Of a stretch of 64,000 nucleotides of DNA, positions 1-64,000 are shown one piece after another; the stretch's first letter is position 1; every line of letters begins with the position of its first letter. The translations under genes and the position numbers were made by a program. The notes beneath the pieces were generated by a model. That model had not been told where the DNA came from, did no database searches, and worked only from the letters and a program-made list of their open reading frames with translations. The DNA comes from a bacterium (GTDB lineage Bacteria; Desulfobacterota; Binatia; Binatales; Binataceae). Location: positions 13,986-77,985 of the forward strand of contig JADBKU010000018.1 of assembly GCA_014896235.1 (NCBI GenBank). Direction: 5' to 3'.

Positions 1-134
1 CATCGCGTGGCATGGAAACAGGGCGCGCTGCGGCTGGTGAAGGCTCTCATGTAGCCGGCGCGGCTGTGCATGCGGGCGGCGCGCCGCGCGATTGACGCGC
101 GCCGGTTCTGATTCAAGGCTGAGGAGGTTCGGCG

Positions 135-2084
135 ATGACGACCAAAGTGGCGCTGTTTTGCGGCGGACGAGGCAGCGCGACGATAATCCGTGAATTTCTG
201 CGGATGCCGGAAGTCGAACTGGCGCTGCTGGTCAACGCTTATGACGACGGACTGTCCACCGGAGCGCTGCGCGACTTCATTCCGGGGATGCTCGGTCCGT
301 CGGATTTTCGTAAAAATTTTTCGTATCTGCTCGACCCGCACTCGAAAAATCAGTACGCGCTCAAAACGCTGATCGAATACCGCCTGCCGATGACCTTCAG
401 CGCCGACGCCGCCGCGCGCATCCGCGACTTCGCTGAAACCGGCGCCCGCGACGGCATCGACCCGAAGATCGGCGAATTACTGGCGGCGCTCGATCCGCGC
501 ACGACCGTCGAAGTGCGCGGCCTGTTGAAGCAGTTTTTCGACTATGCCGCGGCGGGCGGACGTTCCTTCGATTTCCGCGATTGCGCGCTCGGCAACCTGC
601 TCTTCGCCGGCGCCTACCTGCGCCAGGGCCGCAACTTCAACGCCGCGGGCGAAGCGATGAGCCGGCTGGTAAGCTCGCGCGCCGTGCTGGTCAACGTCAG
701 CAACGGCGAAAACCGGATCTTGATGGCGCTCAAGGCCGACGGCGCGCTGCTCGCGCACGAGGCCGAAATCGTCGGCCCGCAGTCGCCGGCGCCGATTACC
801 GGCCTATATTTTCTGCCGCAGCAGATTCCTGCGGAAGAACTCATGGCGCTGGACGGCCTCAGCCTCGAGCGCAAGCGCGAATGGCTTGCCGAGCGCGATT
901 CGCCCCCGCAGCTTTCCGAGGAAGCGCGCCGCTTTCTGCGCGACGCCGACGCGATCGTTTACGGCCCCGGCACGCAGCATTCCTCGCTCCTGCCCAGTTA
1001 CCGAATCGCCGCGCCGGCGCTCAAATCCTCCCGCGCGCGCATCAAGGCGTTGATCGTCAATCTCGCGCCCGATCACGATATTCAGAATTTCACCGCGAGC
1101 GGCCTTGCCGACGTGATGCTCGAATACGCGGGCGATCCGGAAAACGAGGCGCGCATCGTCACCCACATCCTGATTCAGCATCCGCGCCGCCGCGGTTCCG
1201 GCCCCTCGCTCGATCCGGGGGCGCTCGAGGGACGCACGGCCTGGCGCGGCGCCATCGTCGTGCCCGGCTCGTTCCGCAACGAGATTCTTCCGCAAGTCCA
1301 CAACGGACGGGCGGTCGCGGGCGCGGTCGTCAACCTGCTCGAGCACGACGGCGCTCGCGAACAGCGTCCGTCGCTCGAAATTTTCTACGATCTCGCGCAG
1401 CGCCCGGCCGCCGGTCCGGCCCTCGTCGAAGAATTTCTCGAATTCGATTGGTGCGAACATTTTCGCCGCGTGGTGCTGCGCGTGCATGGCGCCGAACTGC
1501 CCGAGCTGCCGCCCCTGCCCGACCATCTTGCGATCGAGCGCTGGGGCGACGCCGGCGGCCGTTTCCCCGAAATCGGCATCGCCGCGGACTGGCTGCGCGC
1601 GGGCGGCGCCGACTATCTCGCGACCATCACCGGCGACGGCGAATACCGCTTGCGCGACATCGCCTTCGGCGTCAAAGTGCTCGAACAAAGCTCGTTCGGC
1701 GCCGTTTACGGCTCGCGCACGCAGAGCCGCCGGCAGTTCCGCCACTCCTTGCGTTCCGTTTACGGCGAAAAGGGCCTCGCCTACTTCGCCAGCTTCGCCG
1801 GCGCGTTTCTGCTGAGCGTCGCCTTCGCCGCCGGTTTCGGCGTGATCTTTTCCGATCCGCTGACCGGCTTCCGCATCTACCGCCGCCGCCGGATGGCCGG
1901 GATCGAGCAGGCGCTCGGCCGCGCGCGCCGCTCCGCCACGCCGACGACGATCACGCGGATGCTGGTGCGCAACCACGTCGAAATCGCCGAACTGCCGGTG
2001 CAATATCGGACCTTCGCCGGCTTTACCGATCCGCGCACGCGGCTCAAGCGCGGCATGAGCAACCTGCTCGGCCTGTTGCGATGA
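135..2084 (+). CDS. CofD/YvcK-family (2-phospho-L-lactate transferase-like, UPF0052) domain protein with a C-terminal GT2-like half-domain and one TM segment
   Basis: N-terminus VALFCGGRGSATI...VNAYDDGLSTGALRD matches the CofD/YvcK family signature (GG.G..K, VN.ADDG..SG.LR). The C-terminal roughly 250 aa carry GT2-like motifs (ATITGDGEY, FGAVYGSR, SDPLTGFRIYRRR resembling D.QSGFK.YRR) plus a hydrophobic segment. GAGGAGG sits 7 nt upstream of the ATG at 135. The stop overlaps the next start (ATGA). Confidence 0.6.
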   Translation: MTTKVALFCGGRGSATIIREFLRMPEVELALLVNAYDDGLSTGALRDFIPGMLGPSDFRKNFSYLLDPHSKNQYALKTLIEYRLPMTFSADAAARIRDFAETGARDGIDPKIGELLAALDPRTTVEVRGLLKQFFDYAAAGGRSFDFRDCALGNLLFAGAYLRQGRNFNAAGEAMSRLVSSRAVLVNVSNGENRILMALKADGALLAHEAEIVGPQSPAPITGLYFLPQQIPAEELMALDGLSLERKREWLAERDSPPQLSEEARRFLRDADAIVYGPGTQHSSLLPSYRIAAPALKSSRARIKALIVNLAPDHDIQNFTASGLADVMLEYAGDPENEARIVTHILIQHPRRRGSGPSLDPGALEGRTAWRGAIVVPGSFRNEILPQVHNGRAVAGAVVNLLEHDGAREQRPSLEIFYDLAQRPAAGPALVEEFLEFDWCEHFRRVVLRVHGAELPELPPLPDHLAIERWGDAGGRFPEIGIAADWLRAGGADYLATITGDGEYRLRDIAFGVKVLEQSSFGAVYGSRTQSRRQFRHSLRSVYGEKGLAYFASFAGAFLLSVAFAAGFGVIFSDPLTGFRIYRRRRMAGIEQALGRARRSATPTTITRMLVRNHVEIAELPVQYRTFAGFTDPRTRLKRGMSNLLGLLR

Positions 2085-2779
2085 CCGCCGCGCCCGCGTC
2101 GCCGCTCGCGGCGCGCAATTTTTTGTTCGATTTCGACGGCACCCTGGCCGATTCCGCCCCGCTCCACGCCGACGCTTTTCGCGCCGCGCTCGCGGTCGAG
2201 GCGCCCGCCGCGCTCGCCGGCTTCGATTACGAACCGCTCAAGGGATTGAACACGCGCGAGGCGTTCGAGCGGCTCGGCGTCGCCGGAGCGGAACGGCTGT
2301 CGCGATGCGTGGCGCGCAAGCGCGCCGCCTATCGCGACGCGGTGCGCGCCGGAGGTCTGCGCGCGTTCAGGGGCGCGCACGAATTGCTCGCCACGCTCCG
2401 CCGCGCCGGCGCGCGCAGCTACCTCGTCACCTCAGGCAGCTCCGCCTCGATCGCGCTCGCGCTTGAGCGGCTGGATCTCGCGTGCGCCTTCGCTGGAATT
2501 GTCGCCAGCGACGACGCCGCGCGCGGCAAGCCCGCTCCCGATCCTTATCTGGAATGCATGCGCCGCCATGCGCTCGACGCCGCCGGCTCCGTCGCGGTCG
2601 AAGACGCGCCGTCGGGCGTCGAATCGGCGCGCGCCGCCGGCCTCCGCGTGATCGGCGTGCACAATCCCATCGTCGCGCCGCTCGCCGATCGCTATTTTCC
2701 GACCCTGGACACGCTCGCCGCGGCGATCGCGGACGAACGCGCGCGACCGGCGCTGGCGCCCGGACCGCGCTATGCTTGA
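2081..2779 (+). CDS. HAD-IA family hydrolase (phosphatase, beta-phosphoglucomutase/phosphoglycolate phosphatase-like)
   Basis: FLFDFDGTLADS motif I, LVTSGS motif II, GKP, and EDAPSGVESARAAG motif III. Start overlaps the upstream stop by 4 nt. Confidence 0.7.
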   Translation: MTAAPASPLAARNFLFDFDGTLADSAPLHADAFRAALAVEAPAALAGFDYEPLKGLNTREAFERLGVAGAERLSRCVARKRAAYRDAVRAGGLRAFRGAHELLATLRRAGARSYLVTSGSSASIALALERLDLACAFAGIVASDDAARGKPAPDPYLECMRRHALDAAGSVAVEDAPSGVESARAAGLRVIGVHNPIVAPLADRYFPTLDTLAAAIADERARPALAPGPRYA

Positions 2780-3548
2780 CGCGATGAAGCTCTGCGCGCT
2801 CGTGCCCGCCGCCGGCCGCGGTTCGCGGCTCGGCCTGGATCGGCCGAAGATTCTCGCGGAAGTCGCGCCGGGCGTGACGATCCTGAGCGTCCTCAGCGGC
2901 AAGCTTCTGGCGATCGCCGACCATCTGAACATTATCGTCGCGCCCGACGCCGCCGATCTGATCGCCGCCGCGATCCGCTCCGGCCCCGGCGCGGATCGCG
3001 TCTCGACCGCGCTTCAGCCGGAGCCGCTCGGGATGGGCGACGCGATCTTTCGCGGCTACGACCGCTGGGCGTCAGCCGGCGCGATCATGGTCGTGTGGGG
3101 CGATCAGGTCTTCGTTTCCGCGGCGACCCTCGCCGCCGCCCGCGACGCCCATCGCGGCGCTCCGCGCACCGTCGTGATCCCCGTCGTGCCGCTCGCCGAA
3201 CCGTACGTCGAGTACGTCTTCGACGCGGGCCGCCTCGTCGCGGTCCGCCAGACCCGCGAGGGCGATCGCTGCGCGCCCGGCGGACTCGGCGACGTCGGCG
3301 CGTTCGTGCTCTCGGTCGCCGGATTGCGCGATGCGTGGCTGGAATACTCGGCTCTCGCGGCGCGCGGCGGCGCCACCGGCGAGATCAATTTCCTGCCGTT
3401 CCTGCCCTGGCTCGCCGCGCACGGATGGACCGTCACGCCGCTGCCGATCGGCGACCCGCGCGAGGCGCGCGGCGTCAACACGCCCGCCGACCTCGAATTT
3501 TTCCGCGCCGAATTTTCCCGCGCCCCGGTTGCGAAAACCGGACGCTGA
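2772..3548 (+). CDS. Nucleotidyltransferase (MobA/IspD/sugar-phosphate NTP-transferase fold)
   Basis: N-terminal LCALVPAAGRGSRLG matches the (L)xxAAGxGxR(L/M) NTP-binding loop of GT-A-fold nucleotidyltransferases. Overlaps the upstream gene by 8 nt. Confidence 0.55.
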   Translation: MLDAMKLCALVPAAGRGSRLGLDRPKILAEVAPGVTILSVLSGKLLAIADHLNIIVAPDAADLIAAAIRSGPGADRVSTALQPEPLGMGDAIFRGYDRWASAGAIMVVWGDQVFVSAATLAAARDAHRGAPRTVVIPVVPLAEPYVEYVFDAGRLVAVRQTREGDRCAPGGLGDVGAFVLSVAGLRDAWLEYSALAARGGATGEINFLPFLPWLAAHGWTVTPLPIGDPREARGVNTPADLEFFRAEFSRAPVAKTGR

Positions 3549-3573
3549 TCCCAAACGAGGACGAATCAATCCG

Positions 3574-4479
3574 ATGAGCGAAACCCTGTTGGTAACCGGC
3601 GGCGCCGGTTTTATCGGCAGCCATCTGTGCGAACTGCTGCTCGCCCGCGGCTATCGCGTGCGCGCCCTCGACAATCTGATTTACGGCCGCCGCGAATGGG
3701 TTCCGCGCGCCGCCGAATTCATCGAGGCCGACATCACCGACGTATCCGCCTGCCGCCGCGCGGCCAGCGGATGCGCGGGCGTGTTCCACATGGCCGCGAT
3801 GTCGCGCGCGGCGCCGTCGCTCGAAGCGATCGACGAATGCACGCGAAACAATATCGTCGGCACGCAGAACGTCCTGATCGCCGCGCGCGAGGCCGGCGTG
3901 CGCAAAGTCGTTTACAGCGGCTCTTCGACCTACTACGGCAACCAGCCAGGCCCGCATCGCGAATCGATGCGTCCCCAGTTCCTCAATTTCTACGCGCTGA
4001 GCAAGTACGCGGGCGAGGAGTACTGCCTGCTCTTCGATCGCGCGCTGGGCCTGCCCGCGATCGTCCTGCGCTACTTCAACGTTTACGGCCCGCGCCAGCC
4101 CGAACAGGGCGCCTACGCCCTTGTGCTGGGCGCGTTCCTGCGCCGATGGCGCGACGGAAAGACGCTTGAAATCCACGGCGACGGCTCGCAGCGCCGCGAT
4201 TTCATCCATGTTCGCGATATCGCCGAGGCGAACCTCGCCGCGTATCTGAGCCCCGCCCGCGGCTTCGCGCTCAACGTCGGCAGCGGCGAAAACATCTCGG
4301 TCAAAGAGCTTGCCGACATGATTTCGCCCGACCAGGTCCACGCGCCGCGCCGCGCCGGCGACGCCGAGGTCACCCTTGCGGATATTTCGCTGATCAAGGC
4401 GACGCTCGGATGGCGGCCGCGGGTGAGCTTCGCCGACGGCCTTGCCGAATTGAAACAGGCGATTCGCGCGGCCGGATGA
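3574..4479 (+). CDS. NAD-dependent epimerase/dehydratase (UDP-glucose 4-epimerase family SDR)
   Basis: LVTGGAGFIGSHL Rossmann motif, YALSKYAGE (YxxxK) catalytic motif, length 301 aa. Confidence 0.8.
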   Translation: MSETLLVTGGAGFIGSHLCELLLARGYRVRALDNLIYGRREWVPRAAEFIEADITDVSACRRAASGCAGVFHMAAMSRAAPSLEAIDECTRNNIVGTQNVLIAAREAGVRKVVYSGSSTYYGNQPGPHRESMRPQFLNFYALSKYAGEEYCLLFDRALGLPAIVLRYFNVYGPRQPEQGAYALVLGAFLRRWRDGKTLEIHGDGSQRRDFIHVRDIAEANLAAYLSPARGFALNVGSGENISVKELADMISPDQVHAPRRAGDAEVTLADISLIKATLGWRPRVSFADGLAELKQAIRAAG

Positions 4480-4504
4480 TCCGTTCGGCCTGGACGCTGC
4501 GGCG

Positions 4505-4789
4505 CTATTCGTCGTCCAGACCTTGCGCAGCCGGATCGGAGCTGAAATCGGAACCGCTGCTCGAGCGGAAAAAGCCGTCGTCAGGCGCATTGCGGGCGAT
4601 CCCAACGCAGAATGGATTATCGCTCCGTTCCGCGGCGCTCCAGCTCGGCGCCCGGTTCAGGAGCACGCCCGCGAGCGTCGCCGCCGCGATCGCGATCAGC
4701 ATCGCCGCGCCCACGCCGGGCGCTGACGCCGTGCGCCGCATTCGTTTCAGGCCACGCTTGCCGTGCGAACCGGAATTTGTGGACGCCAT
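4505..4789 (-). CDS. Hypothetical small membrane protein
   Basis: 94-aa ORF with one hydrophobic helix (AAMLIAIAAATLAGVLL). AAGGA-like RBS about 10 nt upstream. No recognisable family. Confidence 0.3.
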   Translation of the reverse strand: MASTNSGSHGKRGLKRMRRTASAPGVGAAMLIAIAAATLAGVLLNRAPSWSAAERSDNPFCVGIARNAPDDGFFRSSSGSDFSSDPAAQGLDDE

Positions 4790-4853
4790 CGCCTGATGTC
4801 CTTCGCAAGCCGAATTTTTTCAATCCCTCTTTGACGCCCCGGCTTCCGGCGCG

Positions 4854-5897
4854 TCATCGCCGCGGCTTGACTTCGAACGCCTCGGCCAGCAATTCGTACG
4901 ACCTCCGGCGCGCCTGATGGTCATGCACGATCGTCACCACCATCACCTCATCCACGCGCAGCTCCTCCGCCATCGCGAGGATTCCCGACCGCACCCGTTC
5001 GGGCGCGCCGGCGAAATATCTTGGCCATTCGCCGCTGTCGAAATCGCGCGGTTCCGGCGCCGGCCCAAGTTCGGCGATCGCTTCTTCGGGCGTCGGGATG
5101 GGCCGCACGTCGCCCTGCCGGATGCGGCGGCGGAACAGCCGCGCGCTCATCAGCAGCCGTTCGGCTTCCGCGTCGGTATCGGCGCAGACCGCGCCCAGCG
5201 CCAGAATCGTATAGGGATGCGCCAGGCGCGCCGACGGCGCGAAATGGCGCTGATAATGCTCGATCGCCGTGCGCGTCGAGCGCTGATCGATAAAATGGGC
5301 GAACGCATACGGCAATCCCAACTGCGCCGCCGCCGCTCCGCTCCACGGACTCGAACCCAGCAGCCAAAGCTCCGGACCGCCGGGAGTCGCCGGAGAAATC
5401 GCGATGCGGCTGAACGGATGCTCGGGCGGAAAACCGTCGCCGAGCCACGCCGCCAGCTCAACCAGTTGCTGGCCGAAATCGTCCGGCATCGGACCGCGCG
5501 TGCGCTCGCGCCGCAGCGCCAGCGTATCGAGCGGCGTGCCGCCGGGCGCGCGGCCCACGCCCAGATCGATCCGTCCGGGGTAGAGCGCGTGCAGCACGCG
5601 AAAGACCTCGGCCGTCTTGAATGGACTGTAATGCGGCAGCATCACGCCGCCCGAACCGACCCGGATGGTTTTCGTCTCGGCGGCGACGCGCGCGATCAGC
5701 ACTTCCGGCGCGGGACTGGCCAGCGCCGCGATCGCGTGATGCTCCGCGATCCAGTAGCGCTCGTAGCCGAGTTCGTCGGCCAGCCGCGCCAGATCGATCG
5801 TGTTGCGAAACGCGTCGGCCGGCGTGAGTCCCGCCGGCACCGGCGACTGATCGATGACCGATAGCTTCACGCCCCGCCCTGCCTCATACCATTTCAT
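4854..5897 (-). CDS. LLM-class (luciferase-like) flavin-dependent oxidoreductase
   Basis: YERYWIAEHH, GSGGVMLPHYSPFKTAE and GRIDLGVGRAPGG are typical of the bacterial luciferase-like monooxygenase family. 347 aa. Confidence 0.75.
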   Translation of the reverse strand: MKWYEAGRGVKLSVIDQSPVPAGLTPADAFRNTIDLARLADELGYERYWIAEHHAIAALASPAPEVLIARVAAETKTIRVGSGGVMLPHYSPFKTAEVFRVLHALYPGRIDLGVGRAPGGTPLDTLALRRERTRGPMPDDFGQQLVELAAWLGDGFPPEHPFSRIAISPATPGGPELWLLGSSPWSGAAAAQLGLPYAFAHFIDQRSTRTAIEHYQRHFAPSARLAHPYTILALGAVCADTDAEAERLLMSARLFRRRIRQGDVRPIPTPEEAIAELGPAPEPRDFDSGEWPRYFAGAPERVRSGILAMAEELRVDEVMVVTIVHDHQARRRSYELLAEAFEVKPRR

Positions 5898-5929
5898 CAG
5901 AATCGCCGCCGATCGAAAAGCGCCGCGCC

Positions 5930-8900
5930 TTATTCGGAGCGAAGCGCGCAGGCGCGGGTCGGCGGTTCGCTTCCGCCAGGCTGGCTCGCGGCGATCTTCG
6001 CGGGCGATACGATCAGCCGCTCCGGATCGATCCGCGTCTTCAAATAGGTGCGCACCGCTTCCGCCCGCGCCCGCCCCAGTCCGGGCAAATCGGCGGCGGA
6101 TACTTTCATGTTGGCGACCAGCAGCTTTTCCATCTCGGCCGGCGGCAGCGATTTCGCCATCCCGAGAAAATCGCGCGGCTTGTCGGGAATATCCGCCGCC
6201 TTGTACACCTGCTTGAGATACTTGTCGTATTCGCCGGTCGTAATCTGGAGATCGTCGAGGTTCACGTTCTCCTGTCCACTATCCTCGGCCTTGCGCTTGC
6301 GCACCAGGTAATCGACCTTGGCCTCGCACAGTCCCGGTTGGTCCAGCGACGGATCGACCACGCCGGTGATGTTGAGCTTCAAGGCGGAGCGCTGTTTGAG
6401 CGCCGCCGCTACCTCGTCGAGTTTCTTGCGATCGTCCGCGTTCAGCCGCGCGAAGCCCGGCTTGAACCCCACGTACGACAAGCCCTCGGCGCTGCCGCCG
6501 CCCGGCAGCGCCGAGGCCAGCAGTTTGAAGGGCGAGGTGATCGCCTTCATGATCAGGTTCTTGAAGGCGTACCAGATGACGCTGCCGAGGCTGAATTGCG
6601 GATTGTTGAGCGACCCCGAAACGGGAATGTTCAGATCGATCCGGCCCTGCGAATCCTTCAAGATCGCAACCGCCAGCCGCACCGGCAAATTGTAAACGCT
6701 CGGCTGCGGAACCTTGTCGCCAAAAGTGAGCTGATCGATCCGGATATGGTTCTGCGCGGTCAGATTGCGCTGGTCGAGCAGGTAATGCACATCGACGGTC
6801 AGCGTGCCCTGGGTAATTGGATAGCCCGTGTATTTGGCCGAATATGCGGAAAGGTCGGGCAGTTCGATGCCATTGGCCTTGGCGGTGATATCCAGATACG
6901 CCATCGGCGCCAGCGGGCTAACCGCGCCACTGATGCTGATCGGGGCGTTGCGGTTGACCATTCCGTTCAATGACACGTCCGCGGGCTTGGTCGAATCCGT
7001 GCCAAACTCGCCGATTTTGCCGGTCAAATCGGTCAAGTCCGCTGAATAGTTCGGCCGAATGAAGTTGTCGGTGTAGTTCGCTTCCCCGCCAGCCAGCACG
7101 ATCTCGCCAATCCTGATGTCGGCCGGCAGCGGCTTCGGCGGCGCGGCAGGCGCCTGCTGACCGGCGCCCGCCGCTTGCGGCGCCGGCGCGGGGGGCGGAC
7201 TCGGCGCGGGCGCAGCCACGGTTCCGTGCGCGCGCGTCAGCGAAGTCGGCGCCGCCTGCGGATTCGCCATGATATCGCTCAGGTTGAGCTTGCCGTCGCG
7301 ATTCAGAATGACGCGCGCGTAAAAGTCGTCGAAGGCGATCGCGCCCAGATGAATGCGCGGCTTTCCTTCGCCCATCGCAAAATCGATTCGCTCGAACCTG
7401 AGCGCGCGCCAGCGCGCGAACAGATCGCGCGTCAGCTTGTCGAGCATCCGCACGTCGCCGAGCGTCACGTCGCCGCGATAACTGATCCGCATCGCGCGCC
7501 GCTCCTGCGCGACGCGCACCGCGCCGCTGCTGCTGAGCATCGCGCGCGCGACAACCGCATTCATCCGCGCCGCCAGCACGGCGTTGGCCGGAGTCAGATC
7601 GAGGCGCCGCGTCACAACCCGCAAATTCGCCTTGAGCGGCTTGACCGCGGCGTCGCCCGTGATTTTGAGCGTGCCGCGCCGGTTGACGGTCGCGCCGATC
7701 GCAACGCCGAACGGTTTGGCGAAATTGCTGGTGACGTCTTTCAGATCGATATTGAGCGGCGCGATCGTCGCCCGCAATTCCGGCCGCTCGGTTTCGTCGC
7801 GCAGGGTGATCGCGGTTTTGTCGAACGCGACCGTCTTTATCTGGAATTGCCATTGCGGCGCTTTCGCCGTTGGCATGGCGGGCTTCCTTGCCGCGCGCCG
7901 CCGCTCCGGACGGCGCGGCGCGCGTGCGCGGCGCGGATGCGGACGGCCCCGGCGCGCTACGTGCGATTCGCTTTGCGTCGATTTGAGCAGCGACTCGAGG
8001 TTCAACCGGCCGCGCCGATCGCGAACGACCTCGACGCTGATTCCGTCCGTGCTCAGGCGATCGACGGTCGCCTGATGGGCCTGCAGGTCGGCCATCGCAA
8101 GTTGCGCGCCGATGCTCGTCCATCGGATCGGCTGCTGGCCGCGCTCTGGAAGCTGGATTTCAAAGCCGTCGAGCGACGCCTGCGCAGGCTCGACGTGAAG
8201 GTTGAACTTGCCCGGCGCATAGTCCGCTTTGACATTGGCGCTGGCGTTGACTTTGCCGGCCGCGATTTTGCCCGCAAGGATCGACTGCGCGAATCCCTGT
8301 AAGGCGGGAACGTCGATCTGCGACAGCGTTAGCTGGGTCGTCGCCGCGGAGCCTGCCAAATCCAGCGCGCCCTTTGCCGCGATCGCGCCGCCGCCGCTCA
8401 GCGTTGCGCCAAAGCTGTAGGGAATCGGCGCGCCAGCGCCGAGATGAAAATCGCTGACGTGCGCCGCGATCGATTGCATCGCGGTATTGACCGGCGCCGG
8501 CATCTGATTGTCCTGCAGGTTCACAGCGCCGTTGGTCACGTCGATCGAAACGACCTGCAAATCAAGCGCGGCTTTGCCTGGAGCGGCTGGCGCTCCGGCT
8601 TGAGCAGGCGGCGCGGGGGCGCCAGATGGCGCCGCGGGCGCGGCCTGGACCAGGGATGGATTTGACGTGACGGGACTGGCGCCGACCGCCACAGCCGGAG
8701 CACGCATGGCAGCTCCCGGGGGCGGCGCCGGACTCGAGGTGGCGCCAGATGGCGCCGCTGGCGCAGGCGTGAACCCGACGCCGGCCGCCGGCGGCGTCGA
8801 TTGCGGCGGCGCTTCGCTCGAAGACGCCAGTCGCGAAAAATTCGTCGTTCCATCGGCGTTGAGCGTCAAACTGGCCTTTAAGCCATCCAATTTAATCGCC

Positions 8901-9880
8901 GCCAGGTGCACATAATTGTGGAGCGGCTCGACGTTGTTAAGCACCACCAGCAGTCGATTGAATCCGACCAGCGGCTGGCCGGATTGATCGCGTACGTCGA
9001 GCTGATCGAGCCGCACCCTGCCCCCGATTCGAATTTGCGGGCCTTGGGTCGCTTGAACAAAATGAATCAGCAAATAGGTCGATAACGCGCCATGCGGCAT
9101 CGTGATCGGCAATTTGCGCGGAACATAGGCAAGATACTTCGAGATTTCGAGCGAACGCAGGTTTAGAACAAGTTCAGACTCCGGCTCGGCGCCGAACGGC
9201 CGCGCCGTGCCCGCCATCGCCAGCTTGCTTCCATCGACGACCATCGCCACATACGGCTTGACGTAAACCTTCACATACGCGGGAAGATTCGCGATAAACG
9301 GCACGTCGATCCGGAGATTCTGAACCGTATGGCGCTGGCCGAGCACCTGGTCGTCAAAATTGATAGCGCCGCCGCTGATTTGAATATTCGAAACCGAGAA
9401 ATGGAACGGCTTGCTCGGTGGCGAGGCCGCCGACGCGGGCTTGGGCGGCGGGATCAAATCCGAAAAATTGAAGGTGTTCGGCGCGGTTCGGACGATATTT
9501 ATCGTCGGATTCGTTATCGCGACCTCCTCAACGACCGGGGCGAGGCGCCACAGCGAATTCCAGGAGGCCTCGACGCCCAAGTGACCGATTTCAACGAAGG
9601 CGCCGCCGCCACTGCGCCTGGCGACCGCGAGCTTGTCGATTTCCAGGCGCAGACTGTACGGATTGAACGCGATTTCGCCCACGCCGACTTGCCGCTTGAG
9701 GCTTTTCGCGACCGATCCGGTCAGTACATGCCGCAGGATTGCGGGAACGCCGAAAAAGCCAAAGCCGGTATAAATCACCAGCGCGGCGACGATTCCGATC
9801 GTCCATCGGCGAACGCGCCGCGATTCAGGCAATCGTTTCGCTTTTTCGCTCGCGCGCCGGAAGATTTCTCGTAATGCCAC
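5930..9880 (-). CDS. AsmA-family/DUF748-type giant envelope protein (outer-membrane biogenesis, TamB/AsmA-like)
   Basis: 1316 aa. N-terminal TM anchor (WTIGIVAALVIYTGFGFFGVPAIL), long beta-rich body, several Pro/Ala-rich low-complexity linkers, C-terminal conserved block. The architecture is typical of the AsmA/DUF748 family. Confidence 0.55.
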   Translation of the reverse strand: MALREIFRRASEKAKRLPESRRVRRWTIGIVAALVIYTGFGFFGVPAILRHVLTGSVAKSLKRQVGVGEIAFNPYSLRLEIDKLAVARRSGGGAFVEIGHLGVEASWNSLWRLAPVVEEVAITNPTINIVRTAPNTFNFSDLIPPPKPASAASPPSKPFHFSVSNIQISGGAINFDDQVLGQRHTVQNLRIDVPFIANLPAYVKVYVKPYVAMVVDGSKLAMAGTARPFGAEPESELVLNLRSLEISKYLAYVPRKLPITMPHGALSTYLLIHFVQATQGPQIRIGGRVRLDQLDVRDQSGQPLVGFNRLLVVLNNVEPLHNYVHLAAIKLDGLKASLTLNADGTTNFSRLASSSEAPPQSTPPAAGVGFTPAPAAPSGATSSPAPPPGAAMRAPAVAVGASPVTSNPSLVQAAPAAPSGAPAPPAQAGAPAAPGKAALDLQVVSIDVTNGAVNLQDNQMPAPVNTAMQSIAAHVSDFHLGAGAPIPYSFGATLSGGGAIAAKGALDLAGSAATTQLTLSQIDVPALQGFAQSILAGKIAAGKVNASANVKADYAPGKFNLHVEPAQASLDGFEIQLPERGQQPIRWTSIGAQLAMADLQAHQATVDRLSTDGISVEVVRDRRGRLNLESLLKSTQSESHVARRGRPHPRRARAPRRPERRRAARKPAMPTAKAPQWQFQIKTVAFDKTAITLRDETERPELRATIAPLNIDLKDVTSNFAKPFGVAIGATVNRRGTLKITGDAAVKPLKANLRVVTRRLDLTPANAVLAARMNAVVARAMLSSSGAVRVAQERRAMRISYRGDVTLGDVRMLDKLTRDLFARWRALRFERIDFAMGEGKPRIHLGAIAFDDFYARVILNRDGKLNLSDIMANPQAAPTSLTRAHGTVAAPAPSPPPAPAPQAAGAGQQAPAAPPKPLPADIRIGEIVLAGGEANYTDNFIRPNYSADLTDLTGKIGEFGTDSTKPADVSLNGMVNRNAPISISGAVSPLAPMAYLDITAKANGIELPDLSAYSAKYTGYPITQGTLTVDVHYLLDQRNLTAQNHIRIDQLTFGDKVPQPSVYNLPVRLAVAILKDSQGRIDLNIPVSGSLNNPQFSLGSVIWYAFKNLIMKAITSPFKLLASALPGGGSAEGLSYVGFKPGFARLNADDRKKLDEVAAALKQRSALKLNITGVVDPSLDQPGLCEAKVDYLVRKRKAEDSGQENVNLDDLQITTGEYDKYLKQVYKAADIPDKPRDFLGMAKSLPPAEMEKLLVANMKVSAADLPGLGRARAEAVRTYLKTRIDPERLIVSPAKIAASQPGGSEPPTRACALRSE

Positions 9881-10264
9881 TGGATTTTTTCATGACGCTC
9901 CGCCAGGGAGCGCCCTCCTTTCCGGTCCGGCCGCGCGACAATCGTACAGAAAGGCCTATGCGCATTGTCGGCATACCATAGGGAATTGAGCGCAATCCAC
10001 CCGCGCAATGCCGCGGGTTTGCCGATAGCGCAAAATTGATTCGGTCCTCGTAATGCCGCTGGTTGCAGCCGTCAGGAGTCCGTTTGGGAAGGAATTTATT
10101 GAGGATTTGCGACCATTTTCCGCGCTTGATTTTTTTTTCGGCGCGGCGATGAATAATTCGGCCGAGGCCTCGTCGAATAGTATTGGAAGCGGTAGCCAAG
10201 GCCGCTCCCCGGTTGCAACCTCCTCCCTGCAGTCGGGGCCGTCCGCCGCAAACGGACGGTGAAA

Positions 10265-10312
10265 GGCGGGCGTTAAGGAGACTCCCCCCTCCTTCAACGA
10301 CCCGCCTTTTTT
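10265..10312 (+). terminator. Rho-independent terminator-like structure on the plus strand
   Basis: GGCGGG(10265-70)...CCCGCC(10301-06) outer stem enclosing an AAGGAG/CTCCTT inner hairpin, followed by TTTTTT (10307-12). Preceded by a second hairpin, CCGTCCG-ccgcaaa-CGGACGG (10239-59). Confidence 0.5.
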
Positions 10313-10533
10313 CGCTCTATTCACTTAAACGAATGTTTTTTGCATTATGAAATTCAATTAGCCGCGTCGGCGTAAATCAAAAATCGTAAGAGCCGATCGA
10401 TATCTTCGAGCGTTCGCTCGGCGCGCTCCAGCGGCGCCAATCGGCGCCATTTGGCGCACCGGCCGTCCCGTTGATGACCGCGCGGCGTCCGCCCTTGACA
10501 TGCCGATGAGCCGCCGTCATAGCTTGACGCGCG

Positions 10534-11187
10534 ATGAAATCGTGGCGGCGATGCTTGATTATTGTGCCGGTGCTGGCGGGACTGGCCTCAGCGTTACTTC
10601 TCAGTTGCGGCGGAGGCGGAAGCAGCGGCATAACGCCCACGATCATCCCAACTTCGCTCTTTGCGGTCTTCGTCTGTTCGGGAGCGCCGCCCACGCCGAC
10701 ACCCACGCCAACGCCAACCAAGGGCGCAACCAAAACGCCAACGCCCACGCCGACGCCGCAATGTTCGCCGGTTACGTCCGCGTCGATCTGCATACCGAAT
10801 ACGAACAACGCGTTCTGCCAAACCGCGCCAACGCCGCCTACGTCGCTCCAGTTCAACGCGCAAGGCGCCTTTACCACCCATAATCCCAAAGAGCCGTACA
10901 AATACCGCGACGTTACGAACAGCTCGGCATGGAATCCGTTCCCCGAGAGCGGAGATATCACGGCGCTGCTGAGCTACGTAACGAATGGCGTGTTCGTCGC
11001 GCTGCAGCCGGTCGGTTCCGCGGGATGCGCCTGCTTTAACGTGACCGACGCCGGAATTCCCAGCCAAAGCGTGCTGGTTGGAGTTAACCAGGACGTATCG
11101 AACTGCGCGTTCACCTGTCCACAGATTCCCACGCCCACTCCGAAGGCGAGCGCTTCCGCCACGCAAGATTCGCGCTTTGCGCCTTAG
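10534..11187 (+). CDS. Lipoprotein with Pro-Thr-rich linkers and multiple Cys
   Basis: Signal peptide plus lipobox (LLLSC|GGGG). (PT)n tandem repeats at about 10681-10770. A mirror ORF on the minus strand (GVGVGV...) is a repeat artefact. Confidence 0.5.
   Translation: MKSWRRCLIIVPVLAGLASALLLSCGGGGSSGITPTIIPTSLFAVFVCSGAPPTPTPTPTPTKGATKTPTPTPTPQCSPVTSASICIPNTNNAFCQTAPTPPTSLQFNAQGAFTTHNPKEPYKYRDVTNSSAWNPFPESGDITALLSYVTNGVFVALQPVGSAGCACFNVTDAGIPSQSVLVGVNQDVSNCAFTCPQIPTPTPKASASATQDSRFAP
10681..10770 (+). repeat. Tandem CCNACN (Pro-Thr) coding microrepeat
   Basis: acgccgacacccacgccaacgccaacc...acgccaacgcccacgccgacgccg encodes PTPTPTPTPTK..TPTPTPTP. Confidence 0.6.
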
Positions 11188-11329
11188 ATTGAAGAGCGCA
11201 GGCATCGGAATCGCCGCCTTGGCCAGGTTTGTCATGTCCGCCGTCCGGCAAGGCAAAAAAATGGCGCAACCTGCGGATTTATTGTTAAAAACCGTTGGCG
11301 TCGCGATGCTGTTTCGATTTGACTCCACG

Positions 11330-11343
11330 TATCGCCGCCGATA
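11330..11343. promoter_or_regulatory. Inverted repeat TATCG-N4-CGATA, candidate TetR operator
   Basis: TATCGccgcCGATA lies immediately upstream of the tetR coding start. An imperfect longer palindrome CCGATAGTGTCGG overlaps it. Confidence 0.35.
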
Positions 11344-11364
11344 GTGTCGGCCATTGCGGCAACG

Positions 11365-12057
11365 ATGGAACGGCAAGCCAGGCGCGAGCAGGTATTGCAT
11401 CACGCGAAGCACATCTTCGCGCGCAAGGGATACCATCGCACCAACATCGCCGACATCATTTCGCGGGCGCGGATCGCGCGCGGAACCTTTTATCTCTATT
11501 TTCAGAACAAGCGCGACATTTTCGAAGAGTTGCTGTCGCAAACGCTGCGCGAGCTGCGCGAACGAATTCAGCGCCTGCGGGTTGGCCCCGGCCAGCCGAA
11601 TCCCGCCGAGCAATTGCGCGCCAATTTGCGGCGGGTGCTCGCTTTCGTGCTTGACGAACGCGAATTGACGGACATTCTGCTCAATCATTCGACCGGTTTC
11701 GATCGGGAGCTTGACGAGCAAATTGTGGATTTTTATGAGCGCGTCACGGATCAGATCCAGCGCTCGCTCGATCTCGGCATCGAAATGAACCTGGTGCGGA
11801 AATGCGACACGCGGGCGGTCGCCTATTGCATCCTGGGGGGCATCAAGGAAATCGTCGGCCAACTATCGCGCAACCAGCGCGACGACGTCGCCGTCCTGGC
11901 GGAGGAGATTCTTGATTTCGGGCTGCGCGGCGTCGCTCGTCCGGAGCTGCTCCAGACGGTTGTCAAGGAAGCGGCGGCCGGCGGTTGTCAGGCAAGCGCA
12001 GCCGGCGCGGAGACGACGGCGGAGGCGGGCCATTTTTTTCGTCCGAAATTAGACTGA
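11365..12057 (+). CDS. TetR/AcrR-family transcriptional regulator
   Basis: N-terminal HTH (ARKGYHRTNIADIISRARIARGTFYLYFQNKRDIF). An alternative GTG start at 11344 is possible. Confidence 0.8.
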   Translation: MERQARREQVLHHAKHIFARKGYHRTNIADIISRARIARGTFYLYFQNKRDIFEELLSQTLRELRERIQRLRVGPGQPNPAEQLRANLRRVLAFVLDERELTDILLNHSTGFDRELDEQIVDFYERVTDQIQRSLDLGIEMNLVRKCDTRAVAYCILGGIKEIVGQLSRNQRDDVAVLAEEILDFGLRGVARPELLQTVVKEAAAGGCQASAAGAETTAEAGHFFRPKLD

Positions 12058-12058
12058 C

Positions 12059-12883
12059 ATGTCAGTTCTAAAAGGCGACAGCCGAACGCATGGCCGGCGG
12101 CGCGCCGCCGCGACCGCCAACGGCAAAACGCATCCGCGCCGCGCGCTCGCGTTCTACGACGTTGACGGCACCTTAATCGATTTGAATCTGCTCCACTCGG
12201 CGCTTTTCGTTTTCGGCAATATCGGCGAATGGAGCGGCCGAATCGGCTATCTCGCCAGCTTCGCCGCGAGACTGCCGTCGCTTTATCTCGCTGAACGCCG
12301 CGATCGCTATCTGCTCAATATCGCGCTTTTCGAGGCCTTCAAGGGCGTCTCCCGCGATCGCCTGTTTTCGCTGGGCGAGGAATATTGCGATCGCGTGATG
12401 ATCGGCCATCTCTATCCGCGCGCCGCCGAACTTATTGAAGCGAACCGCGCGGCGGGGCTCGAACCGGTACTGGTGACAGGCTCGCCGGATTTTATCGTCG
12501 CGCCGTTCGCCGAGCGGCTGGGCATCAAGTCGTGGGCCGCGAACCGGCTGGTCTTCAGCCGCGGGCGAGCCACCGGACGCCTGCACGCGCCGGTGATGGC
12601 TGGCGACGCCAAAGCGGAATGGTGCGCGGAATATTGCGCGCGCCACGGAGTCGGACTTGCCGATTGCTGGGGCTACGCGGATTCCCATTACGACCTGCCG
12701 TTTCTGGCCGTGATGGGGCATCCGGTTGCGGTCAATCCCGACCGGCGCCTGGCGGCGATCGCGGCCGCGCGCCAATGGCCGTTGCTTCGTTTCGATAAGG
12801 GGGAACCGCGGCGCACGCTGGGCGGAATCGACCGCGCCGCGGTCGGCGAATGGCTTGAGAGGAAACTTAATGGCGCGGCCTGA
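12059..12883 (+). CDS. HAD-IB family hydrolase (phosphoserine phosphatase-like)
   Basis: FYDVDGTL motif I, VLVTGSPD motif II, GDAKAEW Lys region, YADSHYDLPFL and AVNPD C-terminal motifs typical of HAD-IB. 2 nt after the tetR stop. Confidence 0.7.
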   Translation: MSVLKGDSRTHGRRRAAATANGKTHPRRALAFYDVDGTLIDLNLLHSALFVFGNIGEWSGRIGYLASFAARLPSLYLAERRDRYLLNIALFEAFKGVSRDRLFSLGEEYCDRVMIGHLYPRAAELIEANRAAGLEPVLVTGSPDFIVAPFAERLGIKSWAANRLVFSRGRATGRLHAPVMAGDAKAEWCAEYCARHGVGLADCWGYADSHYDLPFLAVMGHPVAVNPDRRLAAIAAARQWPLLRFDKGEPRRTLGGIDRAAVGEWLERKLNGAA

Positions 12884-14510
12884 AGCGAAACTCAAGGAAC
12901 TTAAGCCGGCGGACCTGAAGCGCGAGGTGGGATCGCGGCGCGATCTAGTGGTGACGCTCAGCCGCCGTTCCGAGCCGCGGCTGATCGCCTACGGCGACGA
13001 GTTTCTGTACGAAAAGCTGCCGGCGGGAACGCGCGTCGTCTATCCCCCGCCGCCGCTCGACGCGCTGCCCGATCCGGACACCGCGATCCGCTACGCCCTG
13101 CTCCATCCGCTCAACGCCGATCCGCTGTTCGCGCAGCTCAATCCTAACATGCGCGTCACCATCGCGATCGACGACATCAGCCTGCCGCTGCCGCCGATGC
13201 GCCGTCCCGATATCCGCGAACGGCTGCTCAACCAGGTGCTGCAAACGCTGGCGGATTACGGCGTCGATGACGTTCATCTGATCGTCGCCACCGCGCTCCA
13301 TCGCCGGATGACCGAAGCGGAAATCCGCCGGATGGTGGGCGAGCGCGCTTTCAAGCAGTTCTGGCCGGAACGGCTCTACAACTTCGACGGCGAGGATCGG
13401 GCGAACCTCACGATGCTCGGCAAGACCGATCATGGCGAGGAGGTGTGGCTGTCGCGACGCGCGGCGGAATCGGATTTGCTGATTTATCTGAATATCAACC
13501 TGGTGCCGATGGACGGCGGGCATAAATCGGTCGCCGTCGGACTCGCGCCCTATCAAAGCCTGCGCCACCATCATAATCCCGCCACGCTTCGCGACAGCCA
13601 CTCATATATGGACCCGACGCGCTCGGCGCTGCATAGTTCGGCGAACCGGATGGGCCGGATAGTCAATCGCGAAGTGAATGTATTTTCGATCGAGACCGCC
13701 GTGAATACCCAGATGTACGGCGGGATGCTCGACTTCCTGCAAAAGAATGAAGATCGCTTCAGCGACTGGGATCGGATGCGGCTCAAGGGCTTCCGCTGGA
13801 CGCTCGGCGGAATGTCGAACGAATTGCGCCGCCAGGTGATGCATCAGTACGCGGCGCCATACGGGATGACGGGGGTGTGGGCGGGCGAGACCGAAACCGT
13901 CCATCGGCAGGCGCTGGCGCGGGTGTTCCAGCAGTACGCGGTTCCGGTAAAGGGACAATCCGACGTGCTGATCGTCGGCGTGCCCTATATCTGTCCCTAC
14001 AACGTCAATTCGATCATGAATCCCGTCCTCGTGCAGTGCACCGGGATGGGCTACCTGTTCAACATGTACCGCAACAAGCCGCTGGTGAAACCCGGCGGCA
14101 CGATGATTATCTGCCATCCGCTGCGCGACGAATTTCATCCTGAGCATCATCCGAGCTACATCGAATTTTTCCATCGATGCCTGGCCGAGACGACCGACTC
14201 GATCGAACTGGAAAAGCGGTTCGAAGCCGAGTTCGCGCGCAACCCGACCTATATCCACATGTACCGTTACGGACACGCCTATCACGGCGTGCATCCGTTC
14301 TACATGTGGTACTGGGGCGAGCCGGCGCGCCAGCACGTGGGGCGGGTGATCGCGGCCGGATGCCAGGAGCCGGAGGTCGCCGCCCGGCTGGGATGGGAGT
14401 CCGCGGACACGCTCGACGAGGCGATTGCGATGGCCACGTCCGAGCATGGACGGTCGGCGACAATTACCTATCTGCACTTGCCGCCGCTGGTGATCGCCGA
14501 TGTCGAATAG
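12870..14510 (+). CDS. LarA-family (lactate racemase-like, DUF2088 N-domain) protein
   Basis: 546 aa. Conserved blocks (VTIAIDDISLPLPP, LIVATALHRRMTEAE, MDGGHKSVAVGL, HHHNPATL) resemble nickel-pincer-dependent LarA-family racemase/epimerases. Overlaps neighbours by 14 and 11 nt. Confidence 0.55.
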   Translation: MARPEAKLKELKPADLKREVGSRRDLVVTLSRRSEPRLIAYGDEFLYEKLPAGTRVVYPPPPLDALPDPDTAIRYALLHPLNADPLFAQLNPNMRVTIAIDDISLPLPPMRRPDIRERLLNQVLQTLADYGVDDVHLIVATALHRRMTEAEIRRMVGERAFKQFWPERLYNFDGEDRANLTMLGKTDHGEEVWLSRRAAESDLLIYLNINLVPMDGGHKSVAVGLAPYQSLRHHHNPATLRDSHSYMDPTRSALHSSANRMGRIVNREVNVFSIETAVNTQMYGGMLDFLQKNEDRFSDWDRMRLKGFRWTLGGMSNELRRQVMHQYAAPYGMTGVWAGETETVHRQALARVFQQYAVPVKGQSDVLIVGVPYICPYNVNSIMNPVLVQCTGMGYLFNMYRNKPLVKPGGTMIICHPLRDEFHPEHHPSYIEFFHRCLAETTDSIELEKRFEAEFARNPTYIHMYRYGHAYHGVHPFYMWYWGEPARQHVGRVIAAGCQEPEVAARLGWESADTLDEAIAMATSEHGRSATITYLHLPPLVIADVE

Positions 14511-17500
14511 GAACGGAGCTTCGTCCGGCGCGGGTCCGCGCCGCAACGGCGCATCCGCGCGCGCGGCGAGCGGCGCGATGCCGCCGCTCGCGGAAATTTT
14601 CGCCGGGCGGGAATTGCTGATTACGGGCGCGACCGGTTTTCTCGGCAAAGTGCTGATCGCGATTCTCCTGCGGCATCATCCCGAGCTCGCCCGGCTGCAT
14701 CTGCTGATTCGCGGCGATCGCAAATCGAGCCATAACCGCTTCCGGCGCGAAATTCTCGAATCGCCCGCGCTCGGCCCCCTGCGCGAACATCTGGGCGCCA
14801 GCTTCGACCGCTATATCGAGGAGCGGGTCGCGATCGTGCCGGGCGACATCGCTGAACCGGGCCTGCTCAGCGACGAAGCGCCGGCGTTCGAGCGCGCGCA
14901 TATCGACGCGGTCATCCATTGCGCCGGCCTGGTGAATTTCGACGCGTCGCTGGCCAAGGCGCTCGAAGTCAACGCCATCGGCGTCGAAAACGTGGTCGCC
15001 TTCTGCTGCGCGCGCGGCGCCGCCCTGCTCCACGTTTCGACCTGTTACGCGGCGGGCGCCGCCGACGGCCATCGCTACGAGGACGACATCCCGATCGACT
15101 GGCGGCCGAACGGCCGCAAGGGCTTCGAGCTCGCGCGCGAAATGCGCGACGCGCGCGCGGAAATCGCGCGCGTCGAGGCGGAAGCTTCCGATCAAGCGCG
15201 AATGGCGCAGTTCCGGATGGCGGTCGAGGCGGAATCCGCCGACGCGGACGACGAGCGCGGCCACGGCGAAAGCGGCGAGCGCGCGATCGACGCGCGGCGC
15301 AAACAATGGATCGAAGAACGCTTGAAGGAAGTGGGCAAGCGGCGCGCGCGGATGTGGGGCTGGCCGAACACCTACAGCTACACCAAGAGCCTCGGCGAAC
15401 AGATTGCGCTCGCGGCGCGCGACCGCATCGCGGTGACGGTGGCGCGGCCGTCGGTGATCGAAAGCGCGCTCGCCGATCCGATTCCCGGATGGAACCAGGG
15501 CGTCAACACCAGCGCGCCCCTGACCTATCTGTCGGGACGCGGCTATCGCTTCTATCCAGCGCGGGGCGACCTGGTGCTCGACGTGATTCCGGTCGATCTC
15601 GCCGCGCACGCGATGGTTCCGATTCTCGGCGCGCTGTTGAGCGGCCGGCACAAGCCGATTTACCAGCTCTGCACGTCGGACGTGAATCCGCTGCCGATGC
15701 GCCGCCTGGTGGAATTGACCGCCCTCGGCAATCGGCGGGAGCATCGCCGGCAGGGCGGGCCGATGGGCAAGCTCGCGCGCCATCTGGAAGCCGTCATCGT
15801 TTCGCATCAGACCTACGAACTGGTCAGCCAGCGGCTGCCGGCGTTGCTGAAGAGCGCGGCGGCGGCGGCGGAATCGGTGATGGGCGATCGTCCGGCGGCG
15901 CGCAAAATCGCCGAGCGGGTCGAACGGCTGGTCGCGGACACGGAACTGGCGCGCTCGCTGGTCGAAGTCTATCTGCCGTATATCCAGGACCTGGTTTATA
16001 CCTTCCACGGGCGCAATATCCGCGAGCTGTACCGGGAACTTAAGCCGGCCGACGCGCGCGCCCATCCGTTCCATCCCGAGCGCATCGATTGGGCCGACTA
16101 CTGGATCAACGTCCATCTGCCGGGATTGCGCCGGCATATTTTCCCGCAGCTCGAATTGCATACGCGGGCGCGGCCGCGCGGCGGTTTCCGCTTCCGCACG
16201 CTGGTCGAGATGCTCGACCGGGCGGCCGAACGCTACGGCGCGCGGCCCGCGCTCGAGGCGCGCCTGCCGTCGGGCCAGCGCGCGGGCATGACCTATCGCG
16301 AACTCCGCGATCGCGCGTATCGGGCGGGCCTGATGCTGGCGTCGCGCGGGGTCGAACCGGGCGATCGCGTTCTGCTGATTGCGGAGAATTCGCCCGAGTG
16401 GGTGATCGCATACTTCGCGATAATTTACGCCGGCGCGATCGCCGTACCGCTGGACCATCTAATTGCGCCGGAAGAACTGGGGCCGATCGCGCGCATCGCC
16501 GAACCGGGCGCCGCGCTGGTTTCCGCCGGATGCGCGAAGCGGCTGGGCGCGGCGATCAGCGCGGCGGCGCCGGGAATCGCCGAGCTAGGACTGGACGAGC
16601 TGAATCGGCCGTTCATTCTCAGCGCGAAAGCGAAGACTCCGCCCGCGCTCGAGCGCAAATCGATCGCGTCGATCGTTTTCACCTCCGGCACCACCGGCGC
16701 GCCCAAGGGCGTGACGCTGACCCACGGCAACTTCACCGCCGAAATTGCGATGCTGGCGCGGGTGTTCACGCTCGGCGCCGACGACGTCGTGCTCTCGCTG
16801 CTGCCGCTGCACCATACCTTCGAGTTCACCTGCGGGATGCTGTTGCCGCTGGCGAGCGGCGCGCGGATCGTTTACCCGCAGGGCGTGGACGCCGCGAGCC
16901 TGTCTCGCACGCTGGCCGACGTGCGGCCGACCGCGCTGGTGGGAGTGCCGGCGCTGTGGGAGGCCGTGCACCGCCGCATCATGGACGAAGTCGAAGCGCG
17001 CGGGCCTTTCGCGCACGCCGCGTTCGAGCGGATGCGCGATCTGAATCGCCGGCTCGACGAAGATTACAACTTCAATCTCGGCACGCTGCTGTTCCGCCCG
17101 GCGCATGCCGCATTAGGCGGACGGCTCAAGCTCGCGGTGAGCGGCGGCGCGGCGCTGCCGCAACGGGTCGCGCGCTTTTTCAACGAAATCGGCATCCGGC
17201 TGCTTGAAGGCTACGGCCTGACCGAATCGGCGCCGGTGCTGAGCGTCGCGCGGCCCGACGAACCGCTGGTTCCAGGGTCGGTCGGCAAGCCGCTGCATAA
17301 CGTCGAGGTCAAATTGGCCATGGCCGAGGGCGGCGTCGGCGAGATTATCGCGCGTGGGCCGAACGTGATGGCGGGCTATTACCGCAATCCCGCGGCGACC
17401 GCCGAAGTGCTGCGCGACGGCTGGCTGCATACGGGCGATCTCGGCCGTTTCGACGAAGACGGACGGCTCTATATCGTCGGCCGGGCGAAGGACGTAATCG

Positions 17501-18909
17501 TCGATTCGGGCGGCAACAATATCTACATCGACGAGCTTGAAGAGGCGTACGGCCACTCGCCGTTCCTGAAAGAGCTGGCCGTGGTCGGATTGCGCGCCGG
17601 CCAGGGCGAGCAGGTCGCGGCGCTGGCCGTTCCGGCCTACGCGCGCGGCGAAAGCCGGCGCGCCGTCGAGGACAAGCTGCGCGCGCATTTCGAAAAAGTC
17701 GGCGCGGCGCTCAGTCCGCACAAGCGCATCCGCATCCTGCGCTTCACCGACGCCGAGCTGCCGCGCACGCGCACGCGCAAGGTGCGGCGCGCCGAGGTCG
17801 CGGCGATGCTGCGCCGGATGGTGGACAGCGACGAGCGCGAGCGCGGCGCCGTCAGCGCGGAGGTCGAACCGTGGCTGGCGCAGGCGCTGGCGCAGGTCGC
17901 GAGCGGCGGCGCGGAAATCACGCCGGCGACGCGGCTGATCGAAGACCTCGGATTGGATTCGCTGGCGCTGGCCGAACTGGCGGAGCATATCGCCGTCAAA
18001 TCGGGCCGCGAGCTCAGCGCGGAGGAGCTTTCGAACGTCGCGACCGTCGCGGAGTTGCAGCGAATCGCGGGCGAAGCCGGCAATCGCCCGAAGCTGCCGT
18101 CATATGCGCGCTTCGCGAAACCGTACACAATCGAACTGCCGGCGCCGTTGCGGCGGCTGGGCGAGGCGGCGCTCCGGCGATCATTCGACGCGGCGGTCGA
18201 CCGCTGGCTGAAGCCGCTCGTGATGGGCGCCGGGAATATTCCGGCGAACCGCAACGTGCTGGTCGTGGCGAACCATTCGAGCCATCTCGATTTCGCGCTC
18301 GTCGGCCACGCGTTGGGAGCGATGGGCCGCAACCTGGTGGTGCTCGCGGCCAAGGATTATTTCTTCAACACGCCGGCGCGGCGAACGCTCGCGGCGAACT
18401 TCACGCGGCTGATCCCGTTCGACCGCGAACGCGCACAGCTCGAATCGCTCGACGAGGCGCTGGCGGAACTGGCGGCAGGCCGCAGCGTGCTGATGTTTCC
18501 CGAAGGCACGCGCTCGCCCGACGGCCTGATCCACGAGTTCAAGAGCGGCGCGGGCTACCTTGCGTTGCATAGCGGATGCGACGTGCTGCCGATCCGAATC
18601 GACGGCACGCATGAGGTGCTCGGCAAGGGCCAGCTTCTGCCGCGGCGCCATCCGGTGGAAATTCGCATCGGGCGGCCGATCGGAGCGGAGGAACTGCGCG
18701 GCCTCGCCCGCGACGGCGAAAGCGCGGGCGCGTATCGCAAGCTCGCCGAGCGGATGCGCGACGCAGTCGTCGGCCTCGGCGCGCGCCCGGCGAAGCGCAT
18801 CAAACCTTTGGCGGCGATCGCCGGGCCTTCCAGCGACGCGGCGGAAATAGCCGCCGCGCCCGGCGAACGCGCCCGCGGCCGTCGTCCGGCGCGCCACGCG
18901 AAAGGTTGA
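14500..18909 (+). CDS. Four-domain lipid megaenzyme: fatty acyl-CoA/ACP reductase (NAD-binding, male-sterility type), AMP-dependent acyl ligase, acyl carrier protein, 1-acylglycerol-3-phosphate acyltransferase (ElbD-like)
   Basis: aa about 35-500: LLITGATGFLGKVL plus YSYTK (YxxxK), the thioester-reductase/FAR fold. aa about 560-1080: AMP-binding (FTSGTTGAPKG, GYGLTES, YRTGDLGRFDEDGRLYIVGRAKD). aa about 1110-1190: PP-binding (DLGLDSLALAEL). aa about 1230-1400: LPLAT (NHSSHLD giving HX4D, FPEGTRS). 1469 aa. Confidence 0.8.
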   Translation: MSNRNGASSGAGPRRNGASARAASGAMPPLAEIFAGRELLITGATGFLGKVLIAILLRHHPELARLHLLIRGDRKSSHNRFRREILESPALGPLREHLGASFDRYIEERVAIVPGDIAEPGLLSDEAPAFERAHIDAVIHCAGLVNFDASLAKALEVNAIGVENVVAFCCARGAALLHVSTCYAAGAADGHRYEDDIPIDWRPNGRKGFELAREMRDARAEIARVEAEASDQARMAQFRMAVEAESADADDERGHGESGERAIDARRKQWIEERLKEVGKRRARMWGWPNTYSYTKSLGEQIALAARDRIAVTVARPSVIESALADPIPGWNQGVNTSAPLTYLSGRGYRFYPARGDLVLDVIPVDLAAHAMVPILGALLSGRHKPIYQLCTSDVNPLPMRRLVELTALGNRREHRRQGGPMGKLARHLEAVIVSHQTYELVSQRLPALLKSAAAAAESVMGDRPAARKIAERVERLVADTELARSLVEVYLPYIQDLVYTFHGRNIRELYRELKPADARAHPFHPERIDWADYWINVHLPGLRRHIFPQLELHTRARPRGGFRFRTLVEMLDRAAERYGARPALEARLPSGQRAGMTYRELRDRAYRAGLMLASRGVEPGDRVLLIAENSPEWVIAYFAIIYAGAIAVPLDHLIAPEELGPIARIAEPGAALVSAGCAKRLGAAISAAAPGIAELGLDELNRPFILSAKAKTPPALERKSIASIVFTSGTTGAPKGVTLTHGNFTAEIAMLARVFTLGADDVVLSLLPLHHTFEFTCGMLLPLASGARIVYPQGVDAASLSRTLADVRPTALVGVPALWEAVHRRIMDEVEARGPFAHAAFERMRDLNRRLDEDYNFNLGTLLFRPAHAALGGRLKLAVSGGAALPQRVARFFNEIGIRLLEGYGLTESAPVLSVARPDEPLVPGSVGKPLHNVEVKLAMAEGGVGEIIARGPNVMAGYYRNPAATAEVLRDGWLHTGDLGRFDEDGRLYIVGRAKDVIVDSGGNNIYIDELEEAYGHSPFLKELAVVGLRAGQGEQVAALAVPAYARGESRRAVEDKLRAHFEKVGAALSPHKRIRILRFTDAELPRTRTRKVRRAEVAAMLRRMVDSDERERGAVSAEVEPWLAQALAQVASGGAEITPATRLIEDLGLDSLALAELAEHIAVKSGRELSAEELSNVATVAELQRIAGEAGNRPKLPSYARFAKPYTIELPAPLRRLGEAALRRSFDAAVDRWLKPLVMGAGNIPANRNVLVVANHSSHLDFALVGHALGAMGRNLVVLAAKDYFFNTPARRTLAANFTRLIPFDRERAQLESLDEALAELAAGRSVLMFPEGTRSPDGLIHEFKSGAGYLALHSGCDVLPIRIDGTHEVLGKGQLLPRRHPVEIRIGRPIGAEELRGLARDGESAGAYRKLAERMRDAVVGLGARPAKRIKPLAAIAGPSSDAAEIAAAPGERARGRRPARHAKG

Positions 18910-18926
18910 GCGGCGCACGGCGCATC

Positions 18927-19781
18927 ATGAACATGTCCCGCGCAATCGCGCTCGCAGTGGCCGCCGTGCTGGCCGCATCGATCGCGCCGCCAGCGCATGC
19001 GTGGGATTCGCGAACGCATCGCCTGATCACGCGGCTGGCGGTCGACGCGCTGCCCGCGGGATCGCCGCGCGCGACGCTTGCGGCCAACGAAGCGCGACTG
19101 CAGGAGGCGTCGGTCGCGCCGGACGAAGTCTTGCGTCCGCTCTATGGCAAGTCCGAAGCGATCAAGCACTATCTGGATCTCGAATACTACGGCGCCGATC
19201 CCTTCGCGGCGCTCAATCCCGATATTCATGTGATGGAACGGGAGTACGGATGGCGCACGCTGGAGCAATCGGGCACGCTGCCGTGGACGATCGAGGAAGA
19301 GTCGGCCGATCTCGCGAACGCATGGCGCGGCGGCGATTGCGCGAATGCGATCCAGACCGCCGGCTACCTGGCGCATTACGTCGGCGACGCGACCCAGCCG
19401 CTCCATTCGACCACCCACTTCGACGGCTACGCGCAAGATCGCGGCGTCCATCGGCGCTTTGAGAGCGCGGTCGATTACAACGTCTGGCGCATCGAGCAGA
19501 TGGCTCGCCCGGAAGTTCAGCTCGCGCCGATCGTGTCGCCGTGGGACGCGGCTATCGCGGAACTCCGCGAGAGCCATCCGCTGGTACAGGCGGTAATCAA
19601 CGCCGACCGTACGGCGCGCGCGGAAACCGGACTTCGGCGCGGGGCCTATTTCGATCGCGTGTTGATGGCCGAGGAGGCGCCGATGGTCGCGCGCCAGATA
19701 GCGATCGCCGCTTCAACGCTCGGTTCGATCTGGCGATATGAATGGACGCAGGCCGGCCAACCGTCTGCATGCGCGGAATAG
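18927..19781 (+). CDS. Secreted S1/P1-nuclease / zinc phospholipase C superfamily hydrolase
   Basis: Signal peptide (MNMSRAIALAVAAVLAASIAPPAHA). Mature N-terminus WDSRTH carries the Zn-ligand W1/H6. HYVGDATQPLH closely matches the P1 nuclease HFIGDMTQPLH Zn-binding signature. The upstream gene's stop overlaps the alternative TTG start at 18906. Confidence 0.6.
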   Translation: MNMSRAIALAVAAVLAASIAPPAHAWDSRTHRLITRLAVDALPAGSPRATLAANEARLQEASVAPDEVLRPLYGKSEAIKHYLDLEYYGADPFAALNPDIHVMEREYGWRTLEQSGTLPWTIEEESADLANAWRGGDCANAIQTAGYLAHYVGDATQPLHSTTHFDGYAQDRGVHRRFESAVDYNVWRIEQMARPEVQLAPIVSPWDAAIAELRESHPLVQAVINADRTARAETGLRRGAYFDRVLMAEEAPMVARQIAIAASTLGSIWRYEWTQAGQPSACAE

Positions 19782-19888
19782 TCGCGCGCTTCTGGACCGG
19801 CCGGGCGACGGTTAGAATATCAGTGGACGGATAGCGCGGTTGAGAACGTAAATCGCGCCGCCGCATCGGATTGGAAATTTTGGCGCTG

Positions 19889-20422
19889 ATGGACTGGTGG
19901 ACCCGGAAAGACGACGATCGGCCGCGGCCGACCCGCGGCGATATTCGCCCGTCGGTGAGCGAAATCACCGGCTATCTGCTGGTCGGCGAATACCCGCGCG
20001 TCGCCGATATCGAATGGCTCAAGCGCGAGCATCGCATAACCGCGATCCACAATCTTCAGGACGACGAGGATTTGCGCATCAACGCGCTCGATATCGCCGC
20101 GCTCGAAGCGGCCGCCGCCCGGCACGGAATCGCGTATACGCGCACGCCCATCCATGACGGCAGTTCCGACGATGTCGCGCGCAGGCTGGAAGCGGCGCTG
20201 GCGGACTTGCACGCGCTGGTCGCCGGCGAGCGGCGCGTATATCTGCACTGCAACGCCGGCTTGAATCGCGCGCCGACGCTCGCGATCGCATACTTGCGAG
20301 CCTATCGCGGAATGTCGCTCGAAGAGGCGCTGGCGCTGGTCAAAGCGCGGCGCGCATGCGGGCCGTTCATGACCGTGCTCGAAAATCATTTCGGTCCGCG
20401 CCACCTCAAACCCTCAGCGTAG
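19889..20422 (+). CDS. Dual-specificity (Cys-based) protein/lipid phosphatase, CX5R type
   Basis: VYLHCNAGLNRAPT matches the HC(X)5R(S/T) P-loop of DSP/PTP-fold phosphatases. 177 aa. Confidence 0.7.
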   Translation: MDWWTRKDDDRPRPTRGDIRPSVSEITGYLLVGEYPRVADIEWLKREHRITAIHNLQDDEDLRINALDIAALEAAAARHGIAYTRTPIHDGSSDDVARRLEAALADLHALVAGERRVYLHCNAGLNRAPTLAIAYLRAYRGMSLEEALALVKARRACGPFMTVLENHFGPRHLKPSA

Positions 20423-20440
20423 CCGGCCGCGGCGCCGCAG

Positions 20441-21166
20441 ATGGCGAGTCAACGGATTCTCCGCGGATGCGCATGGGGCGTTCATCTACTGACCGCGTCG
20501 GGCGCGGCGGCGGGGTTGATAGCGATCGACCGCACGACGCGCGCGGACTGGCGCGGCGCGTTTATCGCGATGGCGGTCGCGGTCGCGATCGATTCTTTCG
20601 ACGGGCCGCTGGCCCGCGCGCTTCGCGTACGCGAACGCATCCCCGTCTTCGACGGCGCGACGCTCGACAATATCGTGGACTATCTCAATTACGTCGCGGT
20701 TCCCGCCTTCCTGATGCTGCGGGCGAAGCTGCTGCCGGCGGGAAACGTCGGAACGATACTCGCCGCGTTCGTGATGATCGCGAGCGCATACGGCTTCAGC
20801 CGGACCGACGCGAAGACCGAGGACAACTACTTCCGCGGCTTCCCGTCTTACTGGAACCTGGTCGCGCTCTATATTTTCTGCCTCGGATTTTCACGCACGG
20901 CCAACGGCGTCATCGTCGGCGCGCTGGCGCTGATGGTGTTCGTTCCAATCAAATATATTTATCCGAATCGCACCGAGCTGATGCGTCCGCTGACCCTCAC
21001 GCTCGCCGCGATATGGGGCGTCGCCACCGTCGCGATGCTGCCGATGCTGCCGAAACATAACGATCTTCTGCTTTACACCTCGCTCGCCTTCGTCGTTTAC
21101 TATTTCGCGATGTCATTCGCCCTTCACGTTCATCCGGCGCGCGTCGCCGCTCGCCGTCCGCGTTAG
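20441..21166 (+). CDS. pcs: CDP-alcohol phosphatidyltransferase, phosphatidylcholine synthase (Pcs)-type
   Basis: DSFDGPLARALRVRERIPVFDGATLDNIVD fits DG(X)2AR(X)12G(X)3D(X)3D, the extended-spacing variant reported for Pcs (the classical CDP-OH motif has X8). 241 aa with multiple TM helices, the same length as rhizobial Pcs. Confidence 0.55.
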   Translation: MASQRILRGCAWGVHLLTASGAAAGLIAIDRTTRADWRGAFIAMAVAVAIDSFDGPLARALRVRERIPVFDGATLDNIVDYLNYVAVPAFLMLRAKLLPAGNVGTILAAFVMIASAYGFSRTDAKTEDNYFRGFPSYWNLVALYIFCLGFSRTANGVIVGALALMVFVPIKYIYPNRTELMRPLTLTLAAIWGVATVAMLPMLPKHNDLLLYTSLAFVVYYFAMSFALHVHPARVAARRPR

Positions 21167-21172
21167 GCCGCG

Positions 21173-22129
21173 ATGTCCGCCACGATCGCCGCCGCGGCAT
21201 GGCTTGAAATCGTCGAAGGACCCGCGCCGATCCTGCTGATTGCGCCGCACGGCGGACGCGCCGGCGCCGCCGCGCGCGCCGCGCTCCATCCGAAAGTGAA
21301 CGACCTCGAGACCGCCGCGATCGCGCGCGAGCTGGCGGACAGGCTCGGCGCCTGCGCGCTGATCAATTCGGCGATGGACCGCAACGAACTGGATTGCAAC
21401 CGGCTCGGGCAATTGGCGGCGCGTGCGCCATGGATGCTCGAATTGATCGCCAGCCGGGTCGAACACATGGCGCGCCGGCGCGGGCGCGCGATCGTGATGC
21501 TGATTCACGGCTGGAACGTGATCGAGCCGCGAGTGGATATCGGCCTCGGGCTGCGCGATCACGGCGCGCACCTCCGTCCGCCCGCCGGAGCCCACGTCAG
21601 CGCGAGCGACGATTTCATCAGCGGTCCTGTATCCGCGATAACCGAGCGGCTTGACCGCGCGGGCATCGCGGCGACCTTCGGGATGCGCTATCCGGGCGGC
21701 GCGCGTCAGAACCTGTTGCAGGCGTTCACGCCGCGCCATCGCGCAAGCGACATTCCGGCCGTTCGGCGGCTCGCCGCGCTCGCGGCCGACGGCGCGGTCG
21801 ACGCGATTCAACTGGAAATGTCGGTCGCGGTGCGGATGCCCGGACCGTTGCGCGCGAAGGGAATCGCGGCGATCGCCGAATCGTTTCGCTTTGCTCATGG
21901 CGATGACCGCGGCTCCCGCCACTGGATCGAAAACATCGAACGGAACTTACGCCGCGCGCGTCGTAATCCGCGAAGCGCCGCCGCGACCCGCGCAGGCCGT
22001 CGCGCCGTCCGCCGTCGCGCCGACCCGGTATGGCGTGGAATTCTTCGACGCCGCCGCAAACGTTGGCGGAATCGCCAGCTTCGATCTCGGCGCGGGCGGC
22101 GCCGGCGGACGGATCATGATTCTGTTTGA
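21173..22129 (+). CDS. N-formylglutamate amidohydrolase (FGase/HutG-like) fold protein; 3' end unresolved
   Basis: LLIAPHGGR matches the FGase family N-terminal motif. After about aa 245 (FRFAHGDDRG) the frame turns Arg-rich with no stop until 22129, while an overlapping frame carries plausible protein sequence from 21897. This points to a frameshift, a fusion, or an unusual overlap. Confidence 0.4.
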   Translation: MSATIAAAAWLEIVEGPAPILLIAPHGGRAGAAARAALHPKVNDLETAAIARELADRLGACALINSAMDRNELDCNRLGQLAARAPWMLELIASRVEHMARRRGRAIVMLIHGWNVIEPRVDIGLGLRDHGAHLRPPAGAHVSASDDFISGPVSAITERLDRAGIAATFGMRYPGGARQNLLQAFTPRHRASDIPAVRRLAALAADGAVDAIQLEMSVAVRMPGPLRAKGIAAIAESFRFAHGDDRGSRHWIENIERNLRRARRNPRSAAATRAGRRAVRRRADPVWRGILRRRRKRWRNRQLRSRRGRRRRTDHDSV

Positions 22130-22916
22130 TCGATGCCGCGCTGCGCTCTTTACCGCCGAAGGACGCCCGCATCATGACGGCGAAACGTTTTCGCTTGGAC
22201 CGCTGCGATTTGCCTGCGACGGCCGCGCCGGCAGCGTGACGTTCGCCGGTCCTGCGATAGTCGTGAACGACGGCGGCGCCTATCTAAGCGTGGAGCACGC
22301 GCTGGCCGGCGGCGCGCTCGATCCCGCGATGCGACTCCGCGCCGCGCTCGCGTTCGAAGAAGACGCGGGGACGCCGGACCTCGTCGCGCCGCCCCCGCGC
22401 TTTGGACGGCTGCAAGGCGCGATTGAAATCGCTGGACGCCGGTTGAATCTGGACGCCGTCGCGCGCGTCGGCGTGTCTGTAACCGGTCTCGGCGCGGGGC
22501 GCTTCGAAATCCGGCGCACCATCTGGGCGCGCTTTGCTTCCGGGAGTCGAATCGCCGCGCTCGAAGTATGCGAAACCGCCGAGCGGAATCAGTCAATTCA
22601 TCGTGATGCGCGAATCCTGACCGAAAACGGATGGCGAACGGCGGAAGTCGGCGCGATCGAACTGACGACGCGCGAGCCCGCCGCGCCGCCCGACCGCATC
22701 GCGGCTTCGATCATCGCGCCGCGCGGCGCGGAGGCGGAGCTGAACGGCGCGGTCAGGAGCTTCATGTCGCTCTCGCGCCCCGGCGCGGACGGCGTACGCA
22801 TCCATACAACGCTCGGCTTCGCCGAGTTCAGTCTGGGCGGAGAACGCGGAGCCGGGATGTTCGAATATTCGCGGGTCGTCGGCCGGCCCGACGCCGCCAT
22901 GGACGAAATTCGATAA
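21897..22916 (+). CDS. Hypothetical protein (Gly/Ala-rich, no recognised domain)
   Basis: Protein-like composition from MAMTAAPATG onward (340 aa). The part of the 21651 ORF upstream of that is Arg-rich artefact. Last gene of the plus-strand operon. Confidence 0.4.
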   Translation: MAMTAAPATGSKTSNGTYAARVVIREAPPRPAQAVAPSAVAPTRYGVEFFDAAANVGGIASFDLGAGGAGGRIMILFDRCRAALFTAEGRPHHDGETFSLGPLRFACDGRAGSVTFAGPAIVVNDGGAYLSVEHALAGGALDPAMRLRAALAFEEDAGTPDLVAPPPRFGRLQGAIEIAGRRLNLDAVARVGVSVTGLGAGRFEIRRTIWARFASGSRIAALEVCETAERNQSIHRDARILTENGWRTAEVGAIELTTREPAAPPDRIAASIIAPRGAEAELNGAVRSFMSLSRPGADGVRIHTTLGFAEFSLGGERGAGMFEYSRVVGRPDAAMDEIR

Positions 22917-22923
22917 GTCGATT

Positions 22924-23865
22924 TCAGCCGGCTTCTTCCGGCGCCGATGAGAGTTGATGCGGTTCGGCCGCGGCGGCCTTGAGCCGCAACGCCACGAGCC
23001 GCGCGAGTTCGTGAAAGTTCTTCGCCAGCGGCGATTCCGGATACGCGCGGATAAAAATCACGCCGCGGTCGCAGCTTTCCGCGAGCCGCGAATCGAACGG
23101 CAGGCGCGCCAGCGTCGCAACCCCGTCCGCGGCCGCCACGGCGGCGAGATCGCCATGCGGCAGCAACGGCCGCACCGAGTGGCATCCCTCGCAGCTGAAG
23201 CCGACCATGTTCTCGACCAGTCCGAGCACGGGGACGGAGCAAAGCCGCGCGATTTCGATCGCGCCGCGCGTCGCGCGCACCGCGAAATCCGACGGCTGCG
23301 TCACTATGATCGCGCCTGCCAACGGCGCGATCCGCGCCAGACGGAAAAGCTGTTCAAGCCCCGGAGCGAGATCGATCAACAGCACGTCCAGCGCGCCAAA
23401 ATTGGTCAGCCCGAGCAATCGGCGCAGCGCGTCATCGTAATCGAGTTCGGCGAGCGCGGACCCGTTGCGGCTCACGGCTTCATGCGCGGCATCGCCGTCA
23501 AGAAAGCTGATAGGGGGCGGCTCGCCGCCGGGCAATAGGCCGCTGGCCGCGATTCGCAGTCCCAGCGGGCCCGCGATCGGCTCGATCGCCTCGCCGGCGA
23601 AGACTCGCCGCGGCGCCTGCAAGCCCAGCATCGCCAGCACGTTCGGCGAATTCAGGTCGGCGTCGAGGATTCCCACCTTTTGGCCGGCCAGCGCCAGCGC
23701 CGCCGCCAGATTGACTGTGACGGCGCTTTTGCCCACGCCGCCCTTCGCGCTCGCGATCGCGACCGCCGCGCGCACGCCGCTCAGGCCAGCACCCGGCGCG
23801 GCCGTTCCGCGCGCGCCGCGGGAATCGCATTCAGCGTCAGCCCGGCGTTCCCTGAAGATCCTCAT
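22924..23865 (-). CDS. apbC: Mrp/NBP35-family Fe-S cluster carrier ATPase
   Basis: Deviant Walker A (SAKGGVGKS), CEGC (CxxC) cluster-binding motif, 313 aa. Confidence 0.8.
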   Translation of the reverse strand: MRIFRERRADAECDSRGARGTAAPGAGLSGVRAAVAIASAKGGVGKSAVTVNLAAALALAGQKVGILDADLNSPNVLAMLGLQAPRRVFAGEAIEPIAGPLGLRIAASGLLPGGEPPPISFLDGDAAHEAVSRNGSALAELDYDDALRRLLGLTNFGALDVLLIDLAPGLEQLFRLARIAPLAGAIIVTQPSDFAVRATRGAIEIARLCSVPVLGLVENMVGFSCEGCHSVRPLLPHGDLAAVAAADGVATLARLPFDSRLAESCDRGVIFIRAYPESPLAKNFHELARLVALRLKAAAAEPHQLSSAPEEAG

Positions 23866-24049
23866 TGCGTTTTAAATCTCGACCGGCGCGGGTTCCGTCC
23901 CCGCCTCCGCGCCAACGCCATCCAATTAAACATGCACGCTTGGCGAAGCCGCGTAAAGCTCCCTCAGCGAGCGGACGCGCGCCGCTGCGCCGGTCAGAGC
24001 GCGCGGAACCGGTTTCGCGGTTCGCGCGCGGGACCGGTTCGCCCGCCGC

Positions 24050-24502
24050 TCAGAGGTTGTCTTCGTCCGCGTCGGTCGAACCGAGCTTGCGATACGTGTT
24101 GCGCTCGTCGTCGAAGCGCCGCTGCGAGCGGGCCTCGCGCTCCTGATCCTGCTGGCAATCGCGGCACAGCCGCGTGAACGGCATCGCCTTCAGCCGCTCC
24201 TCGGCGATCTCCAGTCCGCAGGATTCGCACACGCCGTAGGCGCCCTCTTCGATCCGCGAAAGCGCTTCGTCGATCTGTTTGATCTTCATCCGCTCGCGGT
24301 CGGAAAGGATAAAATTAATCTCGCGATCGCGCTCCTCCGAAGCGAGATCGTAGGTGTCCATGCCCTCGTCCTTGGCGCCTTCGCGTTCGGCCTTGAGCTC
24401 GGAGTCGATCTCTTCATGCAGCTTCGACTTCATTTCGAGCAGATGTTCGCGGAGGTCGGCCAGGAACTTCTTTCGGTTAGCCGCCGTCTTCTGTTTAGGC
24501 AT
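24050..24502 (-). CDS. dksA: DksA/TraR-family C4 zinc-finger transcription factor
   Basis: Coiled-coil N-terminus and CESCG...CRDC C4 zinc finger. 150 aa. Confidence 0.8.
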   Translation of the reverse strand: MPKQKTAANRKKFLADLREHLLEMKSKLHEEIDSELKAEREGAKDEGMDTYDLASEERDREINFILSDRERMKIKQIDEALSRIEEGAYGVCESCGLEIAEERLKAMPFTRLCRDCQQDQEREARSQRRFDDERNTYRKLGSTDADEDNL

Positions 24503-24516
24503 CGCCCGCCACCTTC

Positions 24517-25872
24517 TTAGTTAAGCATCGCTGCGTTAGCCACGGTCGCCTCCAGGTCGTAGCTGCGCGCGCGCTCGATTCGCGCGCGCACAAACTCGCC
24601 CGGTTCGGCGTCGCCCTTCAATATCACCATCCCGTCGATTTCAGGCGCTTGCTGCGGCGTTCGCCCGCGCAATCGCGTGGCGCGCCCTGGCAACGTCCCT
24701 TCCACCAGCACTTCGCACTCGCCGCCGACCAGTTCGCGGTTGCGGCGCAAGGAAATTTCCGCCTGAGCCTCCATCAGCGCGGCGCGGCGTTCGCGCTTGA
24801 TCCGTTCCGGAACCTGCGCCGCCATCGCATAGGCGGGCGTGTTCTCCTCGCGCGAGTAGGTGAATGCGCCGACGCGCTCGAAGCGCTGTTCGCGCACGAA
24901 CTCAAGCAGCCGGGCGAAGGCCGCGTCGTCCTCACCGGGAAAGCCGACGATGAACGACGTGCGGATCGCCACGCCGGGAATTTTCCGCCGAATCCGATCG
25001 AGCAACGCCCGCAGCGCCGCGCCCGACCGCTCGCGCCGCATCGCCCGCAGGATTCCGTCGTCGGCGTGCTGCAGCGGCATATCAATATATTTAACCACTG
25101 TCGGCAATTCCGCGACCGTCTCCAGCAGTTCGTCGGTAACGAAATTCGGATAGCAATAAAGCAGCCGAATCCAGCGTATCCCGTCGACCTCCGCCAGCCG
25201 GCGCAGCAGCGCCGCCAGCGACGACGCCGGGCGCAGGTCGCGCCCGTACGCGGTCAAGTCCTGCGCGATCAGGTTGATTTCGCGCACGCCCGCCGCACTC
25301 ATCGCGCGCGCCTCGGCGACGATATCGTCGGGCGTGCGGCTCTCGTGGCGGCCGCGAATCTTCGGGATTATGCAGAAGGCGCACCGGTGATTGCAGCCTT
25401 CCGAAATCTTCAGGTACGCCGAGAAGAAATTGCCGGTCAGAACGCGTGGCGCGGCAGCCGTGGGCAGCAGGTGGGCCGCGCCGGCATAGGGCGCGCCGAT
25501 CGCTTCGGGCGGGCGGCTACGGCTCAGCAAATCGGGCAGATCGAGGAAATTGCCGGTGCCGACGAAGATGTCCACCTCGGGAAGACGTTCGCGCAGCTCT
25601 GCGCCGTAACGTTGCGCAAGGCATCCGGCGACCACCAGCCGGCGGCCCGCGGCGCGCCGCTTGATTTCGGCGGCGTCGAGAATCGCGTCGAGCGACTCTT
25701 TCTTGGCCGATTCGATAAAGGCGCAGGTGTTCACCACCAGCACCTGCGCGTCGTCAGGATCGAAGGTCAACTCGTAGCCGGCGCCAGCCAGCGCGCCCAT
25801 CATCAACTCGCTGTCCGCAAGATTCTTCGGACAGCCCAGCGTGACGAAATGAACTTTCTCAACAACGGGCAC
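24517..25872 (-). CDS. rimO: Ribosomal protein S12 methylthiotransferase RimO (radical SAM MTTase)
   Basis: VHFVTLGCPKNLADSE MTTase N-domain, radical SAM core, C-terminal TRAM. Start taken at the GTG giving MPVVEKVHF. The ORF extends to 25935 with an alternative start. Confidence 0.8.
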   Translation of the reverse strand: MPVVEKVHFVTLGCPKNLADSELMMGALAGAGYELTFDPDDAQVLVVNTCAFIESAKKESLDAILDAAEIKRRAAGRRLVVAGCLAQRYGAELRERLPEVDIFVGTGNFLDLPDLLSRSRPPEAIGAPYAGAAHLLPTAAAPRVLTGNFFSAYLKISEGCNHRCAFCIIPKIRGRHESRTPDDIVAEARAMSAAGVREINLIAQDLTAYGRDLRPASSLAALLRRLAEVDGIRWIRLLYCYPNFVTDELLETVAELPTVVKYIDMPLQHADDGILRAMRRERSGAALRALLDRIRRKIPGVAIRTSFIVGFPGEDDAAFARLLEFVREQRFERVGAFTYSREENTPAYAMAAQVPERIKRERRAALMEAQAEISLRRNRELVGGECEVLVEGTLPGRATRLRGRTPQQAPEIDGMVILKGDAEPGEFVRARIERARSYDLEATVANAAMLN

Positions 25873-25968
25873 AATTAACAACCCAGGGTCGTATATTCCT
25901 ACCCGCGCGCAACAGGGAGCGCAATCGGGTATCAAAAATGCTTGCGAGCGTGATCGCGGCCGAACCGC

Positions 25969-26685
25969 TCATGCGCCGCCGCCGGAAGTCACGACGTCCG
26001 CGCCGTCGGGCGTCTTGAAGACGAAATCGGCCGGCGTCAGCGCCACATTCTGGCGGATCTCCGAAAAATGGAATTCCGTGCGATTGCCGAGCGCGTCCGC
26101 GATCGTCAGCGTAACGATATTCGAGGTGGACGGATCGACGCCGATTTCAATACGCGGCCCGCCGGCTTTTGGAGTTAGTATAACATGCGATAGCTTATCT
26201 TGAAGCGCGACTTCCGGTTGTGTCGCGGTGAAATCGCGCTCCAGATTACCGGCGCCGAGCAACAGCGCCGCCGCCGCCTGCGCCCGGATCGCGTTCTTCA
26301 GCGGCGTTTCGATAACCTGGTTCAGGCCCGGATCGTAGTCATAGAGCGTCTGACCGTCGCTGACGACGGTTTCGGGCTGCGGCGCGCCGTAATCGAAGCG
26401 GATTCGTCCCGGCCGAAGCCATGACAGCGTTCCGCCGCGATTAAGCGTGGGCGCGCCGGGGCGGGTAATCGTTTCGTTGAATTTTGCCGAAAAAGATCGC
26501 GTTTCCTGGTAATGGCGCTGCAGGCGCGCGAGCAAATCGCGCAATTCCGGCGGCTCGCCGGCGGCGGTGATCGCGGCTGACGCGCGCGGCCCCGCCGTGG
26601 CCGCGATTGCAAGAACGGCAACGCAAGCGATCGTCCGCCAAATCAGCGCGAACCACGAATTCCGAATGGCGTCAGGTTTGATCAC
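25969..26685 (-). CDS. lolA: Outer-membrane lipoprotein carrier protein LolA-like
   Basis: Signal peptide, about 230 aa. Sits immediately downstream of ftsK, as is typical for lolA. LolA-like beta-barrel composition. Confidence 0.55.
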   Translation of the reverse strand: MIKPDAIRNSWFALIWRTIACVAVLAIAATAGPRASAAITAAGEPPELRDLLARLQRHYQETRSFSAKFNETITRPGAPTLNRGGTLSWLRPGRIRFDYGAPQPETVVSDGQTLYDYDPGLNQVIETPLKNAIRAQAAAALLLGAGNLERDFTATQPEVALQDKLSHVILTPKAGGPRIEIGVDPSTSNIVTLTIADALGNRTEFHFSEIRQNVALTPADFVFKTPDGADVVTSGGGA

Positions 26686-26739
26686 GATACAGATTAGGAC
26701 GAAACGCGCGGCGTTTCGATTCGCCAGCGGGCAGGTCGC

Positions 26740-28980
26740 TCATTCCGGCGACCGCATCCGGACTTCGCGCGGACGGGCGCCGTCGGCCGGCATCACCAGT
26801 CCTTCGCGCTCCATCCGCTCGACCATCCGCGCCGCGCGATTGTAGCCGATTCTGAGCCTGCGCTGGATCATCGAAATCGACGCCTGGTTGGTGTCGAGCA
26901 CGATTCGCACCGCGTCGTCGTAAAGTTCGTCGCGGTAGTCGTCGGCGCCGCCGGGACCGTCGCCGTCGCCCGCGACCGCCGTCTCGAGGATTTCCATCCG
27001 ATAGTCCGGCGCGCCCTGCGCGCGCAGAAAGTCGCAGACCCTGCGAATTTCGGTCTCGGAAACGAAAGGGCCGTGCAAGCGGCGCAGTTTGGCCGTTCCG
27101 GGCGGCATAAACAACATGTCGCCGGCGCCGAGCAGCCGTTCCGCTCCGATCGAATCGAGAATCGTCCGCGAATCGACGCGCGAGGTCACCTGCAAGGAAA
27201 TGCGCGCGGGCAGATTCGCCTTGATCAGGCCCGTCAACACATCAACTGAAGGCCGCTGGGTTGCGAGTATCAGATGGATTCCGGCGGCGCGCGCCTTTTG
27301 CGCCAGGCGCGTGATGTCGCGCTCGACGGTCTTACCCTCTGATAGCAACAGGTCGGCAAGTTCGTCGATAATGATTACGATTTTGGGCAGTCTGCGGTAT
27401 TTGACCGACTCGTCCTGCCATTCCTCGTCCGCGCCGGAATTTTGCTCGCGGCCGCCGCGGCGCAATTCGACCAGTTCGCCGCCCTGCCCGATCACGCGGT
27501 TGTAGCCGTCGATATTGCGCACCCCCAGGTCACGCATCAGCCGGTAGCGCGACTCCATTTCCTGAGTCGCCCACAACAACGCCGCCGCGGCCTTTTCCGG
27601 ATCGACCACAACGGGAACCAGCAGATGCGGAATCGCGTCGTAAACGGACAATTCCAGCATCTTGGGATCGATCAGGATAAAGCGCACATCGTCGGCCGTC
27701 GCGTTGAACAGGATCGAGGCGATCATCGTATGAATCGACACCGATTTGCCGGTGCCGGTCGCCCCGGCGATCAACAGATGCGGCATCGTGGCGAGGTCGG
27801 CGGCGACGGGATGGCCCGCGATGTCCTTGCCCAGTGCGATCGTGAGCTGGCTCTGCGCGGCGCGAAACTCTTCGGCCTCGAGAATCTCGCGTAGATAGAC
27901 CTTTTCGCGCCTGCGATTGGGAACCTCGATTCCGACCACCGCTTCGCCAGGCACCGGCGCCTGGATTCGCACCGTCGGCGCGCGCAGCGCCAAGGACAGA
28001 TCGTCGGCAAGATTGACGATTTGGCTCACTTTCACGCCGGAACCGGGCTCGAACTTGTACATCGTCACGACCGGTCCGGGCTGCACCTCGACTACCCGGC
28101 CGGAAACTCCAAAATCGCCCAGCTTCTGCTCGACCGCGCGCGCGCTTTCCCCGAGCGCGACCTCGTCGATCGCCGCATGCTCGCTCGCAGGCGTATCGAG
28201 CAGATCGAGCGGCGGAAGCTGAAACCCTCCAGCGCCGCGCGGCGGCGCAACCGACGTTGTCACGCCCGAAAGGCTTGCCGTTTTTGACGAAGCTGTCTTC
28301 GGCGCGAGCCGCGCGAGGAATTTCAGTTTGGGCGGCTCCGCAGCGCAATTTTCAGACGGCGTGGGCGCACCGGTCGTGGCGCGTATCGATGGCCCGCCGG
28401 TGGCGTCCGCCGGCGGATCGCTCGAATCGGCGCCGCGCCGTGAGGCGAAGGTGGCCAAAAAGTCGGTTGGCGCCAGATTGAGCGTCAGGGCGAGGCCGAC
28501 CGCGATCGCGACCATTACCGCGATCGCGCCGCCACCAAAATTCAAGTAGTCCTTTAATTCTGTGGCGATAAAAGCGCCGGCCGCGCCCGCGATCGTCATG
28601 TCCGCACGATCGATCGCCCCGCCGATCGCGCTGATCGCAATCAGCAGCAAGGAGGCGCCCATGGCCTGGTATGCAACTGTACGCCAATTTTCGGCCGTCC
28701 ATGCGCGCCATCCAAGCGCCGCCGCGACCACGATTACGATATAGGCTTCAACTCCGAACGCCGCCGTCAACGCCGCCGCCAGGGCGCCACCCAGCGATCC
28801 GCCCAGATTCACGCCGTCGCCGAACTCGCGCGAACCGAGGCTGAGCATCGCCCATGCCGCCGCCGCGGCGAACGCCAGCGCGGCCAGTTCGCGTGCGATT
28901 CGGCCGCCGCGCGAAGGCGCTTTCGCGAGCGCGGTCAAATCGATCGGCGGCGCTTTGGCCTGGCGCGGAATGGCGCTCAA
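26740..28980 (-). CDS. ftsK: DNA translocase FtsK/SpoIIIE
   Basis: N-terminal TM helices, Pro/Ala-rich linker, motor domain with GATGTGKSVSIHTMI Walker A and winged-helix gamma domain. 746 aa. Confidence 0.9.
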   Translation of the reverse strand: MSAIPRQAKAPPIDLTALAKAPSRGGRIARELAALAFAAAAAWAMLSLGSREFGDGVNLGGSLGGALAAALTAAFGVEAYIVIVVAAALGWRAWTAENWRTVAYQAMGASLLLIAISAIGGAIDRADMTIAGAAGAFIATELKDYLNFGGGAIAVMVAIAVGLALTLNLAPTDFLATFASRRGADSSDPPADATGGPSIRATTGAPTPSENCAAEPPKLKFLARLAPKTASSKTASLSGVTTSVAPPRGAGGFQLPPLDLLDTPASEHAAIDEVALGESARAVEQKLGDFGVSGRVVEVQPGPVVTMYKFEPGSGVKVSQIVNLADDLSLALRAPTVRIQAPVPGEAVVGIEVPNRRREKVYLREILEAEEFRAAQSQLTIALGKDIAGHPVAADLATMPHLLIAGATGTGKSVSIHTMIASILFNATADDVRFILIDPKMLELSVYDAIPHLLVPVVVDPEKAAAALLWATQEMESRYRLMRDLGVRNIDGYNRVIGQGGELVELRRGGREQNSGADEEWQDESVKYRRLPKIVIIIDELADLLLSEGKTVERDITRLAQKARAAGIHLILATQRPSVDVLTGLIKANLPARISLQVTSRVDSRTILDSIGAERLLGAGDMLFMPPGTAKLRRLHGPFVSETEIRRVCDFLRAQGAPDYRMEILETAVAGDGDGPGGADDYRDELYDDAVRIVLDTNQASISMIQRRLRIGYNRAARMVERMEREGLVMPADGARPREVRMRSPE

Positions 28981-30638
28981 ACCTCCATCACGTGCGGCAC
29001 GATCAACGGCCGGCGATTGATCGCGTCGGCGAAATAACGGCGCAGCACCCGCACCATTTCGTCTTTGAGGCGCGCAATATCGTCGTCGGGACGGGCGCCC
29101 ATCCCACGAATTCGGGCGGCCAGTTCGGCGCGGGCGCGCGCCAGATGAGGCGATGCGCCATCGCCGGGCACAACGCCGCGGGAAATCAGTTCCGGTCCGG
29201 CGACGACGCGACCGTTGCGCGCTGAAATCGCCAGCATCGCGATAATCGCGCCGTCATGCGCAAGGGCACGGCGCTCACGGATCAAAACCGGATCGCCAAG
29301 TTCCTCGCCATCGGCGAAGATCCGGCCGACCGGCGCGGGCCGGCCGCGGCGCGCGGCGCCGTTTTCAAGGATCAGCGAATCGCCGTCCTCGAGCAGGAAG
29401 CAGTTCGACGCCGGCACGCCGGCCTCGATCGCGAGCGCGCGATGGCGCACCAGATGGCGGTACTCGCCGTGGATTGGCGCAAAATGACGCGGCCGAACCA
29501 ACCGTATCATCTCGGCCAATTCGTCATGGCTCGCGTGTCCCGAAACGTGCACCGGCGCCACAGCGTCGTAAAAGACGTCCGCGCCGCGCTTGCACAGCGA
29601 ATTGACCATCGTGTTGATAATGCGTTCGTTGCCGGGGATAAAACGGGACGAAAGCACCACCACGTCGCCTTCATCCATATGCACCTGCGGATAGTTGTCG
29701 GCCGCCAGGCGAGCCATCGCCGACGACGGTTCGCCCTGACTGCCGCTGGTCAGGAAGACCAATCGCCGCCGCTCGAGAAAATCAGCCTCCGCACGCTCGA
29801 TAAAGGTTCCCGGCGGCAGATTTAGCTGGCCGGTTTCCTGTCCAATCCGGACGCTTTCGGCCATCCGGCGGCCGAGCGGCGCCACCCGCCGCCCGAACTC
29901 GTGCGCGACTTCGGCGACCTGGCGAATCCGATGCAGATGCGAAGAGAAGGAGGTCAGAAAGAAGCGGCCGGCGGCGCGGGCCATCAGGTCGCGCAGCACC
30001 GGCCGGATCGAACTCTCGGAGCGGGTTCGTCCCGGCCGTTCGACATTGGTCGAATCTGACAGCAGCAAGTCCACGCCCTCTTCGCCAAGCCGCGCAAAGC
30101 GTTCGGTATCGAAAGGCGCGCCGTCAACCGGAGCGGGATCGATCTTGAAGTCGCCGGAATGCACAATCAGCGCGCCCGGCGCCCGAATCGCAAGCGCGAT
30201 CGAGTCGGGCGTCGAATGAGTGACCGCGATCGGCTCAACCCGAAACGGCCCGAGACTGATTTCACGGCCGGCGGCGACTTCGCGCAAATCGGCCCCGCCG
30301 AGTCCGTCTTCAGCGAGGCCGCGCCGCACAAATGCAAGTGTTACTTTAGATCCGTAAACGGGCGCGGGGAACTGCCGCAGCACGAACGGCAACGCGCCGA
30401 TATGATCTTCATGGGCGTGGGTCAGAATTATTCCCGCCAGATGCGGGCGCGCCTGCGCAAGATAGCGCAAATCGGGCAACATCAGCCCGCCGCCGAGCGC
30501 GCTTTCGGGCGAAAACATCACGCCGGCGTCGATTAGAATTGCTTCGTCGCCGTATTCGACGACCATCAGGTTGAGCCCGATTTCGCCGAGCCCGCCCAAT
30601 GGCGTAATTTTGATTGGCGTGGATTTCGCCGCAGCCAT
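28977..30638 (-). CDS. rnj: Ribonuclease J (metallo-beta-lactamase/beta-CASP)
   Basis: ITPLGGLGEIGLNLMVVEY start, THAHEDHIGALP (HxHxDH) motif, 553 aa. Confidence 0.85.
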   Translation of the reverse strand: MAAAKSTPIKITPLGGLGEIGLNLMVVEYGDEAILIDAGVMFSPESALGGGLMLPDLRYLAQARPHLAGIILTHAHEDHIGALPFVLRQFPAPVYGSKVTLAFVRRGLAEDGLGGADLREVAAGREISLGPFRVEPIAVTHSTPDSIALAIRAPGALIVHSGDFKIDPAPVDGAPFDTERFARLGEEGVDLLLSDSTNVERPGRTRSESSIRPVLRDLMARAAGRFFLTSFSSHLHRIRQVAEVAHEFGRRVAPLGRRMAESVRIGQETGQLNLPPGTFIERAEADFLERRRLVFLTSGSQGEPSSAMARLAADNYPQVHMDEGDVVVLSSRFIPGNERIINTMVNSLCKRGADVFYDAVAPVHVSGHASHDELAEMIRLVRPRHFAPIHGEYRHLVRHRALAIEAGVPASNCFLLEDGDSLILENGAARRGRPAPVGRIFADGEELGDPVLIRERRALAHDGAIIAMLAISARNGRVVAGPELISRGVVPGDGASPHLARARAELAARIRGMGARPDDDIARLKDEMVRVLRRYFADAINRRPLIVPHVMEV

Positions 30639-30853
30639 CAGCCCTTCGCAACCCTGCCCCGCCCGCGCGCCGGCGGTACGACCCCGCCAGAATTATATCC
30701 AGCGCCTTCCGCGGGCGGAAGCCGCACCAGTCCAACACGGCCGCGAGCGCCGCGCTTGTGGACGGTCCATGGCGCTTGTGAACAACCAGCGCCGCCGCAC
30801 GCTTGCGCTCGATTCGGAGCCGGCTTAGCTTGGGCTTATCGAGGCCGCATCTG

Positions 30854-31282
30854 ATGTCGGTAAACAAAGTAATTCTGGTCGGCAATCTCGGGCGCGATCC
30901 CGAGGTGCGCTACCTGCCTTCGGGCCAAACCGTCGCCAAGTTCACGCTTGCGACCAGCGACTCATACAACGATCGCAGCGGCGCGCGACAGGAGCGCACC
31001 GAATGGCACAATATCGTGGTATGGGGCAAACAGGCGGAACTTTGCGGCCAATATCTTAAAAAAGGCCGTCAGGTTTACGTCGAGGGACGCATCTCGAATC
31101 AACAGTACGAGGCCAAAGACGGCAGCGGCAAACGCTACCGCACCGAGATAATCGCGCAACGCGTGCAGTTCCTCGGCGGACGCGCTGGCGCCGGCGCGGG
31201 CGGCGGGATGGACGAACCGATCGAGCTTGGCGCGGGCGAAGGCGGCGGCGCGCCGATGGACGACGAGGACATCCCCTTCTAG
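30854..31282 (+). CDS. ssb: Single-stranded DNA-binding protein
   Basis: [26 protein letters not shown]-fold start, Gly-rich tail ending DDEDIPF. 142 aa. Confidence 0.9.
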
Positions 31283-31354
31283 TCCTTCGATAAAGGTCTT
31301 CGCCGCCGACCGCGGCAATCGACTGCGCGACCGGCAGCGAAGCGCCAATTAGAA

Positions 31355-32116
31355 TTACTGGGCGATGTAACCGCCATCGACCGGCATCGGCAGCCCGGTC
31401 ACGAACGACGACGCGTCCGAGCACAACCACAAAACCGCTTCAGCAATCTCTTCGGGCTTGCCCATGCGATGCATCGGTTCGGCGGCGAAGATTTGCTCCT
31501 CGTTGAAGGAACCACGATCGAGCACCCGCTCGACCATGGGCGTGCGGATAAAGCCGGGGCAGACGGCATTGACGCGGATGCCGCGTTGCGCGAATTCGAG
31601 CGCCGCGGTCTTGGTCAGTCCGGCGACGCCGTGCTTGGCGGCGACATAGGCGGGCGCGCCCGCAAGCCCAATCAGTCCGGCCGCGGACGAGGTGTTGACG
31701 ATCGCGCCGCCGCCCTGCTTCAGCATCTGCGCAATTTCATACTTCATGCAGTAGAAGACGCCGCTCAGATTGATCGCGATTACGCGATCCCAGTTCTCCA
31801 GCGAACATTCCGGCGTGCTCGCCATCTGGCCCTCGATTCCAGCGTTGTTGAAGGCGCAATCGAGCCGGCCGTGAGCCGCGACGATTTTCCCGATCAGCGC
31901 CTCGACCTGCGCGGGATTCGACATGTCCGCGGCGTGAAACTCGGCCGCGCCGCCCGCATTGCGAATTTCTTTGGCGGTGCGCTCGCCGCCTTCGGCGTTG
32001 TAATCGGAAATCACGACACGCGCGCCCTCGCGGCCGAACAACAACGCGGTTGCGCGCCCGATTCCCGAACCGCCGCCGGTGATCAATGAAACTTTGCCTT
32101 CGACTCGACCCGCCAT
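31355..32116 (-). CDS. SDR-family oxidoreductase (short-chain dehydrogenase)
   Basis: ITGGGSGIGRA Rossmann motif, NNAG, YVAAKHG (YxxxK). 253 aa. Confidence 0.85.
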   Translation of the reverse strand: MAGRVEGKVSLITGGGSGIGRATALLFGREGARVVISDYNAEGGERTAKEIRNAGGAAEFHAADMSNPAQVEALIGKIVAAHGRLDCAFNNAGIEGQMASTPECSLENWDRVIAINLSGVFYCMKYEIAQMLKQGGGAIVNTSSAAGLIGLAGAPAYVAAKHGVAGLTKTAALEFAQRGIRVNAVCPGFIRTPMVERVLDRGSFNEEQIFAAEPMHRMGKPEEIAEAVLWLCSDASSFVTGLPMPVDGGYIAQ

Positions 32117-32216
32117 GATTTTTTCTCCTCGTGCGGAATAAATCCCCGCTCCATATCGCCGATTCCCGCCGCGCCCGCAAGTCCGCGCCGATTAGACCAA
32201 TTGGAGACTAACCGAT

Positions 32217-32558
32217 TCACCGCAATTGCGGCCGTGCCTTTGACTTCGTCCCCGCCGCGAAGCATCGCTCGAGCGCGGCGCGTAACTCGCCGATCGCAAG
32301 GCCGCGATAGGTGGCCGGCGCGCATTCAAGTTTGCCTCGCGCCTTGTTCCACAGTCGTGCCGCGCCGCGCGGATTATTCCGTTCGCGATGGAGCAGCGCA
32401 GCGGCGGCCTGAATCAGGCCCTGCACGATCGTGCGGTCGGGTTCCGATGCGCCGAGCCAGATTCGCTCCCACGCCTCATGCGCCTCGAAATAACGGCCGG
32501 CGTTGAACAACTCCGCCCCGCGCATCAATGCCGTGTCGAATTCCCGTTCGGAATGCAT
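32217..32558 (-). CDS. DUF309 domain protein
   Basis: FNAGRYFEAHEAWE...W motif characteristic of DUF309. 113 aa. Confidence 0.6.
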   Translation of the reverse strand: MHSEREFDTALMRGAELFNAGRYFEAHEAWERIWLGASEPDRTIVQGLIQAAAALLHRERNNPRGAARLWNKARGKLECAPATYRGLAIGELRAALERCFAAGTKSKARPQLR

Positions 32559-32685
32559 CGCAGAGAGGCTTCGCGCGCGCGTGCTTGACGGGCGCGGCGG
32601 GGCCGTTCCACTATTGCGCCGTAAGCGAAACGTTCAGCAAGCGAGGCCGCGCCATCTTCTATGGGCGGTGCGGCCGGAGGTCCCG

Positions 32686-33459
32686 ATGAGCCAGGCGACG
32701 AAGCTGATCGCGCTCGACGGCGCGACCATCAGCATGAAGGAAAAACATCTGATGATGGGCGGCAGCGACCGCGTCATCGATATTCCCATTCCGAGCTTTT
32801 TAATCGAGCATCCCAAGGGGCTGGTGCTGTTCGACACCGGATGCGCTCCCGAGGTCGCAACCGATCCCGAGGGCTATTGGGGTCCGGCGACCAAGTTTCT
32901 GCGCAATATCCGCTACACGCCCGACCAGGTGGTCGATCGCCAGATCAAGCTGCACGGCTACCGGCCCGAGGACGTGAAATTCGTCGTCGTTTCGCATCTC
33001 CATCTCGACCATTCCGGCGGGATGAAGCTCTTTCCGCAGGCGCAGCTAATCACCTTCAAGGGCGAACTGCCCTACGCCTACTGGCCGGACCGCAAGGCGC
33101 GCAACGGCTTCATCCTCGCCGACCTGCTGCCGACGCGCGGTTTCGACTGGCGCGAACTGACTGAGGACACGGACCTTTTCGGCGACGGCAGCGTCAATAT
33201 CATCAAGACCGCCGGCCATACTCCCGGAGAATGTTCGCTGAAGGTGCGGCTCAAGCGCGGCAACGTGATTCTGACCGGCGACACGATTCATATCCGGCCG
33301 CAACTGGAGACGCTCGCCGCGATGGACAGCGATTACGATATCGCCGAGGCGAGCGCGTCGATCCGCCGCCTGCGCGACATGCAGGAAAGCGGCGAGGCGA
33401 CGCTCTGGATCAGCCACGACCCCGACGACTGGAAGCGCTACGAGCACGTGATGGAATAG
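32686..33459 (+). CDS. MBL-fold metallo-hydrolase, N-acyl-homoserine-lactonase-like
   Basis: HLHLDHSGG (HxHxDH), downstream TAGHTPGE His, 257 aa. AiiA-like lactonase subfamily. Confidence 0.7.
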   Translation: MSQATKLIALDGATISMKEKHLMMGGSDRVIDIPIPSFLIEHPKGLVLFDTGCAPEVATDPEGYWGPATKFLRNIRYTPDQVVDRQIKLHGYRPEDVKFVVVSHLHLDHSGGMKLFPQAQLITFKGELPYAYWPDRKARNGFILADLLPTRGFDWRELTEDTDLFGDGSVNIIKTAGHTPGECSLKVRLKRGNVILTGDTIHIRPQLETLAAMDSDYDIAEASASIRRLRDMQESGEATLWISHDPDDWKRYEHVME

Positions 33460-33472
33460 CGCGGCGCGCGCG

Positions 33473-36400
33473 TCAGCCGCCGGCGAGCGCGCGAAGCGGA
33501 GCGGGACCGGGCAGTCCGTCGCGCACAAGGGCGCGGCCGTCGGAATGAAATCCGATCGCGGCCAGCGCCGGCACGCGATCCGATTCGAGCGCGGGCGCGC
33601 CGTCGATCGTTTCGATCGCGAGCTTAGGACGCAGCCTGAGCAACGCCGCGAGCGCCGCCGCGAAATCGCGCTCGCTCAAGCCGGCGGCGCCTGTCAATGC
33701 GCGGCTCGCCAGCCCGAGCAGCATCCGCCCCGAACGCATCACGATGAAATTTCCCGGCTCGCGCGCGATTCCGCAGGCCGGCGTCAGCCATCCGCACGGA
33801 TTCGCCGGATCGGCGGCGCAAATCGCGACCGGCTCGGCCGCCGCGTCCTCGACCCGCGCCGCGCGCAACATTTCCAGCGCTTCGGGCAGCGCGTATTGCT
33901 CGCCGCCGAGGCCGTGGACGAAATAGCCGCGCCGAATCGCGCCAGCGTATTCCATCCGGCGCAACGCGAAAACCAGCTCGCGCCAGGGCGGCGCGGTTGC
34001 GTCGGTCGCGGCGATCTCGCGCGTCAGCACGCCGTTGCGTTCGAGCAGCGCGAGCGCCGCTGCGCGCGTCGCGTCGGAATGATCGCTCTCGTCGCCCGAA
34101 TCCGGCCGCTGTTCGCTCGCGATCGGCGACCAGCGGCCGGCGACGCTCGATTTCAGGCGCGCGCGGATCGCGGCGTCGCGCTTGATTCCATCGCGCGATC
34201 CGCCGTCGGCGAGCGCGTCGCGCGCGGCATGGCCGTCGGCCATCATCCGCAGCGGCCCAAAGCTGTCGTTGGTCGCGCGGCCGAGGGCGGCCAAGCGCCA
34301 AAGCGCCCGCAGCGCGTCGCGTTCGGAAAGATTCGCGCGTTCCGCCAGTTCGTCAAGAAATTGCGCGCCGCCCGAACGCAGCGCGGCGTCGGCCGCCGCA
34401 AGCCGCGGATCGTCGAGGACGCGGGCCTCGCTTACGCCGTCGGCGGCATTGCGGATTCCGCCGCGCCGGCGCACAAAACGGATCTTCGCTGGAACCTGCC
34501 CAATCTCAGCCTCAGGCGCATCGCCCGTCACGCCCACCCATCGCCACATCCCCGACGCGCAGGCGAGATCGAGCAACTCCGGCCGGTATCCGTCGATCCG
34601 CGCGGGCAGAATCGCGCGCTCCCAAACCGCCGGCGCGAACGCCATCCCCTCCAGCCGGCGCAAAACCTCCGCGACGCTATCGACAGTGGCCGGCAGGCCG
34701 GCGCCGATTTGAAACCAGCGCAGCCGAAACGCGGCGAACGCGCGCGCGTCCGCCGGTTCGGCCTCGGCGCGCACCCTGCTCAAGGTATGGCGATGCAACC
34801 GATGGAGCACGTACCGGTCGCACCATTGATTCGGCGCTCCATCGATCGCGGGAGCGGTGAAATGGCCGCGAAAACCCGCGCCGCGCGTCTCAAGTCCGAT
34901 GAGGATGCGCTCCGCTTCTACATTCGTTATTCCGATACGTTCCGCGATTTCGGCGGTCGTTGCGGGTAACGTGGCGGCCATCGTGCGCCGCACGATTTCG
35001 GCGAGCGCCGCGTCGCGATCGGCGCCGCCCTCCGGACGCGGAAACAGGCGGCCTTGCAGGTCGATCGCGCCGGGATAGGCGGCGGCGTAAAGCGCCGCGT
35101 CCTCGGCCGCGACCAGCATCGCGGGACCGTCCGGCGCGCGGCGGAGCCGCAGGATGCGCCCGGATTTTTCGAGTTGATCGGCGAGCTTGGCGGCGGAGTC
35201 GCCGAGCGCGCTGATTTCCGGCGTTGAAATCGCGCCGCGCTCGCGGATCAGCTCATGCAATTCGTCGGCATTGCGCGGCCGATAGCCTGCCGCGGTTCGA
35301 TCAAGCTCGGCGCCGACGCGCGCGATCGCTTCGGCGGCGATCACGCCGGAGAGATCGTCCGCGCGGAAAACCTCTTCAGCGAGCGCGCGATTCATCGTGA
35401 CGGAGCGGCTGCGGCGGTCCGCGCGCTCGCCGTCGTCGAGGAACGAATAGTCCCATGCGAGCAGGATGCGCTGCGCGAAGACCGACGGCGCGACGCTGTC
35501 AACCATCCGCACGCGCACCTCGCCGCGCTCGATTCCGGCGAGCAGCGCGACGAGGCCGTCGGCGTCGGCCGATTCCTGCAGGCACTCGCGCATCGTCTCC
35601 GTGACGATAAAATGATCCGGAATTTCGATCGTGGGCGGGCGGTTCTCGAAACAGGCGTTGCGGCGCGGGAAGATCGCGGCGATCAGCTCCTGCGTGCGCA
35701 TCCGCTGCAGCCACGCCGGCGTCTTGCGTCCGCCGAGCGAGCGCATCACGCTGAGCGCGCGCGTCGCGACGTGGCGGAAGCGCACCTCGAACATCGGCGC
35801 GTCGAGCATCGCCTGCGCCAGCACATCGGCCGCATGGCGCGAATCAAGCATCGCGAGCAAATCGCCAAGCTCGAAGCTGTGCCGCGAATTGAGCGCGAGC
35901 AGCGCGGCGTCATCAATCGCCGAAGCCTGGATTTCGAAATCGAACGACTGGCAAAGGCGCTTGCGCAGGGCGAGGCCGAGTCCGCGATTGAAGCGGATTC
36001 CGAACGGCGCGTGGATGACGACTTGCGTGCCGCCGACTCCGTCGAAAAAACGCTCGACCACGATCGTCCGTTCGTCGGGCACGACGCCCAGCGCGGCGAC
36101 GCCGCGGCGAATCCACGCGGCGGCCTGCGCGGCGGCGTTCTCGTCAAGCGCGCAATTTTCCCGCAGCCATCCAGCGGCTTGCGCTTCGCCCTCTTCTCCG
36201 GCCGACACCATGCGCGCGATTTCGCGGCGCAATTCAGACACTTCCGCCGAAAGCGCGGCGGAGCGTCCGCCGGCTTCGGTCTGCCAGAACGGCAGGGACG
36301 GCGCCATCCCGGGCGCCGGCTCGACCAGCAGGCGGTTTTTCGAGATGCCGAGGATTCGCCACGGCATCGAACCGAGCGCAAAAATATCGCCGCGCGACGA

Positions 36401-38017
36401 CTCTTGCGCGAAGTCTTCCTCGACGTCGCCGATTTTGCGCCCCTCGGAGGCGATCACCGCGTCGAGATTGCCGCTCTCCGGAATCGTGCCGCCGGAGGTG
36501 ATCGCGGCCAGCCGGCCGCCGCGCCGGGGACGCACGCGCCGCGCGCCACGGTCGTAGAATATCTTTGGCGCCGCGCCCGCGATTCGCTCGGGCAGGGCGG
36601 CCGCCATCTGTGCGAGCAGGCGATCGAGATCGTCTTCGCCAAACTCCGCGAAGTTATGCGCTCCGCGCAGGATCGCGAGCAGATCGGCGCGCGCGATATC
36701 CTCTTCCTCGGACGCGATCGCGACGATTTGTTGCGCGGCGACGTCGAGCGGCGCGCGCGCGGCTTCGACCGCGTCGAGCCGGCCGGCGCGAATCGCGCGC
36801 ACCGCGGCGGCGCACTCGATCAGGTCGTCGGTGGTGAGTGCGAAGAAACGACCCTTCGGCGTCGCGCCCAACTGATGGCCCGAGCGGCCGATACGCTGCA
36901 CGGCGGCCGAGATCGATTTCGGCGAATCGATCTGGCAGACGAGATCGACCGCGCCGACGTCGATGCCGAGTTCGAGCGAGGCGGTCGCGACGATCGCTTT
37001 CAGCTCGCCCGACTTGAGCCGCCGCTCGGCCTTGAGCCGTTCGGCGCGCGCGAGGCTGCCGTGATGGGCCATCACGGCGTCGGCGCCGATTCGTTTTTGC
37101 AGCGCGAGCGCGATCCGCTCGGCCCATCGGCGCGACAGCGTGAACACGAGGGTCGTGCGATGCTCCCGGATCAGGCCTGCGACCGTGTCGTACATCGCCT
37201 CCCAATGCTGATGGGTCGCAAGCGGGCCGAGTTCCGGGCCGGGCGCGATTACGGACAGATCGAGCGCGCGCGGCGCGTCGTCGGCGCGTACGATTTCAAC
37301 CGGCCGGGGCCGGCGCGTTCCATCCGGTTCGATTTCGCCGCCAGCCAGAAAGGCTGCAAGCGTCGCGATCGGATTAAGCGTCGCGGAAAGGCCGATTCGA
37401 ATCGGGCGCAGCGCCCCGGATCGGCGCACCAGCCGGTCGAGCCGCTCGAGCGTGAGCGCCAGATGGGCGCCGCGCTTGTCGCCGGCGATCGCGTGCAGTT
37501 CGTCCACGATCACGTAGCGCACGGCGCGGAGCTTTTCGCGAAAGCGCGGCGACGTCAGCAGGATAAACAGCGACTCGGGCGTGGTGACTAGAATATGCGG
37601 CGGCCGCCGCAGCATCGCAGCGCGCTCGTGGGCGGGCGTGTCGCCGGTGCGCAAGCCGGCCCGCACGGGCGCCAGCTCGATTCCCATCGCGGCGGCGGCT
37701 TCGCGCACTCCCGCCAGCGGCTCTTCGAGATTCAGCCGGATATCGTTGGCAAGCGCCTTGAGCGGCGAAACATAGAGAACCGAAACCGCGTCGGTCAGGC
37801 GGCCAGCGGCGGCTTCTCCGGTCAGGCGGTCGATCGCCCACATGAACGCGGCGAGCGTTTTGCCGCTGCCGGTGGGCGCGCAGAGCAGAACGTCGTGGCC
37901 GGGCGCTTCGGCGGCGCGCGCGATTACCGGCCATCCGCGCTCCTGCGCCGGCGCCGGCGCGCCGAAACGGCGCCGAAACCACTCGCGCACGGCGGGATTG
38001 AAAGCGGCGAGCGTCAC
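33473..38017 (-). CDS. lhr: ATP-dependent helicase Lhr (large helicase-related, DEAD/DEAH box)
   Basis: LLCAPTGSGKT Walker A, DELH box, SATL motif III, helicase C motifs. 1514-aa length matches Lhr. Confidence 0.85.
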   Translation of the reverse strand: MTLAAFNPAVREWFRRRFGAPAPAQERGWPVIARAAEAPGHDVLLCAPTGSGKTLAAFMWAIDRLTGEAAAGRLTDAVSVLYVSPLKALANDIRLNLEEPLAGVREAAAAMGIELAPVRAGLRTGDTPAHERAAMLRRPPHILVTTPESLFILLTSPRFREKLRAVRYVIVDELHAIAGDKRGAHLALTLERLDRLVRRSGALRPIRIGLSATLNPIATLAAFLAGGEIEPDGTRRPRPVEIVRADDAPRALDLSVIAPGPELGPLATHQHWEAMYDTVAGLIREHRTTLVFTLSRRWAERIALALQKRIGADAVMAHHGSLARAERLKAERRLKSGELKAIVATASLELGIDVGAVDLVCQIDSPKSISAAVQRIGRSGHQLGATPKGRFFALTTDDLIECAAAVRAIRAGRLDAVEAARAPLDVAAQQIVAIASEEEDIARADLLAILRGAHNFAEFGEDDLDRLLAQMAAALPERIAGAAPKIFYDRGARRVRPRRGGRLAAITSGGTIPESGNLDAVIASEGRKIGDVEEDFAQESSRGDIFALGSMPWRILGISKNRLLVEPAPGMAPSLPFWQTEAGGRSAALSAEVSELRREIARMVSAGEEGEAQAAGWLRENCALDENAAAQAAAWIRRGVAALGVVPDERTIVVERFFDGVGGTQVVIHAPFGIRFNRGLGLALRKRLCQSFDFEIQASAIDDAALLALNSRHSFELGDLLAMLDSRHAADVLAQAMLDAPMFEVRFRHVATRALSVMRSLGGRKTPAWLQRMRTQELIAAIFPRRNACFENRPPTIEIPDHFIVTETMRECLQESADADGLVALLAGIERGEVRVRMVDSVAPSVFAQRILLAWDYSFLDDGERADRRSRSVTMNRALAEEVFRADDLSGVIAAEAIARVGAELDRTAAGYRPRNADELHELIRERGAISTPEISALGDSAAKLADQLEKSGRILRLRRAPDGPAMLVAAEDAALYAAAYPGAIDLQGRLFPRPEGGADRDAALAEIVRRTMAATLPATTAEIAERIGITNVEAERILIGLETRGAGFRGHFTAPAIDGAPNQWCDRYVLHRLHRHTLSRVRAEAEPADARAFAAFRLRWFQIGAGLPATVDSVAEVLRRLEGMAFAPAVWERAILPARIDGYRPELLDLACASGMWRWVGVTGDAPEAEIGQVPAKIRFVRRRGGIRNAADGVSEARVLDDPRLAAADAALRSGGAQFLDELAERANLSERDALRALWRLAALGRATNDSFGPLRMMADGHAARDALADGGSRDGIKRDAAIRARLKSSVAGRWSPIASEQRPDSGDESDHSDATRAAALALLERNGVLTREIAATDATAPPWRELVFALRRMEYAGAIRRGYFVHGLGGEQYALPEALEMLRAARVEDAAAEPVAICAADPANPCGWLTPACGIAREPGNFIVMRSGRMLLGLASRALTGAAGLSERDFAAALAALLRLRPKLAIETIDGAPALESDRVPALAAIGFHSDGRALVRDGLPGPAPLRALAGG

Positions 38018-38092
38018 GCGCGGATTCTAGCACGCCGCAGCGGCGCGAGCCGCCCGCCGCGGCGATGACGCCGCTCCGGCCGTAGCGCGTCT

Positions 38093-38443
38093 TCAGGCTT
38101 TGAGCAGTTCAGGCAGGCGGGCGGTGAATTCGCTGCGCGAGAGCGCCTGGTCGAAGCCGGCGGCGCGCGCCGCCTTGAACGCCTTGAGATCGACGTGCGA
38201 GGCGAAAGCGACGATGCGCGCGGCCGGCGCCGCCGCCCGCATCGCGGCCAGCGTCTCATCCGGCGGGAAATGGCGGTCCGAGAGATCGACCAAGACGAGC
38301 GACGGCGATGCTTCCGCCGCTCGCGCGCGGGCGATTTCGAGCGTTGCGGCGGACGTGCACGCGACGCCGAGCGTCTCGGCGACGCCTTCGATTCGCGACC
38401 GCAGCATCAAATCTCGCACCAGCGCCAGCACCATCACCGCCAT
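38093..38443 (-). CDS. Single-domain receiver (REC)-like protein, probably atypical
   Basis: (beta-alpha)5-like pattern with LVLVDLSD (phospho-Asp position) and SHVD, but the N-terminal acidic pair is degenerate. 116 aa. Confidence 0.35.
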   Translation of the reverse strand: MAVMVLALVRDLMLRSRIEGVAETLGVACTSAATLEIARARAAEASPSLVLVDLSDRHFPPDETLAAMRAAAPAARIVAFASHVDLKAFKAARAAGFDQALSRSEFTARLPELLKA

Positions 38444-38472
38444 CGCCTCAACGCCTCATGCGGCCACAGGGT

Positions 38473-39582
38473 TCATGCGCGCGCGAAGCGCGCCGCCGAA
38501 AACGGCGCGAGATCGATCGGCGGCTTGCGTCCCGCGACCAGGTCCGCGATCGTTTCGCCGGTCAGCGCCGAAAGCAGAATTCCGCTGCGGTAATGGCCGG
38601 TCGCCCAGATTACGTTGGGCACGGACGGGGACGGACCGAGTACCGGCAACAGGTCGCGGGTGGCGGGGCGCAGGCCGGCCCACGCCTCGCGGAAACGCAA
38701 CTCGCCGATCGCCGGCGCCATCGCGGCGGCGCCGCGCGCGATTTTTTCGATTCCGGCGAGCGTCACGCTCTTGTCGAAGCCCGCCTCCTCCATCGTCGAA
38801 CCGGCGAGGATGCGACCGTCGCGCCGCGGCACGAGGTAGCCGCGCAGCGAAAAGAGCGCCGGGCCAAGCAACCGCGGCCGCGCTTCGAAACAAAGAATTT
38901 GCCCGCGCACCGGAAACAGCCGCACGCGATCCTGCTCAAGCCCGCGAATTTCGTGCGACCACGAACCCGCGGCGATAATTACCAGGTCCGCGTCGATTCT
39001 CCCGCCGTCGTCAAGGACCACGCCGATGGCGCGGCCGCCGGCCGTAGCGATCGCGTCAACGCGCGAGTTCTCGCGAAATTCCGCGCCTGCGGCGATCGCC
39101 GCCGCGATATACGCCTGCGTCAGCTTGCGATTATCCAGACGGCGATTATCCGGGAAATGCAGCGCATGGACGGTCGTCGGCGATATCGCGGGTTCAAGGC
39201 GGCGCGCCTCCGCGGGCGACAATTCCTCGACCGTCGCGCCGCATTCGCGATGCCATCGGGCGCGAGCAATCAATTCCGCGTGTTCGGATTCATCCAGCGC
39301 AAGGTAAAGAATTCCCTGCGGGTCGTATTCAGGATCGACGCCCGACTCCACCGTCAATCGATCGACCGTGGCGTCAAAAACGCGGCGGCCCGCCATGCAC
39401 AGATCAAAGAATACGCCCGGGCTTTGCGCCTCGGCCTGCGGCGCGATCATCCCGGCCGCCGCCCACGACGCCTCGCGGCCCAGCCGGCCGCGTTCCAGCA
39501 CAATCACCGCGACGCCCTCGCGCGCGAGCCGCCACGCGATCGCGCCGCCGCTTATTCCGCCACCGACAATTACCGCTTTCAC
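38473..39582 (-). CDS. thiO: FAD-dependent glycine oxidase (ThiO/DAO family)
   Basis: VIVGGGISGGAIAWRLA dinucleotide-binding motif, DAO-family body, 369 aa. Confidence 0.7.
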   Translation of the reverse strand: MKAVIVGGGISGGAIAWRLAREGVAVIVLERGRLGREASWAAAGMIAPQAEAQSPGVFFDLCMAGRRVFDATVDRLTVESGVDPEYDPQGILYLALDESEHAELIARARWHRECGATVEELSPAEARRLEPAISPTTVHALHFPDNRRLDNRKLTQAYIAAAIAAGAEFRENSRVDAIATAGGRAIGVVLDDGGRIDADLVIIAAGSWSHEIRGLEQDRVRLFPVRGQILCFEARPRLLGPALFSLRGYLVPRRDGRILAGSTMEEAGFDKSVTLAGIEKIARGAAAMAPAIGELRFREAWAGLRPATRDLLPVLGPSPSVPNVIWATGHYRSGILLSALTGETIADLVAGRKPPIDLAPFSAARFARA

Positions 39583-39699
39583 GTCAAATGGACCTGCCCG
39601 GCATCGAGTTCATTCGCTAGCTTAGCCGCGCGCGCCGGGGTATTCCATCGAGCAGGCAGAACGCGCCCCGGCTCAGGCGCGCGCAGGGGAGTGAAGGCG

Positions 39700-40861
39700 A
39701 TGAAGCGTCCGATGCGCGGTATCGACACCCGATTGATTCATGCCGGCGAACCCGATCCGCTGATCGAGGGCGCCGTCAGCATGCCAATCTTCCAGTCCTC
39801 GACCTTCGCCTATCGCGGCGAGACCGACTATCACGCGCTGCGCTATATCCGGCTCAGCAATACGCCGAACCACGACGTGCTGCATCGCAAACTCGCGGCG
39901 GTCGAAAACGCCGAAGCCGCGCTGGTGCTGGCGAGCGGGATGGCGGCGGTTACGGCGACGCTGATGACCCTGATGGACACAGGCGACCGCATGATCGCGC
40001 AGGATTGCCTGTATGGCGGAACGCACGACCTGATGCGCCACGAATTCCGACGCTTCGGCCTGGGAGTGGATTTTGTGGACGGGGGCGCGCCGGAATCGTG
40101 GCCGCGCGCGCTCACGCGGAAGACCCGCGCGTTCTATGTCCGAGACGATTTCGAACCGGCTGATGCGGGTGGCGGATTTGCGCGCCGCGGTCAGTTTCGC
40201 GCACGCGCACGGCCTGATCGCGATCATCGACAACACCTTCGCCAGTCCGATCAATTTTCGTCCCGCCGAGGCCGGATTCGATCTGTCGATTCACAGCGCC
40301 ACGAAGTATTTGGGAGGCCATTCCGATATCGTCGCCGGCGCCATAATTGGCCGCGCCGATTTGATTTCACGAATCGGCCGCACCGCGGCGCATCTCGGCG
40401 GTTCGCTCGATCCGCACGCCTGCTTCCTGATGCATCGCGGGATGAAAACCCTGGGCGTCCGCGTCCGTCATCAGAACCAGACCGCCGGCGCGGTCGCGCG
40501 CTTTCTTACGGATCACCCGAAGGTCACGAGGGTCAACTATCCGGGCCTGGAAAGCCATCCCGATCATGCCCGCGCTCGCGAGTTGTTCGACGGTTGCGGC
40601 GGGATGCTGAGTTTCGAATTGCGCGGCGGCGTCGGCGCCGCCGACGCGTTCATCGCGAATCTGACGCTGCCGATCAGCGCGCCCAGCCTCGGCGGCGTCG
40701 AGAGCCTCGTTACGCGACCGGCGACGACGTCGCATTCCGGGATGCCCCGCGAGGAACGCGAACGCGCCGGCATAAGCGATGGCTTGATCCGCCTGTCCGT
40801 CGGTCTGGAAACGGCGGACGACCTGCTCGAGGATATCGCCGCTGCGCTTGCGGCCTGTTGA
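39700..40861 (+). pseudogene. Cys/Met-metabolism PLP-dependent enzyme (cystathionine gamma-synthase/beta-lyase/Met gamma-lyase family) interrupted by a +1 frameshift near 40141
   Basis: Frame A 39700-40140 reads DTRLIHAGEPDP...IFQSSTF...TRAFYV. Frame B 40142-40861 reads ETISNRLMRVADL...IIDNTFASP...SATKYLGGHSD (PLP-Lys). Deleting the single C at 40141 restores ...FYVETISNRLMRV. Confidence 0.7.
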
Positions 40862-41133
40862 CCGCCCAAACGCGCGCTGACGCAAACCGCAAGCAGTTAG
40901 ATGCGTGTCCCAAATTGCGACAACCGTTGTCGCATCAGCGAATTACAATGCCCGCTATGTATCCTGCGTTTAATAGGAAAAAATTTCTATTCAAATCCTG
41001 TCGCATACACAGACGAATCGGAAATTTCGCGATCCGCAACGGCGCCCGGCTTGCTATATTGCCAACGTCGTGAAGTCGGGAATCAGCCCGACTTCTAAGT
41101 TGCAAAGGCAGGGGTCTAGCCGCACACGCTTAA

Positions 41134-44100
41134 ATGGACCTGAACGCCGCATCCCACGAAGACCTCGCGCCGCGCTCTGGCGTGCTTCATCACGCTCGAA
41201 CCGTTCTGACGGACGCGCACGATCGGCGACAATCGCATTTTCCGGCAGCTTCGCGCATTCTGCCGGCGACAATGACCGAAGTTGGCGAGCGCTGGACCAT
41301 CCGGTTCGTCCGAGCCGCGGCCATCGTGATGCTGCTGATGGAAGCCGCGTATATGGCGATCGACCTGGTCTGGTACGGCCAGAAAACGGCGCTGGTCGTG
41401 ACGCTCCATTTGCTGCTGATTGCCGATGTCGCGGCCCTTGTTTTCCTGGTTGGAGCGTCCGCGCTCATCCGCTTTTGGCCGCAATTTGTGCTGGTCACGG
41501 CGTGCCTGATGTTTACGTTGACCACGATGCTGGCGCGAAGCACCGGGCAAATCGAACCGGTGGTGATAACCGTGACGATCTGCGCGCTCGGGGCCGCAGC
41601 GCTCGTTCCGTGGGACACGTTCTGGCAGGTTGCGCTCACCGTGGCGGGCGCGACCGCGATCGGAGCGGGTCCGCACCAACCCATTTACCATTGGCTGTTG
41701 TCGATTACCGCCTTTGGCGTCGCCTTTTGCGCGACGTTGCTGGGCGAACGCCACCGCGCGGCGCGCGATGCACAAAGCGACGCGATAATGCGGAGCCATC
41801 GGGCGCTGGTCGCCGAAGCCGCGGAACGGGAACGCATCGTTGGCGAGCGCGAACAGGCGCTGGCGCGCCTCCGCGAGAATGAAGCGAAATTGCGCCAGAT
41901 TTTCGAAGCCAGTCTCGACACCATCGCGATCTCGCGCCTTTCCGACGGCCGGTTTATCGAATGCAACCGCAGCTTCCTGGCGATCAGCGGGTACACGCGC
42001 GATGAAGCAATTGGCCGATCGGCGGAAGAATTGGGCGTTTGGGCGAATCGCGGCGAACTGCGCGAATACATGCGGCGGCTGCGGACCGACGGGCGCGTGC
42101 CGCAAATGGAGATGACGCTGCGGAGCAAGGATGGCCGGCTGATTCCGCATCTGGCGACCGCGGTGGTCGCCCGGATTGGCGACGAGCCGTGCATCATCAC
42201 GATCGGCCACGAGATCACCGAACTCAAGCGCACCGAAAGCGAGCTGCGCCGCGCGCGCGAAGAGTTGTCGCGCCAGGTTGCGGCGCTGCGCGAAACCGAA
42301 ACTCGTCTGCGGCGCGAAATCAGCGATCGCGAGGCGGCCCAAATGCGACTGCAGGAAAGCGAAACGACGCTCCGCAATGTGGCCGACGCGAGCGTGGATG
42401 CCATAGCGCTGACGGATTTTGGCAGCGGACGGTTGATGAGGATGAACCGGAGCTTCGCGGAAATCACCGGCTACAGCGCGACGGAAGCGCTCGGGCGGAC
42501 GCCGGGAGAGCTGAAGATCTGGGCCGATCGCGATCAGCAGCGCGAATTTGTCCGACTGCTGTTGCGCGACGGCGAAGTGCGCGACTTCGAGGGCCTGCTG
42601 CGCCATCGCGACGGCCGCGTCACGCCCTACCTGATGTCCGCGGCGGTCGCCGACGTCAACGGCGAACTTCGCGTAATCACGATCGCGCACGATATCAGCG
42701 AACGCAAACGCGCCGAACGCGAGCTGATCGCCGCGCGGGAGGCGGCGCTGGCCGCGTCGCACGCGAAGTCTGAATTCCTCTCCAGCATGTCGCACGAAAT
42801 CCGCACGCCGATGAACGCGATACTGGGCATGGCCGAACTGCTTTCGGAGACATCATTGAACGACGAACAGCGCCGCTTCCTCGACGCCATGCGCGACAAT
42901 GGCGACGCGCTGCTCGAGCTGATCAACGGCGTGTTGGATTTGGCGAAGATCGAAAGCGGCCGAGTCAGCCTGGAGCGCGCCCCGTTCGATCCGGGCGAAA
43001 CGGTGGAGAAAGTGCTGGAGACGCTGGCGCTGCGCGCGCACGAAAAAGGCCTTGAACTGATCGGAAGGGTCCCGCACGCTCCCGCGTTCGCGATTGGCGA
43101 CGCGCACAGGCTGCGCCAAGTGCTGGTGAACCTGGTCGGCAACGCGATCAAGTTCACCGCGCGCGGCGAAGTTGAAGTGACGGCAGAACCGGTCGCCGCG
43201 GACGCGCCAGGGCGCTGGCGCTTCAGCGTGCGCGACACCGGGATAGGCATCGCGCCCGCGCAGCTTGACGCAATTTTTTCGGCTTTCACGCAGGGCGATT
43301 CGTCCACGGCCCGCCGCTTCGGCGGCAGCGGCCTCGGCCTGGCGATCGTCAAGCGCCTGGTCGAACTGATGCGCGGCTCGATCAGCGTTACAAGCACGCT
43401 CGGCGAAGGCAGCGAATTCGTTTGCGAAATCCCGTTCGAGCCGAAGGGCGAAAGCGCGATTTCCGCGCCGCCGGCCGCACCACGGCCGCTGTGCGGCGGA
43501 CGGTGGCTGGTCGCCGACGACCATCCGCGCATGCGCCTCGCGCTCGTCGTGCGCGTCGCGGATTGCGGCGCCGAAACGGTCGACAGCGTGGCGACCGGCG
43601 GGGCGCTTGAGGCCATCAACCGCGCCGCCCGCGCGAACGCGCCGTATGCGGGCGTGGTGTTCGGCCGCGCGCCCCGCGCCGGCGATTCGCGCGTGCTGTC
43701 GAAATTCATCGGCGAGGTTCGCGCGCTCGGCGCGGGCGCTCCGGGAATTGTTGCGGCGTTCGCGACCGATTCGATGCGCGCCGATCTCGCGGAATTGGGA
43801 AAAATCGGATTCAGCCCTGAAATGCGATGCGCGTGGGTGGTAAAACCGGCGAAACGCAGGGAATTTGAAACCGCGCTCGCCTGCGCGGCAGGGCGCGCCG
43901 TCAGCCCGACCGACCGGGGCGTTCAAAGCGCGCCCGCAGCTCCGGGAATGGATGCGGAGCAAGCGACAAACCTGCGGCCGCTCAAAATCCTTCTCGCCGA
44001 CGATTCCCCTGACAATCGGATTTTAGTGCGGGCGTTCCTGAAAGCGCTGCCATACGAGATCGACATCGCCGAAAACGGAGCGGCGGCGATCGCGGCGGTC

Positions 44101-44715
44101 CAACGCACGAACTACGACTTGATCTTGATGGATATCCAGATGCCGGTAGTGGACGGCATCGAGGCCACGCGGGCGATTCGGGCGTGGGAGCGCGAAAATG
44201 GACGGAAACGAACGCCGATTATCGCGCTGACCGCGTCGGCTTTGGACGACGCGGTGCGCCGGAGCCGCGACGCCGGCTGCGACGGGCACGTGTCGAAACC
44301 GGTCAAGCGCGGCACTCTAATCGCGGCGATCCGCGCCGCCGCCGACCCAGGCGTTTCCGCAAAATCCTCGACCGGGACCGCAAGCGCCAGTCAAATGGAA
44401 CCAGCCATGCAAGAGGGCAAACGTACAATCGTGGAAATTGACGCCGATTTGCGCGATCTCGCGCCGGCCTTCATCGACCGCAAGCGCGCAGACGCGGCGC
44501 GGCTGCGCTCCGCGATCGAAGACGCCGACTTCGCCGCGATCGCGGCGATCGCGCACAAAATCAAAGGCGAAGGCGGCAGCTACGGCTTCGACGAGCTGAC
44601 GCGAATCGGCGGCGCGATCGAGACCGCCGCGCTAAGCGGACGAGCGGAAGAGACAAGGCGCGAGGTCTCGCGCCTTGCCGATTATCTCGACAGCGTCGAG
44701 ATCGTATTTCGCTAA
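41134..44715 (+). CDS. Membrane-bound hybrid sensor histidine kinase (PAS x2-3, HisKA, HATPase, pseudo-REC, REC, Hpt)
   Basis: About 6 N-terminal TM helices, coiled coil, PAS domains, SHEIRTPMN H-box, G-boxes (DTGIGI, GGSGLGLAIV), receiver with DLILMDIQMP, C-terminal Hpt (HKIKGEGGSYGF). 1193 aa. Confidence 0.85.
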   Translation: MDLNAASHEDLAPRSGVLHHARTVLTDAHDRRQSHFPAASRILPATMTEVGERWTIRFVRAAAIVMLLMEAAYMAIDLVWYGQKTALVVTLHLLLIADVAALVFLVGASALIRFWPQFVLVTACLMFTLTTMLARSTGQIEPVVITVTICALGAAALVPWDTFWQVALTVAGATAIGAGPHQPIYHWLLSITAFGVAFCATLLGERHRAARDAQSDAIMRSHRALVAEAAERERIVGEREQALARLRENEAKLRQIFEASLDTIAISRLSDGRFIECNRSFLAISGYTRDEAIGRSAEELGVWANRGELREYMRRLRTDGRVPQMEMTLRSKDGRLIPHLATAVVARIGDEPCIITIGHEITELKRTESELRRAREELSRQVAALRETETRLRREISDREAAQMRLQESETTLRNVADASVDAIALTDFGSGRLMRMNRSFAEITGYSATEALGRTPGELKIWADRDQQREFVRLLLRDGEVRDFEGLLRHRDGRVTPYLMSAAVADVNGELRVITIAHDISERKRAERELIAAREAALAASHAKSEFLSSMSHEIRTPMNAILGMAELLSETSLNDEQRRFLDAMRDNGDALLELINGVLDLAKIESGRVSLERAPFDPGETVEKVLETLALRAHEKGLELIGRVPHAPAFAIGDAHRLRQVLVNLVGNAIKFTARGEVEVTAEPVAADAPGRWRFSVRDTGIGIAPAQLDAIFSAFTQGDSSTARRFGGSGLGLAIVKRLVELMRGSISVTSTLGEGSEFVCEIPFEPKGESAISAPPAAPRPLCGGRWLVADDHPRMRLALVVRVADCGAETVDSVATGGALEAINRAARANAPYAGVVFGRAPRAGDSRVLSKFIGEVRALGAGAPGIVAAFATDSMRADLAELGKIGFSPEMRCAWVVKPAKRREFETALACAAGRAVSPTDRGVQSAPAAPGMDAEQATNLRPLKILLADDSPDNRILVRAFLKALPYEIDIAENGAAAIAAVQRTNYDLILMDIQMPVVDGIEATRAIRAWERENGRKRTPIIALTASALDDAVRRSRDAGCDGHVSKPVKRGTLIAAIRAAADPGVSAKSSTGTASASQMEPAMQEGKRTIVEIDADLRDLAPAFIDRKRADAARLRSAIEDADFAAIAAIAHKIKGEGGSYGFDELTRIGGAIETAALSGRAEETRREVSRLADYLDSVEIVFR

Positions 44716-44732
44716 TGCAAGCGGCCCAAGCC

Positions 44733-46631
44733 TCAGAAGCGCGCATACCACGGCCGTTCGCGCGGATCCTGCACCTCGAAATTGATGTCGAACGCCCGCA
44801 GCAGCGTGCCTTCGGCATACCATAGCGCCAGCCGCGCGTTCTCGAGGTCGATATTGGCCGAGACCTGGTTGCCCTGCGCGGTGACAAGCTCGCTCTGATA
44901 TTGCAGCAAGTCGTGCGTCGTCGCCATTCCGACCCGGAACCGCACCTGCTCGTCGCGCAGAGACTTTTCGGCAAAATAAGTCGCCTCGCGGGTCGCTTCC
45001 GCGCGTTTCACGTCGGCTTGAAGATTGGCGAGGGCCGCTTCGATCGCCGTGATCGCCTGATTGAGCGCCGCCCGATACTGCAGGCGCGCCTGCTCGTAGG
45101 CGATGCGCGACTGCGCAAGCGCGGCCTTGGCCGCGGCGTTGTCCAGCGGCATCTCGAAGGTGATGACGGCCGCGTAATTGTAAAAAGAAGCGCTCAGCAA
45201 TTTGTTGAGCGCGTCGCCGTAGGTTCCGCCAAATGGAAGCTTCTGGCCGTTGAATTTACTGGGCACCGGCAATCCGGGAACGTCGCAGTTCGCGCCGGGC
45301 TGGCCGAAATTGCTCACGCATGGGGTTGAGCCGGTCACCGCGGTGACGCCGAACTCCGTGCCCAGATTCAATTGCGGCAGCATCTGGTTTTCCTGATACT
45401 TCACCTGCAGCATCGCGGTTCGAATCGCTTCGCGCATCCCGGCCAACTGCGGGCTGTATTCGACCATTTTTTCGAGCGCGGTCTCTTCGTTGTCGGTGAT
45501 TTCGCGCTTTGGATTCGGCTGGTCGGAGGGTTCCACGTTTTCCGGCAGGAAAGTGCCGGCGGGATTGAGCATCACGTCCTGCCGCAACTGGGAACGCGAA
45601 CTTTTGAGCGCCGCCTCGGCGGCGTAAACGTTGGCCTCGGCGGTCGCGGCGGCGGATTGCGCTTCCTGCAGGTCGATCGGCGCGAGCGTGCCGACCTGAA
45701 CGCTGACCCGGTTGACGCGGACCAGATCGGAATTGAATTTCAGCGCGGACTCGGCCACTTCCAGATTTTCCTTGGCTCCGACCACCGCCCAATAGTCATT
45801 GCCGATGCGCTGCACGAAATCCTGGAGCGCCGAGCCGTAGCTCCACTGCGCACTGCGCTGCGCCGATTCGGCGAGCCGCACGTTGATTGTCGCGAAATCG
45901 ACGCCGAAATTGCGCATCAGCGGCTGCACCAGCGAAGCTTCGAGCGTCGGCTGGTAGAGAGGATTGACGGATGAGAATACTGAATTCGTATACGTCCGGT
46001 TGTTGTCGAAGGTGATGCCAAGGGTGCCGTTGGTGATTGCCGAAACTTTATTGACCGCGAAATTCCAGTCGTAGAACTTCTGCGTGTAGGCAAGCGAACC
46101 CGGCGCCTGAAATGGCGAGGTGACCGGCGCAACGTCCTTGGACGTGTCGAGCTGCGACGTCAGGTCCGGATCGAACGCGGCGTTCGCGCCACGCACGCCC
46201 TCGGTCGCAGCGATCGGATCGAGCTCCACGGCCCGCAACGCCGGATTATTGTGAATCGCGATATAAATCGCCTCTTTTAGCGAAATCAGGCGGGCGGAAT
46301 TATCGGCGGAGCGCAGGTAGCGCTCGCTGATCAGCGATTCGGGCGGAACCTCCTCGGCGGGGTTCCACTGGCGCGCGAACATGTCCGGAAGCGAAAGAAT
46401 CGCGTTGCGTTCGAATTGGTTGGCCGCGCTCGCCGGAACATTGACCTCCGGCAGCGCCATCTCGCCCTGCGGAATGGCCGAGGGAATCGCCTGACCGCTG
46501 ACCGACGGAGCCTGAACGCCAGCCGTGCCGTACATTGACGACGATTTATATTGGGCGCGCGCCGGCGTGGCGTTCGCCAGCCATACCAATGCGGCGATCA
46601 GCGCGGGCAGTGCGTATTTCCTTCGTGACAT
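44733..46631 (-). CDS. tolC: TolC-family outer-membrane efflux channel
   Basis: Signal peptide (MSRRKYALPALIAALVWLANATPARA), two OEP repeats, 632 aa. GGAGG RBS 7 nt upstream. The ORF's upstream extension to 46826 is not coding. Confidence 0.8.
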   Translation of the reverse strand: MSRRKYALPALIAALVWLANATPARAQYKSSSMYGTAGVQAPSVSGQAIPSAIPQGEMALPEVNVPASAANQFERNAILSLPDMFARQWNPAEEVPPESLISERYLRSADNSARLISLKEAIYIAIHNNPALRAVELDPIAATEGVRGANAAFDPDLTSQLDTSKDVAPVTSPFQAPGSLAYTQKFYDWNFAVNKVSAITNGTLGITFDNNRTYTNSVFSSVNPLYQPTLEASLVQPLMRNFGVDFATINVRLAESAQRSAQWSYGSALQDFVQRIGNDYWAVVGAKENLEVAESALKFNSDLVRVNRVSVQVGTLAPIDLQEAQSAAATAEANVYAAEAALKSSRSQLRQDVMLNPAGTFLPENVEPSDQPNPKREITDNEETALEKMVEYSPQLAGMREAIRTAMLQVKYQENQMLPQLNLGTEFGVTAVTGSTPCVSNFGQPGANCDVPGLPVPSKFNGQKLPFGGTYGDALNKLLSASFYNYAAVITFEMPLDNAAAKAALAQSRIAYEQARLQYRAALNQAITAIEAALANLQADVKRAEATREATYFAEKSLRDEQVRFRVGMATTHDLLQYQSELVTAQGNQVSANIDLENARLALWYAEGTLLRAFDINFEVQDPRERPWYARF

Positions 46632-46846
46632 TGTGCGAGAGCCTCCTTCACAACCGGGCCGCCGGCGGGAAGCGGAATCTTTTCGACCGAACCAATTAGC
46701 GCAAAGCGCTCGCGGAAGGAACCGGCCCGATGCGCCGCCGTGACAGCGGTCGCTGAGTTTCCGTCCGGGGGATGCTTGCAACCCGGTAGCGGCGCGATTA
46801 TAGCCAAAGGCTCCGGCAGGCTCCACGGCGGGCCGGCCGTTCCGGC

Positions 46847-47413
46847 ATGGCGAAAAAATTGCGGTTTATTCTGAAGTTGGCCGCGACGGCGGTGGTCGCC
46901 CTAACGTTTTTGGTCGGACTGGGACCGCGCCGATGGACGCTGGTCTGGGCGCAGTTGCCGACCCCGAACCCGCTGGTCGCGCCCGTGCCGCCGCCAGCGG
47001 CTCCGTCGCAGTTGCCCGCGCCGATCACCACGGCGATCCAACCGTCGCTGGCTCCAGTGCCGACTCCCGTTCCCGCCTCGCCGACGCCATCCGCGCGCAA
47101 CTTCAACTGTAGTTGCTACGGACTGGGATCGCATACAAACTGGATGGGACAGGTCGCGGCGTCAAGTTTCTTCGCCGCTAAACAAGCCGCGCTCAAGGCG
47201 TGCCTTACCTATAATGAAACGCGTTCGCCCGAGTCGCCGTTCATGAATCCAAACGTCTTCGGACAAAACGCGCTACTGGGCCCACGGCCGCCGACGCTCC
47301 CCGGGTCCCAGCCGTTCGGCCTTTCCAATTCGCTGACGCAGGTAATGCCAGGCACGCTCGATTTTTCGACCCAAGCCCAGCTCCAGAACTGTTCGAACTG
47401 CGCGTGCGATTGA
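46847..47413 (+). CDS. Secreted hypothetical protein (Pro-rich linker, Cys-rich C-domain)
   Basis: Signal peptide MAKKLRFILKLAATAVVALTFLVGLG. 8 Cys including C-terminal CSNCAC. No family assignment. Confidence 0.4.
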   Translation: MAKKLRFILKLAATAVVALTFLVGLGPRRWTLVWAQLPTPNPLVAPVPPPAAPSQLPAPITTAIQPSLAPVPTPVPASPTPSARNFNCSCYGLGSHTNWMGQVAASSFFAAKQAALKACLTYNETRSPESPFMNPNVFGQNALLGPRPPTLPGSQPFGLSNSLTQVMPGTLDFSTQAQLQNCSNCACD

Positions 47414-47436
47414 AACCTGGCGGGAGACGGCGGCAG

Positions 47437-48054
47437 ATGGGCAAATTGATTATGGTCCGTCACGGCGAAAGCGAGGGCAACCGCGATCGCCGCTTCACGA
47501 TTTCCCCCGATGTGCCGCTGACGGACTTGGGGCGCGAACAGGCGCGCCGCGCGGCGCTCCAGATCGCCGAGCGCTTCCGCCCGGTCAAGCTGATTTCCAG
47601 CCCGTTCCGCAGGGCGCGACAGACGAGCGAAATCATTGCCGCGACGCTGGGATTGGAAATCGAAATCGTTCACGACCTTCACGAACGCGATCTGGGCGTG
47701 CTCAAGGGCGAATCGTACGACGTACTGCGTGAAATGGTTAAGCGCGACCCGGCGTATGACGCGGCGCAGGGATGGCTGTGGCGCCCGGAGCGGGGCGAGA
47801 GCTACGAGGACGTCCGGCGCCGCGTGGTCGGCGCGATCGACGCGATTCGCGCCCGCCATCCCGACGACGAAATCGTGATCGTAAGCCACGGCGGAGTGAT
47901 GCTTTCGCTGTGGGCGCACGTGACCGGCCAATGGCACGGCGCACATCTGCCGCCCAACTGCGGAATCGTGCTGATCGAGCACGAGAATGGGCGTTTCGGG
48001 CCGCCGCGCATAATCGGTGACGAGGGCGGATCGGTTTCCGAAGCCGGCGGTTAG
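47437..48054 (+). CDS. Histidine phosphatase family protein (phosphoglycerate mutase-like)
   Basis: LIMVRHGESEGN (RHG catalytic His), second His in IVSHGGV. 205 aa. Confidence 0.75.
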   Translation: MGKLIMVRHGESEGNRDRRFTISPDVPLTDLGREQARRAALQIAERFRPVKLISSPFRRARQTSEIIAATLGLEIEIVHDLHERDLGVLKGESYDVLREMVKRDPAYDAAQGWLWRPERGESYEDVRRRVVGAIDAIRARHPDDEIVIVSHGGVMLSLWAHVTGQWHGAHLPPNCGIVLIEHENGRFGPPRIIGDEGGSVSEAGG

Positions 48055-48084
48055 CCCCGGCCGTTCCATTTCTTCCGCAATCCG

Positions 48085-48840
48085 TCACATCAGCGAATCG
48101 AGCAAAGCCGCCGAACGCAAGCGGCGGTCAAGAATCGAACCCAAGAAACGCGAGAGCGCAAGCGCGCCCTCGGCGCCAGCGTCCGTCATATGTGCAGCGT
48201 CCTCGACCGGCGCGCCCGCGAGTTCGGCCAGCGTCGCGGCGTTCGCGGCCGACAGGCGCACCGCGCCTTCGGGAGCATGCGCGCGGCATCGCGCACACAC
48301 CACGCCGCCGCGCGCGACCACGAAATAGGCGACGGCGCCTGCCGCGGATGGCAAATTCCCGCAAACCCGGCATCGGCCGAATTCCAGACCGAAGCCGGCG
48401 ACACGCAACAGATTAAGCTCGAACGCTTGGCGCATCGCGGCGCTCGCTCCCGAGCGGCCAAGCGCGCTGAACGCGCGCACCACCATCGCGTAGGCGTCGG
48501 CAGCGTCGGCGGCTTCGCCCGTCAGGGCGTCGGCCAGCTCGGCGATATAGCTGGCGAGCGCGATCTTGCCGAGGTCGTCGTCGAGAATCGGCGCCGGCGC
48601 GGGCGGCGGCTCGGCACGAGTGATAAAAACCAGATCGCCGTGAGGGCGGCGGCGGAAAAACAACGTAAGATGAGTGAGCGGTTCGAGCTTGCGTTCAAAG
48701 CGCCGGCGCGAGGATTTCGCGCCTTTGGCGATGCCGCCGAGCTTGCCGCAATCGCGCGTGAGGAGCGTGACGATACGATCGGATTCGGAATAGTCGCGCG
48801 CGCGCAGAACGATCGCGGGCGTGGACTCCTCGGCCGGCAT
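48085..48840 (-). CDS. recO: DNA repair protein RecO
   Basis: OB-fold N-terminus (AIVLRARDYSESDRIVTLLT), C4 zinc finger CRVCG...CARC. 251 aa. Confidence 0.75.
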   Translation of the reverse strand: MPAEESTPAIVLRARDYSESDRIVTLLTRDCGKLGGIAKGAKSSRRRFERKLEPLTHLTLFFRRRPHGDLVFITRAEPPPAPAPILDDDLGKIALASYIAELADALTGEAADAADAYAMVVRAFSALGRSGASAAMRQAFELNLLRVAGFGLEFGRCRVCGNLPSAAGAVAYFVVARGGVVCARCRAHAPEGAVRLSAANAATLAELAGAPVEDAAHMTDAGAEGALALSRFLGSILDRRLRSAALLDSLM

Positions 48841-48847
48841 CGCGCGC

Positions 48848-49975
48848 CTACAGCGCCTCGCGCAGCAAGGCCTGTTGAATCTCCATGACCTGCGCGCGCA
48901 TCGCGGCGATCGCGCCGACGGGGCGGCCGTTCTCCCCGGCTTCGCGAATCAGATGGTCGAACCGATTGAGGATATTGGCGAGCTTGGCGTGCGCCTCGAT
49001 CGTCGCGCGCTTGCGCAACTCGTCGCTTTCCCATTGGCGGACGGCGTATTCGCGCAGTTCCTGACCCTGAATCAGGAGCTCGCGGGCCTCGTCTTCGAAT
49101 CCTTTGACGAGACTGCGAAGCGCGTCGCGGACTTTGGGTATTTCCTCCGGATCTTTCCAGAGAACATGTTCGAGCAGGGCAAGGTCGTCTTCAGCGACGC
49201 GATCGCGCCCGTTCAGCATCGCATGCGCGCGCAGCAGGCCAAGCGAATTGCGCCAGCGCCGATCGGAAACGGTAATCTGTTCGCCGGCGAGCCGGCGGCG
49301 CAGTTCGGCGATCGCGCGGAGAATCGCGCCCGGAACCGGAATCGCGGCGGCGGCCGTGCGGAGAGCGTCGAGTTCGGCGAGCGTCAACGTGGTGTGCGCC
49401 GCGGCCGCGCCGCCCTCGAGCATCTTCAGGAAACGGAATTCTTCGCCGATATAATCGACCATGAAGCGGAGCATGAAGCGGTCGTACAGGGCGGTCAGCT
49501 CCTCCTCGTCAGGCAGCTCGTTGGACGCGCCGAACATGGTGATCAGCGGCACGGCCATCCGTTCGCGCCCGTTGTGGAACAGGCGTTCGTTGATCAGCGT
49601 CAGCAGCGCATTGAGGATCGAAGAATTCGCCTTGAAGATTTCGTCGAGAAACGCGATATGCGCTTCCGGCAGCTTATGGTCGGTCACGCGGCGATAGTCG
49701 TCGTTTTCGAGCGCGCGCAGGCTGACCGCGCCGAAAATTTCCTCGGGCGTGGTGAATCGCGTGAGCAGCCATTGAAAATACTTGGCGCCTTCGATGCGGC
49801 GGCAGAGTTCGTCGGCAAGCATCGATTTGGCCGTGCCGGGCGGCCCAATCACGAGCACATGGCTGGCCGACGCAAGCGCGCAAAGCGCGCCGTCAACCAG
49901 CTCGGCGCGTTCGAGAAAAAGCTGATTCAGCTCGCCGCGAATCGCGGCGAGTTTGCGCAGCGTTTCGGACATCAA
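48848..49975 (-). CDS. RavA-like MoxR-class AAA+ ATPase (short form lacking a LARA domain)
   Basis: VLVIGPPGTAKS Walker A, LLTRFTTPEEIFG, HIAFLDEIFKANSSILNALLTLINER (Walker B/sensor), VSDRRWRNSLGLLRAHAMLNGR. All collinear with E. coli RavA over aa 1-330. 375 aa. Confidence 0.65.
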   Translation of the reverse strand: MMSETLRKLAAIRGELNQLFLERAELVDGALCALASASHVLVIGPPGTAKSMLADELCRRIEGAKYFQWLLTRFTTPEEIFGAVSLRALENDDYRRVTDHKLPEAHIAFLDEIFKANSSILNALLTLINERLFHNGRERMAVPLITMFGASNELPDEEELTALYDRFMLRFMVDYIGEEFRFLKMLEGGAAAAHTTLTLAELDALRTAAAAIPVPGAILRAIAELRRRLAGEQITVSDRRWRNSLGLLRAHAMLNGRDRVAEDDLALLEHVLWKDPEEIPKVRDALRSLVKGFEDEARELLIQGQELREYAVRQWESDELRKRATIEAHAKLANILNRFDHLIREAGENGRPVGAIAAMRAQVMEIQQALLREAL

Positions 49976-50193
49976 TTTGATTCCATCGTGGCGATGCGTC
50001 CGCGGAAAAATTTATCAAACCGCGCCGATCCGCGTAAGCCGCCGCCGGCGTGTGCGCCGCGGCCTTGCCGGATCGCGCCGCCGGCGCTAGTAAGATGGTC
50101 AAGTAGCGCCATATAAATTCGCGCGCCGCCCCCCCCGGCGGGCGCACCACCGCACGAGCGCGCTGAAACGCTGCTCGTGTCTGGAGATTGCCG

Positions 50194-51393
50194 ATGGAAA
50201 AAGCTTTGGCCGGAGTGAAGGTGCTGGACCTGACGCAGTTCGAGGCCGGAACGTCATGCACCGAGATGCTGGCGTGGCTCGGAGCGAACGTAATCAAAGT
50301 TGAGCCGCCGAAGATGGGCGAGCAGGGGCGCTGGCTGCTGACCGAAAAACCCGGCGTCGATTCCCACTACTTCATGCTGCTGAACGCGAACAAGCGCAGC
50401 GTGACGCTCAATCTCAAATCGGAGCGTGGCAAGGAGATTTTCCGCGAGCTGGCGAAGAAGGTGGATATCCTGGCGGAAAACTACTCGCTGGGCGTGCTCG
50501 AAAGCCTTGGACTTGGCTACGAGAGCTTGCGCGAGATAAACCCGCGGCTGATTTACCTGACAATCAAAGGTTTTGGCACGCACGGCCCATACAGCAAATA
50601 CAAGAGCTTCGACATGATCGCGCAGGCGACCGGCGGCGCGATGTCGCTGACCGGATTTCCGGGGTCGCCGCCGCTGAAGCCGGGTCCGACGATCGGCGAC
50701 ACCGGCACGGGAATCCATGCGGCCTGCGGAGTGCTGGCGGCTTATATCCAGCGCGAACGCACCGGCAAAGGACAGAAGGTCGAAGTCGCGATGCAGGAGG
50801 CGGTTTTCAATTTCGTGCGCGTGCCGATGATGGGCACGTACATCACCAACGAGCCGACGCCGCGCGCCGGCAATCGCCTCGCCTCGGGCGCGATCGGAGA
50901 CATCTACAAATGCGCGCCCGGCGGGCCGAACGACTATGTTTACATGCTCTGCACGACGCCCGAGATGTTCGAGGCGATGTGCAAGACGATCGGTCGTCCC
51001 GAAGTGTTCGAGGATCCGCGCTTCCGCGACCGGCGCGAACGCGTGAAATATATCGAAGAGCTGTCGCGCATTATCGAGGACTGGACGTCGCGGCGTCCCA
51101 AGCACGAAGTGATGCGGCTGATGGGCGAGGCGGGCGTGCCGTGCGGCGCGGTGCTCGACAGCGTCGAATTGCTCAACGATCCACATATGCGCGAGCGCGG
51201 CATGGTGGTGACGGTGGACCATCCGGCGCGGGGTAAATTCACGATGCCGGGATGTCCCGTGCGGCTGGAAGATTCGCCGGTGGAGGTCAAGGCGGCCCCG
51301 CTGCTCGGCCAACACAATAGTGAGGTATACGGCGAACTGCTCGGTTATTCAGAGGCCGACTTGGCGTCGCTCAAGGAGCAGGGTATCCTTTAG
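50194..51393 (+). CDS. Family III CoA-transferase (CaiB/BaiF; formyl-CoA transferase-like)
   Basis: LAGVKVLDLTQFEAG N-terminus, conserved Asp region (GDTGTG), 399 aa. GGAG RBS. Confidence 0.8.
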   Translation: MEKALAGVKVLDLTQFEAGTSCTEMLAWLGANVIKVEPPKMGEQGRWLLTEKPGVDSHYFMLLNANKRSVTLNLKSERGKEIFRELAKKVDILAENYSLGVLESLGLGYESLREINPRLIYLTIKGFGTHGPYSKYKSFDMIAQATGGAMSLTGFPGSPPLKPGPTIGDTGTGIHAACGVLAAYIQRERTGKGQKVEVAMQEAVFNFVRVPMMGTYITNEPTPRAGNRLASGAIGDIYKCAPGGPNDYVYMLCTTPEMFEAMCKTIGRPEVFEDPRFRDRRERVKYIEELSRIIEDWTSRRPKHEVMRLMGEAGVPCGAVLDSVELLNDPHMRERGMVVTVDHPARGKFTMPGCPVRLEDSPVEVKAAPLLGQHNSEVYGELLGYSEADLASLKEQGIL

Positions 51394-51511
51394 GACGGCT
51401 TGGCGCCGCTTGACGTTAAACGGTCGAACGGCGCCGGCCACGAAAACTGTGGCAACCGCCAGACTATCCATAGCCAGCGAGGCGCGGCGTCGCAGAGCGA
51501 ACTTGCTGCTA

Positions 51512-51793
51512 ATGGCGCTCGCGCTGGTGTTCGCGCAGATGGTCGTGGCAGGGCATTTCCATCGCGTCGACTCGACCAAACGCGTCATCTCGCCGGCGCA
51601 GACCGCCTTAGACTCGGCAGCCTGTCCTCTGTGTGCATTCGCGTGCCATTCGCCGGTTAAACCGGCCGTCGCGCCCGCGATTGAGCGCCCCGTGTTGACG
51701 ATCCGGTTGATCGCGGCCGTAACGATTCAGCGTGCGTTCGGCGCGCCGTTCTCCGCATGGCGCACCCGCGCTCCTCCCGTAATCCTTCTCTGA
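51512..51793 (+). CDS. Small hydrophobic His/Cys-containing protein (DUF2946-like?) upstream of the TonB-dependent receptor
   Basis: MALALVFAQMVVAGHFH...AACPLCAFACH. Position and His/Cys pattern resemble small metal-binding proteins found beside TonB-dependent receptor genes. Weak evidence. Confidence 0.25.
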   Translation: MALALVFAQMVVAGHFHRVDSTKRVISPAQTALDSAACPLCAFACHSPVKPAVAPAIERPVLTIRLIAAVTIQRAFGAPFSAWRTRAPPVILL

Positions 51794-51987
51794 TCGCCGT
51801 TCGATCACATTTTTAATTTCCTTTGTCCGAACGCGGATTCAGCCGCGTGCGGGATGGCGCGCGATCGAACAAATTGTGCGGCGGTCGCGGCCAAAGAGGA
51901 TGGCGTTTCGCGCGGAGGTTCGCGGGAAAACCGTATCGGTCCCGACGCATCCGCTTAACTGGCGCCAGCGTCAATTGAACGCCACAC

Positions 51988-52015
51988 GCATTCGAATGCG
52001 CAGTCCGATTCGCAT
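51988..52015. promoter_or_regulatory. Perfect palindrome GCATTCGAATGC plus half-site repeat ATTCGCAT upstream of the TonB-dependent receptor gene
   Basis: 12-bp perfect palindrome at 51988-51999. ATTCGCAT half-site repeat at 52008-52015, 30 nt upstream of the ATG at 52045. Operator-like. Confidence 0.4.
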
Positions 52016-52044
52016 CGACGCCCAGCGGAGTCGAGAAATTCGCG

Positions 52045-54444
52045 ATGCTGAGAAGGAAGAATTTCCAATTGCTTTTCTTATTATCTGCGCTCGCGATCGC
52101 GGCGCGCGCGGGATGCGCATTCGCAGCCGAAGCCGCGACCGGCCGGCCCAACGCAAGAAAACTTCACGGCACGGTCAAGGACGCCCTCAATCGGCCGGCG
52201 CCGGGGGTCGAATTGATGCTCGAAAACAGCAGTGGACAGGTCGTCGGGCGAGCGACCGTTGACGCCAAAGGAATTTTTGCGATTGCCGCGCCGCCGCCCG
52301 GGCTTTATTTGCTGATCGCCAAAAGCCCGGGCTTTTCGGTCGCGAGCAAGCTTGTTTCGATCACGCCCAATGGGCCAATCGCGCCTATTACGCTCGCCAT
52401 GAAATCGCTCAAACCGCTCACGGTCGCCGTATCAGCGCATCGGCGCAGAGCGACGCCGAACCGGCTCTCCGAAACCGGCAACAGCGCCTACACGATGTCG
52501 AGTCAGAATATTTCGGCGCTGCCCGCCGGCGTCAATACGACCATTAGCAACGTGCTTCTGCAGATGCCCGGCGTGGCGCAGGACGAAAATGGCCAAATTC
52601 ACGTGCGCGGCTCGCACGCGGATCTGCAATGGCGGGTGAACGGCGTGATGCTTCCGCTCGACAGCTTCAGCGGATTCGGTCAGGTGCTTTCGTCCTATTC
52701 GGTGCGCAGCTTCAGCCTCGTGGACGGGGCGCTGCCCGCGCAATACGGTTACCGCGACGCCGGCATTCTCGACATTCAAACCAAAGACGGTTGCGCCAAT
52801 CCGGGCGGACATTTTGAATTTTACGGCGGCCAGCGCGAAACCGTTCAGCCGAGCTTCGAGTATGGCGGCTGCAAAGGCAAATTCAGCTTCTACACCACCG
52901 GCTTTTATCTGCACGACAATATCGGCCTGAGTTCCGCGACGCCAGGGGCGACGCCGATCCACGATCTGACCGATCAGGGCCAGTGGTTCGGCTATTTCTC
53001 ATATTTTCTCAACCCGACCACGCGCCTTTCGTTCACTTCCGGCGTATCGGTCGCCGACAACCAGTTTCCGACCTATCCGGGCCAAATTCCGCTTTACAAG
53101 CTCGCCGGCGTGAATCCGGCCGCTTATCCATCGACGGATCTCAACGAAAATCTCTCGCAACGATACTACTTCGGGATTCTCGCGCTGCAGGGCGCGGTCG
53201 GCGTTAATTTCAACTATCAGATCGCCTACACCGCTAAGTATAATACGATTCAATTCAATCCGGATCCGATTGGCGATTTGATATATCAGGGCGTCGCCTC
53301 GCAGGCCTTTCACAGCGAATTCGCCAATTCGCTGCAAGCCGACGCGACTTATCATCTCGGGAAATCCCATACGATAGCCGCCGGCCTGTATGCGGGGGAA
53401 TACGGTGAAACGCTCGACGACACGTCGTTGACTTTCCCCGCGTCCCCCGACGGCAAGCAGACCAGCGACATTCCTATATCGGTCGTGGATAACACGAACG
53501 GCGTTGCATGGCTCGCCGGACTATATGTGCAAGATCACTGGCGTCTGACCGAAAAGTTGAGCCTTAATTACGGCGCGCGATGGGATCAGATGGCCGGCTT
53601 TGTCGGTTCGGCTAATCAACTCAGCCCTCGCGCCAACCTGGTTTATGATCCGATAAAACACCTGACGCTGCACGCCGGCGTATCGCGTTATTTTCAAACC
53701 CCGTCGTTTTACGCGATCTCGCCGCGCAGCTTCAGCGTCTTCAAAGGCACCACCGCAGCCGTGCCTCCCGGCAATCCGACGCCCAACCCCGAAAGGGACT
53801 GGTATTTCGACGCCGGCGCCCGGCTCACCGATCTGCTGCCCGGCCTCACGCTGGGCGAAGACGCTTATTACCAATACGCCCATCAGATCCTCGATTTCGG
53901 CCAGTTCGGCTTCGTACCGATCTTCGCGCCGTTCAATTACCGAACCGGGCGGATCTATGGCGCGGAAACGACAGCGACTTATCAATTCATGAAATCGCTC
54001 TCGTTAGGAGCGAATTTCTCCTACTCTGTGGCTCAAGGCCGGGACGTTACGACAGGGCAATTCAACTTCACGCCGGCGGAATTGGAATACGCCGCGGGCC
54101 ATTACATATACCTTGACCATCAACAATTTTTCACCGTTTCAAGCTGGGCGGCATACAACTGGCGCCAATGGATGTTCAGCGCAAGTTGCGATTACGGCAG
54201 CGGATTGCGCGCCGGATTCGCCAATACAGAGGAGGTTCCAGCCAATTGGCAGCTCGATCTGGGCGCGGGGCGCAGCTTCGACGTCGCGCCGCTGGGCAAG
54301 GTAACCTCGCGCGTAACCATAATTAACGTATTCGATCGCACCAACATCCTGCGCGAAGGCACGGGCATCGGCGTGTTCGTTCCGGCATACGGCCCCCGAC
54401 GCGCGGTGTACGGCTCGGTCTCCGTGCCGCTGCCCGCGTTTTAA
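52045..54444 (+). CDS. TonB-dependent outer-membrane receptor with N-terminal carboxypeptidase-regulatory-like domain
   Basis: Signal peptide, CarbopepD_reg-like start (HGTVKDALNRPAPGVELMLE), plug, 22-strand barrel. C-terminal ...VYGSVSVPLPAF terminal aromatic. 799 aa. Confidence 0.85.
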   Translation: MLRRKNFQLLFLLSALAIAARAGCAFAAEAATGRPNARKLHGTVKDALNRPAPGVELMLENSSGQVVGRATVDAKGIFAIAAPPPGLYLLIAKSPGFSVASKLVSITPNGPIAPITLAMKSLKPLTVAVSAHRRRATPNRLSETGNSAYTMSSQNISALPAGVNTTISNVLLQMPGVAQDENGQIHVRGSHADLQWRVNGVMLPLDSFSGFGQVLSSYSVRSFSLVDGALPAQYGYRDAGILDIQTKDGCANPGGHFEFYGGQRETVQPSFEYGGCKGKFSFYTTGFYLHDNIGLSSATPGATPIHDLTDQGQWFGYFSYFLNPTTRLSFTSGVSVADNQFPTYPGQIPLYKLAGVNPAAYPSTDLNENLSQRYYFGILALQGAVGVNFNYQIAYTAKYNTIQFNPDPIGDLIYQGVASQAFHSEFANSLQADATYHLGKSHTIAAGLYAGEYGETLDDTSLTFPASPDGKQTSDIPISVVDNTNGVAWLAGLYVQDHWRLTEKLSLNYGARWDQMAGFVGSANQLSPRANLVYDPIKHLTLHAGVSRYFQTPSFYAISPRSFSVFKGTTAAVPPGNPTPNPERDWYFDAGARLTDLLPGLTLGEDAYYQYAHQILDFGQFGFVPIFAPFNYRTGRIYGAETTATYQFMKSLSLGANFSYSVAQGRDVTTGQFNFTPAELEYAAGHYIYLDHQQFFTVSSWAAYNWRQWMFSASCDYGSGLRAGFANTEEVPANWQLDLGAGRSFDVAPLGKVTSRVTIINVFDRTNILREGTGIGVFVPAYGPRRAVYGSVSVPLPAF

Positions 54445-54499
54445 CGCCACGCCCGCAAGCGATGAGACTATCGATATTTACGTCACGAGGCTCAATACG

Positions 54500-55183
54500 A
54501 TGAACGAATTGAAAGGAGCATGGGACGCGATCGCCTACGGCGGGCCGATGGTTTATCCGCTGCTCGCGCTCGGCGTGATTGCGCTCGCCATCATTATCGA
54601 CCGCGCGGTCGCGTACGGGCGCTGCCTGCGCCTGCCTGGCGACCTGCTTGCGTTGGTCGAAACCTACGGTTTCGACTGGAAGGATCTGGAAAAACCGCTG
54701 GCCGCGCTCGGACCGCACAACGCCTATGCGCGTTTTTTCAAAACGATAGCCGACAATCGCGCCAAGCCCGTATGGTGGGTCGAATCGCGCGCGGGCGATG
54801 AAGCGGGCGCAATCGAGAAGACGCTGAATCGCGGCCTTTGGATTCTCGAAACCGTCGTCACCGCCGCTCCGTTGCTCGGCTTGCTCGGCACGATTACCGG
54901 CATGATGCAGGCGTTCAAAATTATCGGCACGTCCACGCTCGTCGCGCCGACGCAAGTGACTTCAGGCGTCGCCGAGGCGCTCATCGCGACGGCGCTCGGC
55001 CTTCTGATCGCCATTCTCTCGCTGTTCGGCTTCAATTTTTTTGCGCGCACGCAAGCGCAGGCGCTCGACAACATGGAGCGTTTGGGTTCGCGCCTCATCG
55101 ATCATATCCGGCTTGATCAGGAAAATGGCGAGTCCGAAAACGCGGCGGCGCCGCTGGCGCTGGCGCGGGAGGCCGCCCGATGA
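54500..55183 (+). CDS. exbB: MotA/TolQ/ExbB proton-channel protein
   Basis: Three TM helices, conserved LLGLLGTITGMMQAF motif. 227 aa. Confidence 0.85.
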   Translation: MNELKGAWDAIAYGGPMVYPLLALGVIALAIIIDRAVAYGRCLRLPGDLLALVETYGFDWKDLEKPLAALGPHNAYARFFKTIADNRAKPVWWVESRAGDEAGAIEKTLNRGLWILETVVTAAPLLGLLGTITGMMQAFKIIGTSTLVAPTQVTSGVAEALIATALGLLIAILSLFGFNFFARTQAQALDNMERLGSRLIDHIRLDQENGESENAAAPLALAREAAR

Positions 55184-55581
55184 AGCTCAAACGATCGCGG
55201 GCGGCGCGGCGCGGGCGAATCGAAATCATCCCCATGATCGACGTGATGTTCTTCCTGCTCGCGACTTTCATGCTCGCGTCGCTCTCGATGCAAACGCTGA
55301 ATTCGCTCAAAGTCAACCTGCCCGAAGGCTCGGCCGCTCCGATTAGCCATCGGGAACCGGTGACGCTCACTGTCACACGAGAGGGCGACATTCTGGTCGA
55401 TAAGACCCCCGTTACGCTCGACACGCTGGCCGCCGTTCTCGCGCCGCGGCTCGCCGCAGGCGACCATGGCGTCGTAGTCAACGCGGACAGCGCCGCGCCG
55501 GAGGGAGTGGTGGTGCGCGCGATGCTGCGGGCGCGCGCCGCGGGCGTCGATCACTTCACTATCGCGGTCAGACGCGAATGA
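55180..55581 (+). CDS. exbD: Biopolymer transport protein ExbD/TolR
   Basis: IEIIPMIDVMFFLLATFML N-terminal TM signature. 133 aa. Overlaps exbB by 4 nt. Confidence 0.85.
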   Translation: MKLKRSRAARRGRIEIIPMIDVMFFLLATFMLASLSMQTLNSLKVNLPEGSAAPISHREPVTLTVTREGDILVDKTPVTLDTLAAVLAPRLAAGDHGVVVNADSAAPEGVVVRAMLRARAAGVDHFTIAVRRE

Positions 55582-56300
55582 CGAGTTGGCCGAATATATC
55601 CGGCGGACCGGCGCTCGACGATCAGCGCTGGCGGATGCTCTGGATTGTGCCGTTATCGGTCGCGCTCTGGTTCGTCATCCTTGAAGGCTTCGCGCGCGTG
55701 CTGGAACGATCCGCCCCGCCGGCGCCCGAATCGACGACGGTACAGGCGCAAATCGTCGAACTGCCGCCGCAATCGAACCCGGCCGGAGCAATCGCTCATC
55801 CGGCCGCCGCCGCGTCGCCGGGTCCTATAGAAAAGCCAAAGCCCGTCGTTCGTCACCACCCGATGCCGCGACATCGCGAGGTGGTTCATCCTCCATCACC
55901 CTCCGGGACGGCCAAAGCGACCGAACAACCCCATGAGGCCGCGCCGGCTTCGAGTGCTGCGCCCGCCGGCGGAGCATCAACGCCACCTGGTCCCACGTCT
56001 CCGGCCGGGGGCGGCTTCAACCTCGGCGGCGGCGCATCTGGCGCCCGCGCGGTCTATGCGCCAACGCCGACCATTCCCGACGATCTGCGCGACCAGCAAA
56101 TCGATACGGTCGCGATAGCTCATTTTATCGTCAAGGCCGACGGAACCGACGACGTAACCCTGTCGCAACCAACGTCGATTCCCGAGTTGAACCAGGTCTT
56201 GCTCGACACGCTCAAGCAATGGCGCTTCTTTCCGGCGGTGCGCAATGGCGTTGCGATCGACTCCGAATTTGACGTACGAATTCCTATAACCGTTCAATGA
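55578..56300 (+). CDS. tonB: Energy transducer TonB (Pro-rich spacer, C-terminal TonB domain)
   Basis: N-terminal TM, Pro-rich linker, C-terminal PTIPDDLRDQQIDTVAIAHFIVKADGT...LKQWRFFPA. Overlaps exbD by 4 nt. Confidence 0.75.
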   Translation: MTSWPNISGGPALDDQRWRMLWIVPLSVALWFVILEGFARVLERSAPPAPESTTVQAQIVELPPQSNPAGAIAHPAAAASPGPIEKPKPVVRHHPMPRHREVVHPPSPSGTAKATEQPHEAAPASSAAPAGGASTPPGPTSPAGGGFNLGGGASGARAVYAPTPTIPDDLRDQQIDTVAIAHFIVKADGTDDVTLSQPTSIPELNQVLLDTLKQWRFFPAVRNGVAIDSEFDVRIPITVQ

Positions 56301-57904
56301 GCGTGACAAACTCTCGAAAAGGCCGGGCTTCCGATGGCGTTTTCGGCGCGGTTGAGTTTTTGCGCGAAGCGGGCGAATCGATGCTCCGCCGCTTCGTACG
56401 GACGCATCGCGGCGCCGCCTATGCGGAGATTCGGTTCGAAGCTTCATTTACCCGAACCGCATCCGCGGTTGACGGCGAGGCGCGCGATGCGTTCGAAAGC
56501 AGCAACGCTGCGTTAGGCGTGCGCGTGCGATGCGCCGCGGGCGGCGGCGCCGTCGGCGAAGGCTTCACAGGCGTAGAGGTTGGCAGGATTGCGCTCGGCC
56601 GCACGAAGCTTGCCGCGTCGATCGATTCGGCGCTCGCTGAAGCTTTCGGGCGCGCGCGATGCAATGCCCGCGAAATGGCGGCGCTCGCGCGATCCCTCCC
56701 GGCGGCGGCAATGAAATCGATCATGCTTTTCGGAGAAGTCGCGCCGTCATGCGAACGCGCCGAAATTGTGGCAATCTACCGGCACGATCCGCGCACGCTC
56801 AATCCGTCGGAACTCGGCCGCGCCTGCCGGGAGGCGTCGGCGGAGATTGCCGCGCTCGGGCCAGAAATCGCCTACAATGCAGTCACCGCGCTGAGCGAAT
56901 TGCGCCATGAGGTTTTTATCAACACGGCCGGCGCGAATATCTCGCAGGCATTCGCGTTCTCTCAGGGCGATTGTTATGTCGTGGCCGCAGCCGGCGGCGG
57001 TTATCAGGAAAGCTACGACACGATTGGCCAACAACGCGGCTTCGAGTGTCTTGCCGACGATTGGCGCGATGAACTGGCGCCCAATCCCGGCCTCCATCGC
57101 TTCGCCGTGGAACTCGGCCGCGAAACGCGTGAGGTCGCCGCGGCGCCCGCCTTAAAACCCCCTGACGGCGAAGTCGTGGTCGTCACCGATCCCCATTTCA
57201 ACGCGCTGATTGCCCACGAAATTATCGGCCATCCGTGCGAAGCCGACCGTGCGCTGAAGATGGAGGCCGCCTATGCGGGCCGCAGCTGGTTTTTGGGCTC
57301 GCTGGAGCGCAATGAAATCGGCCGGCCAGTCGGTTCTCCCCTCCTTTGGGCCTGCTCCGACCCGACGCTCAACGGCTACGGACACTATCTTTACGACCAC
57401 GAAGGCACGCCCGGCCGGCGGGTGACGCATATCGAAGGCGGGGTATTTCGCGGATTTCTCAATTCGCGCGCCACCGCCGCGATCCTTGGCGTTGAGCCGA
57501 ACGGTTCCGCGCGCGCGAGCGAAGCGTGGCACGCGCCGTTGATCCGGATGTCCAACACATTCTTCATGCCGGGCGGGAGCGACCCGCGGAAAATCATCGC
57601 GGAAGTTGATCGCGGCTATTACGTTTGCGGCCATCTGGTTCCATCGATCGCGGAGTCGCGCGAGAATTTCCGTATCTCGGCGCGCCGCGTTTATGAAATC
57701 GAGCACGGCCGGATCGGCAGGCTCTTCCGATCCGGCTCGGTGATCGCGGATGCGAAGCGCTTTTTCAGCGCGATCGACGCGGTCGGCGACGATTTGCGCC
57801 TCGTCGCGATACCCAATTGCGGCAAGGGCCAACCGATGCAGGTCAAGCGGATGTCGAACGGCGGTCCGACGTTGCGCTCGCGCGCGCGGCTCGGAGGCGG
57901 ATGA
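56297..57904 (+). CDS. tldD: TldD-family (peptidase U62) metalloprotease
   Basis: HEIIGH (HExxxH) zinc motif, GxC conserved blocks, 535 aa. Overlaps tonB by 4 nt. Confidence 0.75.
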   Translation: MSVTNSRKGRASDGVFGAVEFLREAGESMLRRFVRTHRGAAYAEIRFEASFTRTASAVDGEARDAFESSNAALGVRVRCAAGGGAVGEGFTGVEVGRIALGRTKLAASIDSALAEAFGRARCNAREMAALARSLPAAAMKSIMLFGEVAPSCERAEIVAIYRHDPRTLNPSELGRACREASAEIAALGPEIAYNAVTALSELRHEVFINTAGANISQAFAFSQGDCYVVAAAGGGYQESYDTIGQQRGFECLADDWRDELAPNPGLHRFAVELGRETREVAAAPALKPPDGEVVVVTDPHFNALIAHEIIGHPCEADRALKMEAAYAGRSWFLGSLERNEIGRPVGSPLLWACSDPTLNGYGHYLYDHEGTPGRRVTHIEGGVFRGFLNSRATAAILGVEPNGSARASEAWHAPLIRMSNTFFMPGGSDPRKIIAEVDRGYYVCGHLVPSIAESRENFRISARRVYEIEHGRIGRLFRSGSVIADAKRFFSAIDAVGDDLRLVAIPNCGKGQPMQVKRMSNGGPTLRSRARLGGG

Positions 57905-57911
57905 TCGCACG

Positions 57912-59447
57912 ATGCGTACGACCGCCGATATGCGCGGCTTTATTCGCGCAGCGTGCGCGATGCTCGCGCGCCAGCGCGACCTCGCCGGCTTCGAAGTTTA
58001 CGCTTCGTCGAGCGAGCATCGCGTCGCCCGCATAAATTATACCTCGGACATTCCAGCGCGCGGCGTCGAGGAGTTCAAATCGCTCAACGCCGACGGTTTC
58101 GCCGTCCGTATCGTTATGGCGCGCGACCCTCATGAAACGGGCAACGCCGCCATCGCCGGCGATTTGACCATCGACGCGGTTCGCGAAGCGCTCGAACGCG
58201 CGCGCCGCGCCGTAATCGTCGATCCGCATTTCCCGGGATTGCCGCAGGGTCCAAGGCGGCTGCGGACAATTCCGCCAAGCGCCGAAAAATCTGATCTGAT
58301 GGGCGCGAAAGACGAAATACTGGCCGCGGCCGCATGGCGGATCGTTGGCGGCGCGCTCGCGGCGTTCCGCGCCCGGATGAAGCTCGCGATGCCGCGGCCG
58401 GGACTCGTGATCGGCGGCGACCTCTCTCTGATTCGCGATCGAATCGCGATCGGCGGTTCAAATTTCGACGACATCCGCGGCGACGAGAGCGCGCGATTCG
58501 CCTCGTCGATCACGGCGCTGGTCGAAGCGCTCGAGGCCAAAGGCTCCGCGACCGCGATGGGCGTGACGCGCGAAGAATTGAATCGCGCCGGCGAGTGCCT
58601 CGGACGTGAAGCGATGAGTCGCGCGCTTGCGTTGCGCCACGGAGAACGACCTCGTCACGGAACCTTCCGGGTCGTGATGGGGCCGCAGCCGATCGCTGAA
58701 ATTCTCAATTACATGGTCGTGCCGTCGCTCACCGCGGGCGCTTTTCAGGCGGCGAATTCGGCCTATCAAGGCCGTTTCGGGGAGCTCGTGATGGACGAGC
58801 GCTTCAGCCTCGCCGACGATCCTCGCGCGCCCGCCGGTTCGATCCGCCGGAGAATCACCTGCGAAGGACTGCCGGCGAAAAGGACGGAACTGGTCCGCTA
58901 TGGCAGGTTGTGCGGTCTGCTCGCCAACACCTACGACGCGCATCGTTTGCTTGCCGACGAGCGCCGCGCGGAGAAACTCGGCGCGAGCGCGCCTGCGGAA
59001 TTAGCGTTTCCGCCGCACAGCGCATACCGGATGGGCGAAAGCTCGGCGCGCCGCTTCGACGGCCATCCCGGAGCAGCCGCGACTAATCTGGTTATGACCG
59101 CCAGCGGCGGCGTGAGCGACGCTGAACTCATACGCGCTGTCGGCGATGGAATCTACGTCGGCCGCGTCTGGTATACCTATCCCATCAACGGACAGCGCGC
59201 GGGCGATTTCACCTGCACGATCAGCGGCGATTCATATGTTATTCGCGGCGGACGGCTGGCCGCGCCGCTCGCGCCCAATCATTTTCGAATCAACGCAAAT
59301 ATCGCGGATATATTTTCCAAACCAATCGCAATCGGCCGGCGATCGCGATCGGCGATGGTCTGGGGATCTCCCGAGACTTATATCGTGCCGCCGATCGCGA
59401 TCGCCGAACTTGATTTGTCGGCTATCGCTTCCGCCGAAACCGACTGA
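57912..59447 (+). CDS. pmbA: PmbA/TldE-family (peptidase U62) partner protein
   Basis: U62 fold without HExxxH, 511 aa. Immediately follows tldD. Confidence 0.7.
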   Translation: MRTTADMRGFIRAACAMLARQRDLAGFEVYASSSEHRVARINYTSDIPARGVEEFKSLNADGFAVRIVMARDPHETGNAAIAGDLTIDAVREALERARRAVIVDPHFPGLPQGPRRLRTIPPSAEKSDLMGAKDEILAAAAWRIVGGALAAFRARMKLAMPRPGLVIGGDLSLIRDRIAIGGSNFDDIRGDESARFASSITALVEALEAKGSATAMGVTREELNRAGECLGREAMSRALALRHGERPRHGTFRVVMGPQPIAEILNYMVVPSLTAGAFQAANSAYQGRFGELVMDERFSLADDPRAPAGSIRRRITCEGLPAKRTELVRYGRLCGLLANTYDAHRLLADERRAEKLGASAPAELAFPPHSAYRMGESSARRFDGHPGAAATNLVMTASGGVSDAELIRAVGDGIYVGRVWYTYPINGQRAGDFTCTISGDSYVIRGGRLAAPLAPNHFRINANIADIFSKPIAIGRRSRSAMVWGSPETYIVPPIAIAELDLSAIASAETD

Positions 59448-59456
59448 CCATTCGCG

Positions 59457-60014
59457 TCAGCGCACTCGCCGCCCGTCGCGATAGACTTCCTGCTTGCTGG
59501 TGATTCCAAGCGGGTCCCATCGCGTCCAAGTCCCGTCACGGCGGCCGTTGCGATAGTTCCCTTCGATCGACTTGACCCCGTTGGCGTACCAACTCGTATG
59601 CAGTCCGTCGCGCACGCCGTTCACATAATGGTCAATTGACGCGCGTTGTCCATTCTCGTACCACAACGTCCATTCGCCCACTTGGACGCCGTCGCGATAC
59701 TCGCCTTCGATCATCCGGCCGCCGCCCTCGCCGTAAGCGACGAACACGCCGTCTTTGACCGGCTTGCCATTGACAATCTTTTGACACCACTGTTCTTCGC
59801 CGCGCGGCGGCGGCGCGCCCATCATCGTCGCCCCCGGCGGACACGGCGGCAGTGGTCCGACGGTCGTGTGGCGACAACTCGCAAGAGCGGCGCAAGCGGC
59901 GATGGCGGCGGCGAAAGCCAGGCGCCGCGCCAATTCCGGCGCATTGGATCTGGATCGGATCAAGCGCGCGCCGCGGCTGAATAGCGAGCGTCGAAAGCGT
60001 GATAGTCCCGCCAT
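59457..60014 (-). CDS. MORN-repeat (YwqK-like) lipoprotein
   Basis: Lipobox LASC, repeated G.W..WY.NG....G.Y..G...G.W MORN-variant units. 185 aa. Confidence 0.55.
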   Translation of the reverse strand: MAGLSRFRRSLFSRGARLIRSRSNAPELARRLAFAAAIAACAALASCRHTTVGPLPPCPPGATMMGAPPPRGEEQWCQKIVNGKPVKDGVFVAYGEGGGRMIEGEYRDGVQVGEWTLWYENGQRASIDHYVNGVRDGLHTSWYANGVKSIEGNYRNGRRDGTWTRWDPLGITSKQEVYRDGRRVR

Positions 60015-60116
60015 GAAAGCTAACGGGCGGACGGCCTTTTCACGCCGTCCGCCCGCTTCGAACCATATTCGTTGGACGCGATTCTCAGTTTCGCGTTCCG
60101 CCGCTCATCAGTAGTC

Positions 60117-61808
60117 TCAGTTCGAACCGGTCGATCCGAGCAAGTTGCCGCCAAGCGTCGGATGGCCTACGGTCTTGTCGCCGATAATGTTGACCATCGC
60201 CGGTTTCCCGGAATTGAATGCGCGTTCGAGCGCCGGAACGATCTGATCCGGCTCGGTCACGAACTCGCCGTGGCAGCCCATCTCGGCGAACGCTTTGTCA
60301 TACCGGATATCCTGCAGCATGTTGAACGGATCGGTGCGATCCTTCAGCATCGGCATCGATTCAAAGCTCGGTCCCCACGAACTGTTGTTGTACAACACGC
60401 ATACTATCGGCAGGTTGTAGCGAGCCGCGGTTTCCATGTCGAAGCCGCCGATGCCCAATCCGCCGTCGCCCATGATCAGCGCGACTTGCTTGCCCGGCCG
60501 CGCGAGTTGCACGCCAATCCCCATGCCGAATCCGTGACCAACCGGCGCCAGCGGGCCGGCGTCGATAATCTGGCCGGGGAAGCGCGCCGTGAAGCCCTGA
60601 CTCATCCATCCCGACAGCGTGAAACTGTCGATAACGACGGTGCAATTTTTGTCGAGCACCGATACCAGGTCTTTCGTCAGCCGCGCCGGATGGATCGGTT
60701 TGTTCCCGTGGACCTTCTTTTCGTTCTCGATCACCTGTCGCTCGAAATTCGCGCGCACCTCGGCCAGTTCCTTGAGCCAGCTCGACGACCGGTTTTTCGA
60801 GAAATCGAGCTTGAGCTCCTTGATCCGATTGATCATCTGGCGCAGCACCAGCTTGGGATCGCCGACCAGCGGAATCTCGGCCGGCACCTGCCATCCGATA
60901 CGCGACGGCGTCGGATCGCACTGAATATATTTGGCCTTGTCGTTCCATGTCGGCGGACGTCCGAAATGCTCGCCGCTCCAGAAACGGAAGCCCAGCGTCA
61001 ACACGACATCGGCCCGGCCGGTGAACGGCTTCTTGAACGCGCCGCGAATCGCCAGCGGATGTTCTTCCGAAACCGACCCCTGGCCAGCCCGCCGCGCGTA
61101 AACCGGGATCGAGGTCAGCTCCGCGAACTCTTTCAGCTCCGGCGCCGCCTGCGACCAGAACAACCCGTCGCCGCCCGCGATCAACGGACGCTCCGCCGCG
61201 TGCAACAGTTCCAGCGCCCGATCGATCTTCGCCGGATCGCCCGCCGACCGGATATCGTCCGGCGTGAAACGCTGGCCGCCCGCCCGCTGCCGGCTCTCTT
61301 CGTCCTTGTGGTAGAGGATGTTCTGCGGTATCTCGATCAGCGATACGCCCTGCGGCGGCGTCAGCGCCTCGCGAAACGCCAGCCGCATGTCGAACTCGAT
61401 CGTGCTGAAATCCGTGACCCGCTTGGTGTATTTGGCAAAGCTCCGCACAACGTCAGACCCATACGCTTCCTGGAACGACCCCTGATGGTCTTCCGTGTTC
61501 GGATGCTGTCCGGAGATGCACACCACCGCGCTGTTGGTCATCGCCGCAAGGCACAACCCCGTAACCGCGTTGGTCAGTCCGCAACCCGCCGTCACCATGC
61601 ACACGCCCGCCTCGCCCGTCATCCGCGCGAAACCGTCCGCCGCGTATGCCGTCGCCTGCTCATGGCGCATGTGAATCAGTTTGATGTCGTGATTGCGCAA
61701 CTCCGCGAGAATCGGGAACAGATGCCCGCCGTTGATCGCGAAACAATAACGCGCGCGATTTTCCTGGATAATGCGCGCGACCAATTCGCCGCCGCCCACT
61801 TTTGCCAT
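60117..61808 (-). CDS. Thiamine-diphosphate-dependent enzyme (acetolactate synthase / oxalyl-CoA decarboxylase-like)
   Basis: N-terminal Pyr domain (RHEQATAYAADGFAR...TAGCGLTN), C-terminal PP domain (GDGGLGIGGFDMETAARYNLPIVCVLYNN). AGGAGG RBS 7 nt upstream of the ATG at 61808. Confidence 0.75.
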   Translation of the reverse strand: MAKVGGGELVARIIQENRARYCFAINGGHLFPILAELRNHDIKLIHMRHEQATAYAADGFARMTGEAGVCMVTAGCGLTNAVTGLCLAAMTNSAVVCISGQHPNTEDHQGSFQEAYGSDVVRSFAKYTKRVTDFSTIEFDMRLAFREALTPPQGVSLIEIPQNILYHKDEESRQRAGGQRFTPDDIRSAGDPAKIDRALELLHAAERPLIAGGDGLFWSQAAPELKEFAELTSIPVYARRAGQGSVSEEHPLAIRGAFKKPFTGRADVVLTLGFRFWSGEHFGRPPTWNDKAKYIQCDPTPSRIGWQVPAEIPLVGDPKLVLRQMINRIKELKLDFSKNRSSSWLKELAEVRANFERQVIENEKKVHGNKPIHPARLTKDLVSVLDKNCTVVIDSFTLSGWMSQGFTARFPGQIIDAGPLAPVGHGFGMGIGVQLARPGKQVALIMGDGGLGIGGFDMETAARYNLPIVCVLYNNSSWGPSFESMPMLKDRTDPFNMLQDIRYDKAFAEMGCHGEFVTEPDQIVPALERAFNSGKPAMVNIIGDKTVGHPTLGGNLLGSTGSN

Positions 61809-62161
61809 CAGCAGTTCCTCCTTGGCGTATAGACAAACCCCGCGCCGGCTTCGGCCGCGGCGAGTCAGACCTTCGCGCCGCACCCGACATCGTCGATCGC
61901 CGCGGGCTTCGCCATTCGCTTCCGGCTGAATCCTTGCACATTTTCGCCATCGCCGAAAAGCGTCGCGACGCTCCGCCGCGATCGCGCCCGCGCCCCGAGC
62001 GCCAAATCAACCGCTTGTAGGCTCTTTAATGACAAAAGACGCCAAATCGCCGATTCGGATTTTTTCTCCGAAGCGTTGATCAGGTCTCGAATCCCTGTAA
62101 CTCTCTCTGCTTCGTAAGGATGCGCGACGCGCGCCCCTTTGGATTACGCCGCGTGCACAAG

Positions 62162-63577
62162 ATGCCACGAATCGCCACGCCCTCGAGCCGCTCCGCCAGC
62201 TCACGCCGATGGCTCGCCAGATTGGCGGCTGGCGTTTTGGGACTGGCGCTGCTTGCCGGCGCCGCGATCGCCTCCGCGGACCCCGCCGTCGCTCAACCGG
62301 CGCCGTCGCCCGCTCCCGCGAGCGCCTCGGCCAACCCGGCGCCGCAAACTTCCGCCGCCCACGCATCGGCGGCGAATTCGGCATCGTTCAATCTGCTGGA
62401 TTTGCAGACCTGGCCCGACGCGCTCAATCCGCACAACTGGCCGTTCACGCTGTTTCCGGTGCCCGAAGTCGCGACCGACCCAAACTCCGGCGTGACCTAC
62501 GGGATGCTCTTCGCGTTTCTGTTCAAAGACAAGCACGACAACATCGACTACATCCTCGCGCCCGACATCAACAACAACACCGTCCTCGGTCCCGGCGGCA
62601 ATTTCCGCCTCTTCGGCTATCCCTCCGAGGACACGCAGTGGTACGTGCAGACCGGAGCTTCGCAGCACATCGCCCGCGACGTCGATTTGAGCTACCAGAC
62701 CGGCCGCACGCTCCAGAAATGGTGGTCGCTCAATGTCCGGTTCTTCTATGAACAGGATCCGACCGACCGCTTCTTCGGCCTCGGCAACCAGTCCCCGGAG
62801 CGCGACCAGACCAACTACACCGACGAACAGGTCTTTTTGCAGGTGCTCTTCGGATGGAATCTGACGCGCCATCTGCAACTCGGATTCTTCAGCCGTCCGC
62901 GCTACATGCGCATCAAGGAAGGCGCTTTCAAAACGCTCCCTTCCATCTTCGAGCTTTTTCCCAAAGTCAAGGGCATCAACGGCGGCAGCGAATTCTACAA
63001 TGAGGCGCGCGTCACCTACGACACGCGCGATTCCGTCGATATCCCCCGCAAGGGTACGCTCGCCGTGCTTTTCAACGGCGTCGCCGATCGCGCCTTTCTC
63101 AGCTCCTCGTCATACGATCGCTTTGGCGGCGACCTGCATGAATACATCCCGATCGGCAAGCGTTTCACCTTCGCCGGCCATGTCTATCTGCAATACACCC
63201 CCGCCGGTCAGGAGACTCCGTTCTGGGCGATGCCCCGGCTCGGCGGCGAGGAAAGTCTGCTCTACGATCAGCAAACCCTGCGCGGTTACGGCGTCGGCCG
63301 GTTCACCGACAACAATATCGCCGACGCCAATTTCGAGCTGCGCACCCGCGTCCTCGAAGCCACTATCCTTGGCAATCACGGCATCCTCGAACTCGCCCCC
63401 TTCTTCGATACCGGCCGCGTATGGAACGGGATGTCCACCGTTCCGTTCGAGGATCTCCATTCCGTGGCCGGGATGGGCTTCCGGGCGATCGCCGAGCCTT
63501 TCGTCGTCGGCTATCTCGATATCGGCTACGGCGGCGAGGGCAGCGCGATTTTCGCCGGCCTCAACTATCCGTTCTGA
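62162..63577 (+). CDS. Omp85/BamA-TamA-like (bacterial surface antigen D15 family) outer-membrane beta-barrel protein
   Basis: Signal peptide (WLARLAAGVLGLALLAGAAIASA), Ala/Pro-rich linker, beta-barrel with C-terminal ...GLNYPF aromatic terminus. An alternative upstream start at 62120 is possible. Confidence 0.5.
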   Translation: MPRIATPSSRSASSRRWLARLAAGVLGLALLAGAAIASADPAVAQPAPSPAPASASANPAPQTSAAHASAANSASFNLLDLQTWPDALNPHNWPFTLFPVPEVATDPNSGVTYGMLFAFLFKDKHDNIDYILAPDINNNTVLGPGGNFRLFGYPSEDTQWYVQTGASQHIARDVDLSYQTGRTLQKWWSLNVRFFYEQDPTDRFFGLGNQSPERDQTNYTDEQVFLQVLFGWNLTRHLQLGFFSRPRYMRIKEGAFKTLPSIFELFPKVKGINGGSEFYNEARVTYDTRDSVDIPRKGTLAVLFNGVADRAFLSSSSYDRFGGDLHEYIPIGKRFTFAGHVYLQYTPAGQETPFWAMPRLGGEESLLYDQQTLRGYGVGRFTDNNIADANFELRTRVLEATILGNHGILELAPFFDTGRVWNGMSTVPFEDLHSVAGMGFRAIAEPFVVGYLDIGYGGEGSAIFAGLNYPF

Positions 63578-63607
63578 CGCCGGCTTGCGCCGCGCCGCGT
63601 TGAACTT

Positions 63608-63943
63608 TCAGCCTTTGCGGAAGCGCGAGGGGTAATCTTCGGGAAAATCCGTATCCGGATGCATCCGGCGGGCGCGCGCGATCAGCACGCTCTCTTCCTC
63701 GGGAAGGTTCGGATCCGGGATGCAGCAATCGACCGGGCACGCCGCCGCGCATTCCTCGTGATCGAAGAAACCGACGCACTCGGTGCATTTCTCGGGAACA
63801 ATATAGTAAATATCCGGCGCCAGCGCCGCGCCCGATTTTCCGTCGAGCTCCCACGGCGTTCCGCCTTCATAAATCGCATTATTGGGACAACGCCGCGCGC
63901 ACGCGCCGCAGTTGATGCATTCTTCGGTTATCAACGTCGCCAT
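63608..63943 (-). CDS. 4Fe-4S dicluster ferredoxin
   Basis: CINCGACARRCP and CTECVGFFDHEECAAACPVDCC cluster motifs. 111 aa. Confidence 0.75.
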   Translation of the reverse strand: MATLITEECINCGACARRCPNNAIYEGGTPWELDGKSGAALAPDIYYIVPEKCTECVGFFDHEECAAACPVDCCIPDPNLPEEESVLIARARRMHPDTDFPEDYPSRFRKG

Positions 63944-64000
63944 CGATTAAACGCAAATCCCGCTTCAGTCCGCCGGCATCGCCGCCGCCACCCGCCGCGC

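What the first reader, a model, noticed from the sequence alone, without database searches (positions are those of the whole stretch)
135..2084. Chimeric CofD/YvcK-like phosphotransferase fused to the C-terminal half of a GT2 glycosyltransferase
The first about 330 aa are a clear CofD/YvcK (PF01933-like) domain. The last about 250 aa carry GT2 C-terminal motifs (TITGDGEY resembling DADxQ, and SDPLTGFRIYRRR resembling QSGFKxYRR) and a TM segment, but no N-terminal DxD Rossmann half. This looks like domain replacement: a GT2 acceptor-binding half grafted onto a phospho-group transferase. I do not recognise this architecture as a described one.
Basis: partly seen in the sequence, partly recalled or inferred. 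Interest (0 to 1): 0.65.

Follow-up and report, generated by a model that had tools for sequence, protein, structure and literature searches.

The report
CofD-like enzyme fused to degenerate glycosyltransferase
The gene is real and encodes a widespread but unstudied two-part enzyme, a CofD/YvcK-type phosphotransferase joined to a complete but degenerate lipid-carrier glycosyltransferase domain, that most likely helps build a lipid-linked sugar donor for decorating the cell envelope.

Summary
The 649-aa ORF (135-2084) is real and is not a frameshift artefact. The same fused architecture occurs in relatives from 263 species-level genomes across more than ten phyla.

Residues 1 to about 405 are a CofD/YvcK domain (Pfam 5e-19; Foldseek YvcK 1.5e-15). 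Residues about 410-649 are a whole GT-A fold closest to the polyprenyl-phosphate glycosyltransferases ArnC, GtrB and DPMS. They are not a grafted C-terminal half. The N-terminal Rossmann-like half is present, but its nucleotide-sugar motifs are lost. The residues aligned to the lipid-phosphate-binding residues of ArnC are invariant.

More distant relatives are CofD plus a bona fide Pfam GT2, and some are NTP-transferase+CofD+GT2 triple fusions. The window family therefore looks like a degenerated descendant of an older fusion.

The gene sits in a conserved, overlapping operon: (SDR)-GT2-fusion-(HAD)-GlmU-like nucleotidyltransferase-GalE-like epimerase. In some lineages the operon lies next to GT-C glycosyltransferases. 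The window's own lineage has lost the free GT2.

My best reading: at the membrane, the CofD domain transfers a phospho-linked group from the operon-made NDP-sugar to a polyprenyl-phosphate-linked acceptor held by the degenerate GT-A domain. The chemistry is inferred, not shown. I found no paper on this family.

The parts
1..51 (+). 3' end (last 17 codons) of the upstream operon gene, a 359-aa HpnA-like SDR epimerase/dehydratase (EpiB359). The window cuts it off.
   Evidence: tblastn of the L001 gene gives 100% identity over residues 343-359. The full gene is seen on the identical contig L001 at 8839-9918. NCBIfam best hit is HpnA, E=1e-36, below its cut-off.
121..127 (+). Ribosome-binding site GAGGAGG, 8 nt upstream of the ATG. 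The 83-nt gap (52-134) is where every other lineage carries a free GT2 gene.
   Evidence: Sequence read directly. Gene-order comparison across 86 loci.
135..2084 (+). The fusion ORF, 649 aa: a CofD/YvcK-like domain plus a degenerate polyprenyl-phosphate-GT-like GT-A domain.
   Evidence: ORF list. At least 1313 homologues, with the top 120 nearly all full length. 263 species-level genomes carry a relative. AF2 model pLDDT 86.6, pTM 0.81.
135..1349 (+). CofD/YvcK (PF01933) domain, residues 1 to about 405. Invariant motifs: GGRGS 10-14, NAYDDGLSTG 34-43, GPSDFRKN 54-61, GN 153-154, GPGTQ 277-281, N309, DHD 313-315 and H389.
   Evidence: Pfam. PDB profile hits to YvcK-type structures 2q7x, 2ppv and 2hzb, with alignments. 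Foldseek: 2hzb 1.5e-15 (TMt 0.83) and FbiA 1.8e-7. Column counts. The FbiA metal ligands D45 and D57 lie in GDD...PDL and correspond by motif to D37 and D57 here.
330..584 (+). Helical insertion of about 85 residues (66-150, four helices) between the PSDFRKN and GN motifs. It is absent from YvcK structures. It is a candidate acceptor-binding cap (inference).
   Evidence: DSSP of the model. Gap in the HMMER alignments to YvcK chains between profile positions about 72 and 134.
1362..2081 (+). Complete GT-A fold domain, residues about 410-649, closest to ArnC, GtrB and DPMS. It is not recognised by Pfam.
   Evidence: No Pfam hit at E<=10. No PDB sequence hit. Foldseek: ArnC 9bhc 6.5e-7 over about 255 columns, also GtrB, PcManGT and GpgS. 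hhalign to the neighbouring GT2 gives E=1e-3. BLASTP to the free GT2s of related operons gives about 1e-8. Whole-length MAFFT alignment.
1371..1628 (+). N-terminal Rossmann-like half of the GT-A domain (residues 413-498). The donor motifs are degenerate: PxYNE has become FYDLAQR, and (D/N)DGS has become RVHGA (consensus Asn at 451). The half has its own invariant residues: R423, E433, E436, W439 and W486.
   Evidence: Strands b1-b4 in the model. Alignment with ArnC and canonical GT2s. Column counts. dN/dS of 0.03-0.09 for this half.
1629..1646 (+). TGDGEY (residues 499-504), the remnant of the DXD motif. T499 stands in place of ArnC D100. D501 corresponds to D102 and is invariant. E503 corresponds to Q104.
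   Evidence: Alignments. ArnC residue roles from PMC12690121. Column counts.
1710..1730 (+). GSRTQSR (residues 526-532). R528 aligns to ArnC R128, and R532 lies close to ArnC R131. ArnC R128 is a UndP-phosphate ligand; R131 is listed among its substrate-coordinating residues. G526, S527, R528, Q530 and R532 are invariant.
   Evidence: Alignments. PMC12690121. Column counts.
1773..1862 (+). Hydrophobic 30-residue segment (547-576), a probable interfacial or re-entrant membrane anchor at the lipid-acceptor entrance.
   Evidence: Hydropathy scan. Helix 548-568 with lower pLDDT. The same insertion occurs in canonical fused GT2s and in the standalone GT2 P0209.
1851..1880 (+). SDPLTGFRIY (residues 573-582). 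D574 is invariant and aligns to D158 of the ArnC GDYGCMLRAY motif.
2081..2779 (+). HAD-superfamily enzyme (232 aa, beta-phosphoglucomutase-like). Its start overlaps the stop of the fusion gene (ATGA).
   Evidence: Pfam HAD_2 2e-31. NCBIfam beta-PGM family. PDB best hits are BT2127 and beta-PGM. Found next to the fusion in 56 of 86 loci.
2772..3548 (+). Sugar-1-phosphate nucleotidyltransferase (258 aa, NTP_transf_3, like the uridylyltransferase domain of GlmU). It overlaps the HAD gene by 8 nt.
   Evidence: Pfam. NCBIfam GlmU models. PDB GlmU alignment, residues 9-254 to 11-259, E=4e-10. Found next to the fusion in 77 of 86 loci. In P0213 and P0226 it is fused to CofD-GT2.
3571..4479 (+). GalE-like SDR (302 aa), a probable NDP-hexose or NDP-HexNAc 4-epimerase and the last gene of the operon.
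   Evidence: Pfam Epimerase 1e-59. PDB 6wjb and 4zrm at about 3e-46, also WbpP and WbgU. An SDR epimerase homologue (either type) lies next to the fusion in 74 of 86 loci; the 301-aa GalE-like type is the one most often found.

Best explanation
The ORF encodes a membrane-peripheral, two-domain member of an uncharacterised but widespread family.

Domain 1 (residues 1 to about 405) is a CofD/YvcK-type NDP-ligand-binding phosphotransferase fold. Its glycine-rich loop is intact, and the two aspartates that match the catalytic-metal ligands of FbiA are invariant.

Domain 2 (residues about 410-649) is a complete GT-A fold derived from a polyprenyl-phosphate glycosyltransferase of the ArnC/GtrB/DPMS kind. 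It has lost the uridine/ribose-binding motifs and the first Asp of DXD. It keeps the residues aligned to the lipid-phosphate-binding and active-site residues of ArnC (R528, R532, D574, R625, D501) and a hydrophobic interfacial helix.

The gene belongs to a conserved, overlapping operon that also makes an NDP-sugar: a HAD mutase or phosphatase, a GlmU-like nucleotidyltransferase and a GalE-like 4-epimerase. In most lineages the operon carries a free, canonical ArnC-like GT2. In several lineages it lies next to GT-C glycosyltransferases.

Proposed mechanism. Shown here: the domain identities, the operon, the gene fusions and the residue conservation. Inferred: the operon builds a polyprenyl-phosphate-linked donor for extracytoplasmic glycosylation. 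Within that pathway, the degenerate GT-A domain holds the lipid-linked acceptor at the membrane. That acceptor is either the polyprenyl-P-sugar made by the free GT2 or polyprenyl phosphate itself. The CofD domain then attacks the beta-phosphate of the NDP-sugar, or other NDP-X, supplied by the nucleotidyltransferase. This releases NMP and forms a phosphodiester or diphosphate link, in the same way that CofD/FbiA uses the product of CofC/FbiD.
For: Domain identities.

Whole-length relationship of the C-domain to real GT2s.

Residue mapping to ArnC ligands (PMC12690121), made through alignments, with invariance counts. FbiA metal ligands D45 and D57 (PMC7253369; sequence context) match the invariant D37 and D57.

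Operon conservation in 86 loci: GT2 in 76, NTP in 77, SDR in 74, HAD in 56. An unbiased ORF clustering gives the same set.

Gene fusions that link the steps: NTP+CofD+GT2 (P0213, P0226), HAD+NTP (L091) and GT-A+HAD (P0225).

The free GT2 aligns over its full length only with polyprenyl-P GTs: ArnC 3e-10 and DPMS in the PDB, and PgfS and AglJ in NCBIfam.

GT-C partners: PMT_2 and GtrA beside the canonical relatives. The 618-aa neighbour in Legionellales operons of the window type models as a GT-C fold: pLDDT 92; STT3 5.7e-6 and ArnT 7e-6, with all of the top 17 hits GT-C enzymes. 34 of 82 loci have a polytopic membrane ORF within 7 kb.

The NTP is GlmU-like and the SDR is UDP-hexose/HexNAc-4-epimerase-like. 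YvcK binds UDP-Glc and UDP-GlcNAc (PMC5482804).

Both domains are under purifying selection even in the lineage without the free GT2.
Against: No activity has been measured for any member, and YvcK-type proteins have no demonstrated catalytic activity.

Of the four YvcK residues implicated in NDP binding, only N217 is conserved (as N309). T13 aligns with R12, R300 with V388, and Y264 cannot be aligned.

I could not read the model coordinates, so I did not test whether the two domains share one active site.

The window's own lineage lacks the free GT2 and any nearby GT-C. In this organism the acceptor is therefore unknown, or is encoded elsewhere.

No flippase is conserved in the window-type operons.

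Even the canonical fused GT2s lack the first Asp of DXD, so loss of that residue alone does not prove loss of GT activity.
Confidence: 0.45

Rival explanations
1. Regulatory or scaffolding subunit. The CofD/YvcK domain is a non-catalytic UDP-sugar sensor, like GlmR. The degenerate GT-A domain is a pseudo-enzyme. Its hydrophobic helix anchors the TM-less free GT2 to the membrane, in the way DPM3 or Ppm2 serve DPM1 or Ppm1. The protein would then gate the GT2 according to the NDP-sugar supply.
For: The CofD domain is closer to YvcK than to CofD/FbiA. YvcK/GlmR is known only as a UDP-sugar-binding regulator (PMC5482804 and PMC7525490). The free GT2 has no TM segment, whereas the fusion has the only strongly hydrophobic segment. 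The two genes overlap or abut in 76 of 86 loci. The donor-binding motifs of the fused GT-A are lost.
Against: The window lineage has lost the free GT2 yet keeps both domains of the fusion under strong purifying selection. NTP+CofD+GT2 triple fusions mimic the CofC-to-CofD substrate hand-over and are harder to explain for a sensor. The aspartates matching the FbiA metal ligands, and a family-specific DHD motif, are invariant. The DPM3/Ppm2 analogy comes from my own knowledge and was not tested.
Confidence: 0.25
2. Truly bifunctional enzyme. The GT-A domain is still an active glycosyltransferase that uses an unusual donor or binding mode, and the CofD domain catalyses a second, consecutive step on the same lipid-linked intermediate.
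For: The second DXD Asp (D501), D574, R528 and R625 are invariant. The N-terminal half of the GT-A domain has its own invariant polar residues (R423, E433, E436, plus near-invariant D419 and E479) and a very low dN/dS, as expected for a ligand site rather than a decayed one. The canonical fused relatives also lack the first DXD Asp yet score strongly as PF00535.
Against: PxYNE and the uracil/ribose-binding Asp (ArnC D48) are gone in all 61 aligned members. Neither Pfam nor a PDB sequence profile recognises the domain. A canonical GT2 is nearly always encoded alongside, which suggests the glycosyl-transfer role was handed over to it.
Confidence: 0.15
3. A genuine CofD/FbiA working in biosynthesis of F420 or an F420-like cofactor.
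For: Pfam family name CofD. Database annotations read '2-phospho-L-lactate transferase'. Luciferase-like (LLM) oxidoreductase genes lie nearby.
Against: NCBIfam reports only YvcK-type and GAK-type models, far below their cut-offs, and no CofD equivalog. A profile of the family finds YvcK-type structures but not CofD or FbiA in the PDB. The conserved neighbours are glycan-pathway genes, and no other F420 biosynthesis gene turned up among the conserved neighbours or the annotated flanks. The LLM genes are not conserved neighbours.
Confidence: 0.02
4. Assembly or sequencing artefact: two adjacent genes merged by a frameshift, or a chimeric contig.
For: None found.
Against: Among the 79 distinct loci kept from independent genomes, those on contigs long enough are matched by tblastn over essentially the whole 649-aa query. 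An identical protein is found on 5 contigs from 4 samples. The domains co-evolve (r=0.88). The AF2 model is confident across the junction.
Confidence: 0.01

Closest known systems
YvcK/GlmR (UPF0052; PDB 2hzb, 2o2z, 2ppv, 2q7x)
   Same: Same fold (Foldseek 1.5e-15, TMt 0.83). Shared motifs GGxG, DDG..(S/T)G.LR, P(G/S)D.R(K)N, GNL..AG and GPG(S/T)..(S/T)..P. The NDP-binding Asn (N217) is conserved as N309.
   Different: The score is far below the YvcK NCBIfam cut-off (54 against 196 bits). There is an extra helical insertion of about 85 aa. T13, Y264 and R300 of the UDP-sugar site are not conserved. The protein is fused to a GT-A domain and sits in a glycan operon; none of the genes seen around it has a YvcJ/RapZ-type domain.
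CofD/FbiA with CofC/FbiD (the phospho-transfer step of F420 biosynthesis)
   Same: Same fold (FbiA 1.8e-7). The two aspartates matching the FbiA metal ligands are invariant. The domain is paired, and in some relatives fused, with an NTP_transf_3-type nucleotidyltransferase that would make its NDP-X substrate.
   Different: There is no sequence-level match to CofD or FbiA. There is no F420 gene context. The nucleotidyltransferase is GlmU-like, that is a sugar-1-P type, and not CofC.
Polyprenyl-phosphate glycosyltransferases ArnC, GtrB and DPMS (GT2, GT-A fold)
   Same: Best structural match for the C-domain (ArnC 6.5e-7, about 255 columns). The counterparts of ArnC R128, R131, D102, D158 and R205 are conserved, and there is a hydrophobic helix at the lipid entrance.
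   Different: There are no C-terminal TM helices. PxYNE, the D48 counterpart and the first DXD Asp (the proposed catalytic base D100) are lost. The domain is not recognised by PF00535.
Three-component periplasmic glycosylation systems (GtrA/B/C, ArnC/ArnT, Und-P-pentofuranose systems; PMC11127046)
   Same: The operons combine a polyprenyl-P GT with GT-C enzymes and, in one relative, a GtrA-type flippase. Auxiliary HAD and SDR enzymes accompany the lipid-linked donor pathway, as in the pentofuranose systems.
   Different: An extra CofD-type module and a second, fused GT-A domain are present; no described system has them. In most window-type loci, including the window itself, no flippase or GT-C is adjacent.
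Canonical CofD+GT2 and NTP+CofD+GT2 fusion proteins (uncharacterised; e.g. P0219, P0231, P0254, P0213 from Candidatus Moraniibacteriota)
   Same: Same domain order. Homologous C-domains with a shared xDxEY motif, hydrophobic insertion, (S/T)DxLTG(F/L/Y)(R/K) and E(I/V)P..Y..R motifs. The accompanying HAD, NTP and free GT2 genes are clearly homologous and probably orthologous.
   Different: Their GT2 domain still has PxLNE and DGGS and scores 1e-18 to 1e-25 against PF00535. Their operons carry radical-SAM and methyltransferase genes instead of SDR epimerases.

Membership tests
CofD superfamily domain (Pfam PF01933) | Score above the Pfam gathering threshold | tested here: met
   69 bits against a cut-off of 30, E=5e-19, residues 6-349.
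CofD/FbiA proper (F420-0 / dehydro-F420-0 synthase) | Sequence-level match to CofD/FbiA models or structures | tested here: not met
   NCBIfam returns only GAK-CofD-like and YvcK models, below their cut-offs. The family profile does not reach 3c3d or 6uvx at E<=10. Only a fold-level match exists.
CofD/FbiA proper (F420-0 / dehydro-F420-0 synthase) | Two aspartates that coordinate the catalytic metal (FbiA D45, D57) | tested here: met
   The motif context GD45D...PD57L corresponds to YD37D...PSD57F. D37, D38 and D57 are invariant in all 61 sequences. The correspondence is by motif, not by superposition.
CofD/FbiA proper (F420-0 / dehydro-F420-0 synthase) | Genomic association with F420 biosynthesis genes | tested here: not met
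   No other F420 biosynthesis gene appeared among the conserved neighbours or the annotated flanks of the loci examined.
YvcK/GlmR (TIGR01826) | Score above the NCBIfam subfamily cut-off | tested here: not met
   53.9 bits against a cut-off of 196.
YvcK/GlmR (TIGR01826) | UDP-sugar-binding residues (B. halodurans T13, N217, Y264, R300) | tested here: inconclusive
   N217 corresponds to N309, which is invariant. T13 aligns with R12, R300 with V388, and Y264 falls in a region that cannot be aligned.
YvcK/GlmR (TIGR01826) | Synteny with yvcJ/rapZ | tested here: not met
   The conserved neighbours are GT2, HAD, NTP-transferase and SDR genes. None of the genes seen around the fusion has a YvcJ/RapZ-type domain, and the larger ORFs of the window show none either.
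Glycosyltransferase family 2 (PF00535) | Sequence match to the family model | tested here: not met
   No Pfam hit for residues 351-649 at E<=10. No PDB sequence hit with the domain profile. Homology shows up only through hhalign (1e-3), a profile search reaching PF00535-positive proteins and BLASTP at about 1e-8 to the free GT2s of related operons.
Glycosyltransferase family 2 (PF00535) | GT-A fold | tested here: met
   Foldseek prob 1.0, E=6.5e-7 to ArnC over about 255 columns. Many other GT-A enzymes follow in the list.
Glycosyltransferase family 2 (PF00535) | DXD metal/donor motif and the nucleotide-binding Asp after strand b2 | tested here: not met
   DXD is T499-G-D501, so only the second Asp remains. 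The position of ArnC D48 is Asn or His (N in 45 and H in 8 of 61 sequences). PxYNE has been replaced by YDLxxR.
Polyprenyl-phosphate GTs (ArnC/GtrB/DPMS type) | Arg/Asp residues that hold the lipid phosphate (ArnC R128, R131, R137, D158, R205) | tested here: met
   R528, R532 and D574 are invariant, and R625 is present in 59 of 61 sequences. The R137 counterpart (R540) is present in only 42 of 61. The mapping is by sequence alignment.
Polyprenyl-phosphate GTs (ArnC/GtrB/DPMS type) | C-terminal transmembrane helices that anchor and tetramerise the enzyme | tested here: not met
   The protein ends 70 residues after the last GT-A strands. The only hydrophobic segment (547-576) lies inside the fold.
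Polyprenyl-phosphate GTs (ArnC/GtrB/DPMS type) | Transfer of a sugar from an NDP-sugar to polyprenyl phosphate | not testable with these tools
   Needs a biochemical assay.
Three-component periplasmic glycosylation systems | Co-occurrence of a polyprenyl-P GT, a flippase and a GT-C transferase | tested here: inconclusive
   Met in relatives: L088 has GT2+GtrA+PMT, L087 has PMT_2, and Legionellales loci have a GT-C-fold neighbour. Not met in the window itself or in most window-type loci, where only the GT2 is conserved.

The most novel reading that the evidence does not exclude
The CofD-like domain is a previously unrecognised class of membrane-associated phospho-sugar (phosphoglycosyl) transferase. 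It would use the degenerate GT-A domain as a polyprenyl-phosphate-binding module and attack the beta-phosphate of a UDP-sugar with the lipid phosphate, or with a hydroxyl of a lipid-linked sugar. This would release UMP and make polyprenyl-diphospho-sugar or a sugar-1-phosphate-decorated lipid-linked donor. That would be a third structural solution to phosphoglycosyl transfer, beside the MraY/WecA and PglC/WbaP types. It would also give the enigmatic YvcK/GlmR family its first catalytic precedent with UDP-sugars.
Probability: 0.12. Interest if true: 0.85.

Novelty: new variant of a known kind. Interest (0 to 1): 0.58.

Why it matters
YvcK/GlmR-type proteins are widespread, bind UDP-sugars and affect cell-envelope integrity, yet no catalytic role is known for them. 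Their only characterised enzymatic relatives are the F420 enzymes CofD and FbiA.

This family places a YvcK-like CofD domain in one polypeptide with a lipid-carrier glycosyltransferase domain, and in some relatives with the nucleotidyltransferase as well. The gene lies inside operons that otherwise look like polyprenyl-phosphate sugar-donor pathways feeding GT-C enzymes.

That gives a concrete, testable hypothesis: CofD-type phospho-transfer from an NDP-sugar onto a lipid-linked acceptor. It also gives a defined set of genes to test it with, some of them in cultured Bradyrhizobium strains (names as in the database records).

If the hypothesis is right, it adds a new enzymatic module to the known three-component envelope glycosylation systems. 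It may also point to a new kind of phospho-sugar modification of envelope glycans in many soil and freshwater phyla.

If the domain turns out to be only a sensor or scaffold, it is still a clear example of a glycosyltransferase degenerating into a pseudo-enzyme partner.

Tried and rejected
- Pfam on the isolated C-terminus at E<=10 found nothing.
- A PDB sequence search with the C-domain profile at E<=10 found nothing. The whole-protein profile found only YvcK-type chains.
- The promoter and terminator scan of 1-5000 found nothing above the shuffled expectation.
- Model coordinates are not exposed, so I could not measure the inter-domain geometry or test for a shared active site.
- Eight literature searches on CofD or YvcK combined with glycosyltransferase, undecaprenyl or polyprenyl terms found no paper on this architecture. 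Two of the eight served only to find the ArnC and FbiA structure papers.
- The frameshift or chimera explanation was rejected.
- The F420 role was rejected on context and scores.
- I looked for the free GT2, a GtrA-type flippase or a GT-C in the 64-kb window and found none.
- I considered that the hydrophobic segment is a true TM helix. I rejected this because it lies between strands of one GT-A sheet.
- The polytopic neighbours in different lineages are not detectably homologous to one another by BLASTP. I tested only the Legionellales type structurally.


Full report
**1. The observation**

An ATG-initiated ORF of 649 codons occupies exactly 135-2084 on the + strand. A GAGGAGG ribosome-binding site lies 8 nt upstream.

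Pfam places a CofD domain (PF01933) at residues 6-349, with E=5e-19 and 69 bits against a cut-off of 30. NCBIfam gives only weak matches, far below their cut-offs, to the YvcK subfamily and the 'GAK system CofD-like' model. It gives no CofD equivalog. Residues 351-649 alone hit no Pfam family even at E<=10.

The ORF is not an artefact. The identical protein is encoded on five contigs from four samples. A word-indexed search found at least 1313 homologues, and the best 120 are nearly all 620-700 aa and cover 97-100% of the query. A scan of one genome per species found relatives in 263 species. Among the 79 distinct loci kept, those on contigs long enough are matched over essentially the whole 649-aa query.

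**2. Anatomy**

An AlphaFold2 model built on 61 full-length homologues is confident (mean pLDDT 86.6, pTM 0.81). Foldseek against the PDB splits it cleanly into two domains.

- The N-terminal part matches YvcK/UPF0052 structures (2hzb E=1.5e-15, TMt 0.83) and, more weakly, FbiA (1.8e-7).
- The C-terminal part matches the polyprenyl-phosphate glycosyltransferase ArnC (9bhc E=6.5e-7, about 255 aligned columns), then GtrB, the Pyrobaculum mannosyltransferase PcManGT, GpgS and other GT-A enzymes.

The HMMER alignments to YvcK chains run to the VHNG motif at residues 388-391. The CofD/YvcK domain is therefore about 405 residues long, not 330. The extra length is a four-helix insertion at residues 66-150.

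The C-domain (about 410-649) has the full GT-A strand order: b1 413-419, b2 445-451, b3 465-469 and b4 494-498, followed by TGDGEY.

**3. What is kept and what is lost in the GT-A domain**

I aligned the domain with ArnC, with the free GT2 encoded next to homologues, and with more distant fused GT2s. I then read the residue roles from the ArnC structure paper (PMC12690121).

Kept:
- ArnC TLD100-A-D102-L-Q104-N aligns with IT499-G-D501-G-E503-Y504. D501 is invariant, and T499 replaces the first Asp, which is the proposed catalytic base.
- R128 and R131 correspond to R528 and R532 in the invariant G-S-R-T-Q-S-R.
- D158 corresponds to the invariant D574 in SDPLTGFR.
- R205 corresponds to R625, present in 59 of 61 sequences.

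Lost:
- The PxYNE motif after b1 is FYDLAQR.
- The uracil/ribose-binding Asp after b2 (ArnC D48) is Asn or His.

The N-terminal half is nevertheless strongly constrained. It has its own invariant residues (R423, E433, E436, W439, W486), and its dN/dS is 0.03-0.09.

The 30-residue hydrophobic stretch (547-576) lies between strands of the same sheet. It aligns with the ArnC helix that starts at the UndP ligand R137. It is therefore best read as an interfacial or re-entrant anchor, not a membrane-spanning helix.

**4. The CofD domain**

All family motifs are invariant: GGRGS, NAYDDGLSTG, GPSDFRKN, GN, GPGTQ and N309.

The FbiA catalytic metal is held by D45 and D57 (PMC7253369), which lie in GD45D...PD57L. 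The matching positions here, D37 and D57, are invariant.

Of the four YvcK residues implicated in UDP-sugar binding (PMC5482804), only N217 is conserved, as N309. The nucleotide pocket therefore differs in detail.

**5. Evolutionary origin**

I searched a profile of the C-domain alone against 1.84 billion representative proteins. It found 444 representatives at E<=1e-3. Nearly all full-length hits carry the domain at positions of about 400-650 in proteins of 600-690 aa.

The more distant hits are decisive.
- P0219, P0231 and P0254 are CofD plus a bona fide PF00535 GT2 (1e-18 to 1e-22 for the two I scanned myself, P0219 and P0231; the domains of P0254 come from the precomputed annotation).
- P0213 (Candidatus Moraniibacteriota) and P0226 are NTP_transf_3+CofD+GT2 triple fusions.
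- P0225 is a GT-A-like domain fused to a HAD domain.
- L091 encodes a HAD+NTP fusion.

The window's C-domain aligns with these over its whole length. It shares their xDxEY motif, hydrophobic insertion, (S/T)DxLTG(F/Y)(R/K) and E(I/V)P..Y..R motifs. The free GT2s of those operons hit it by plain BLASTP at about 1e-8.

Within the window family, the pairwise identities of the two domains correlate at r=0.88. The history is therefore an old CofD-GT2 fusion in which this family's GT2 lost its donor motifs. It is not a recent graft of half a domain.

**6. Genomic context**

In 86 loci, the fusion lies in a same-strand operon whose genes often overlap: (359-aa HpnA-like SDR) - free GT2 of about 249 aa - fusion - (HAD) - NTP_transf_3 - 301-aa GalE-like SDR. 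The counts are GT2 in 76 loci, NTP in 77, SDR in 74 and HAD in 56. An unbiased all-against-all clustering of the flanking ORFs gives the same set.

What the neighbouring genes look like:
- The free GT2 aligns over its full length only with polyprenyl-P GTs: ArnC 3e-10 and DPMS in the PDB, and PgfS and AglJ in NCBIfam. It has no TM helix.
- The NTP gene's closest solved relatives are GlmU uridylyltransferase domains.
- The SDR's closest solved relatives are UDP-hexose/HexNAc 4-epimerases.
- The HAD's closest solved relatives are beta-phosphoglucomutase and BT2127.

The canonical relatives have homologous HAD, NTP and free GT2 genes. They also have PMT_2 GT-C enzymes, a GtrA-type flippase in one case, and other 10-TM proteins.

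In Legionellales and other gammaproteobacterial operons of the window type, a 618-aa protein with no Pfam match precedes the GT2. Modelled on 37 homologues (pLDDT 92.2), it is a GT-C fold: STT3 5.7e-6, ArnT 7e-6, then PglB, AftA/B and ALG9. Overall, 34 of 82 loci have a polytopic membrane ORF within 7 kb.

**7. The window's own lineage is reduced**

In the window and its close relatives (L001-L004, L008, L009, L012, L086; 83-100% identity; annotated as 'Deltaproteobacteria bacterium' MAGs, with the next relatives in Candidatus Binataceae), the free GT2 is missing. The SDR gene ends 83 nt before the fusion gene. The 64-kb window contains no GT2n homologue. Among its larger ORFs I found no GT-C and no GtrA-type gene.

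Both domains nevertheless remain under purifying selection in this lineage, with dN/dS of 0.03-0.2.

**8. Mechanism**

What is shown: two intact folds; retention of the aspartates that match the FbiA metal ligands; retention of the residues aligned to the lipid-phosphate-binding residues of ArnC, with loss of the nucleoside-binding motifs; an internal hydrophobic anchor; a conserved operon for NDP-sugar supply plus a canonical polyprenyl-P GT; gene fusions that link HAD to NTP to CofD to GT2; and GT-C partners in several lineages.

What is inferred: the system makes a polyprenyl-phosphate-linked donor for extracytoplasmic glycosylation. The fusion acts at the membrane. Its GT-A remnant presents the lipid-linked acceptor. 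Its CofD domain carries out a CofD/FbiA-type attack on the beta-phosphate of the operon-made NDP-sugar and releases NMP.

Known three-component pathways offer an analogy. They contain a cytoplasmic modifier of the lipid-linked sugar. Examples are the HAD phosphatase and the SDR epimerase of the Und-P-pentofuranose systems (PMC11127046) and, from my own knowledge, the deformylase ArnD and the deacetylase NaxD.

The main rival is that the protein is a non-catalytic UDP-sugar-sensing and membrane-anchoring partner of the TM-less free GT2. The loss of that GT2 in the window lineage and the NTP+CofD+GT2 fusions argue against this rival, but they do not exclude it.

**9. Novelty and verdict**

I found no paper describing this architecture. 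Databases label it only 'CofD family protein'.

It is not categorically new, because both domains and the surrounding pathway type are known. It is an uncharacterised variant: a CofD/YvcK module built into a polyprenyl-phosphate glycosylation system, with a glycosyltransferase domain that has turned into a probable acceptor-binding module.

Interest is moderate to high, because the family offers a direct route to testing whether YvcK-like proteins can be UDP-sugar-dependent phosphotransferases.

Noticed in passing
window 52-134, compared with L010, L013, L076 and others: The window's lineage has lost the free ArnC-like GT2 gene. In every other lineage examined that gene is present, and in nearly all it lies immediately upstream of the fusion (between the upstream SDR gene and the fusion where that SDR is present). 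Only an 83-nt gap remains here. No copy lies elsewhere in the 64-kb window.
   Followed up: partly
window 14500-18909 (+): A 1469-aa multidomain ORF: fatty-acyl reductase (NAD_binding_4/Sterile) + AMP-binding + phosphopantetheine carrier + PlsC-type acyltransferase. From memory, it resembles the myxobacterial ether-lipid enzyme ElbD.
   Followed up: no
window 5930-9880 (-): A 1316-aa DUF748/AsmA/YhdP-like protein with long Ala/Pro-rich low-complexity linkers. It is likely an inter-membrane lipid-transport protein. It is not a conserved neighbour of the operon.
   Followed up: no
L006 7395-9251 (and homologues P0271-P0322): A family of 52 proteins with no Pfam or NCBIfam match, encoded just upstream of the GT2 in gammaproteobacterial operons. 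It models confidently as a GT-C glycosyltransferase (STT3/ArnT-like), with an invariant Asp in the first loop (D35).
   Followed up: yes
P0213, P0226, P0225; L091 12630-14093: Alternative gene fusions within the same module: NTP+CofD+GT2 (one from Candidatus Moraniibacteriota), GT-A-like+HAD, and HAD+NTP. In these relatives the operon carries radical-SAM and methyltransferase genes instead of SDR epimerases.
   Followed up: partly
P0261 (1977 aa): A very long protein with 15 separate matches to profile positions 76-114 of the C-domain, which is the region around the DXD remnant. This repeat pattern is unexplained.
   Followed up: no
L001 432-8732 (upstream of the operon on the contig identical to the window): A possible small-molecule gene cluster: type III polyketide synthase, FAD monooxygenase, YceI, ABC exporter, 2OG-Fe(II) oxygenase with a PqqD domain, SDR, and a luciferase-like oxidoreductase. 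It is not conserved next to the fusion in other lineages.
   Followed up: no
L054 6955-9228 and 25 other alphaproteobacterial loci: A 757-aa TPR-repeat protein is encoded directly upstream of the free GT2 in Rhizomicrobium and Micropepsales-type loci. I did not examine its C-terminal part.
   Followed up: no
window 56297-59447 (+): Two overlapping ORFs (56297-57904 and 57750-59447), each matching the PmbA/TldD metallopeptidase C-terminal domain. The rest of the window is ordinary chromosomal content: FtsK, RNase J, Lhr helicase, RecO, a UPF0004/radical-SAM/TRAM methylthiotransferase-type protein, a hybrid histidine kinase, a TonB-dependent receptor and an Omp85 protein.
   Followed up: no

Follow-up and report, generated by a model that had tools for sequence, protein, structure and literature searches.

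A Binataceae operon is a variant, without the usual partner gene, of a widespread YvcK-like::glycosyltransferase cassette

The operon at the start of the window (the whole 64,000-nucleotide stretch analysed here) belongs to a widespread, unstudied type of cassette centred on a YvcK-like::glycosyltransferase fusion, but in a variant form from which the customary partner gene is missing. Its central protein, g1, has an N-terminal domain whose motifs, profiles and fold are like those of YvcK/GlmR (UPF0052) and unlike those of CofD, joined to a C-terminal domain with an ArnC-like fold. The cassette's probable product is a sugar donor used in the cell envelope; for the more specific reading, UDP-sugar synthesis and then transfer to a polyprenyl-phosphate carrier, we see the chances as evenly balanced.

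Gene content and boundaries of the operon

The four same-strand open reading frames that the initial annotation had joined into an operon at 135–4479 are present, and the unit extends beyond them: a second SDR epimerase gene, epiA (G000:C10:12996-14039, about 347 aa), ends at window base 54. The five-gene unit thus has the order epiA, fusion (g1), HAD hydrolase (g2), nucleotidyltransferase (g3) and epiB (g4) (Table 1). The fusion protein g1 (135–2084, 649 aa) overlaps g2 by 4 nt (ATGA), as first annotated. The 8-nt overlap reported between g2 and g3 holds if g3 is read from its first ATG (2772–3548, 258 aa) but not with the conserved start at 2784. In place of the ATG at 2772 the sister genome L011 has ATT, and L013 lacks the codon. 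All homologues start at the position of the ATG at 2784, which is conserved. The start therefore likely lies at 2784, which likely leaves a 4-nt gap after g2 in an operon that is still tight. We read g4 from the ATG at 3574, which is preceded by a GAGGA ribosome-binding site; the 382-aa reading frame that begins at 3331 only extends it upstream.

In three hot-spring metatranscriptomes, contigs from RNA libraries cover g1 to g4 (the contigs are strandless and may include DNA carry-over). They span the g1/g2 and g3/g4 junctions at 97–100% identity, which is weak evidence given that they carry no strand information.

Table 1. Features of the operon, in window coordinates.
Feature	Position	Strand	Length	Evidence
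epiA 3′ end, SDR epimerase/dehydratase	1..54	+		Pfam Epimerase, 155 bits
g1 N-terminal domain (aa 1–404), YvcK/GlmR-like	135..1346	+		PF01933, structure search, motifs, tree
g1 C-terminal domain (aa 405–649), remodelled ArnC/GtrB/DPMS-like GT-A	1347..2084	+		Fold, hhalign
g2, HAD-IA hydrolase, beta-phosphoglucomutase/sugar-phosphatase type, DxDGT motif	2081..2779	+	232 aa	HAD_2, 110 bits
g3, GlmU-N-domain-like sugar-1-phosphate nucleotidyltransferase	2784..3548	+		NTP_transf_3, 42 bits
g4 (epiB), GalE/PelX/WbpP-like NAD-dependent nucleotide-sugar 4-epimerase family	3574..4479	+	301 aa	Epimerase, 202 bits

The N-terminal domain of the fusion

Residues 6–349 of g1 match the Pfam CofD family PF01933 at 69 bits. 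Among narrower profiles, g1 reaches 53.9 bits with TIGR01826 (YvcK/GlmR), far under the cut-off of 196, and 59 bits with TIGR04357, also far below its cut-off, and there is no match to TIGR01819 (CofD, equivalog cut-off 257 bits) at E <= 0.1. A PDB profile search with the domain returned UPF0052 structures only, and HMM alignments were obtained to 2q7x, 2hzb and 2ppv. With Foldseek, the YvcK structure 2hzb was matched at E 5e-15 and TM 0.83, and FbiA/CofD at E of about 1e-6 to 1e-7 and TM of about 0.6.

An alignment of the three clades revealed 14 positions common to the g1 domain and YvcK but not to CofD. The CofD-specific motifs NTGDD, D..LATH and PSNP..SI.PIL are absent from the g1 domain in this alignment, and at their positions it reads NAYDDGLSTG, C.GNL and GPGTQHSS. 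The core residues GGxG...D...G...P..S..P are common to all three clades. The DD motif (D37-D38), the counterpart of GlmR D40/D41, is invariant in a 37-member alignment of the g1 subfamily. In a quick IQ-TREE phylogeny, unrooted and with long branches, the fusion domains (SH-aLRT 95) and YvcK (93) form separate clades. The grouping with YvcK that the initial annotation had named as evidence against its CofD assignment is therefore half borne out: the domain lies closer to YvcK than to CofD, but in a clade of its own.

A complete set of F420 genes (cofC, D, E, G and H, all above curated cut-offs) is present elsewhere in the genome, with cofE, cofD, cofH and cofG clustered on contig C11 (21.5–25.5 kb) and cofC on C26; there are no cof genes near the window on contig C10. 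The cofD on C11 is genuine, at 314 bits against the TIGR01819 cut-off of 257. With this pathway elsewhere in the genome the g1 operon is not F420-related, in agreement with the view first taken of it: the search for F420/FO genes recovered the full pathway, of which g1 is not the cofD. F420-type LLM oxidoreductases are also present in the genome. Together with the F420 genes and the PF01933 match, they could speak for a variant F420 or F420-like tail pathway with g1 as its functional cofD; that proposal is effectively refuted by the bona fide cofC, D, E, G and H located elsewhere, by the missing TIGR01819 match, and by distribution. In a sample of 301 genomes from the phylum, the fusion occurs only in the window's genome and in one further genome of the same genus; scoring four other families of the class for cofD gave a positive result in each.

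The LarA-like gene noted near the operon does exist (window 12726–14510; 847 bits, cut-off 740) and belongs to the NPN-dependent hydroxyacid isomerase family LarAH14/15/16. From the end of the operon it is separated by 8.2 kb with two opposite-strand genes, and no Lar_N gene is listed at any of the nine related loci; there is no support for the functional link that had been suggested.

The C-terminal domain of the fusion

The last 245 residues of g1, earlier called a GT2-like module, match no Pfam model and have an ArnC-like fold. The fold matches are ArnC (9asc, 9bhc), GtrB and DPMS, with GpgS among the weaker ones, and the language-model neighbours are short GT2 proteins. None of the 37 subfamily members matches a GT2 Pfam model, PF00535 included. 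When aligned by hhalign with ArnC and the partner GT2s, the TGDGE segment of g1 pairs with DxDxQ, and D574 with ArnC D158. The P.YNE, DDGS.D and N.G nucleotide-binding motifs are all replaced in the aligned domain (alignment A4), and D501, R528, E619 and D574, the Asp at the catalytic position, are retained. The DXD motif reads T-G-D, in that the first Asp is Thr and the second is the metal-binding D501; both D501 and D574 are invariant in the 37-member alignment. The loss of the nucleotide-binding motifs and of the first DXD Asp, together with the missing GT2 Pfam match, makes ordinary NDP-sugar-dependent GT2 catalysis by this domain doubtful. Both domains of g1 are under purifying selection (dN/dS 0.04–0.21 within the lineage without the partner GT2).

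The domain has no transmembrane helices. A hydrophobic helix at residues 548–572 (548–568 in the model; mean hydropathy peak of 2.2 over 19 residues, at position 554) is kept in the family, at the place where ArnC, GtrB and DPMS have interface helices. This bears on a different reading, in which the GT-A domain would glycosylate a small phosphorylated acceptor and the HAD enzyme would then dephosphorylate the product to a soluble glycoside, a compatible solute or cofactor precursor, following the logic of glucosyl-/mannosyl-glycerate and trehalose-6-phosphate pathways. Synthases are commonly paired with a HAD phosphatase, the operon here encodes only soluble or peripheral proteins without GT2, flippase or GT-C, and GpgS is among the weaker fold matches. 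We nevertheless judge it very unlikely: the best fold matches are the polyprenyl-phosphate GT2 enzymes, soluble GT-A synthases have nothing that corresponds to the conserved hydrophobic interface helix, GT-C-like membrane genes lie beside the cassette in most other lineages, and the HAD gene is missing from three of nine cassettes.

Accessory enzymes

All accessory enzymes of the operon score under equivalog cut-offs. The best NCBIfam match of epiA is HpnA-like (125 bits, under its cut-off); the protein shares 76% identity with the epimerase found in the equivalent place at the Binataceae locus L007, and its position is kept in L011, L012, L013 and L020. g2 matches TIGR02009 at 87 bits, below the cut-off, and its nearest structures are the BT2127 pyrophosphatase and beta-PGM. 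g4 scores 150 bits against the galE model, again below the cut-off, has 6wjb/6wj9, 4zrm, WbpP and WbgU as nearest structures, and shares 74% identity with its positional counterpart in L007.

Judged by its sequence, g3 is a GlmU-type sugar-1-phosphate uridylyltransferase, and not of CofC type. Residues 9–254 align over the full length with residues 9–257 of M. tuberculosis GlmU, the uridylyltransferase domain. The signature PAAGRGSRLGLDRPK, which conforms to G.G(T/S)R(M/L)....PK, is invariant, as are the motifs PAAGRGSRLG(x4)PK and WGDQ.

To our knowledge, the phosphotransfer of CofD/FbiA is the only well-defined chemistry of the superfamily, and it suggests another role for g1: its YvcK/CofD-superfamily domain would attack the beta-phosphate of an NDP-activated donor made by g3, passing a sugar-1-phosphate or other phospho-group to a hydroxyl with release of NMP, while the GT-A domain would only hold a lipid-linked or polyprenol acceptor and the HAD enzyme would trim phosphate. 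The core residues common to the three clades are in line with this, and a GT-A domain that has lost its nucleotide-binding motifs yet is strongly constrained fits acceptor binding. The nucleotidyltransferase, YvcK-like domain and HAD also recur as fusions, and the acceptor lipid-sugar could come from a separate canonical GT2. We still consider this role unlikely: the g1 domain has YvcK-specific motifs and not CofD-specific ones (NTGDD, PSNP..S), gives nothing against TIGR01819 and is structurally much closer to YvcK, the nucleotidyltransferase is GlmU-like and not CofC-like, and we know of no YvcK-type protein for which phosphotransfer has been shown. The YvcK signature motifs, the PDB profile matches confined to UPF0052, the lack of a TIGR01819 match and the GlmU-type nucleotidyltransferase likewise contradict the specific CofC/CofD logic proposed in the initial annotation.

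The cassette in other lineages

The fusion family comprises at least 513 clusters at 50% identity. In nine of nine independent other lineages a GT2 gene lies directly upstream of the fusion, and all nine related cassettes have a nucleotidyltransferase and at least one epimerase; the HAD gene is present in six and absent from three. A gene order that is repeated in nine independent lineages lifts this association of genes far above chance. Single-chain fusions join the nucleotidyltransferase to the YvcK-like domain and GT2 (P0291, P0300), with the HAD in front in P0310; a nucleotidyltransferase–YvcK-like fusion (P0348) and a YvcK-like–HAD fusion (P0366) also occur. In P0291, P0300, P0310 and P0348 the nucleotidyltransferase sits on the N-terminal side of the YvcK-like domain. 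Such Rosetta-stone fusions connect the four parts with a single process. Seven of the nine loci have a PMT_2, TMEM260_N or unnamed membrane gene with 9–11 predicted transmembrane segments within 9 kb, and the Bradyrhizobium cassette also has a 123-aa EamA protein. The GT2, PMT_2 or TMEM260-type and other polytopic membrane genes at related loci agree with the glycan or lipid-linked sugar context proposed earlier. The window's own locus lacks a GT2, a flippase and a GT-C gene; elsewhere, on other contigs, the genome has nine PMT_2 genes.

The constant GT2 neighbour raises the prospect of a regulatory or scaffold protein, with the YvcK-like domain as a UDP-sugar sensor, modelled on what is proposed for GlmR acting on GlmS, and a degenerate, non-catalytic GT-A domain that tethers or activates the separate membrane GT2. 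The missing donor-binding motifs of the GT-A domain and the canonical GT2 immediately upstream in nine of nine other lineages would suit such a protein, and two papers describe B. subtilis GlmR as a UDP-GlcNAc-binding regulator (PMC7525490, PMC6171935). In the window's lineage, however, the neighbouring GT2 is lost and both g1 domains are kept under the purifying selection given above. D501, D574 and D37-D38 are invariant in the 37-member alignment, and distant relatives have a stand-alone canonical GT2 even where the fused GT2 is itself canonical (L050). On balance a regulatory or scaffold role seems quite improbable.

Proposed role

We favour a small nucleotide-sugar branch pathway whose terminal enzyme would be a peripheral-membrane protein. 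The g2 HAD enzyme may supply or proof-read a sugar phosphate, from which g3, GlmU-like by family, would make a donor of the UDP-hexose or UDP-N-acetylhexosamine type, and the two SDR enzymes (epiA, epiB) would epimerise or modify this donor. YvcK/GlmR binds UDP-GlcNAc and has been reported as an accessory uridyltransferase, with predicted catalytic residues that include the DD motif (PMC10128056); by analogy, the YvcK-like domain of the fusion may bind the UDP-sugar. The ArnC-like GT-A domain could dock at the membrane through its hydrophobic helix and act on a polyprenyl-phosphate-linked acceptor, and the lipid-linked sugar would pass to GT-C enzymes that decorate an envelope glycan, lipid or protein. 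With GT2 and GT-C missing at the locus, the fusion must act alone or with unlinked partners.

Comparison with known systems

The nearest clade to the g1 N-terminal domain is YvcK/GlmR of B. subtilis and L. monocytogenes (2hzb, 2o2z, 2ppv, 2q7x), which shares its fold (TM 0.83), the motifs GGxG, DDG.S.G..R, P(G/S)D.R, GN and GPG...(S/T)S..P, and the DD pair that has a predicted catalytic role in GlmR. Unlike YvcK/GlmR, the g1 domain sits on a long branch as a separate clade (54 bits, cut-off 196), carries two insertions (about aa 86–146 and 225–258) and family-specific invariants (R12, N34-A35-Y36, K60-N61, Q281, D313/D315), and is fused to a GT-A domain in a sugar-activation operon instead of the yvcJ-glmR-whiA context. 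CofD/FbiA shares the superfamily (PF01933), and its pairing with a nucleotidyltransferase in CofC/CofD is superficially analogous, but its distance from the g1 domain in the tree is roughly twice that of YvcK, and the real cofD of the genome stands on another contig beside cofE, cofH and cofG.

With ArnC, GtrB and DPMS the C-terminal domain shares the GT-A fold, D501, R528 (G.R motif), D574, the E.P motif and the interface helix. It differs in a 17-residue family-specific insert, the lack of C-terminal transmembrane helices, the replaced P.YNE, DDGS.D and N.G motifs, the Thr in place of the first DXD Asp, and the lack of a PF00535 match. g3 aligns with the GlmU N-terminal domain over its full length and has the G.G(S/T)R....PK signature, but lacks the acetyltransferase domain and scores far below GlmU cut-offs.

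As a whole, the cassettes of other lineages recall three-component systems for lipid-linked glycosylation such as GtrA/GtrB/Gtr-type, ArnC/ArnEF/ArnT, CsbB/GtcA/YfhO and PpgS/Rv3779, in that they combine a GT2, nucleotide-sugar supply and a GT-C-like polytopic protein (PMT_2, TMEM260 or unnamed). The window's lineage has neither the GT2 nor the GT-C genes at the locus. In contrast to those systems, the cassette adds the YvcK-like::GT-A fusion, a dedicated nucleotidyltransferase and a HAD enzyme, and has two GT2-type modules.

Operon organization and expression

The four co-directional genes of the initial annotation are present as open reading frames with Pfam assignments: a fusion of an N-terminal YvcK-like (CofD-superfamily) domain with a C-terminal GT-A domain (g1), a HAD hydrolase (g2), a GlmU-like nucleotidyltransferase (g3) and an epimerase (g4, epiB). 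The operon is, however, one gene longer than first described, with a second epimerase gene, epiA, located upstream as in relatives. The overlap of g1 and g2 (ATGA) is genuine, but the 8-nt overlap proposed for g2 and g3 requires the first in-frame ATG of g3 at 2772, which is ATT in the sister genome L011 and absent from the sister genome L013. Position 2784 carries a conserved ATG that marks the start of every homologue, and a 4-nt gap between g2 and g3 is therefore likelier.

Features of the operon, its surroundings, the F420 genes and two related loci. Positions count within the window unless prefixed; G000 is the window's genome, C10 the contig carrying the window, C11 and C26 other contigs, and L numbers denote related loci.
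Feature	Position	Strand	Size	Assignment
g1	135-2084	+	649 aa	PF01933 (CofD), residues 6-349 (Pfam)
g2	2081-2779	+	232 aa	HAD_2 (Pfam)
g3	2772-3548	+	258 aa if ATG 2772 is used	NTP_transf_3 (Pfam)
g4 (epiB)	3574-4479	+	301 aa	Epimerase (Pfam)
epiA	G000:C10:12996-14039 (3' end at window base 54)			SDR epimerase
Luciferase-like oxidoreductase	4854-5897	-		MsnO8-family LLM oxidoreductase, 394 bits (above cut-off)
Luciferase-like oxidoreductase	G000:C10:11685-12740	-		Nearest F420-dependent TIGR03619 family, 144 bits (just under cut-off)
DUF748/AsmA/YhdP-like protein	5930-9880	-	1316 aa	DUF748, 1024 bits
HAD, LarA-like and 1469-aa protein genes	12059-18909			HAD is PF12710
LarA-like protein	12726-14510			NPN-dependent hydroxyacid isomerase, LarAH14/15/16 family, 847 bits
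Oxygenase fusion and exporter (L001)	G000:C10:7440-10867		335 aa (fusion)	2OG-Fe(II) oxygenase + PqqD-like; MsbA-type ABC exporter
cofE, cofD, cofH, cofG (adjoining)	G000:C11:21522-25430
cofG	C11			438 bits (above curated cut-off)
cofH	C11			455 bits (above curated cut-off)
cofD	C11			314 bits (cut-off 257)
cofE	C11			267 bits (above curated cut-off)
cofC	G000:C26:70874-71470			140 bits (above curated cut-off)
P0310	L052:5698-9144		1148 aa	HAD, nucleotidyltransferase, CofD/YvcK-like, canonical GT2
Nucleotidyltransferase	L022:11687-12508

A promoter and terminator scan of positions 1-6000 returned nothing above shuffled expectation. All four genes are covered by contigs from three hot-spring metatranscriptome runs at 97-100% identity, and these contigs run across from g1 into g2 (1773-2205) and from g3 into g4 (3423-3627), with stretches such as 3001-3400 left uncovered. 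Carrying no strand information and possibly including DNA carry-over, they hint at expression and co-transcription of the operon. DNA nearly identical to 100-4500 is indexed in metagenome runs from coal (0.96 of sampled words; this may be the source sample), soil, hot spring and rhizosphere (runs with small word shares were left out of these habitat labels); the comparison at the sequence level took in only one DNA run and three RNA runs, all from hot springs.

Along its whole length the g3 product matches the uridylyltransferase domain of GlmU from M. tuberculosis; it keeps the G.G(S/T)R....PK and WGDQ motifs and does not register as CofC. The nearest structures to g4 are 6wjb/6wj9, T. maritima GalE, WbpP and WbgU, all of which we take to be UDP-hexose or UDP-HexNAc 4-epimerases. 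The epiA product is a 3beta-HSD/HpnA-like extended SDR, and g2 is placed by sequence among HAD-IA enzymes of the beta-phosphoglucomutase/sugar-phosphatase group, as a candidate mutase, bisphosphatase or product phosphatase. Complex prediction for the fusion with the nucleotidyltransferase scored 0.00 and gives no verdict either way. In the related locus L022, the last 60 C-terminal residues of the nucleotidyltransferase fail to align with the family and diverge in a way that suggests a frameshift or faulty assembly.

The N-terminal domain of the fusion is closer to YvcK than to CofD

The AlphaFold model of g1 has two domains (mean pLDDT 83.9), and conservation runs from end to end in the family alignment (A1, 37 sequences). 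Residues 1-404 match YvcK/UPF0052 structures best (2hzb, E 5e-15, target-normalised TM-score 0.83), with FbiA/CofD far weaker (E ~1e-6 to 1e-7, TM ~0.6). A profile search of PDB sequences with this domain recovered the five UPF0052 entries alone; neither CofD nor FbiA was among the hits. Against NCBIfam, g1 reached 59 bits for the GAK CofD-like model and 54 bits for YvcK, both far below the cut-offs.

We compared the fusion domains with eight YvcK and seven CofD sequences from genomes of the same phylum and with E. coli YbhK. The three groups have GGxG, one Asp, one Gly and P..S..P in common, and at 14 more positions a residue invariant in the fusion recurs in YvcK but not in CofD (S41, T42, R46, P55, D57, R59, E81, R83, G153, N154, G277, G279, N309 and H389); NTGDD and PSNP..S, which are motifs of CofD, do not occur in the fusion domain in this alignment. 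A quick maximum-likelihood tree resolved three clean groups (SH-aLRT: fusion 95, YvcK 93, CofD 100) and placed the fusion about half as far from YvcK as from CofD by path length, although the tree is unrooted with long branches and nesting cannot be read from it. The safe statement, judged by sequence, is that the g1 N-terminal domain forms a clade of its own, nearer YvcK than CofD. D37-D38 of g1 is the counterpart of the DD pair predicted to be catalytic in Listeria GlmR (PMC10128056).

The operon is not F420. The specific CofC/CofD logic initially read into it is unsupported, given the YvcK-like domain of g1, the GlmU-type g3 and the lack of any match of g1 to the F420_cofD model. The genome does encode a full F420 pathway, as had been considered, but outside the window, and its genuine cofD is the C11 gene and not g1. 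A cofD gene is present in all four of the other scored families of the same class, whereas the fusion occurs in just two of 301 sampled genomes of the phylum, the window's genome and a second one from the same genus; the two paralogues therefore differ in history and in job.

The C-terminal domain is a GT-A fold that has lost its donor-site motifs

The GT2-like module suggested initially lies in g1 and holds at the level of fold. Residues 405-649 adopt a GT-A fold with the polyprenyl-phosphate GT2 enzymes ArnC, GtrB and DPMS as top matches, but across the 37 family members this region gave no Pfam match. Its language-model neighbours are short GT2 proteins, which we treat as a lead only. A profile-profile comparison with ArnC and the GT2s encoded next to the fusion, together with an alignment with canonical fused relatives (A4), revealed that the second DXD Asp (D501), R528, D574 (the ArnC D158 position) and E619 are kept, that the first DXD Asp is Thr and that the nucleotide-binding motifs P.YNE, DDGS.D and N.G have all given way to other residues. 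Of these substitutes, R423, E433, E436, W439 and W486 are invariant in the subfamily, and D419 nearly so (A1). The domain has no transmembrane helices and carries a strongly hydrophobic helix (residues 548-572) at the place that interface helices occupy in ArnC-type enzymes.

A plain GT2 mechanism is weakened by this loss of the donor-site motifs. The same loss leaves room for a sharpened form of the CofD-style transfer initially proposed, with the YvcK-like domain moving a sugar-1-phosphate and NMP being released; as the motifs are YvcK-type and the nucleotidyltransferase GlmU-type, we consider it unlikely.

Fusions and cassettes in other lineages

The fusion family comprises at least 513 clusters from many phyla (profile search of 1.84 billion representative proteins, E ≤ 1e-30). 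By Pfam, relatives combine the domains as NT-CofD-GT2 (P0291, P0300; NT, nucleotidyltransferase), HAD-NT-CofD-GT2 in one chain (P0310), NT-CofD (P0348) and CofD-HAD (P0366), and a free-standing domain of ~420 aa also occurs (P0278, P0292). Because relatives fuse these parts, we conclude that g1, g2 and g3 serve one process. Domain order was considered as a record of reaction order and rejected, since HAD is N-terminal in P0310 and C-terminal in P0366. The neighbours of P0310 are genes for radical SAM proteins, methyltransferases and an epimerase, plus one for a 670-aa protein in which ten membrane segments are predicted.

A related-loci search with a single protein as query returned only four close relatives. 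Nine independent subfamily loci were compared, from Binataceae, Bradyrhizobium, Legionellales, Rhizomicrobium and five further metagenomic lineages. All nine have a canonical GT2 (222-266 aa, no transmembrane helices) directly upstream of the fusion, a nucleotidyltransferase downstream and at least one epimerase; HAD is found in six, and in seven a PMT_2, TMEM260_N or unnamed protein predicted to have 9-11 membrane segments is encoded within 9 kb. Apart from the PMT_2 and TMEM260_N cases, the large neighbouring membrane proteins stayed without a Pfam match at a threshold as loose as E = 1 and are GT-C-like by topology alone; by BLAST they are mostly dissimilar to each other. Canonical PF00535 domains occur in the fusions P0303 and P0339, and at the P0303 locus (L050) a stand-alone GT2, HAD, a nucleotidyltransferase and a PMT_2 gene lie alongside. 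A stand-alone GT2 next to a canonical fused one rejects compensation for a degenerate GT-A domain as the reason for the partner, and two GT2-type modules per cassette are thus a family trait.

The window's own lineage (L011, L012, L013 and L020; 83-97% identity) has the order epiA, fusion, HAD, nucleotidyltransferase, epiB, and at none of these loci does a GT2 separate epiA from the fusion. The window's genome holds no homologue of the partner GT2 (best GT2 match ~30% identical) nor of the large membrane proteins of other lineages, and its nine PMT_2 genes are on other contigs. Both fusion domains are nonetheless under purifying selection in this lineage (dN/dS 0.10-0.21 for the N-terminal and 0.04-0.10 for the C-terminal domain), so the fusion is in use without a neighbouring GT2. 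That constraint persists where the partner is missing, and that residues at catalytic positions are invariant, makes a sensor or scaffold role for the fusion quite improbable.

Genomic neighbourhood

The LarA-like gene is real, but the functional link to the operon once suggested for it is not supported: two opposite-strand genes, those of the MsnO8-family oxidoreductase and the DUF748/AsmA-like protein, lie between, and no Lar_N gene is listed at any of the nine related loci. It adjoins a HAD gene and the gene of a 1469-aa protein with a fatty-acyl-reductase-like NAD_binding_4/Sterile part and AMP-binding, PP-binding and acyltransferase domains, and together these may form a hydroxy-acid lipid tailoring locus. 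The DUF748/AsmA-like protein, whose opposite-strand gene lies downstream of the operon, is similar to outer-envelope lipid transporters of the bridge-like kind. Two luciferase-like oxidoreductase genes flank the operon, and both positions are kept in the sister genomes L011 and L013. Upstream of the window, the fusion of the oxygenase with a PqqD-like peptide-recognition domain, beside the exporter, may be a peptide-modification (RiPP-like) pair.

Proposed function and comparison with known systems

We rate the cassette as a lipid-linked sugar donor system with an added YvcK-like module. Our leading reading, to which we give an even chance, is that the operon would make a sugar of the UDP-hexose or UDP-HexNAc type, the YvcK-like domain would bind it, and the membrane-seated ArnC-like domain would act on a polyprenyl-phosphate-linked acceptor. 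It builds on the family assignments, the fusions, the cassette context and the constraint on both domains, all of which are shown here, whereas the sugar, the acceptor and the split of work between the domains are inferred. The window genome's operon encodes nothing membrane-integral, as would suit synthesis of a soluble glycoside, yet the interface helix of g1 and the GT-C neighbours in other lineages do not fit such a product, which is very improbable. In a further reading, which strikes us as rather doubtful, the subfamily's GT-A domain would no longer bind nucleotide sugar and would hold a polyprenol, polyprenyl-phosphate or glycan acceptor, to be loaded by the YvcK-like domain as a soluble or peripheral phosphoglycosyl (sugar-1-phosphate) transferase using the UDP-sugar supplied by the neighbouring genes and releasing UMP. 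Release of UDP or of UMP would tell the models apart.

In the literature searched for CofD-like or YvcK fusions with a glycosyltransferase, there was no publication on the fusion family. New here are the donor-site loss in the subfamily's GT-A domain, the lineage under purifying selection without a partner GT2, the four-domain fusion, the RNA-library contigs over the operon, and the coexistence of a true cofD with a YvcK-like paralogue in one genome, which provides a natural control.

In Gram-positive bacteria, YvcK/GlmR is important for virulence and cell-wall homeostasis, and its biochemical role is disputed. Here, fusion and operon structure hard-wire a YvcK sister clade to an enzyme that activates a sugar and to a glycosyltransferase fold of the lipid-carrier type, a context that predicts UDP-sugar at the membrane as the ligand of the YvcK-like domain. 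Were the phosphoglycosyl transfer true, the YvcK branch of the CofD superfamily would gain its first defined transferase chemistry, and lipid-linked sugars would have a third origin alongside the polytopic WecA/WbaP-type and the GT2 enzymes.

Follow-up and report, generated by a model that had tools for sequence, protein, structure and literature searches.

A probable elb-type ether-lipid operon with a putative phosphatidylcholine head-group module in an uncultured Binataceae bacterium

Sequence analysis of the window, the whole 64,000-nucleotide stretch under study, indicates that the locus at 11365-22916 (forward strand) in this uncultured Binataceae bacterium (Binatota) is probably an elb-type ether-lipid operon joined to a probable phosphatidylcholine head-group module. 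Pfam and NCBIfam profile searches with the proteins of this locus confirmed their families and upheld the assignments of an earlier note on this DNA (TetR, HAD-IB, LarA-like, megaenzyme, PLC/P1-fold, CX5R, Pcs-type, and FGase-fold). The gene order is tetR, elbB, elbC, elbD, PLC-like, DSP, Pcs-like, and an FGase/AttH fusion, all on the forward strand. The corrected count is eight genes, tetR first, behind one promoter, rather than nine, and the ORFs at 21173-22129 and 21651-22916 are halves of one gene in all relatives. Over 15 genomes, assembled independently in different studies, show the same order at 45-95% protein identity, and because it recurs in this way the arrangement is far beyond chance. 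This conservation across Binataceae loci bears out the earlier guess of synteny in the Binatota. The earlier reading of the locus as one lipid system with a TetR gene at its head is also supported.

The HAD, LarA-like, and four-domain megaenzyme genes are identified by their profiles and order as elbB-elbC-elbD, a known bacterial ether-lipid gene set originally reported from Myxococcus. Their features are as follows.

12059-12883, forward strand: elbB-like HAD-IB phosphatase, 274 aa (PF12710 107 bits; TIGR01490 110.6, cutoff 98.3)
12870-14510, forward strand: elbC-like LarA-superfamily protein, 546 aa (Lar_N; NCBIfam LarAH14/15/16 846.8 bits, cutoff 740)
13299-13301 (H144), 13524-13526 (K219), and 13569-13574 (H234/H235): putative nickel-pincer-nucleotide (NPN) site of ElbC
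13497-13499, forward strand: ElbC N210, at the position of the second catalytic His of LarA
14500-18909, forward strand: elbD-like four-domain enzyme, 1469 aa, with the full ElbD architecture (Pfam)
14620-15615 (NAD_binding_4) and 15922-16143 (Sterile), forward strand: ElbD FAR domain (Pfam)
16213-17382 (AMP-binding) and 17533-17781 (C-domain), forward strand: ElbD acyl-AMP ligase (Pfam)
17872-18057, forward strand: ElbD ACP (PP-binding; Pfam)
18220-18600, forward strand: ElbD PlsC-type acyltransferase (Pfam)

The earlier statement that no operon of this composition had been described is wrong for these three genes, which match elbB-elbC-elbD of the Myxococcus xanthus elbA-elbE operon (MXAN_1531-1527, MIBiG BGC0000871; Lorenzen et al. 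2014, as presented in PMC9131029 and PMC13012113). The Corallococcus terminator locus has the order epimerase-HAD-LarAH-ElbD-epimerase, exactly the published elbA-E order (PMC9131029, PMC13012113). The M. xanthus and Binataceae operons share the elbB (HAD)-elbC-elbD order, overlapping junctions, and an identical ElbD architecture (FAR, acyl-CoA-synthetase-like, ACP, and AGPAT-like). Identity to the Myxococcaceae orthologues is 38% for the HAD protein, 52% for ElbC (the Corallococcus gene at the elbC position), and 34-47% by domain for ElbD (Corallococcus ElbD). The Binataceae operon differs by lacking the elbA and elbE SDR genes, by adding tetR in front, and by carrying the PLC-like, DSP, Pcs-like, and FGase/AttH fusion genes behind. 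elbE is absent from every Binataceae locus examined, so the pathway may differ or depend on an unlinked reductase; elbE inactivation lowers ether lipids in M. xanthus (PMC9131029).

Sponge symbionts (Poribacteria and Acidobacteriota) offer a second comparison. The available text of a preprint reports elb-like clusters beside CDP-alcohol phosphatidyltransferases in some clades, and these families resemble the Binataceae operon in having variable elbB+elbD cores with lipid genes nearby (bioRxiv 10.64898/2026.06.23.733905). Unlike the Binataceae operon, their neighbors are G3P acyltransferases, DAG kinases, FAS genes, and sulfatases, and that portion of the preprint mentions neither DUF2088 nor lactate racemase nor Binatota and describes no Pcs/DSP/PLC/FGase-fusion set. 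No mention of ether lipids in Binatota was found in the literature searched.

The ElbD translation contains the motifs TGATGFLGK, YSYTK, FTSGTTGAPKG, DSL, and NHSSHLD, and its architecture is common to the best 120 of 951 matches (66-95% identity, many from named Binataceae). Ligase activation of a long-chain fatty acid and ACP loading were shown for M. xanthus ElbD, and its FAR and acyltransferase activities could not be demonstrated (PMC9131029). The intact motifs suggest that the Binataceae ligase would likewise activate a long-chain fatty acid and load the ACP. The N-terminal FAR domain would convert the acyl thioester to an aldehyde or alcohol, and the PlsC-type domain would acylate a glycerol-phosphate backbone. 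ElbC and ElbB may process the glycerol-phosphate-derived partner to give a 1-O-alkyl glycerolipid. An ether glycerolipid core made by a reductase plus acyltransferase megaenzyme, as first proposed, stands as the best reading. The scheme resembles the eukaryotic/myxobacterial FAR-GNPAT-AGPS pathway, in which fatty-acyl reduction and a glycerol-phosphate/DHAP acyltransferase lead to an alkyl ether glycerolipid, except that the operon contains no AGPS homologue. Following CDP activation by a housekeeping CdsA, the Pcs-type transferase would attach choline to form ether-linked or ordinary phosphatidylcholine.

The genes behind elbD comprise the head-group module and the fusion.

18927-19781, forward strand: PLC-like, secreted Zn-dependent PLC/P1-nuclease-fold hydrolase, 284 aa (Zn_dep_PLPC 40.7, cutoff 26.8)
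18927-19001, forward strand: PLC-like signal peptide, an N-terminal hydrophobic segment ending AHA|W, with the predicted mature N-terminus Trp at 19002
19889-20422, forward strand: DSP, CX5R dual-specificity-type phosphatase, 177 aa (DSPc 61.8 bits, cutoff 33.5)
20246-20269, forward strand: HCNAGLNR motif of the DSP
20441-21166, forward strand: Pcs-type CDP-alcohol phosphatidyltransferase, membrane protein, 241 aa (CDP-OH_P_transf 27.4 bits, cutoff 22)
20591-20680, forward strand: Pcs-like motif D51x2DGx2ARx12Gx3Dx3D80
21173-21907, forward strand: fusion N-half, FGase-like (Zn-amidohydrolase/carboxypeptidase-fold) domain, the ORF continuing out of frame to 22129
21905-21909, forward strand: frameshift site in the inter-domain linker, a 2-nt gap against the intact orthologue of locus L002 (MAFFT)
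21909-22916, forward strand: fusion C-half, DUF7064/AttH-CrtC-like β-barrel domain

The Pcs-type enzyme probably points to a choline head group, in agreement with the earlier proposal. Phosphatidylcholine synthase models are by far its best matches: five from NCBIfam score 141-206 bits, all under their cutoffs of 300-440, whereas the Pss model reaches only 36 and PIP synthase 16. The protein has multiple hydrophobic segments, its homologues carry the JGI label 'phosphatidylcholine synthase', and the 12-residue spacer of its motif is typical of Pcs (PMC3972451). SD4 Acidobacteria with elb genes are described, in the available part of the preprint, as having alkyl ether lipids and phosphocholine head groups (bioRxiv 10.64898/2026.06.23.733905).

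The PLC-like protein aligns with the metal-ligand stretch of Bacillus cereus PC-PLC (HY.GD..QP.H ... H...E), and its S1-P1_nuclease score of 25.7 is under the 29.5 cutoff. The junctions 12057/12059, 12883/12870, and 14510/14500 are as given before, the last two being present in the gene calls of relatives as well, but the fourth (18909/18906) rests on a TTG codon. Because orthologues use ATG and not this TTG, the PLC-like start was moved to ATG 18927, the most likely start, which leaves a 17-nt gap after elbD instead of a 4-nt overlap. For the DSP, gene calls make ATG 19889 the most likely start, and the protein contains no hydrophobic segment. Among proteins of solved structure it is closest to the plant glucan phosphatases LSF2 (E 2.5e-19) and SEX4 (E 5e-13), rather than to known lipid or phosphocholine phosphatases. 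In Pseudomonas aeruginosa, phosphocholine is released by the secreted phospholipase C PlcH and dephosphorylated to choline by PchP, after which Pcs joins the choline to CDP-diacylglycerol; PlcH belongs to a phosphoesterase family and PchP to the HAD family, and the genes are not known to be clustered together. The same logic would apply if the Zn-PLC-like enzyme, acting in the periplasm, and the CX5R phosphatase release choline from external phosphatidylcholine or phosphocholine; alternatively, they may trim head groups. The Binataceae proteins belong to other families than PlcH and PchP, and the DSP, having no signal peptide, would act in the cytoplasm, unlike the P. aeruginosa arrangement.

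These DSP properties bear on an alternative in which the product is a new polar ether lipid and not phosphatidylcholine. The Pcs-like enzyme would couple CDP-(alkyl)acylglycerol with an alcohol that is phosphorylated or N-acylated, for instance a sugar phosphate or polyol phosphate, and the DSP would then dephosphorylate the product, as happens with PgsA/Pgp or PIP synthase/PIP phosphatase. The FGase domain would de-acylate the head group, with the lipid tails bound in the AttH-like barrel. The kinship of the DSP to carbohydrate-phosphate phosphatases, the Pcs-like scores under every equivalog cutoff, and the combination of an amidohydrolase fold with a hydrophobic-ligand barrel fit this scheme, as does the occurrence of DSP, Pcs-like, and fusion together behind elbD in 15/17 Binataceae loci with PLC-like optional. 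The margin of the Pcs models over Pss and PIP synthase and the Pcs-signature spacer argue against it, and so does the phosphatase itself: choline is not phosphorylated, so Pcs needs none. We regard this alternative as unlikely and favor the choline head group, with the fusion acting as a possible lipid-binding hydrolase.

The fusion is one gene of ~580 aa, split in the window by a 2-nt deletion near 21907; all relatives encode one protein of 568-596 aa, with intact versions in P0306 (93% identity, 581 aa), L002, L003, and L084. Translation of the C-half could resume at ATG 21894 or ATG 21900. The family was found only in the elb-operon context among the homologues examined, and the most distant homologue (34% identity) also lies in a DSP-Pcs-fusion arrangement. 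Frameshifts are also numerous in some related loci from long-read MAGs.

The upstream region contains the following features.

11319-11347, forward strand: σ70-type promoter with -35 TTGACT (11319-11324), a 17-nt spacer, and -10 TAGTGT (11342-11347)
11330-11343, no strand assigned: palindrome TATCG-CCGC-CGATA in the promoter spacer, overlapping the -10
11365-12057, forward strand: tetR, TetR-family regulator, 230 aa (TetR_N 53.7 bits, TetR_C_24 35 bits)

The tetR start is most likely ATG 11365 by gene calls (the mechanical GTG start is 11344), and the promoter lies 46 nt upstream of this ATG. A strict consensus scan does not call this promoter because its -10 is weak; in 19/20 orthologous Binataceae loci, the pattern [TG]TGAC[AT]-N16-18-TAnnnT precedes the tetR ATG by 46-59 nt. 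The palindrome, earlier proposed as a candidate operator, exists as the single TATCG-N4-CGATA in the window, and its position would suit a repressor. It is not conserved, reading TACCG in L002, a 95%-identical relative, with no equivalent in the other orthologous loci, and a 5+5 palindrome is not improbable by chance in a ~180-nt intergenic region; the operator assignment is not supported. Wherever a Binataceae locus extends far enough upstream, tetR is the first cluster gene; the non-Binatia elb loci compared lack it. The best NCBIfam match of TetR is Bacillus-type FadR (65 bits, far under the cutoff of 200), and this weakly FadR-like regulator probably senses an acyl or lipid ligand. Intergenic gaps within the operon range from -14 to 107 nt, no promoter-type motif precedes the DSP gene in 16 loci, and terminator-like sites within the operon show no excess over shuffled sequence. 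The tight spacing, the one conserved promoter, and the lack of conserved internal promoters or excess terminators make transcription of the eight genes as one unit plausible. The next gene downstream is convergent.

Locus comparison shows how the parts are distributed. All 16 Binataceae loci compared keep the HAD-LarAH-ElbD order, and their stops and starts overlap. The HAD gene adjoins the LarA-like gene in all 16 and in 50/55 other loci (66/71 overall, at least five phyla), and ElbD is adjacent in 34/51 loci outside Binataceae, which include Myxococcota, Acidobacteriota (among them Pyrinomonadaceae), Gemmatimonadales (Gemmatimonadota), and others. PLC-like is present in ~9/18 Binataceae loci, and two loci consist of tetR-elbBCD only; because of these absences, the add-on is judged modular and not obligatory. 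A flanking ParA-DksA-MiaB-like-LolA-FtsK block is conserved too, and part of the synteny thus reflects a stable chromosome region.

In another alternative, the genes behind elbD are ordinary membrane-phospholipid housekeeping genes that happen to share this stable neighborhood, and the core yields neutral compounds (fatty alcohols, wax esters, or storage/signaling alkylglycerols) or supplies just fatty aldehyde. Alcohol-forming reductases typically combine a FAR1-like domain with a Sterile C-domain. In M. xanthus, the neutral ether lipid TG-1 is produced, and the sole product linked to ElbD in vivo is an aldehyde (PMC9131029). The tight spacing with only one conserved promoter, the occurrence of the fusion family nowhere outside this operon among the homologues examined, and the two loci without the add-on, which show that it travels as a unit joined to elbD, make this explanation improbable.

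ElbC is assigned to the LarA-type nickel-pincer enzymes, with a putative cofactor site and a single catalytic histidine. All 80 orthologues compared retain H144, K219, H234, and H235, among which are the tethering Lys, the Ni ligand His, and the first catalytic His. The second catalytic histidine is missing in all 80, and N210 is conserved in 77/80. Among solved structures, the closest are single-histidine NPN enzymes in the holo form (PMC12611868), matched by profile at E 1.6e-66 (9q2u/9q3j). These proteins, LarA-Bw and LarA-Sp (PDB 9q3j, 9q2u, 9q3k), together with LarAH groups 14/15, are ~500-aa two-domain LarA homologues that share with ElbC the NPN-tether Lys, the Ni-ligand His, the first catalytic His, and the loss of the second; the relationship is distant, the loops align only partly, and the ElbC loop before the Lys is 4 residues shorter. 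LarA-Bw and LarA-Sp adjoin glycolytic genes, whereas ElbC lies between the HAD phosphatase and ElbD. No larB, larC, or larE cofactor-synthesis genes were found in the window or in the neighborhoods of relatives viewed. ElbC could be a common epimerase of hydroxy acids or sugar acids in the manner of LarAH15/GntE, placed here incidentally and without a lipid role: one enzyme numbered LarAH15, from Phytophthora, is a D-gluconate 2-epimerase (PMC11770544), and a role in carbohydrate metabolism was suggested by those who solved the single-histidine structures (PMC12611868). This is very unlikely given that the gene overlaps elbB and elbD, that the HAD-LarAH adjacency spans phyla, that racemization needs the absent histidine, and that LarAH14 was inactive on all hydroxy acids tried. 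The adjacency of unrelated genes by chance, or an assembly artifact, as the frameshifts in the last gene and in related MAGs might suggest, is refuted by the synteny in independent assemblies.

The elb core was already known; what is new in Binataceae is the absence of elbE and the gain of a local regulator and a probable head-group module. ElbC is a conserved, unexplained candidate for the ether-forming enzyme of the Elb route, and its apparent orthology to LarA/nickel-pincer enzymes with one catalytic histidine is an under-noticed clue to the ether-forming step.

Every plausible gene between 11365 and 22916 lies on the + strand (GC in the window is about 0.58–0.70), and an identical 7.7-kb contig is present in run SRR24392716. 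The family calls of the earlier note, which saw here a nine-gene lipid operon, were upheld nearly one for one by Pfam and NCBIfam scans. Its remark that an operon of such composition had not been described was wrong for genes 2–4, which are elbB–elbC–elbD. The observation was largely right and the ether-lipid inference good; this is the known elb cluster in a lineage-specific form rather than a system of an undescribed kind.

Features of the operon
11319–11324 and 11342–11347, +, promoter (TTGACT and TAGTGT), conserved at 19 of 20 loci
11365 (start), +, tetR
12059–12883, +, elbB-like gene for a HAD phosphatase
12870–14510, +, elbC-like gene for a LarA homologue (LarAH)
14500–18909, +, gene for the four-domain ElbD-like megaenzyme
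18927–19781, +, gene for a secreted protein of the Zn-PLC/P1-nuclease fold (PLC-like)
19889–20422, +, gene for a CX5R phosphatase (DSP)
20441–21166, +, Pcs-like gene
21173–22916, +, gene for a fusion of an FGase-like and an AttH/CrtC-like half, frameshifted near 21907

The elbA–E genes of M. xanthus encode an SDR (ElbA), a HAD-like phosphohydrolase (ElbB), a protein of unassigned function (ElbC), ElbD with FAR1-like, acyl-CoA-synthetase, ACP and AGPAT-like domains, and a second SDR (ElbE) (PMC9131029; locus tags in PMC13012113). Disruption of elbD strongly reduces the alkyl and vinyl ether lipids of this organism (PMC9131029). The 1469-aa ElbD-like protein contains NAD_binding_4 plus Sterile, AMP-binding, PP-binding and Acyltransferase domains, all four above the Pfam cutoffs and in the published order, and its catalytic motifs are intact in the reductase (TGATGFLGK, YSYTK), ligase (FTSGTTGAPKG), carrier (DSL) and acyltransferase (NHSSHLD). 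A search at E ≤ 1e-50 finds 951 homologues of the megaenzyme, of which the best 120 are 66–95% identical; the source names given among these 120 are 'Candidatus Binataceae', 'Candidatus Binatus' and 'Deltaproteobacteria' MAGs, which marks the host as an uncultured member of the Binatota. The HAD-IB protein scores above the TIGR01490 cutoff, and the HAD, LarAH and ElbD genes follow one another directly with overlaps of 14 and 11 nt.

A 10-sequence alignment of LarA-like representatives was used to scan one genome per species. The scan located 80 loci, 17 in Binataceae and 63 elsewhere, and the loci were mapped by tblastn with the window proteins. The 63 non-Binataceae loci include Myxococcota (Corallococcus terminator, Archangium, Anaeromyxobacter, Polyangiaceae), Acidobacteriota (Pyrinomonadaceae, Blastocatellia, Terriglobia, Bryobacterales), Gemmatimonadales and Planctomycetota. 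The HAD gene adjoins the LarAH gene at 16/16 Binataceae loci and 50/55 others, and the ElbD gene adjoins it at 16/16 and 34/51, respectively. Neighbourhood conservation, put forward earlier as a check, is seen in this map, with HAD–LarAH–ElbD recurring across phyla. The order epimerase–HAD–LarAH–ElbD–epimerase in Corallococcus terminator is the exact published elbA–E layout, and the LarA-like gene of the window (52% identity) is therefore the elbC orthologue. Outside Binataceae the HAD–LarAH linkage is tighter than that between LarAH and ElbD, and ElbD is absent within 10 kb at some of these loci, for example a Planctomycetota locus (L022) and an Archangium locus (L028). Published elbD genes are sometimes unlinked from elbB and elbC.

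By sequence, ElbC is clearly a LarA-type enzyme with a single catalytic histidine, and this holds in five phyla. The protein matches PF09861 at 125 bits and the NCBIfam model for LarAH14/15/16 (NF052592) at 846.8 bits against a cutoff of 740. His144, Lys219 (in GGHKS) and His234/His235 are invariant in all 80 ElbC orthologues. When profiles are aligned to solved LarA homologues, His144 falls on the first catalytic histidine (LarA His108), Lys219 on the tethering lysine, which forms a thioamide with the nickel-pincer nucleotide (GGxK of Mar2 and LarA-like structures), and His234/His235 on the nickel-ligating histidine. A second catalytic histidine (LarA His174) is missing: the ElbC loop 205–215 contains no histidine, and 77 of the 80 orthologues have Asn210 there, in a position whose equivalence to the His174 column depends on the alignment because the ElbC loop is shorter. 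This absence is a feature of the published single-histidine subgroup (PMC12611868), and two single-histidine LarA homologues, 9q2u and 9q3j, are the closest solved structures. One of them was solved with the cofactor bound, the authors suggest a role in carbohydrate metabolism for these homologues, and the counterpart of His174 is missing from LarAH groups 14 and 15 (PMC12611868). LarAH14 was inactive on every substrate tested. The literature searched, including PMC12611868, contained nothing that ties nickel-pincer enzymes to ether lipids or myxobacteria, and neither larB, larC, larE nor another Lar cofactor-synthesis family was found among the Pfam-scanned window ORFs or the annotated neighbourhoods. 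Two ElbC-like cluster representatives (P0121 and P0137; 69% and 44% identical to the window ElbC) have arginine at the His144 position and lack Lys219, and are thus ElbC relatives whose cofactor site is degenerate.

The count of nine genes was reduced by one, as the two terminal ORFs, which have scant or zero Pfam signal, are a single gene. One gene of 568–596 aa stands in their place in the 95% and 68% identical relatives (L002, L003) and in the most distant homologue (L084). ORF 21173–22129 corresponds to residues 1–243 of the intact protein (93% identity) and ORF 21651–22916 to residues 245–579 (81% identity). DNA alignment places a deficit of 2 nt in the window near 21907, in the interdomain linker, and an intact version of the fusion (P0306) is 93% identical. 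The frameshift may be an assembly error or a recent mutation, and ATG 21894 and ATG 21900 are possible restart codons for the C-terminal half. Operon ORFs are broken at several loci from long-read MAGs (L018, L019, L021, L085), so frameshifts in this operon are often assembly artefacts, which bears on the one near 21907. A 388-aa 'stand-alone' C-terminal half (P0313) does not speak for a natural split, its source being a heavily frameshifted long-read contig. Gene calls in relatives place the starts of tetR, the PLC-like gene and DSP at ATG 11365, ATG 18927 and ATG 19889. Three of the junctions reported earlier stand (12057/12059, 12883/12870 and 14510/14500); the fourth, 18909/18906, becomes a 17-nt gap with the PLC-like start at 18927.

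The proposed TetR operator did not survive comparison. The palindrome TATCGCCGCCGATA at 11330–11343 occurs once in the window, a post hoc test, and a 5+5 palindrome within a spacer of ~180 nt is not unusual. It is conserved in 0 of 20 orthologous upstream regions, and even L002 reads TACCG. The conserved element here is the promoter: 19/20 loci keep [TG]TGAC[AT]-N16-18-TAnnnT, 46–59 nt 5′ of the tetR ATG. The palindrome falls in the promoter spacer and overlaps the −10 element, a sensible location for a repressor, but comparison lends it no support as an operator. A strict promoter scan of 10900–23400 returned no calls, and terminator-like sites in the same interval are no more numerous than in shuffled sequence. 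The conserved promoter motif does not precede the DSP gene in any of 16 loci, and the downstream gene is convergent and lies 7 nt past the last stop. These features, together with the tight spacing and the single conserved promoter, support but do not prove one transcription unit.

Binataceae loci differ from the others in what they lack and in what they add. ElbE is absent at E ≤ 1e-20 from all of them, and in most other loci it lies directly after ElbD. The sole SDR of the window (3331–4479) was rejected as a displaced elbE, as its 27–32% identity to ElbE reflects generic similarity only. For the ElbE proteins of L066 (16068–17096) and L031 (16270–17367), the best matches, all below cutoff, are the models for HpnA, the sterol demethylase SdmB and the 3-oxo reductase OleD, which suggests a keto-reductase-type role. 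In L031 (Pyrinomonadaceae, SD4 Acidobacteria), elbB–C–D–E is followed by SAM-dependent methyltransferases at 18364–19008 (−) and 19503–20213 (+); their matches are to generic families, and phospholipid N-methyltransferase activity is not claimed. The tblastn map places tetR and the PLC-like, DSP, Pcs-like and fusion genes in Binataceae loci only. DSP–Pcs-like–fusion is found in 15 of the 17 Binataceae loci with enough downstream sequence and the PLC-like gene in about 9/18, while L005 and L013 have tetR–elbBCD alone and then other genes. The downstream ParA–DksA–MiaB-like–LolA–FtsK block on the opposite strand is also conserved, and the locus is therefore a stable part of the Binataceae chromosome. 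The literature searched contained nothing on Binatota and ether lipids together, and ether lipids go unmentioned in the main paper on Binatota genomes. A preprint describes elb-like clusters of sponge symbionts flanked by CDP-alcohol phosphatidyltransferases (bioRxiv 10.64898/2026.06.23.733905).

The Pcs-like protein contains D51x2DGx2ARx12Gx3Dx3D80, an exact fit to DX2DGX2ARX12GX3DX3D, and a 12-residue spacer in this CDP-alcohol phosphotransferase motif is the Pcs form (PMC3972451). Its best models are five NCBIfam phosphatidylcholine synthase equivalogs (141–206 bits), none of whose cutoffs (300–440) it reaches. Homologues are named phosphatidylcholine synthase by JGI and hypothetical or family-level by NCBI. 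A simple hydropathy scan shows a polytopic protein with at least four strong hydrophobic segments and weaker N-terminal ones. The PLC-like protein matches PF00882 at 40.7 bits against 26.8, and its HY.GD..QP.H and H...E motifs align to the metal-ligand stretch of B. cereus PC-PLC. Its signal peptide ends at AHA/W, so the mature N-terminus is tryptophan, as in this metalloenzyme fold; the substrate may be lipid or nucleic acid. DSP is soluble and matches DSPc at 61.8 bits against 33.5; its closest relatives are the plant glucan phosphatases LSF2 and SEX4, and HCNAGLNR aligns with the LSF2 active site. The AlphaFold model of the fusion, built on 22 homologues, has a pLDDT of 83 and a pTM of 0.84. 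The C-terminal half is an AttH/CrtC-like β-barrel by fold match and matches Pfam DUF7064; the FGase family Pfam cutoff (PF05013) is not reached. PDB sequences gave nothing useful, and the fold assignments come from the predicted structure only. A large protein search returned just 25 matches to the fusion, all unnamed or 'hypothetical'; even the most distant of them, 34% identical, lies in an operon of these same eight genes.

Other features of the window
581–4479 (+) and 4854–5897 (−), 732-aa ORF with C-terminal HAD_2, MobA-like NTP transferase, GalE/GDP-mannose-dehydratase-like epimerase and luciferase-like monooxygenase
5930–9880, −, AsmA/DUF748/YhdP-like protein of 1316 aa, just upstream of the operon
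10534–11187 (+) and 10377–10961 (−), overlapping opposite-strand ORFs between the AsmA-like gene and the tetR promoter, no Pfam match
33473–38017, −, Lhr-type helicase
41134–44715, +, hybrid PAS histidine kinase/response regulator with Hpt domain
52045–54444, +, TonB-dependent receptor
56297–59447, +, PmbA/TldD pair

The genes at 581–5897 look like sugar-nucleotide metabolism, and no tie to the operon was shown. Proteins of the AsmA/DUF748/YhdP family have been linked to the transport of lipids to the outer membrane; this gene is present in L002 (95%) and not in L003. Annotation pipelines differ over 10377–11187, calling 217 aa on the + strand in L002 and 166 aa on the − strand in L001. The 64-kb window contains no tRNA genes.

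For M. xanthus ElbD, activity as ligase and as carrier has been demonstrated, and ether-lipid formation requires the protein. Binataceae ElbD would do the same, with the FAR domain reducing the tethered acyl group, and would acylate a glycerol-phosphate backbone. No chemistry for the ether bond has yet been assigned in the Elb route, which works without AGPS (PMC9131029). ElbD is always accompanied by a phosphatase and by a nickel enzyme predicted to shuttle hydride and to be unable to racemise. As a hypothesis, these two proteins, the HAD phosphatase and ElbC, would be the obvious candidates to act at the C2-hydroxyl/phosphate end of the glycerol partner. The DSP–Pcs-like–fusion addition is best read as a head-group module in which the Pcs-like enzyme would attach choline to a CDP-activated lipid. 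Supplying choline, or trimming head groups, may be the task of the optional periplasmic PLC-like protein together with the phosphatase. The PlcH–PchP–Pcs route of Pseudomonas follows the same logic of choline supply. SD4 Acidobacteria have elb genes as well as alkyl ether lipids with phosphocholine head groups, which makes a link between ether lipids and choline plausible. One rival reading is that the phosphatase and the amidohydrolase directly build a different head group.

A more novel proposal is doubtful at present. The single-histidine nickel-pincer ElbC would be the missing ether-forming step, or a redox-neutral 'borrowed hydride' step at the C2 hydroxyl of a glycerol-phosphate-linked intermediate; Binataceae would not need ElbE, the product would be ether-linked phosphatidylcholine, and the fusion would be a new lipid-modifying enzyme. 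If this were true, the FGase/AttH fusion could work on the ether or the head group as, for instance, a hydratase or lyase, aerobic bacterial ether-lipid synthesis would be nickel-dependent, and LarA chemistry would reach past hydroxy-acid racemisation.

What makes the system valuable is that elbE is missing, that head-group genes are attached, among them one for a fusion protein found in no other setting, and that ElbC could be identified. With an intact cofactor site, one catalytic histidine and an almost constant HAD-phosphatase partner, ElbC can be put to the test as a concrete candidate for the missing step. Having no elbE but head-group genes of its own, the Binataceae version amounts to a natural experiment that asks which parts are essential. 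Ether and choline lipids are predicted for a widespread soil phylum that is uncultured, and this prediction matters for the reading of environmental alkyl-glycerol and brGDGT-type biomarkers.
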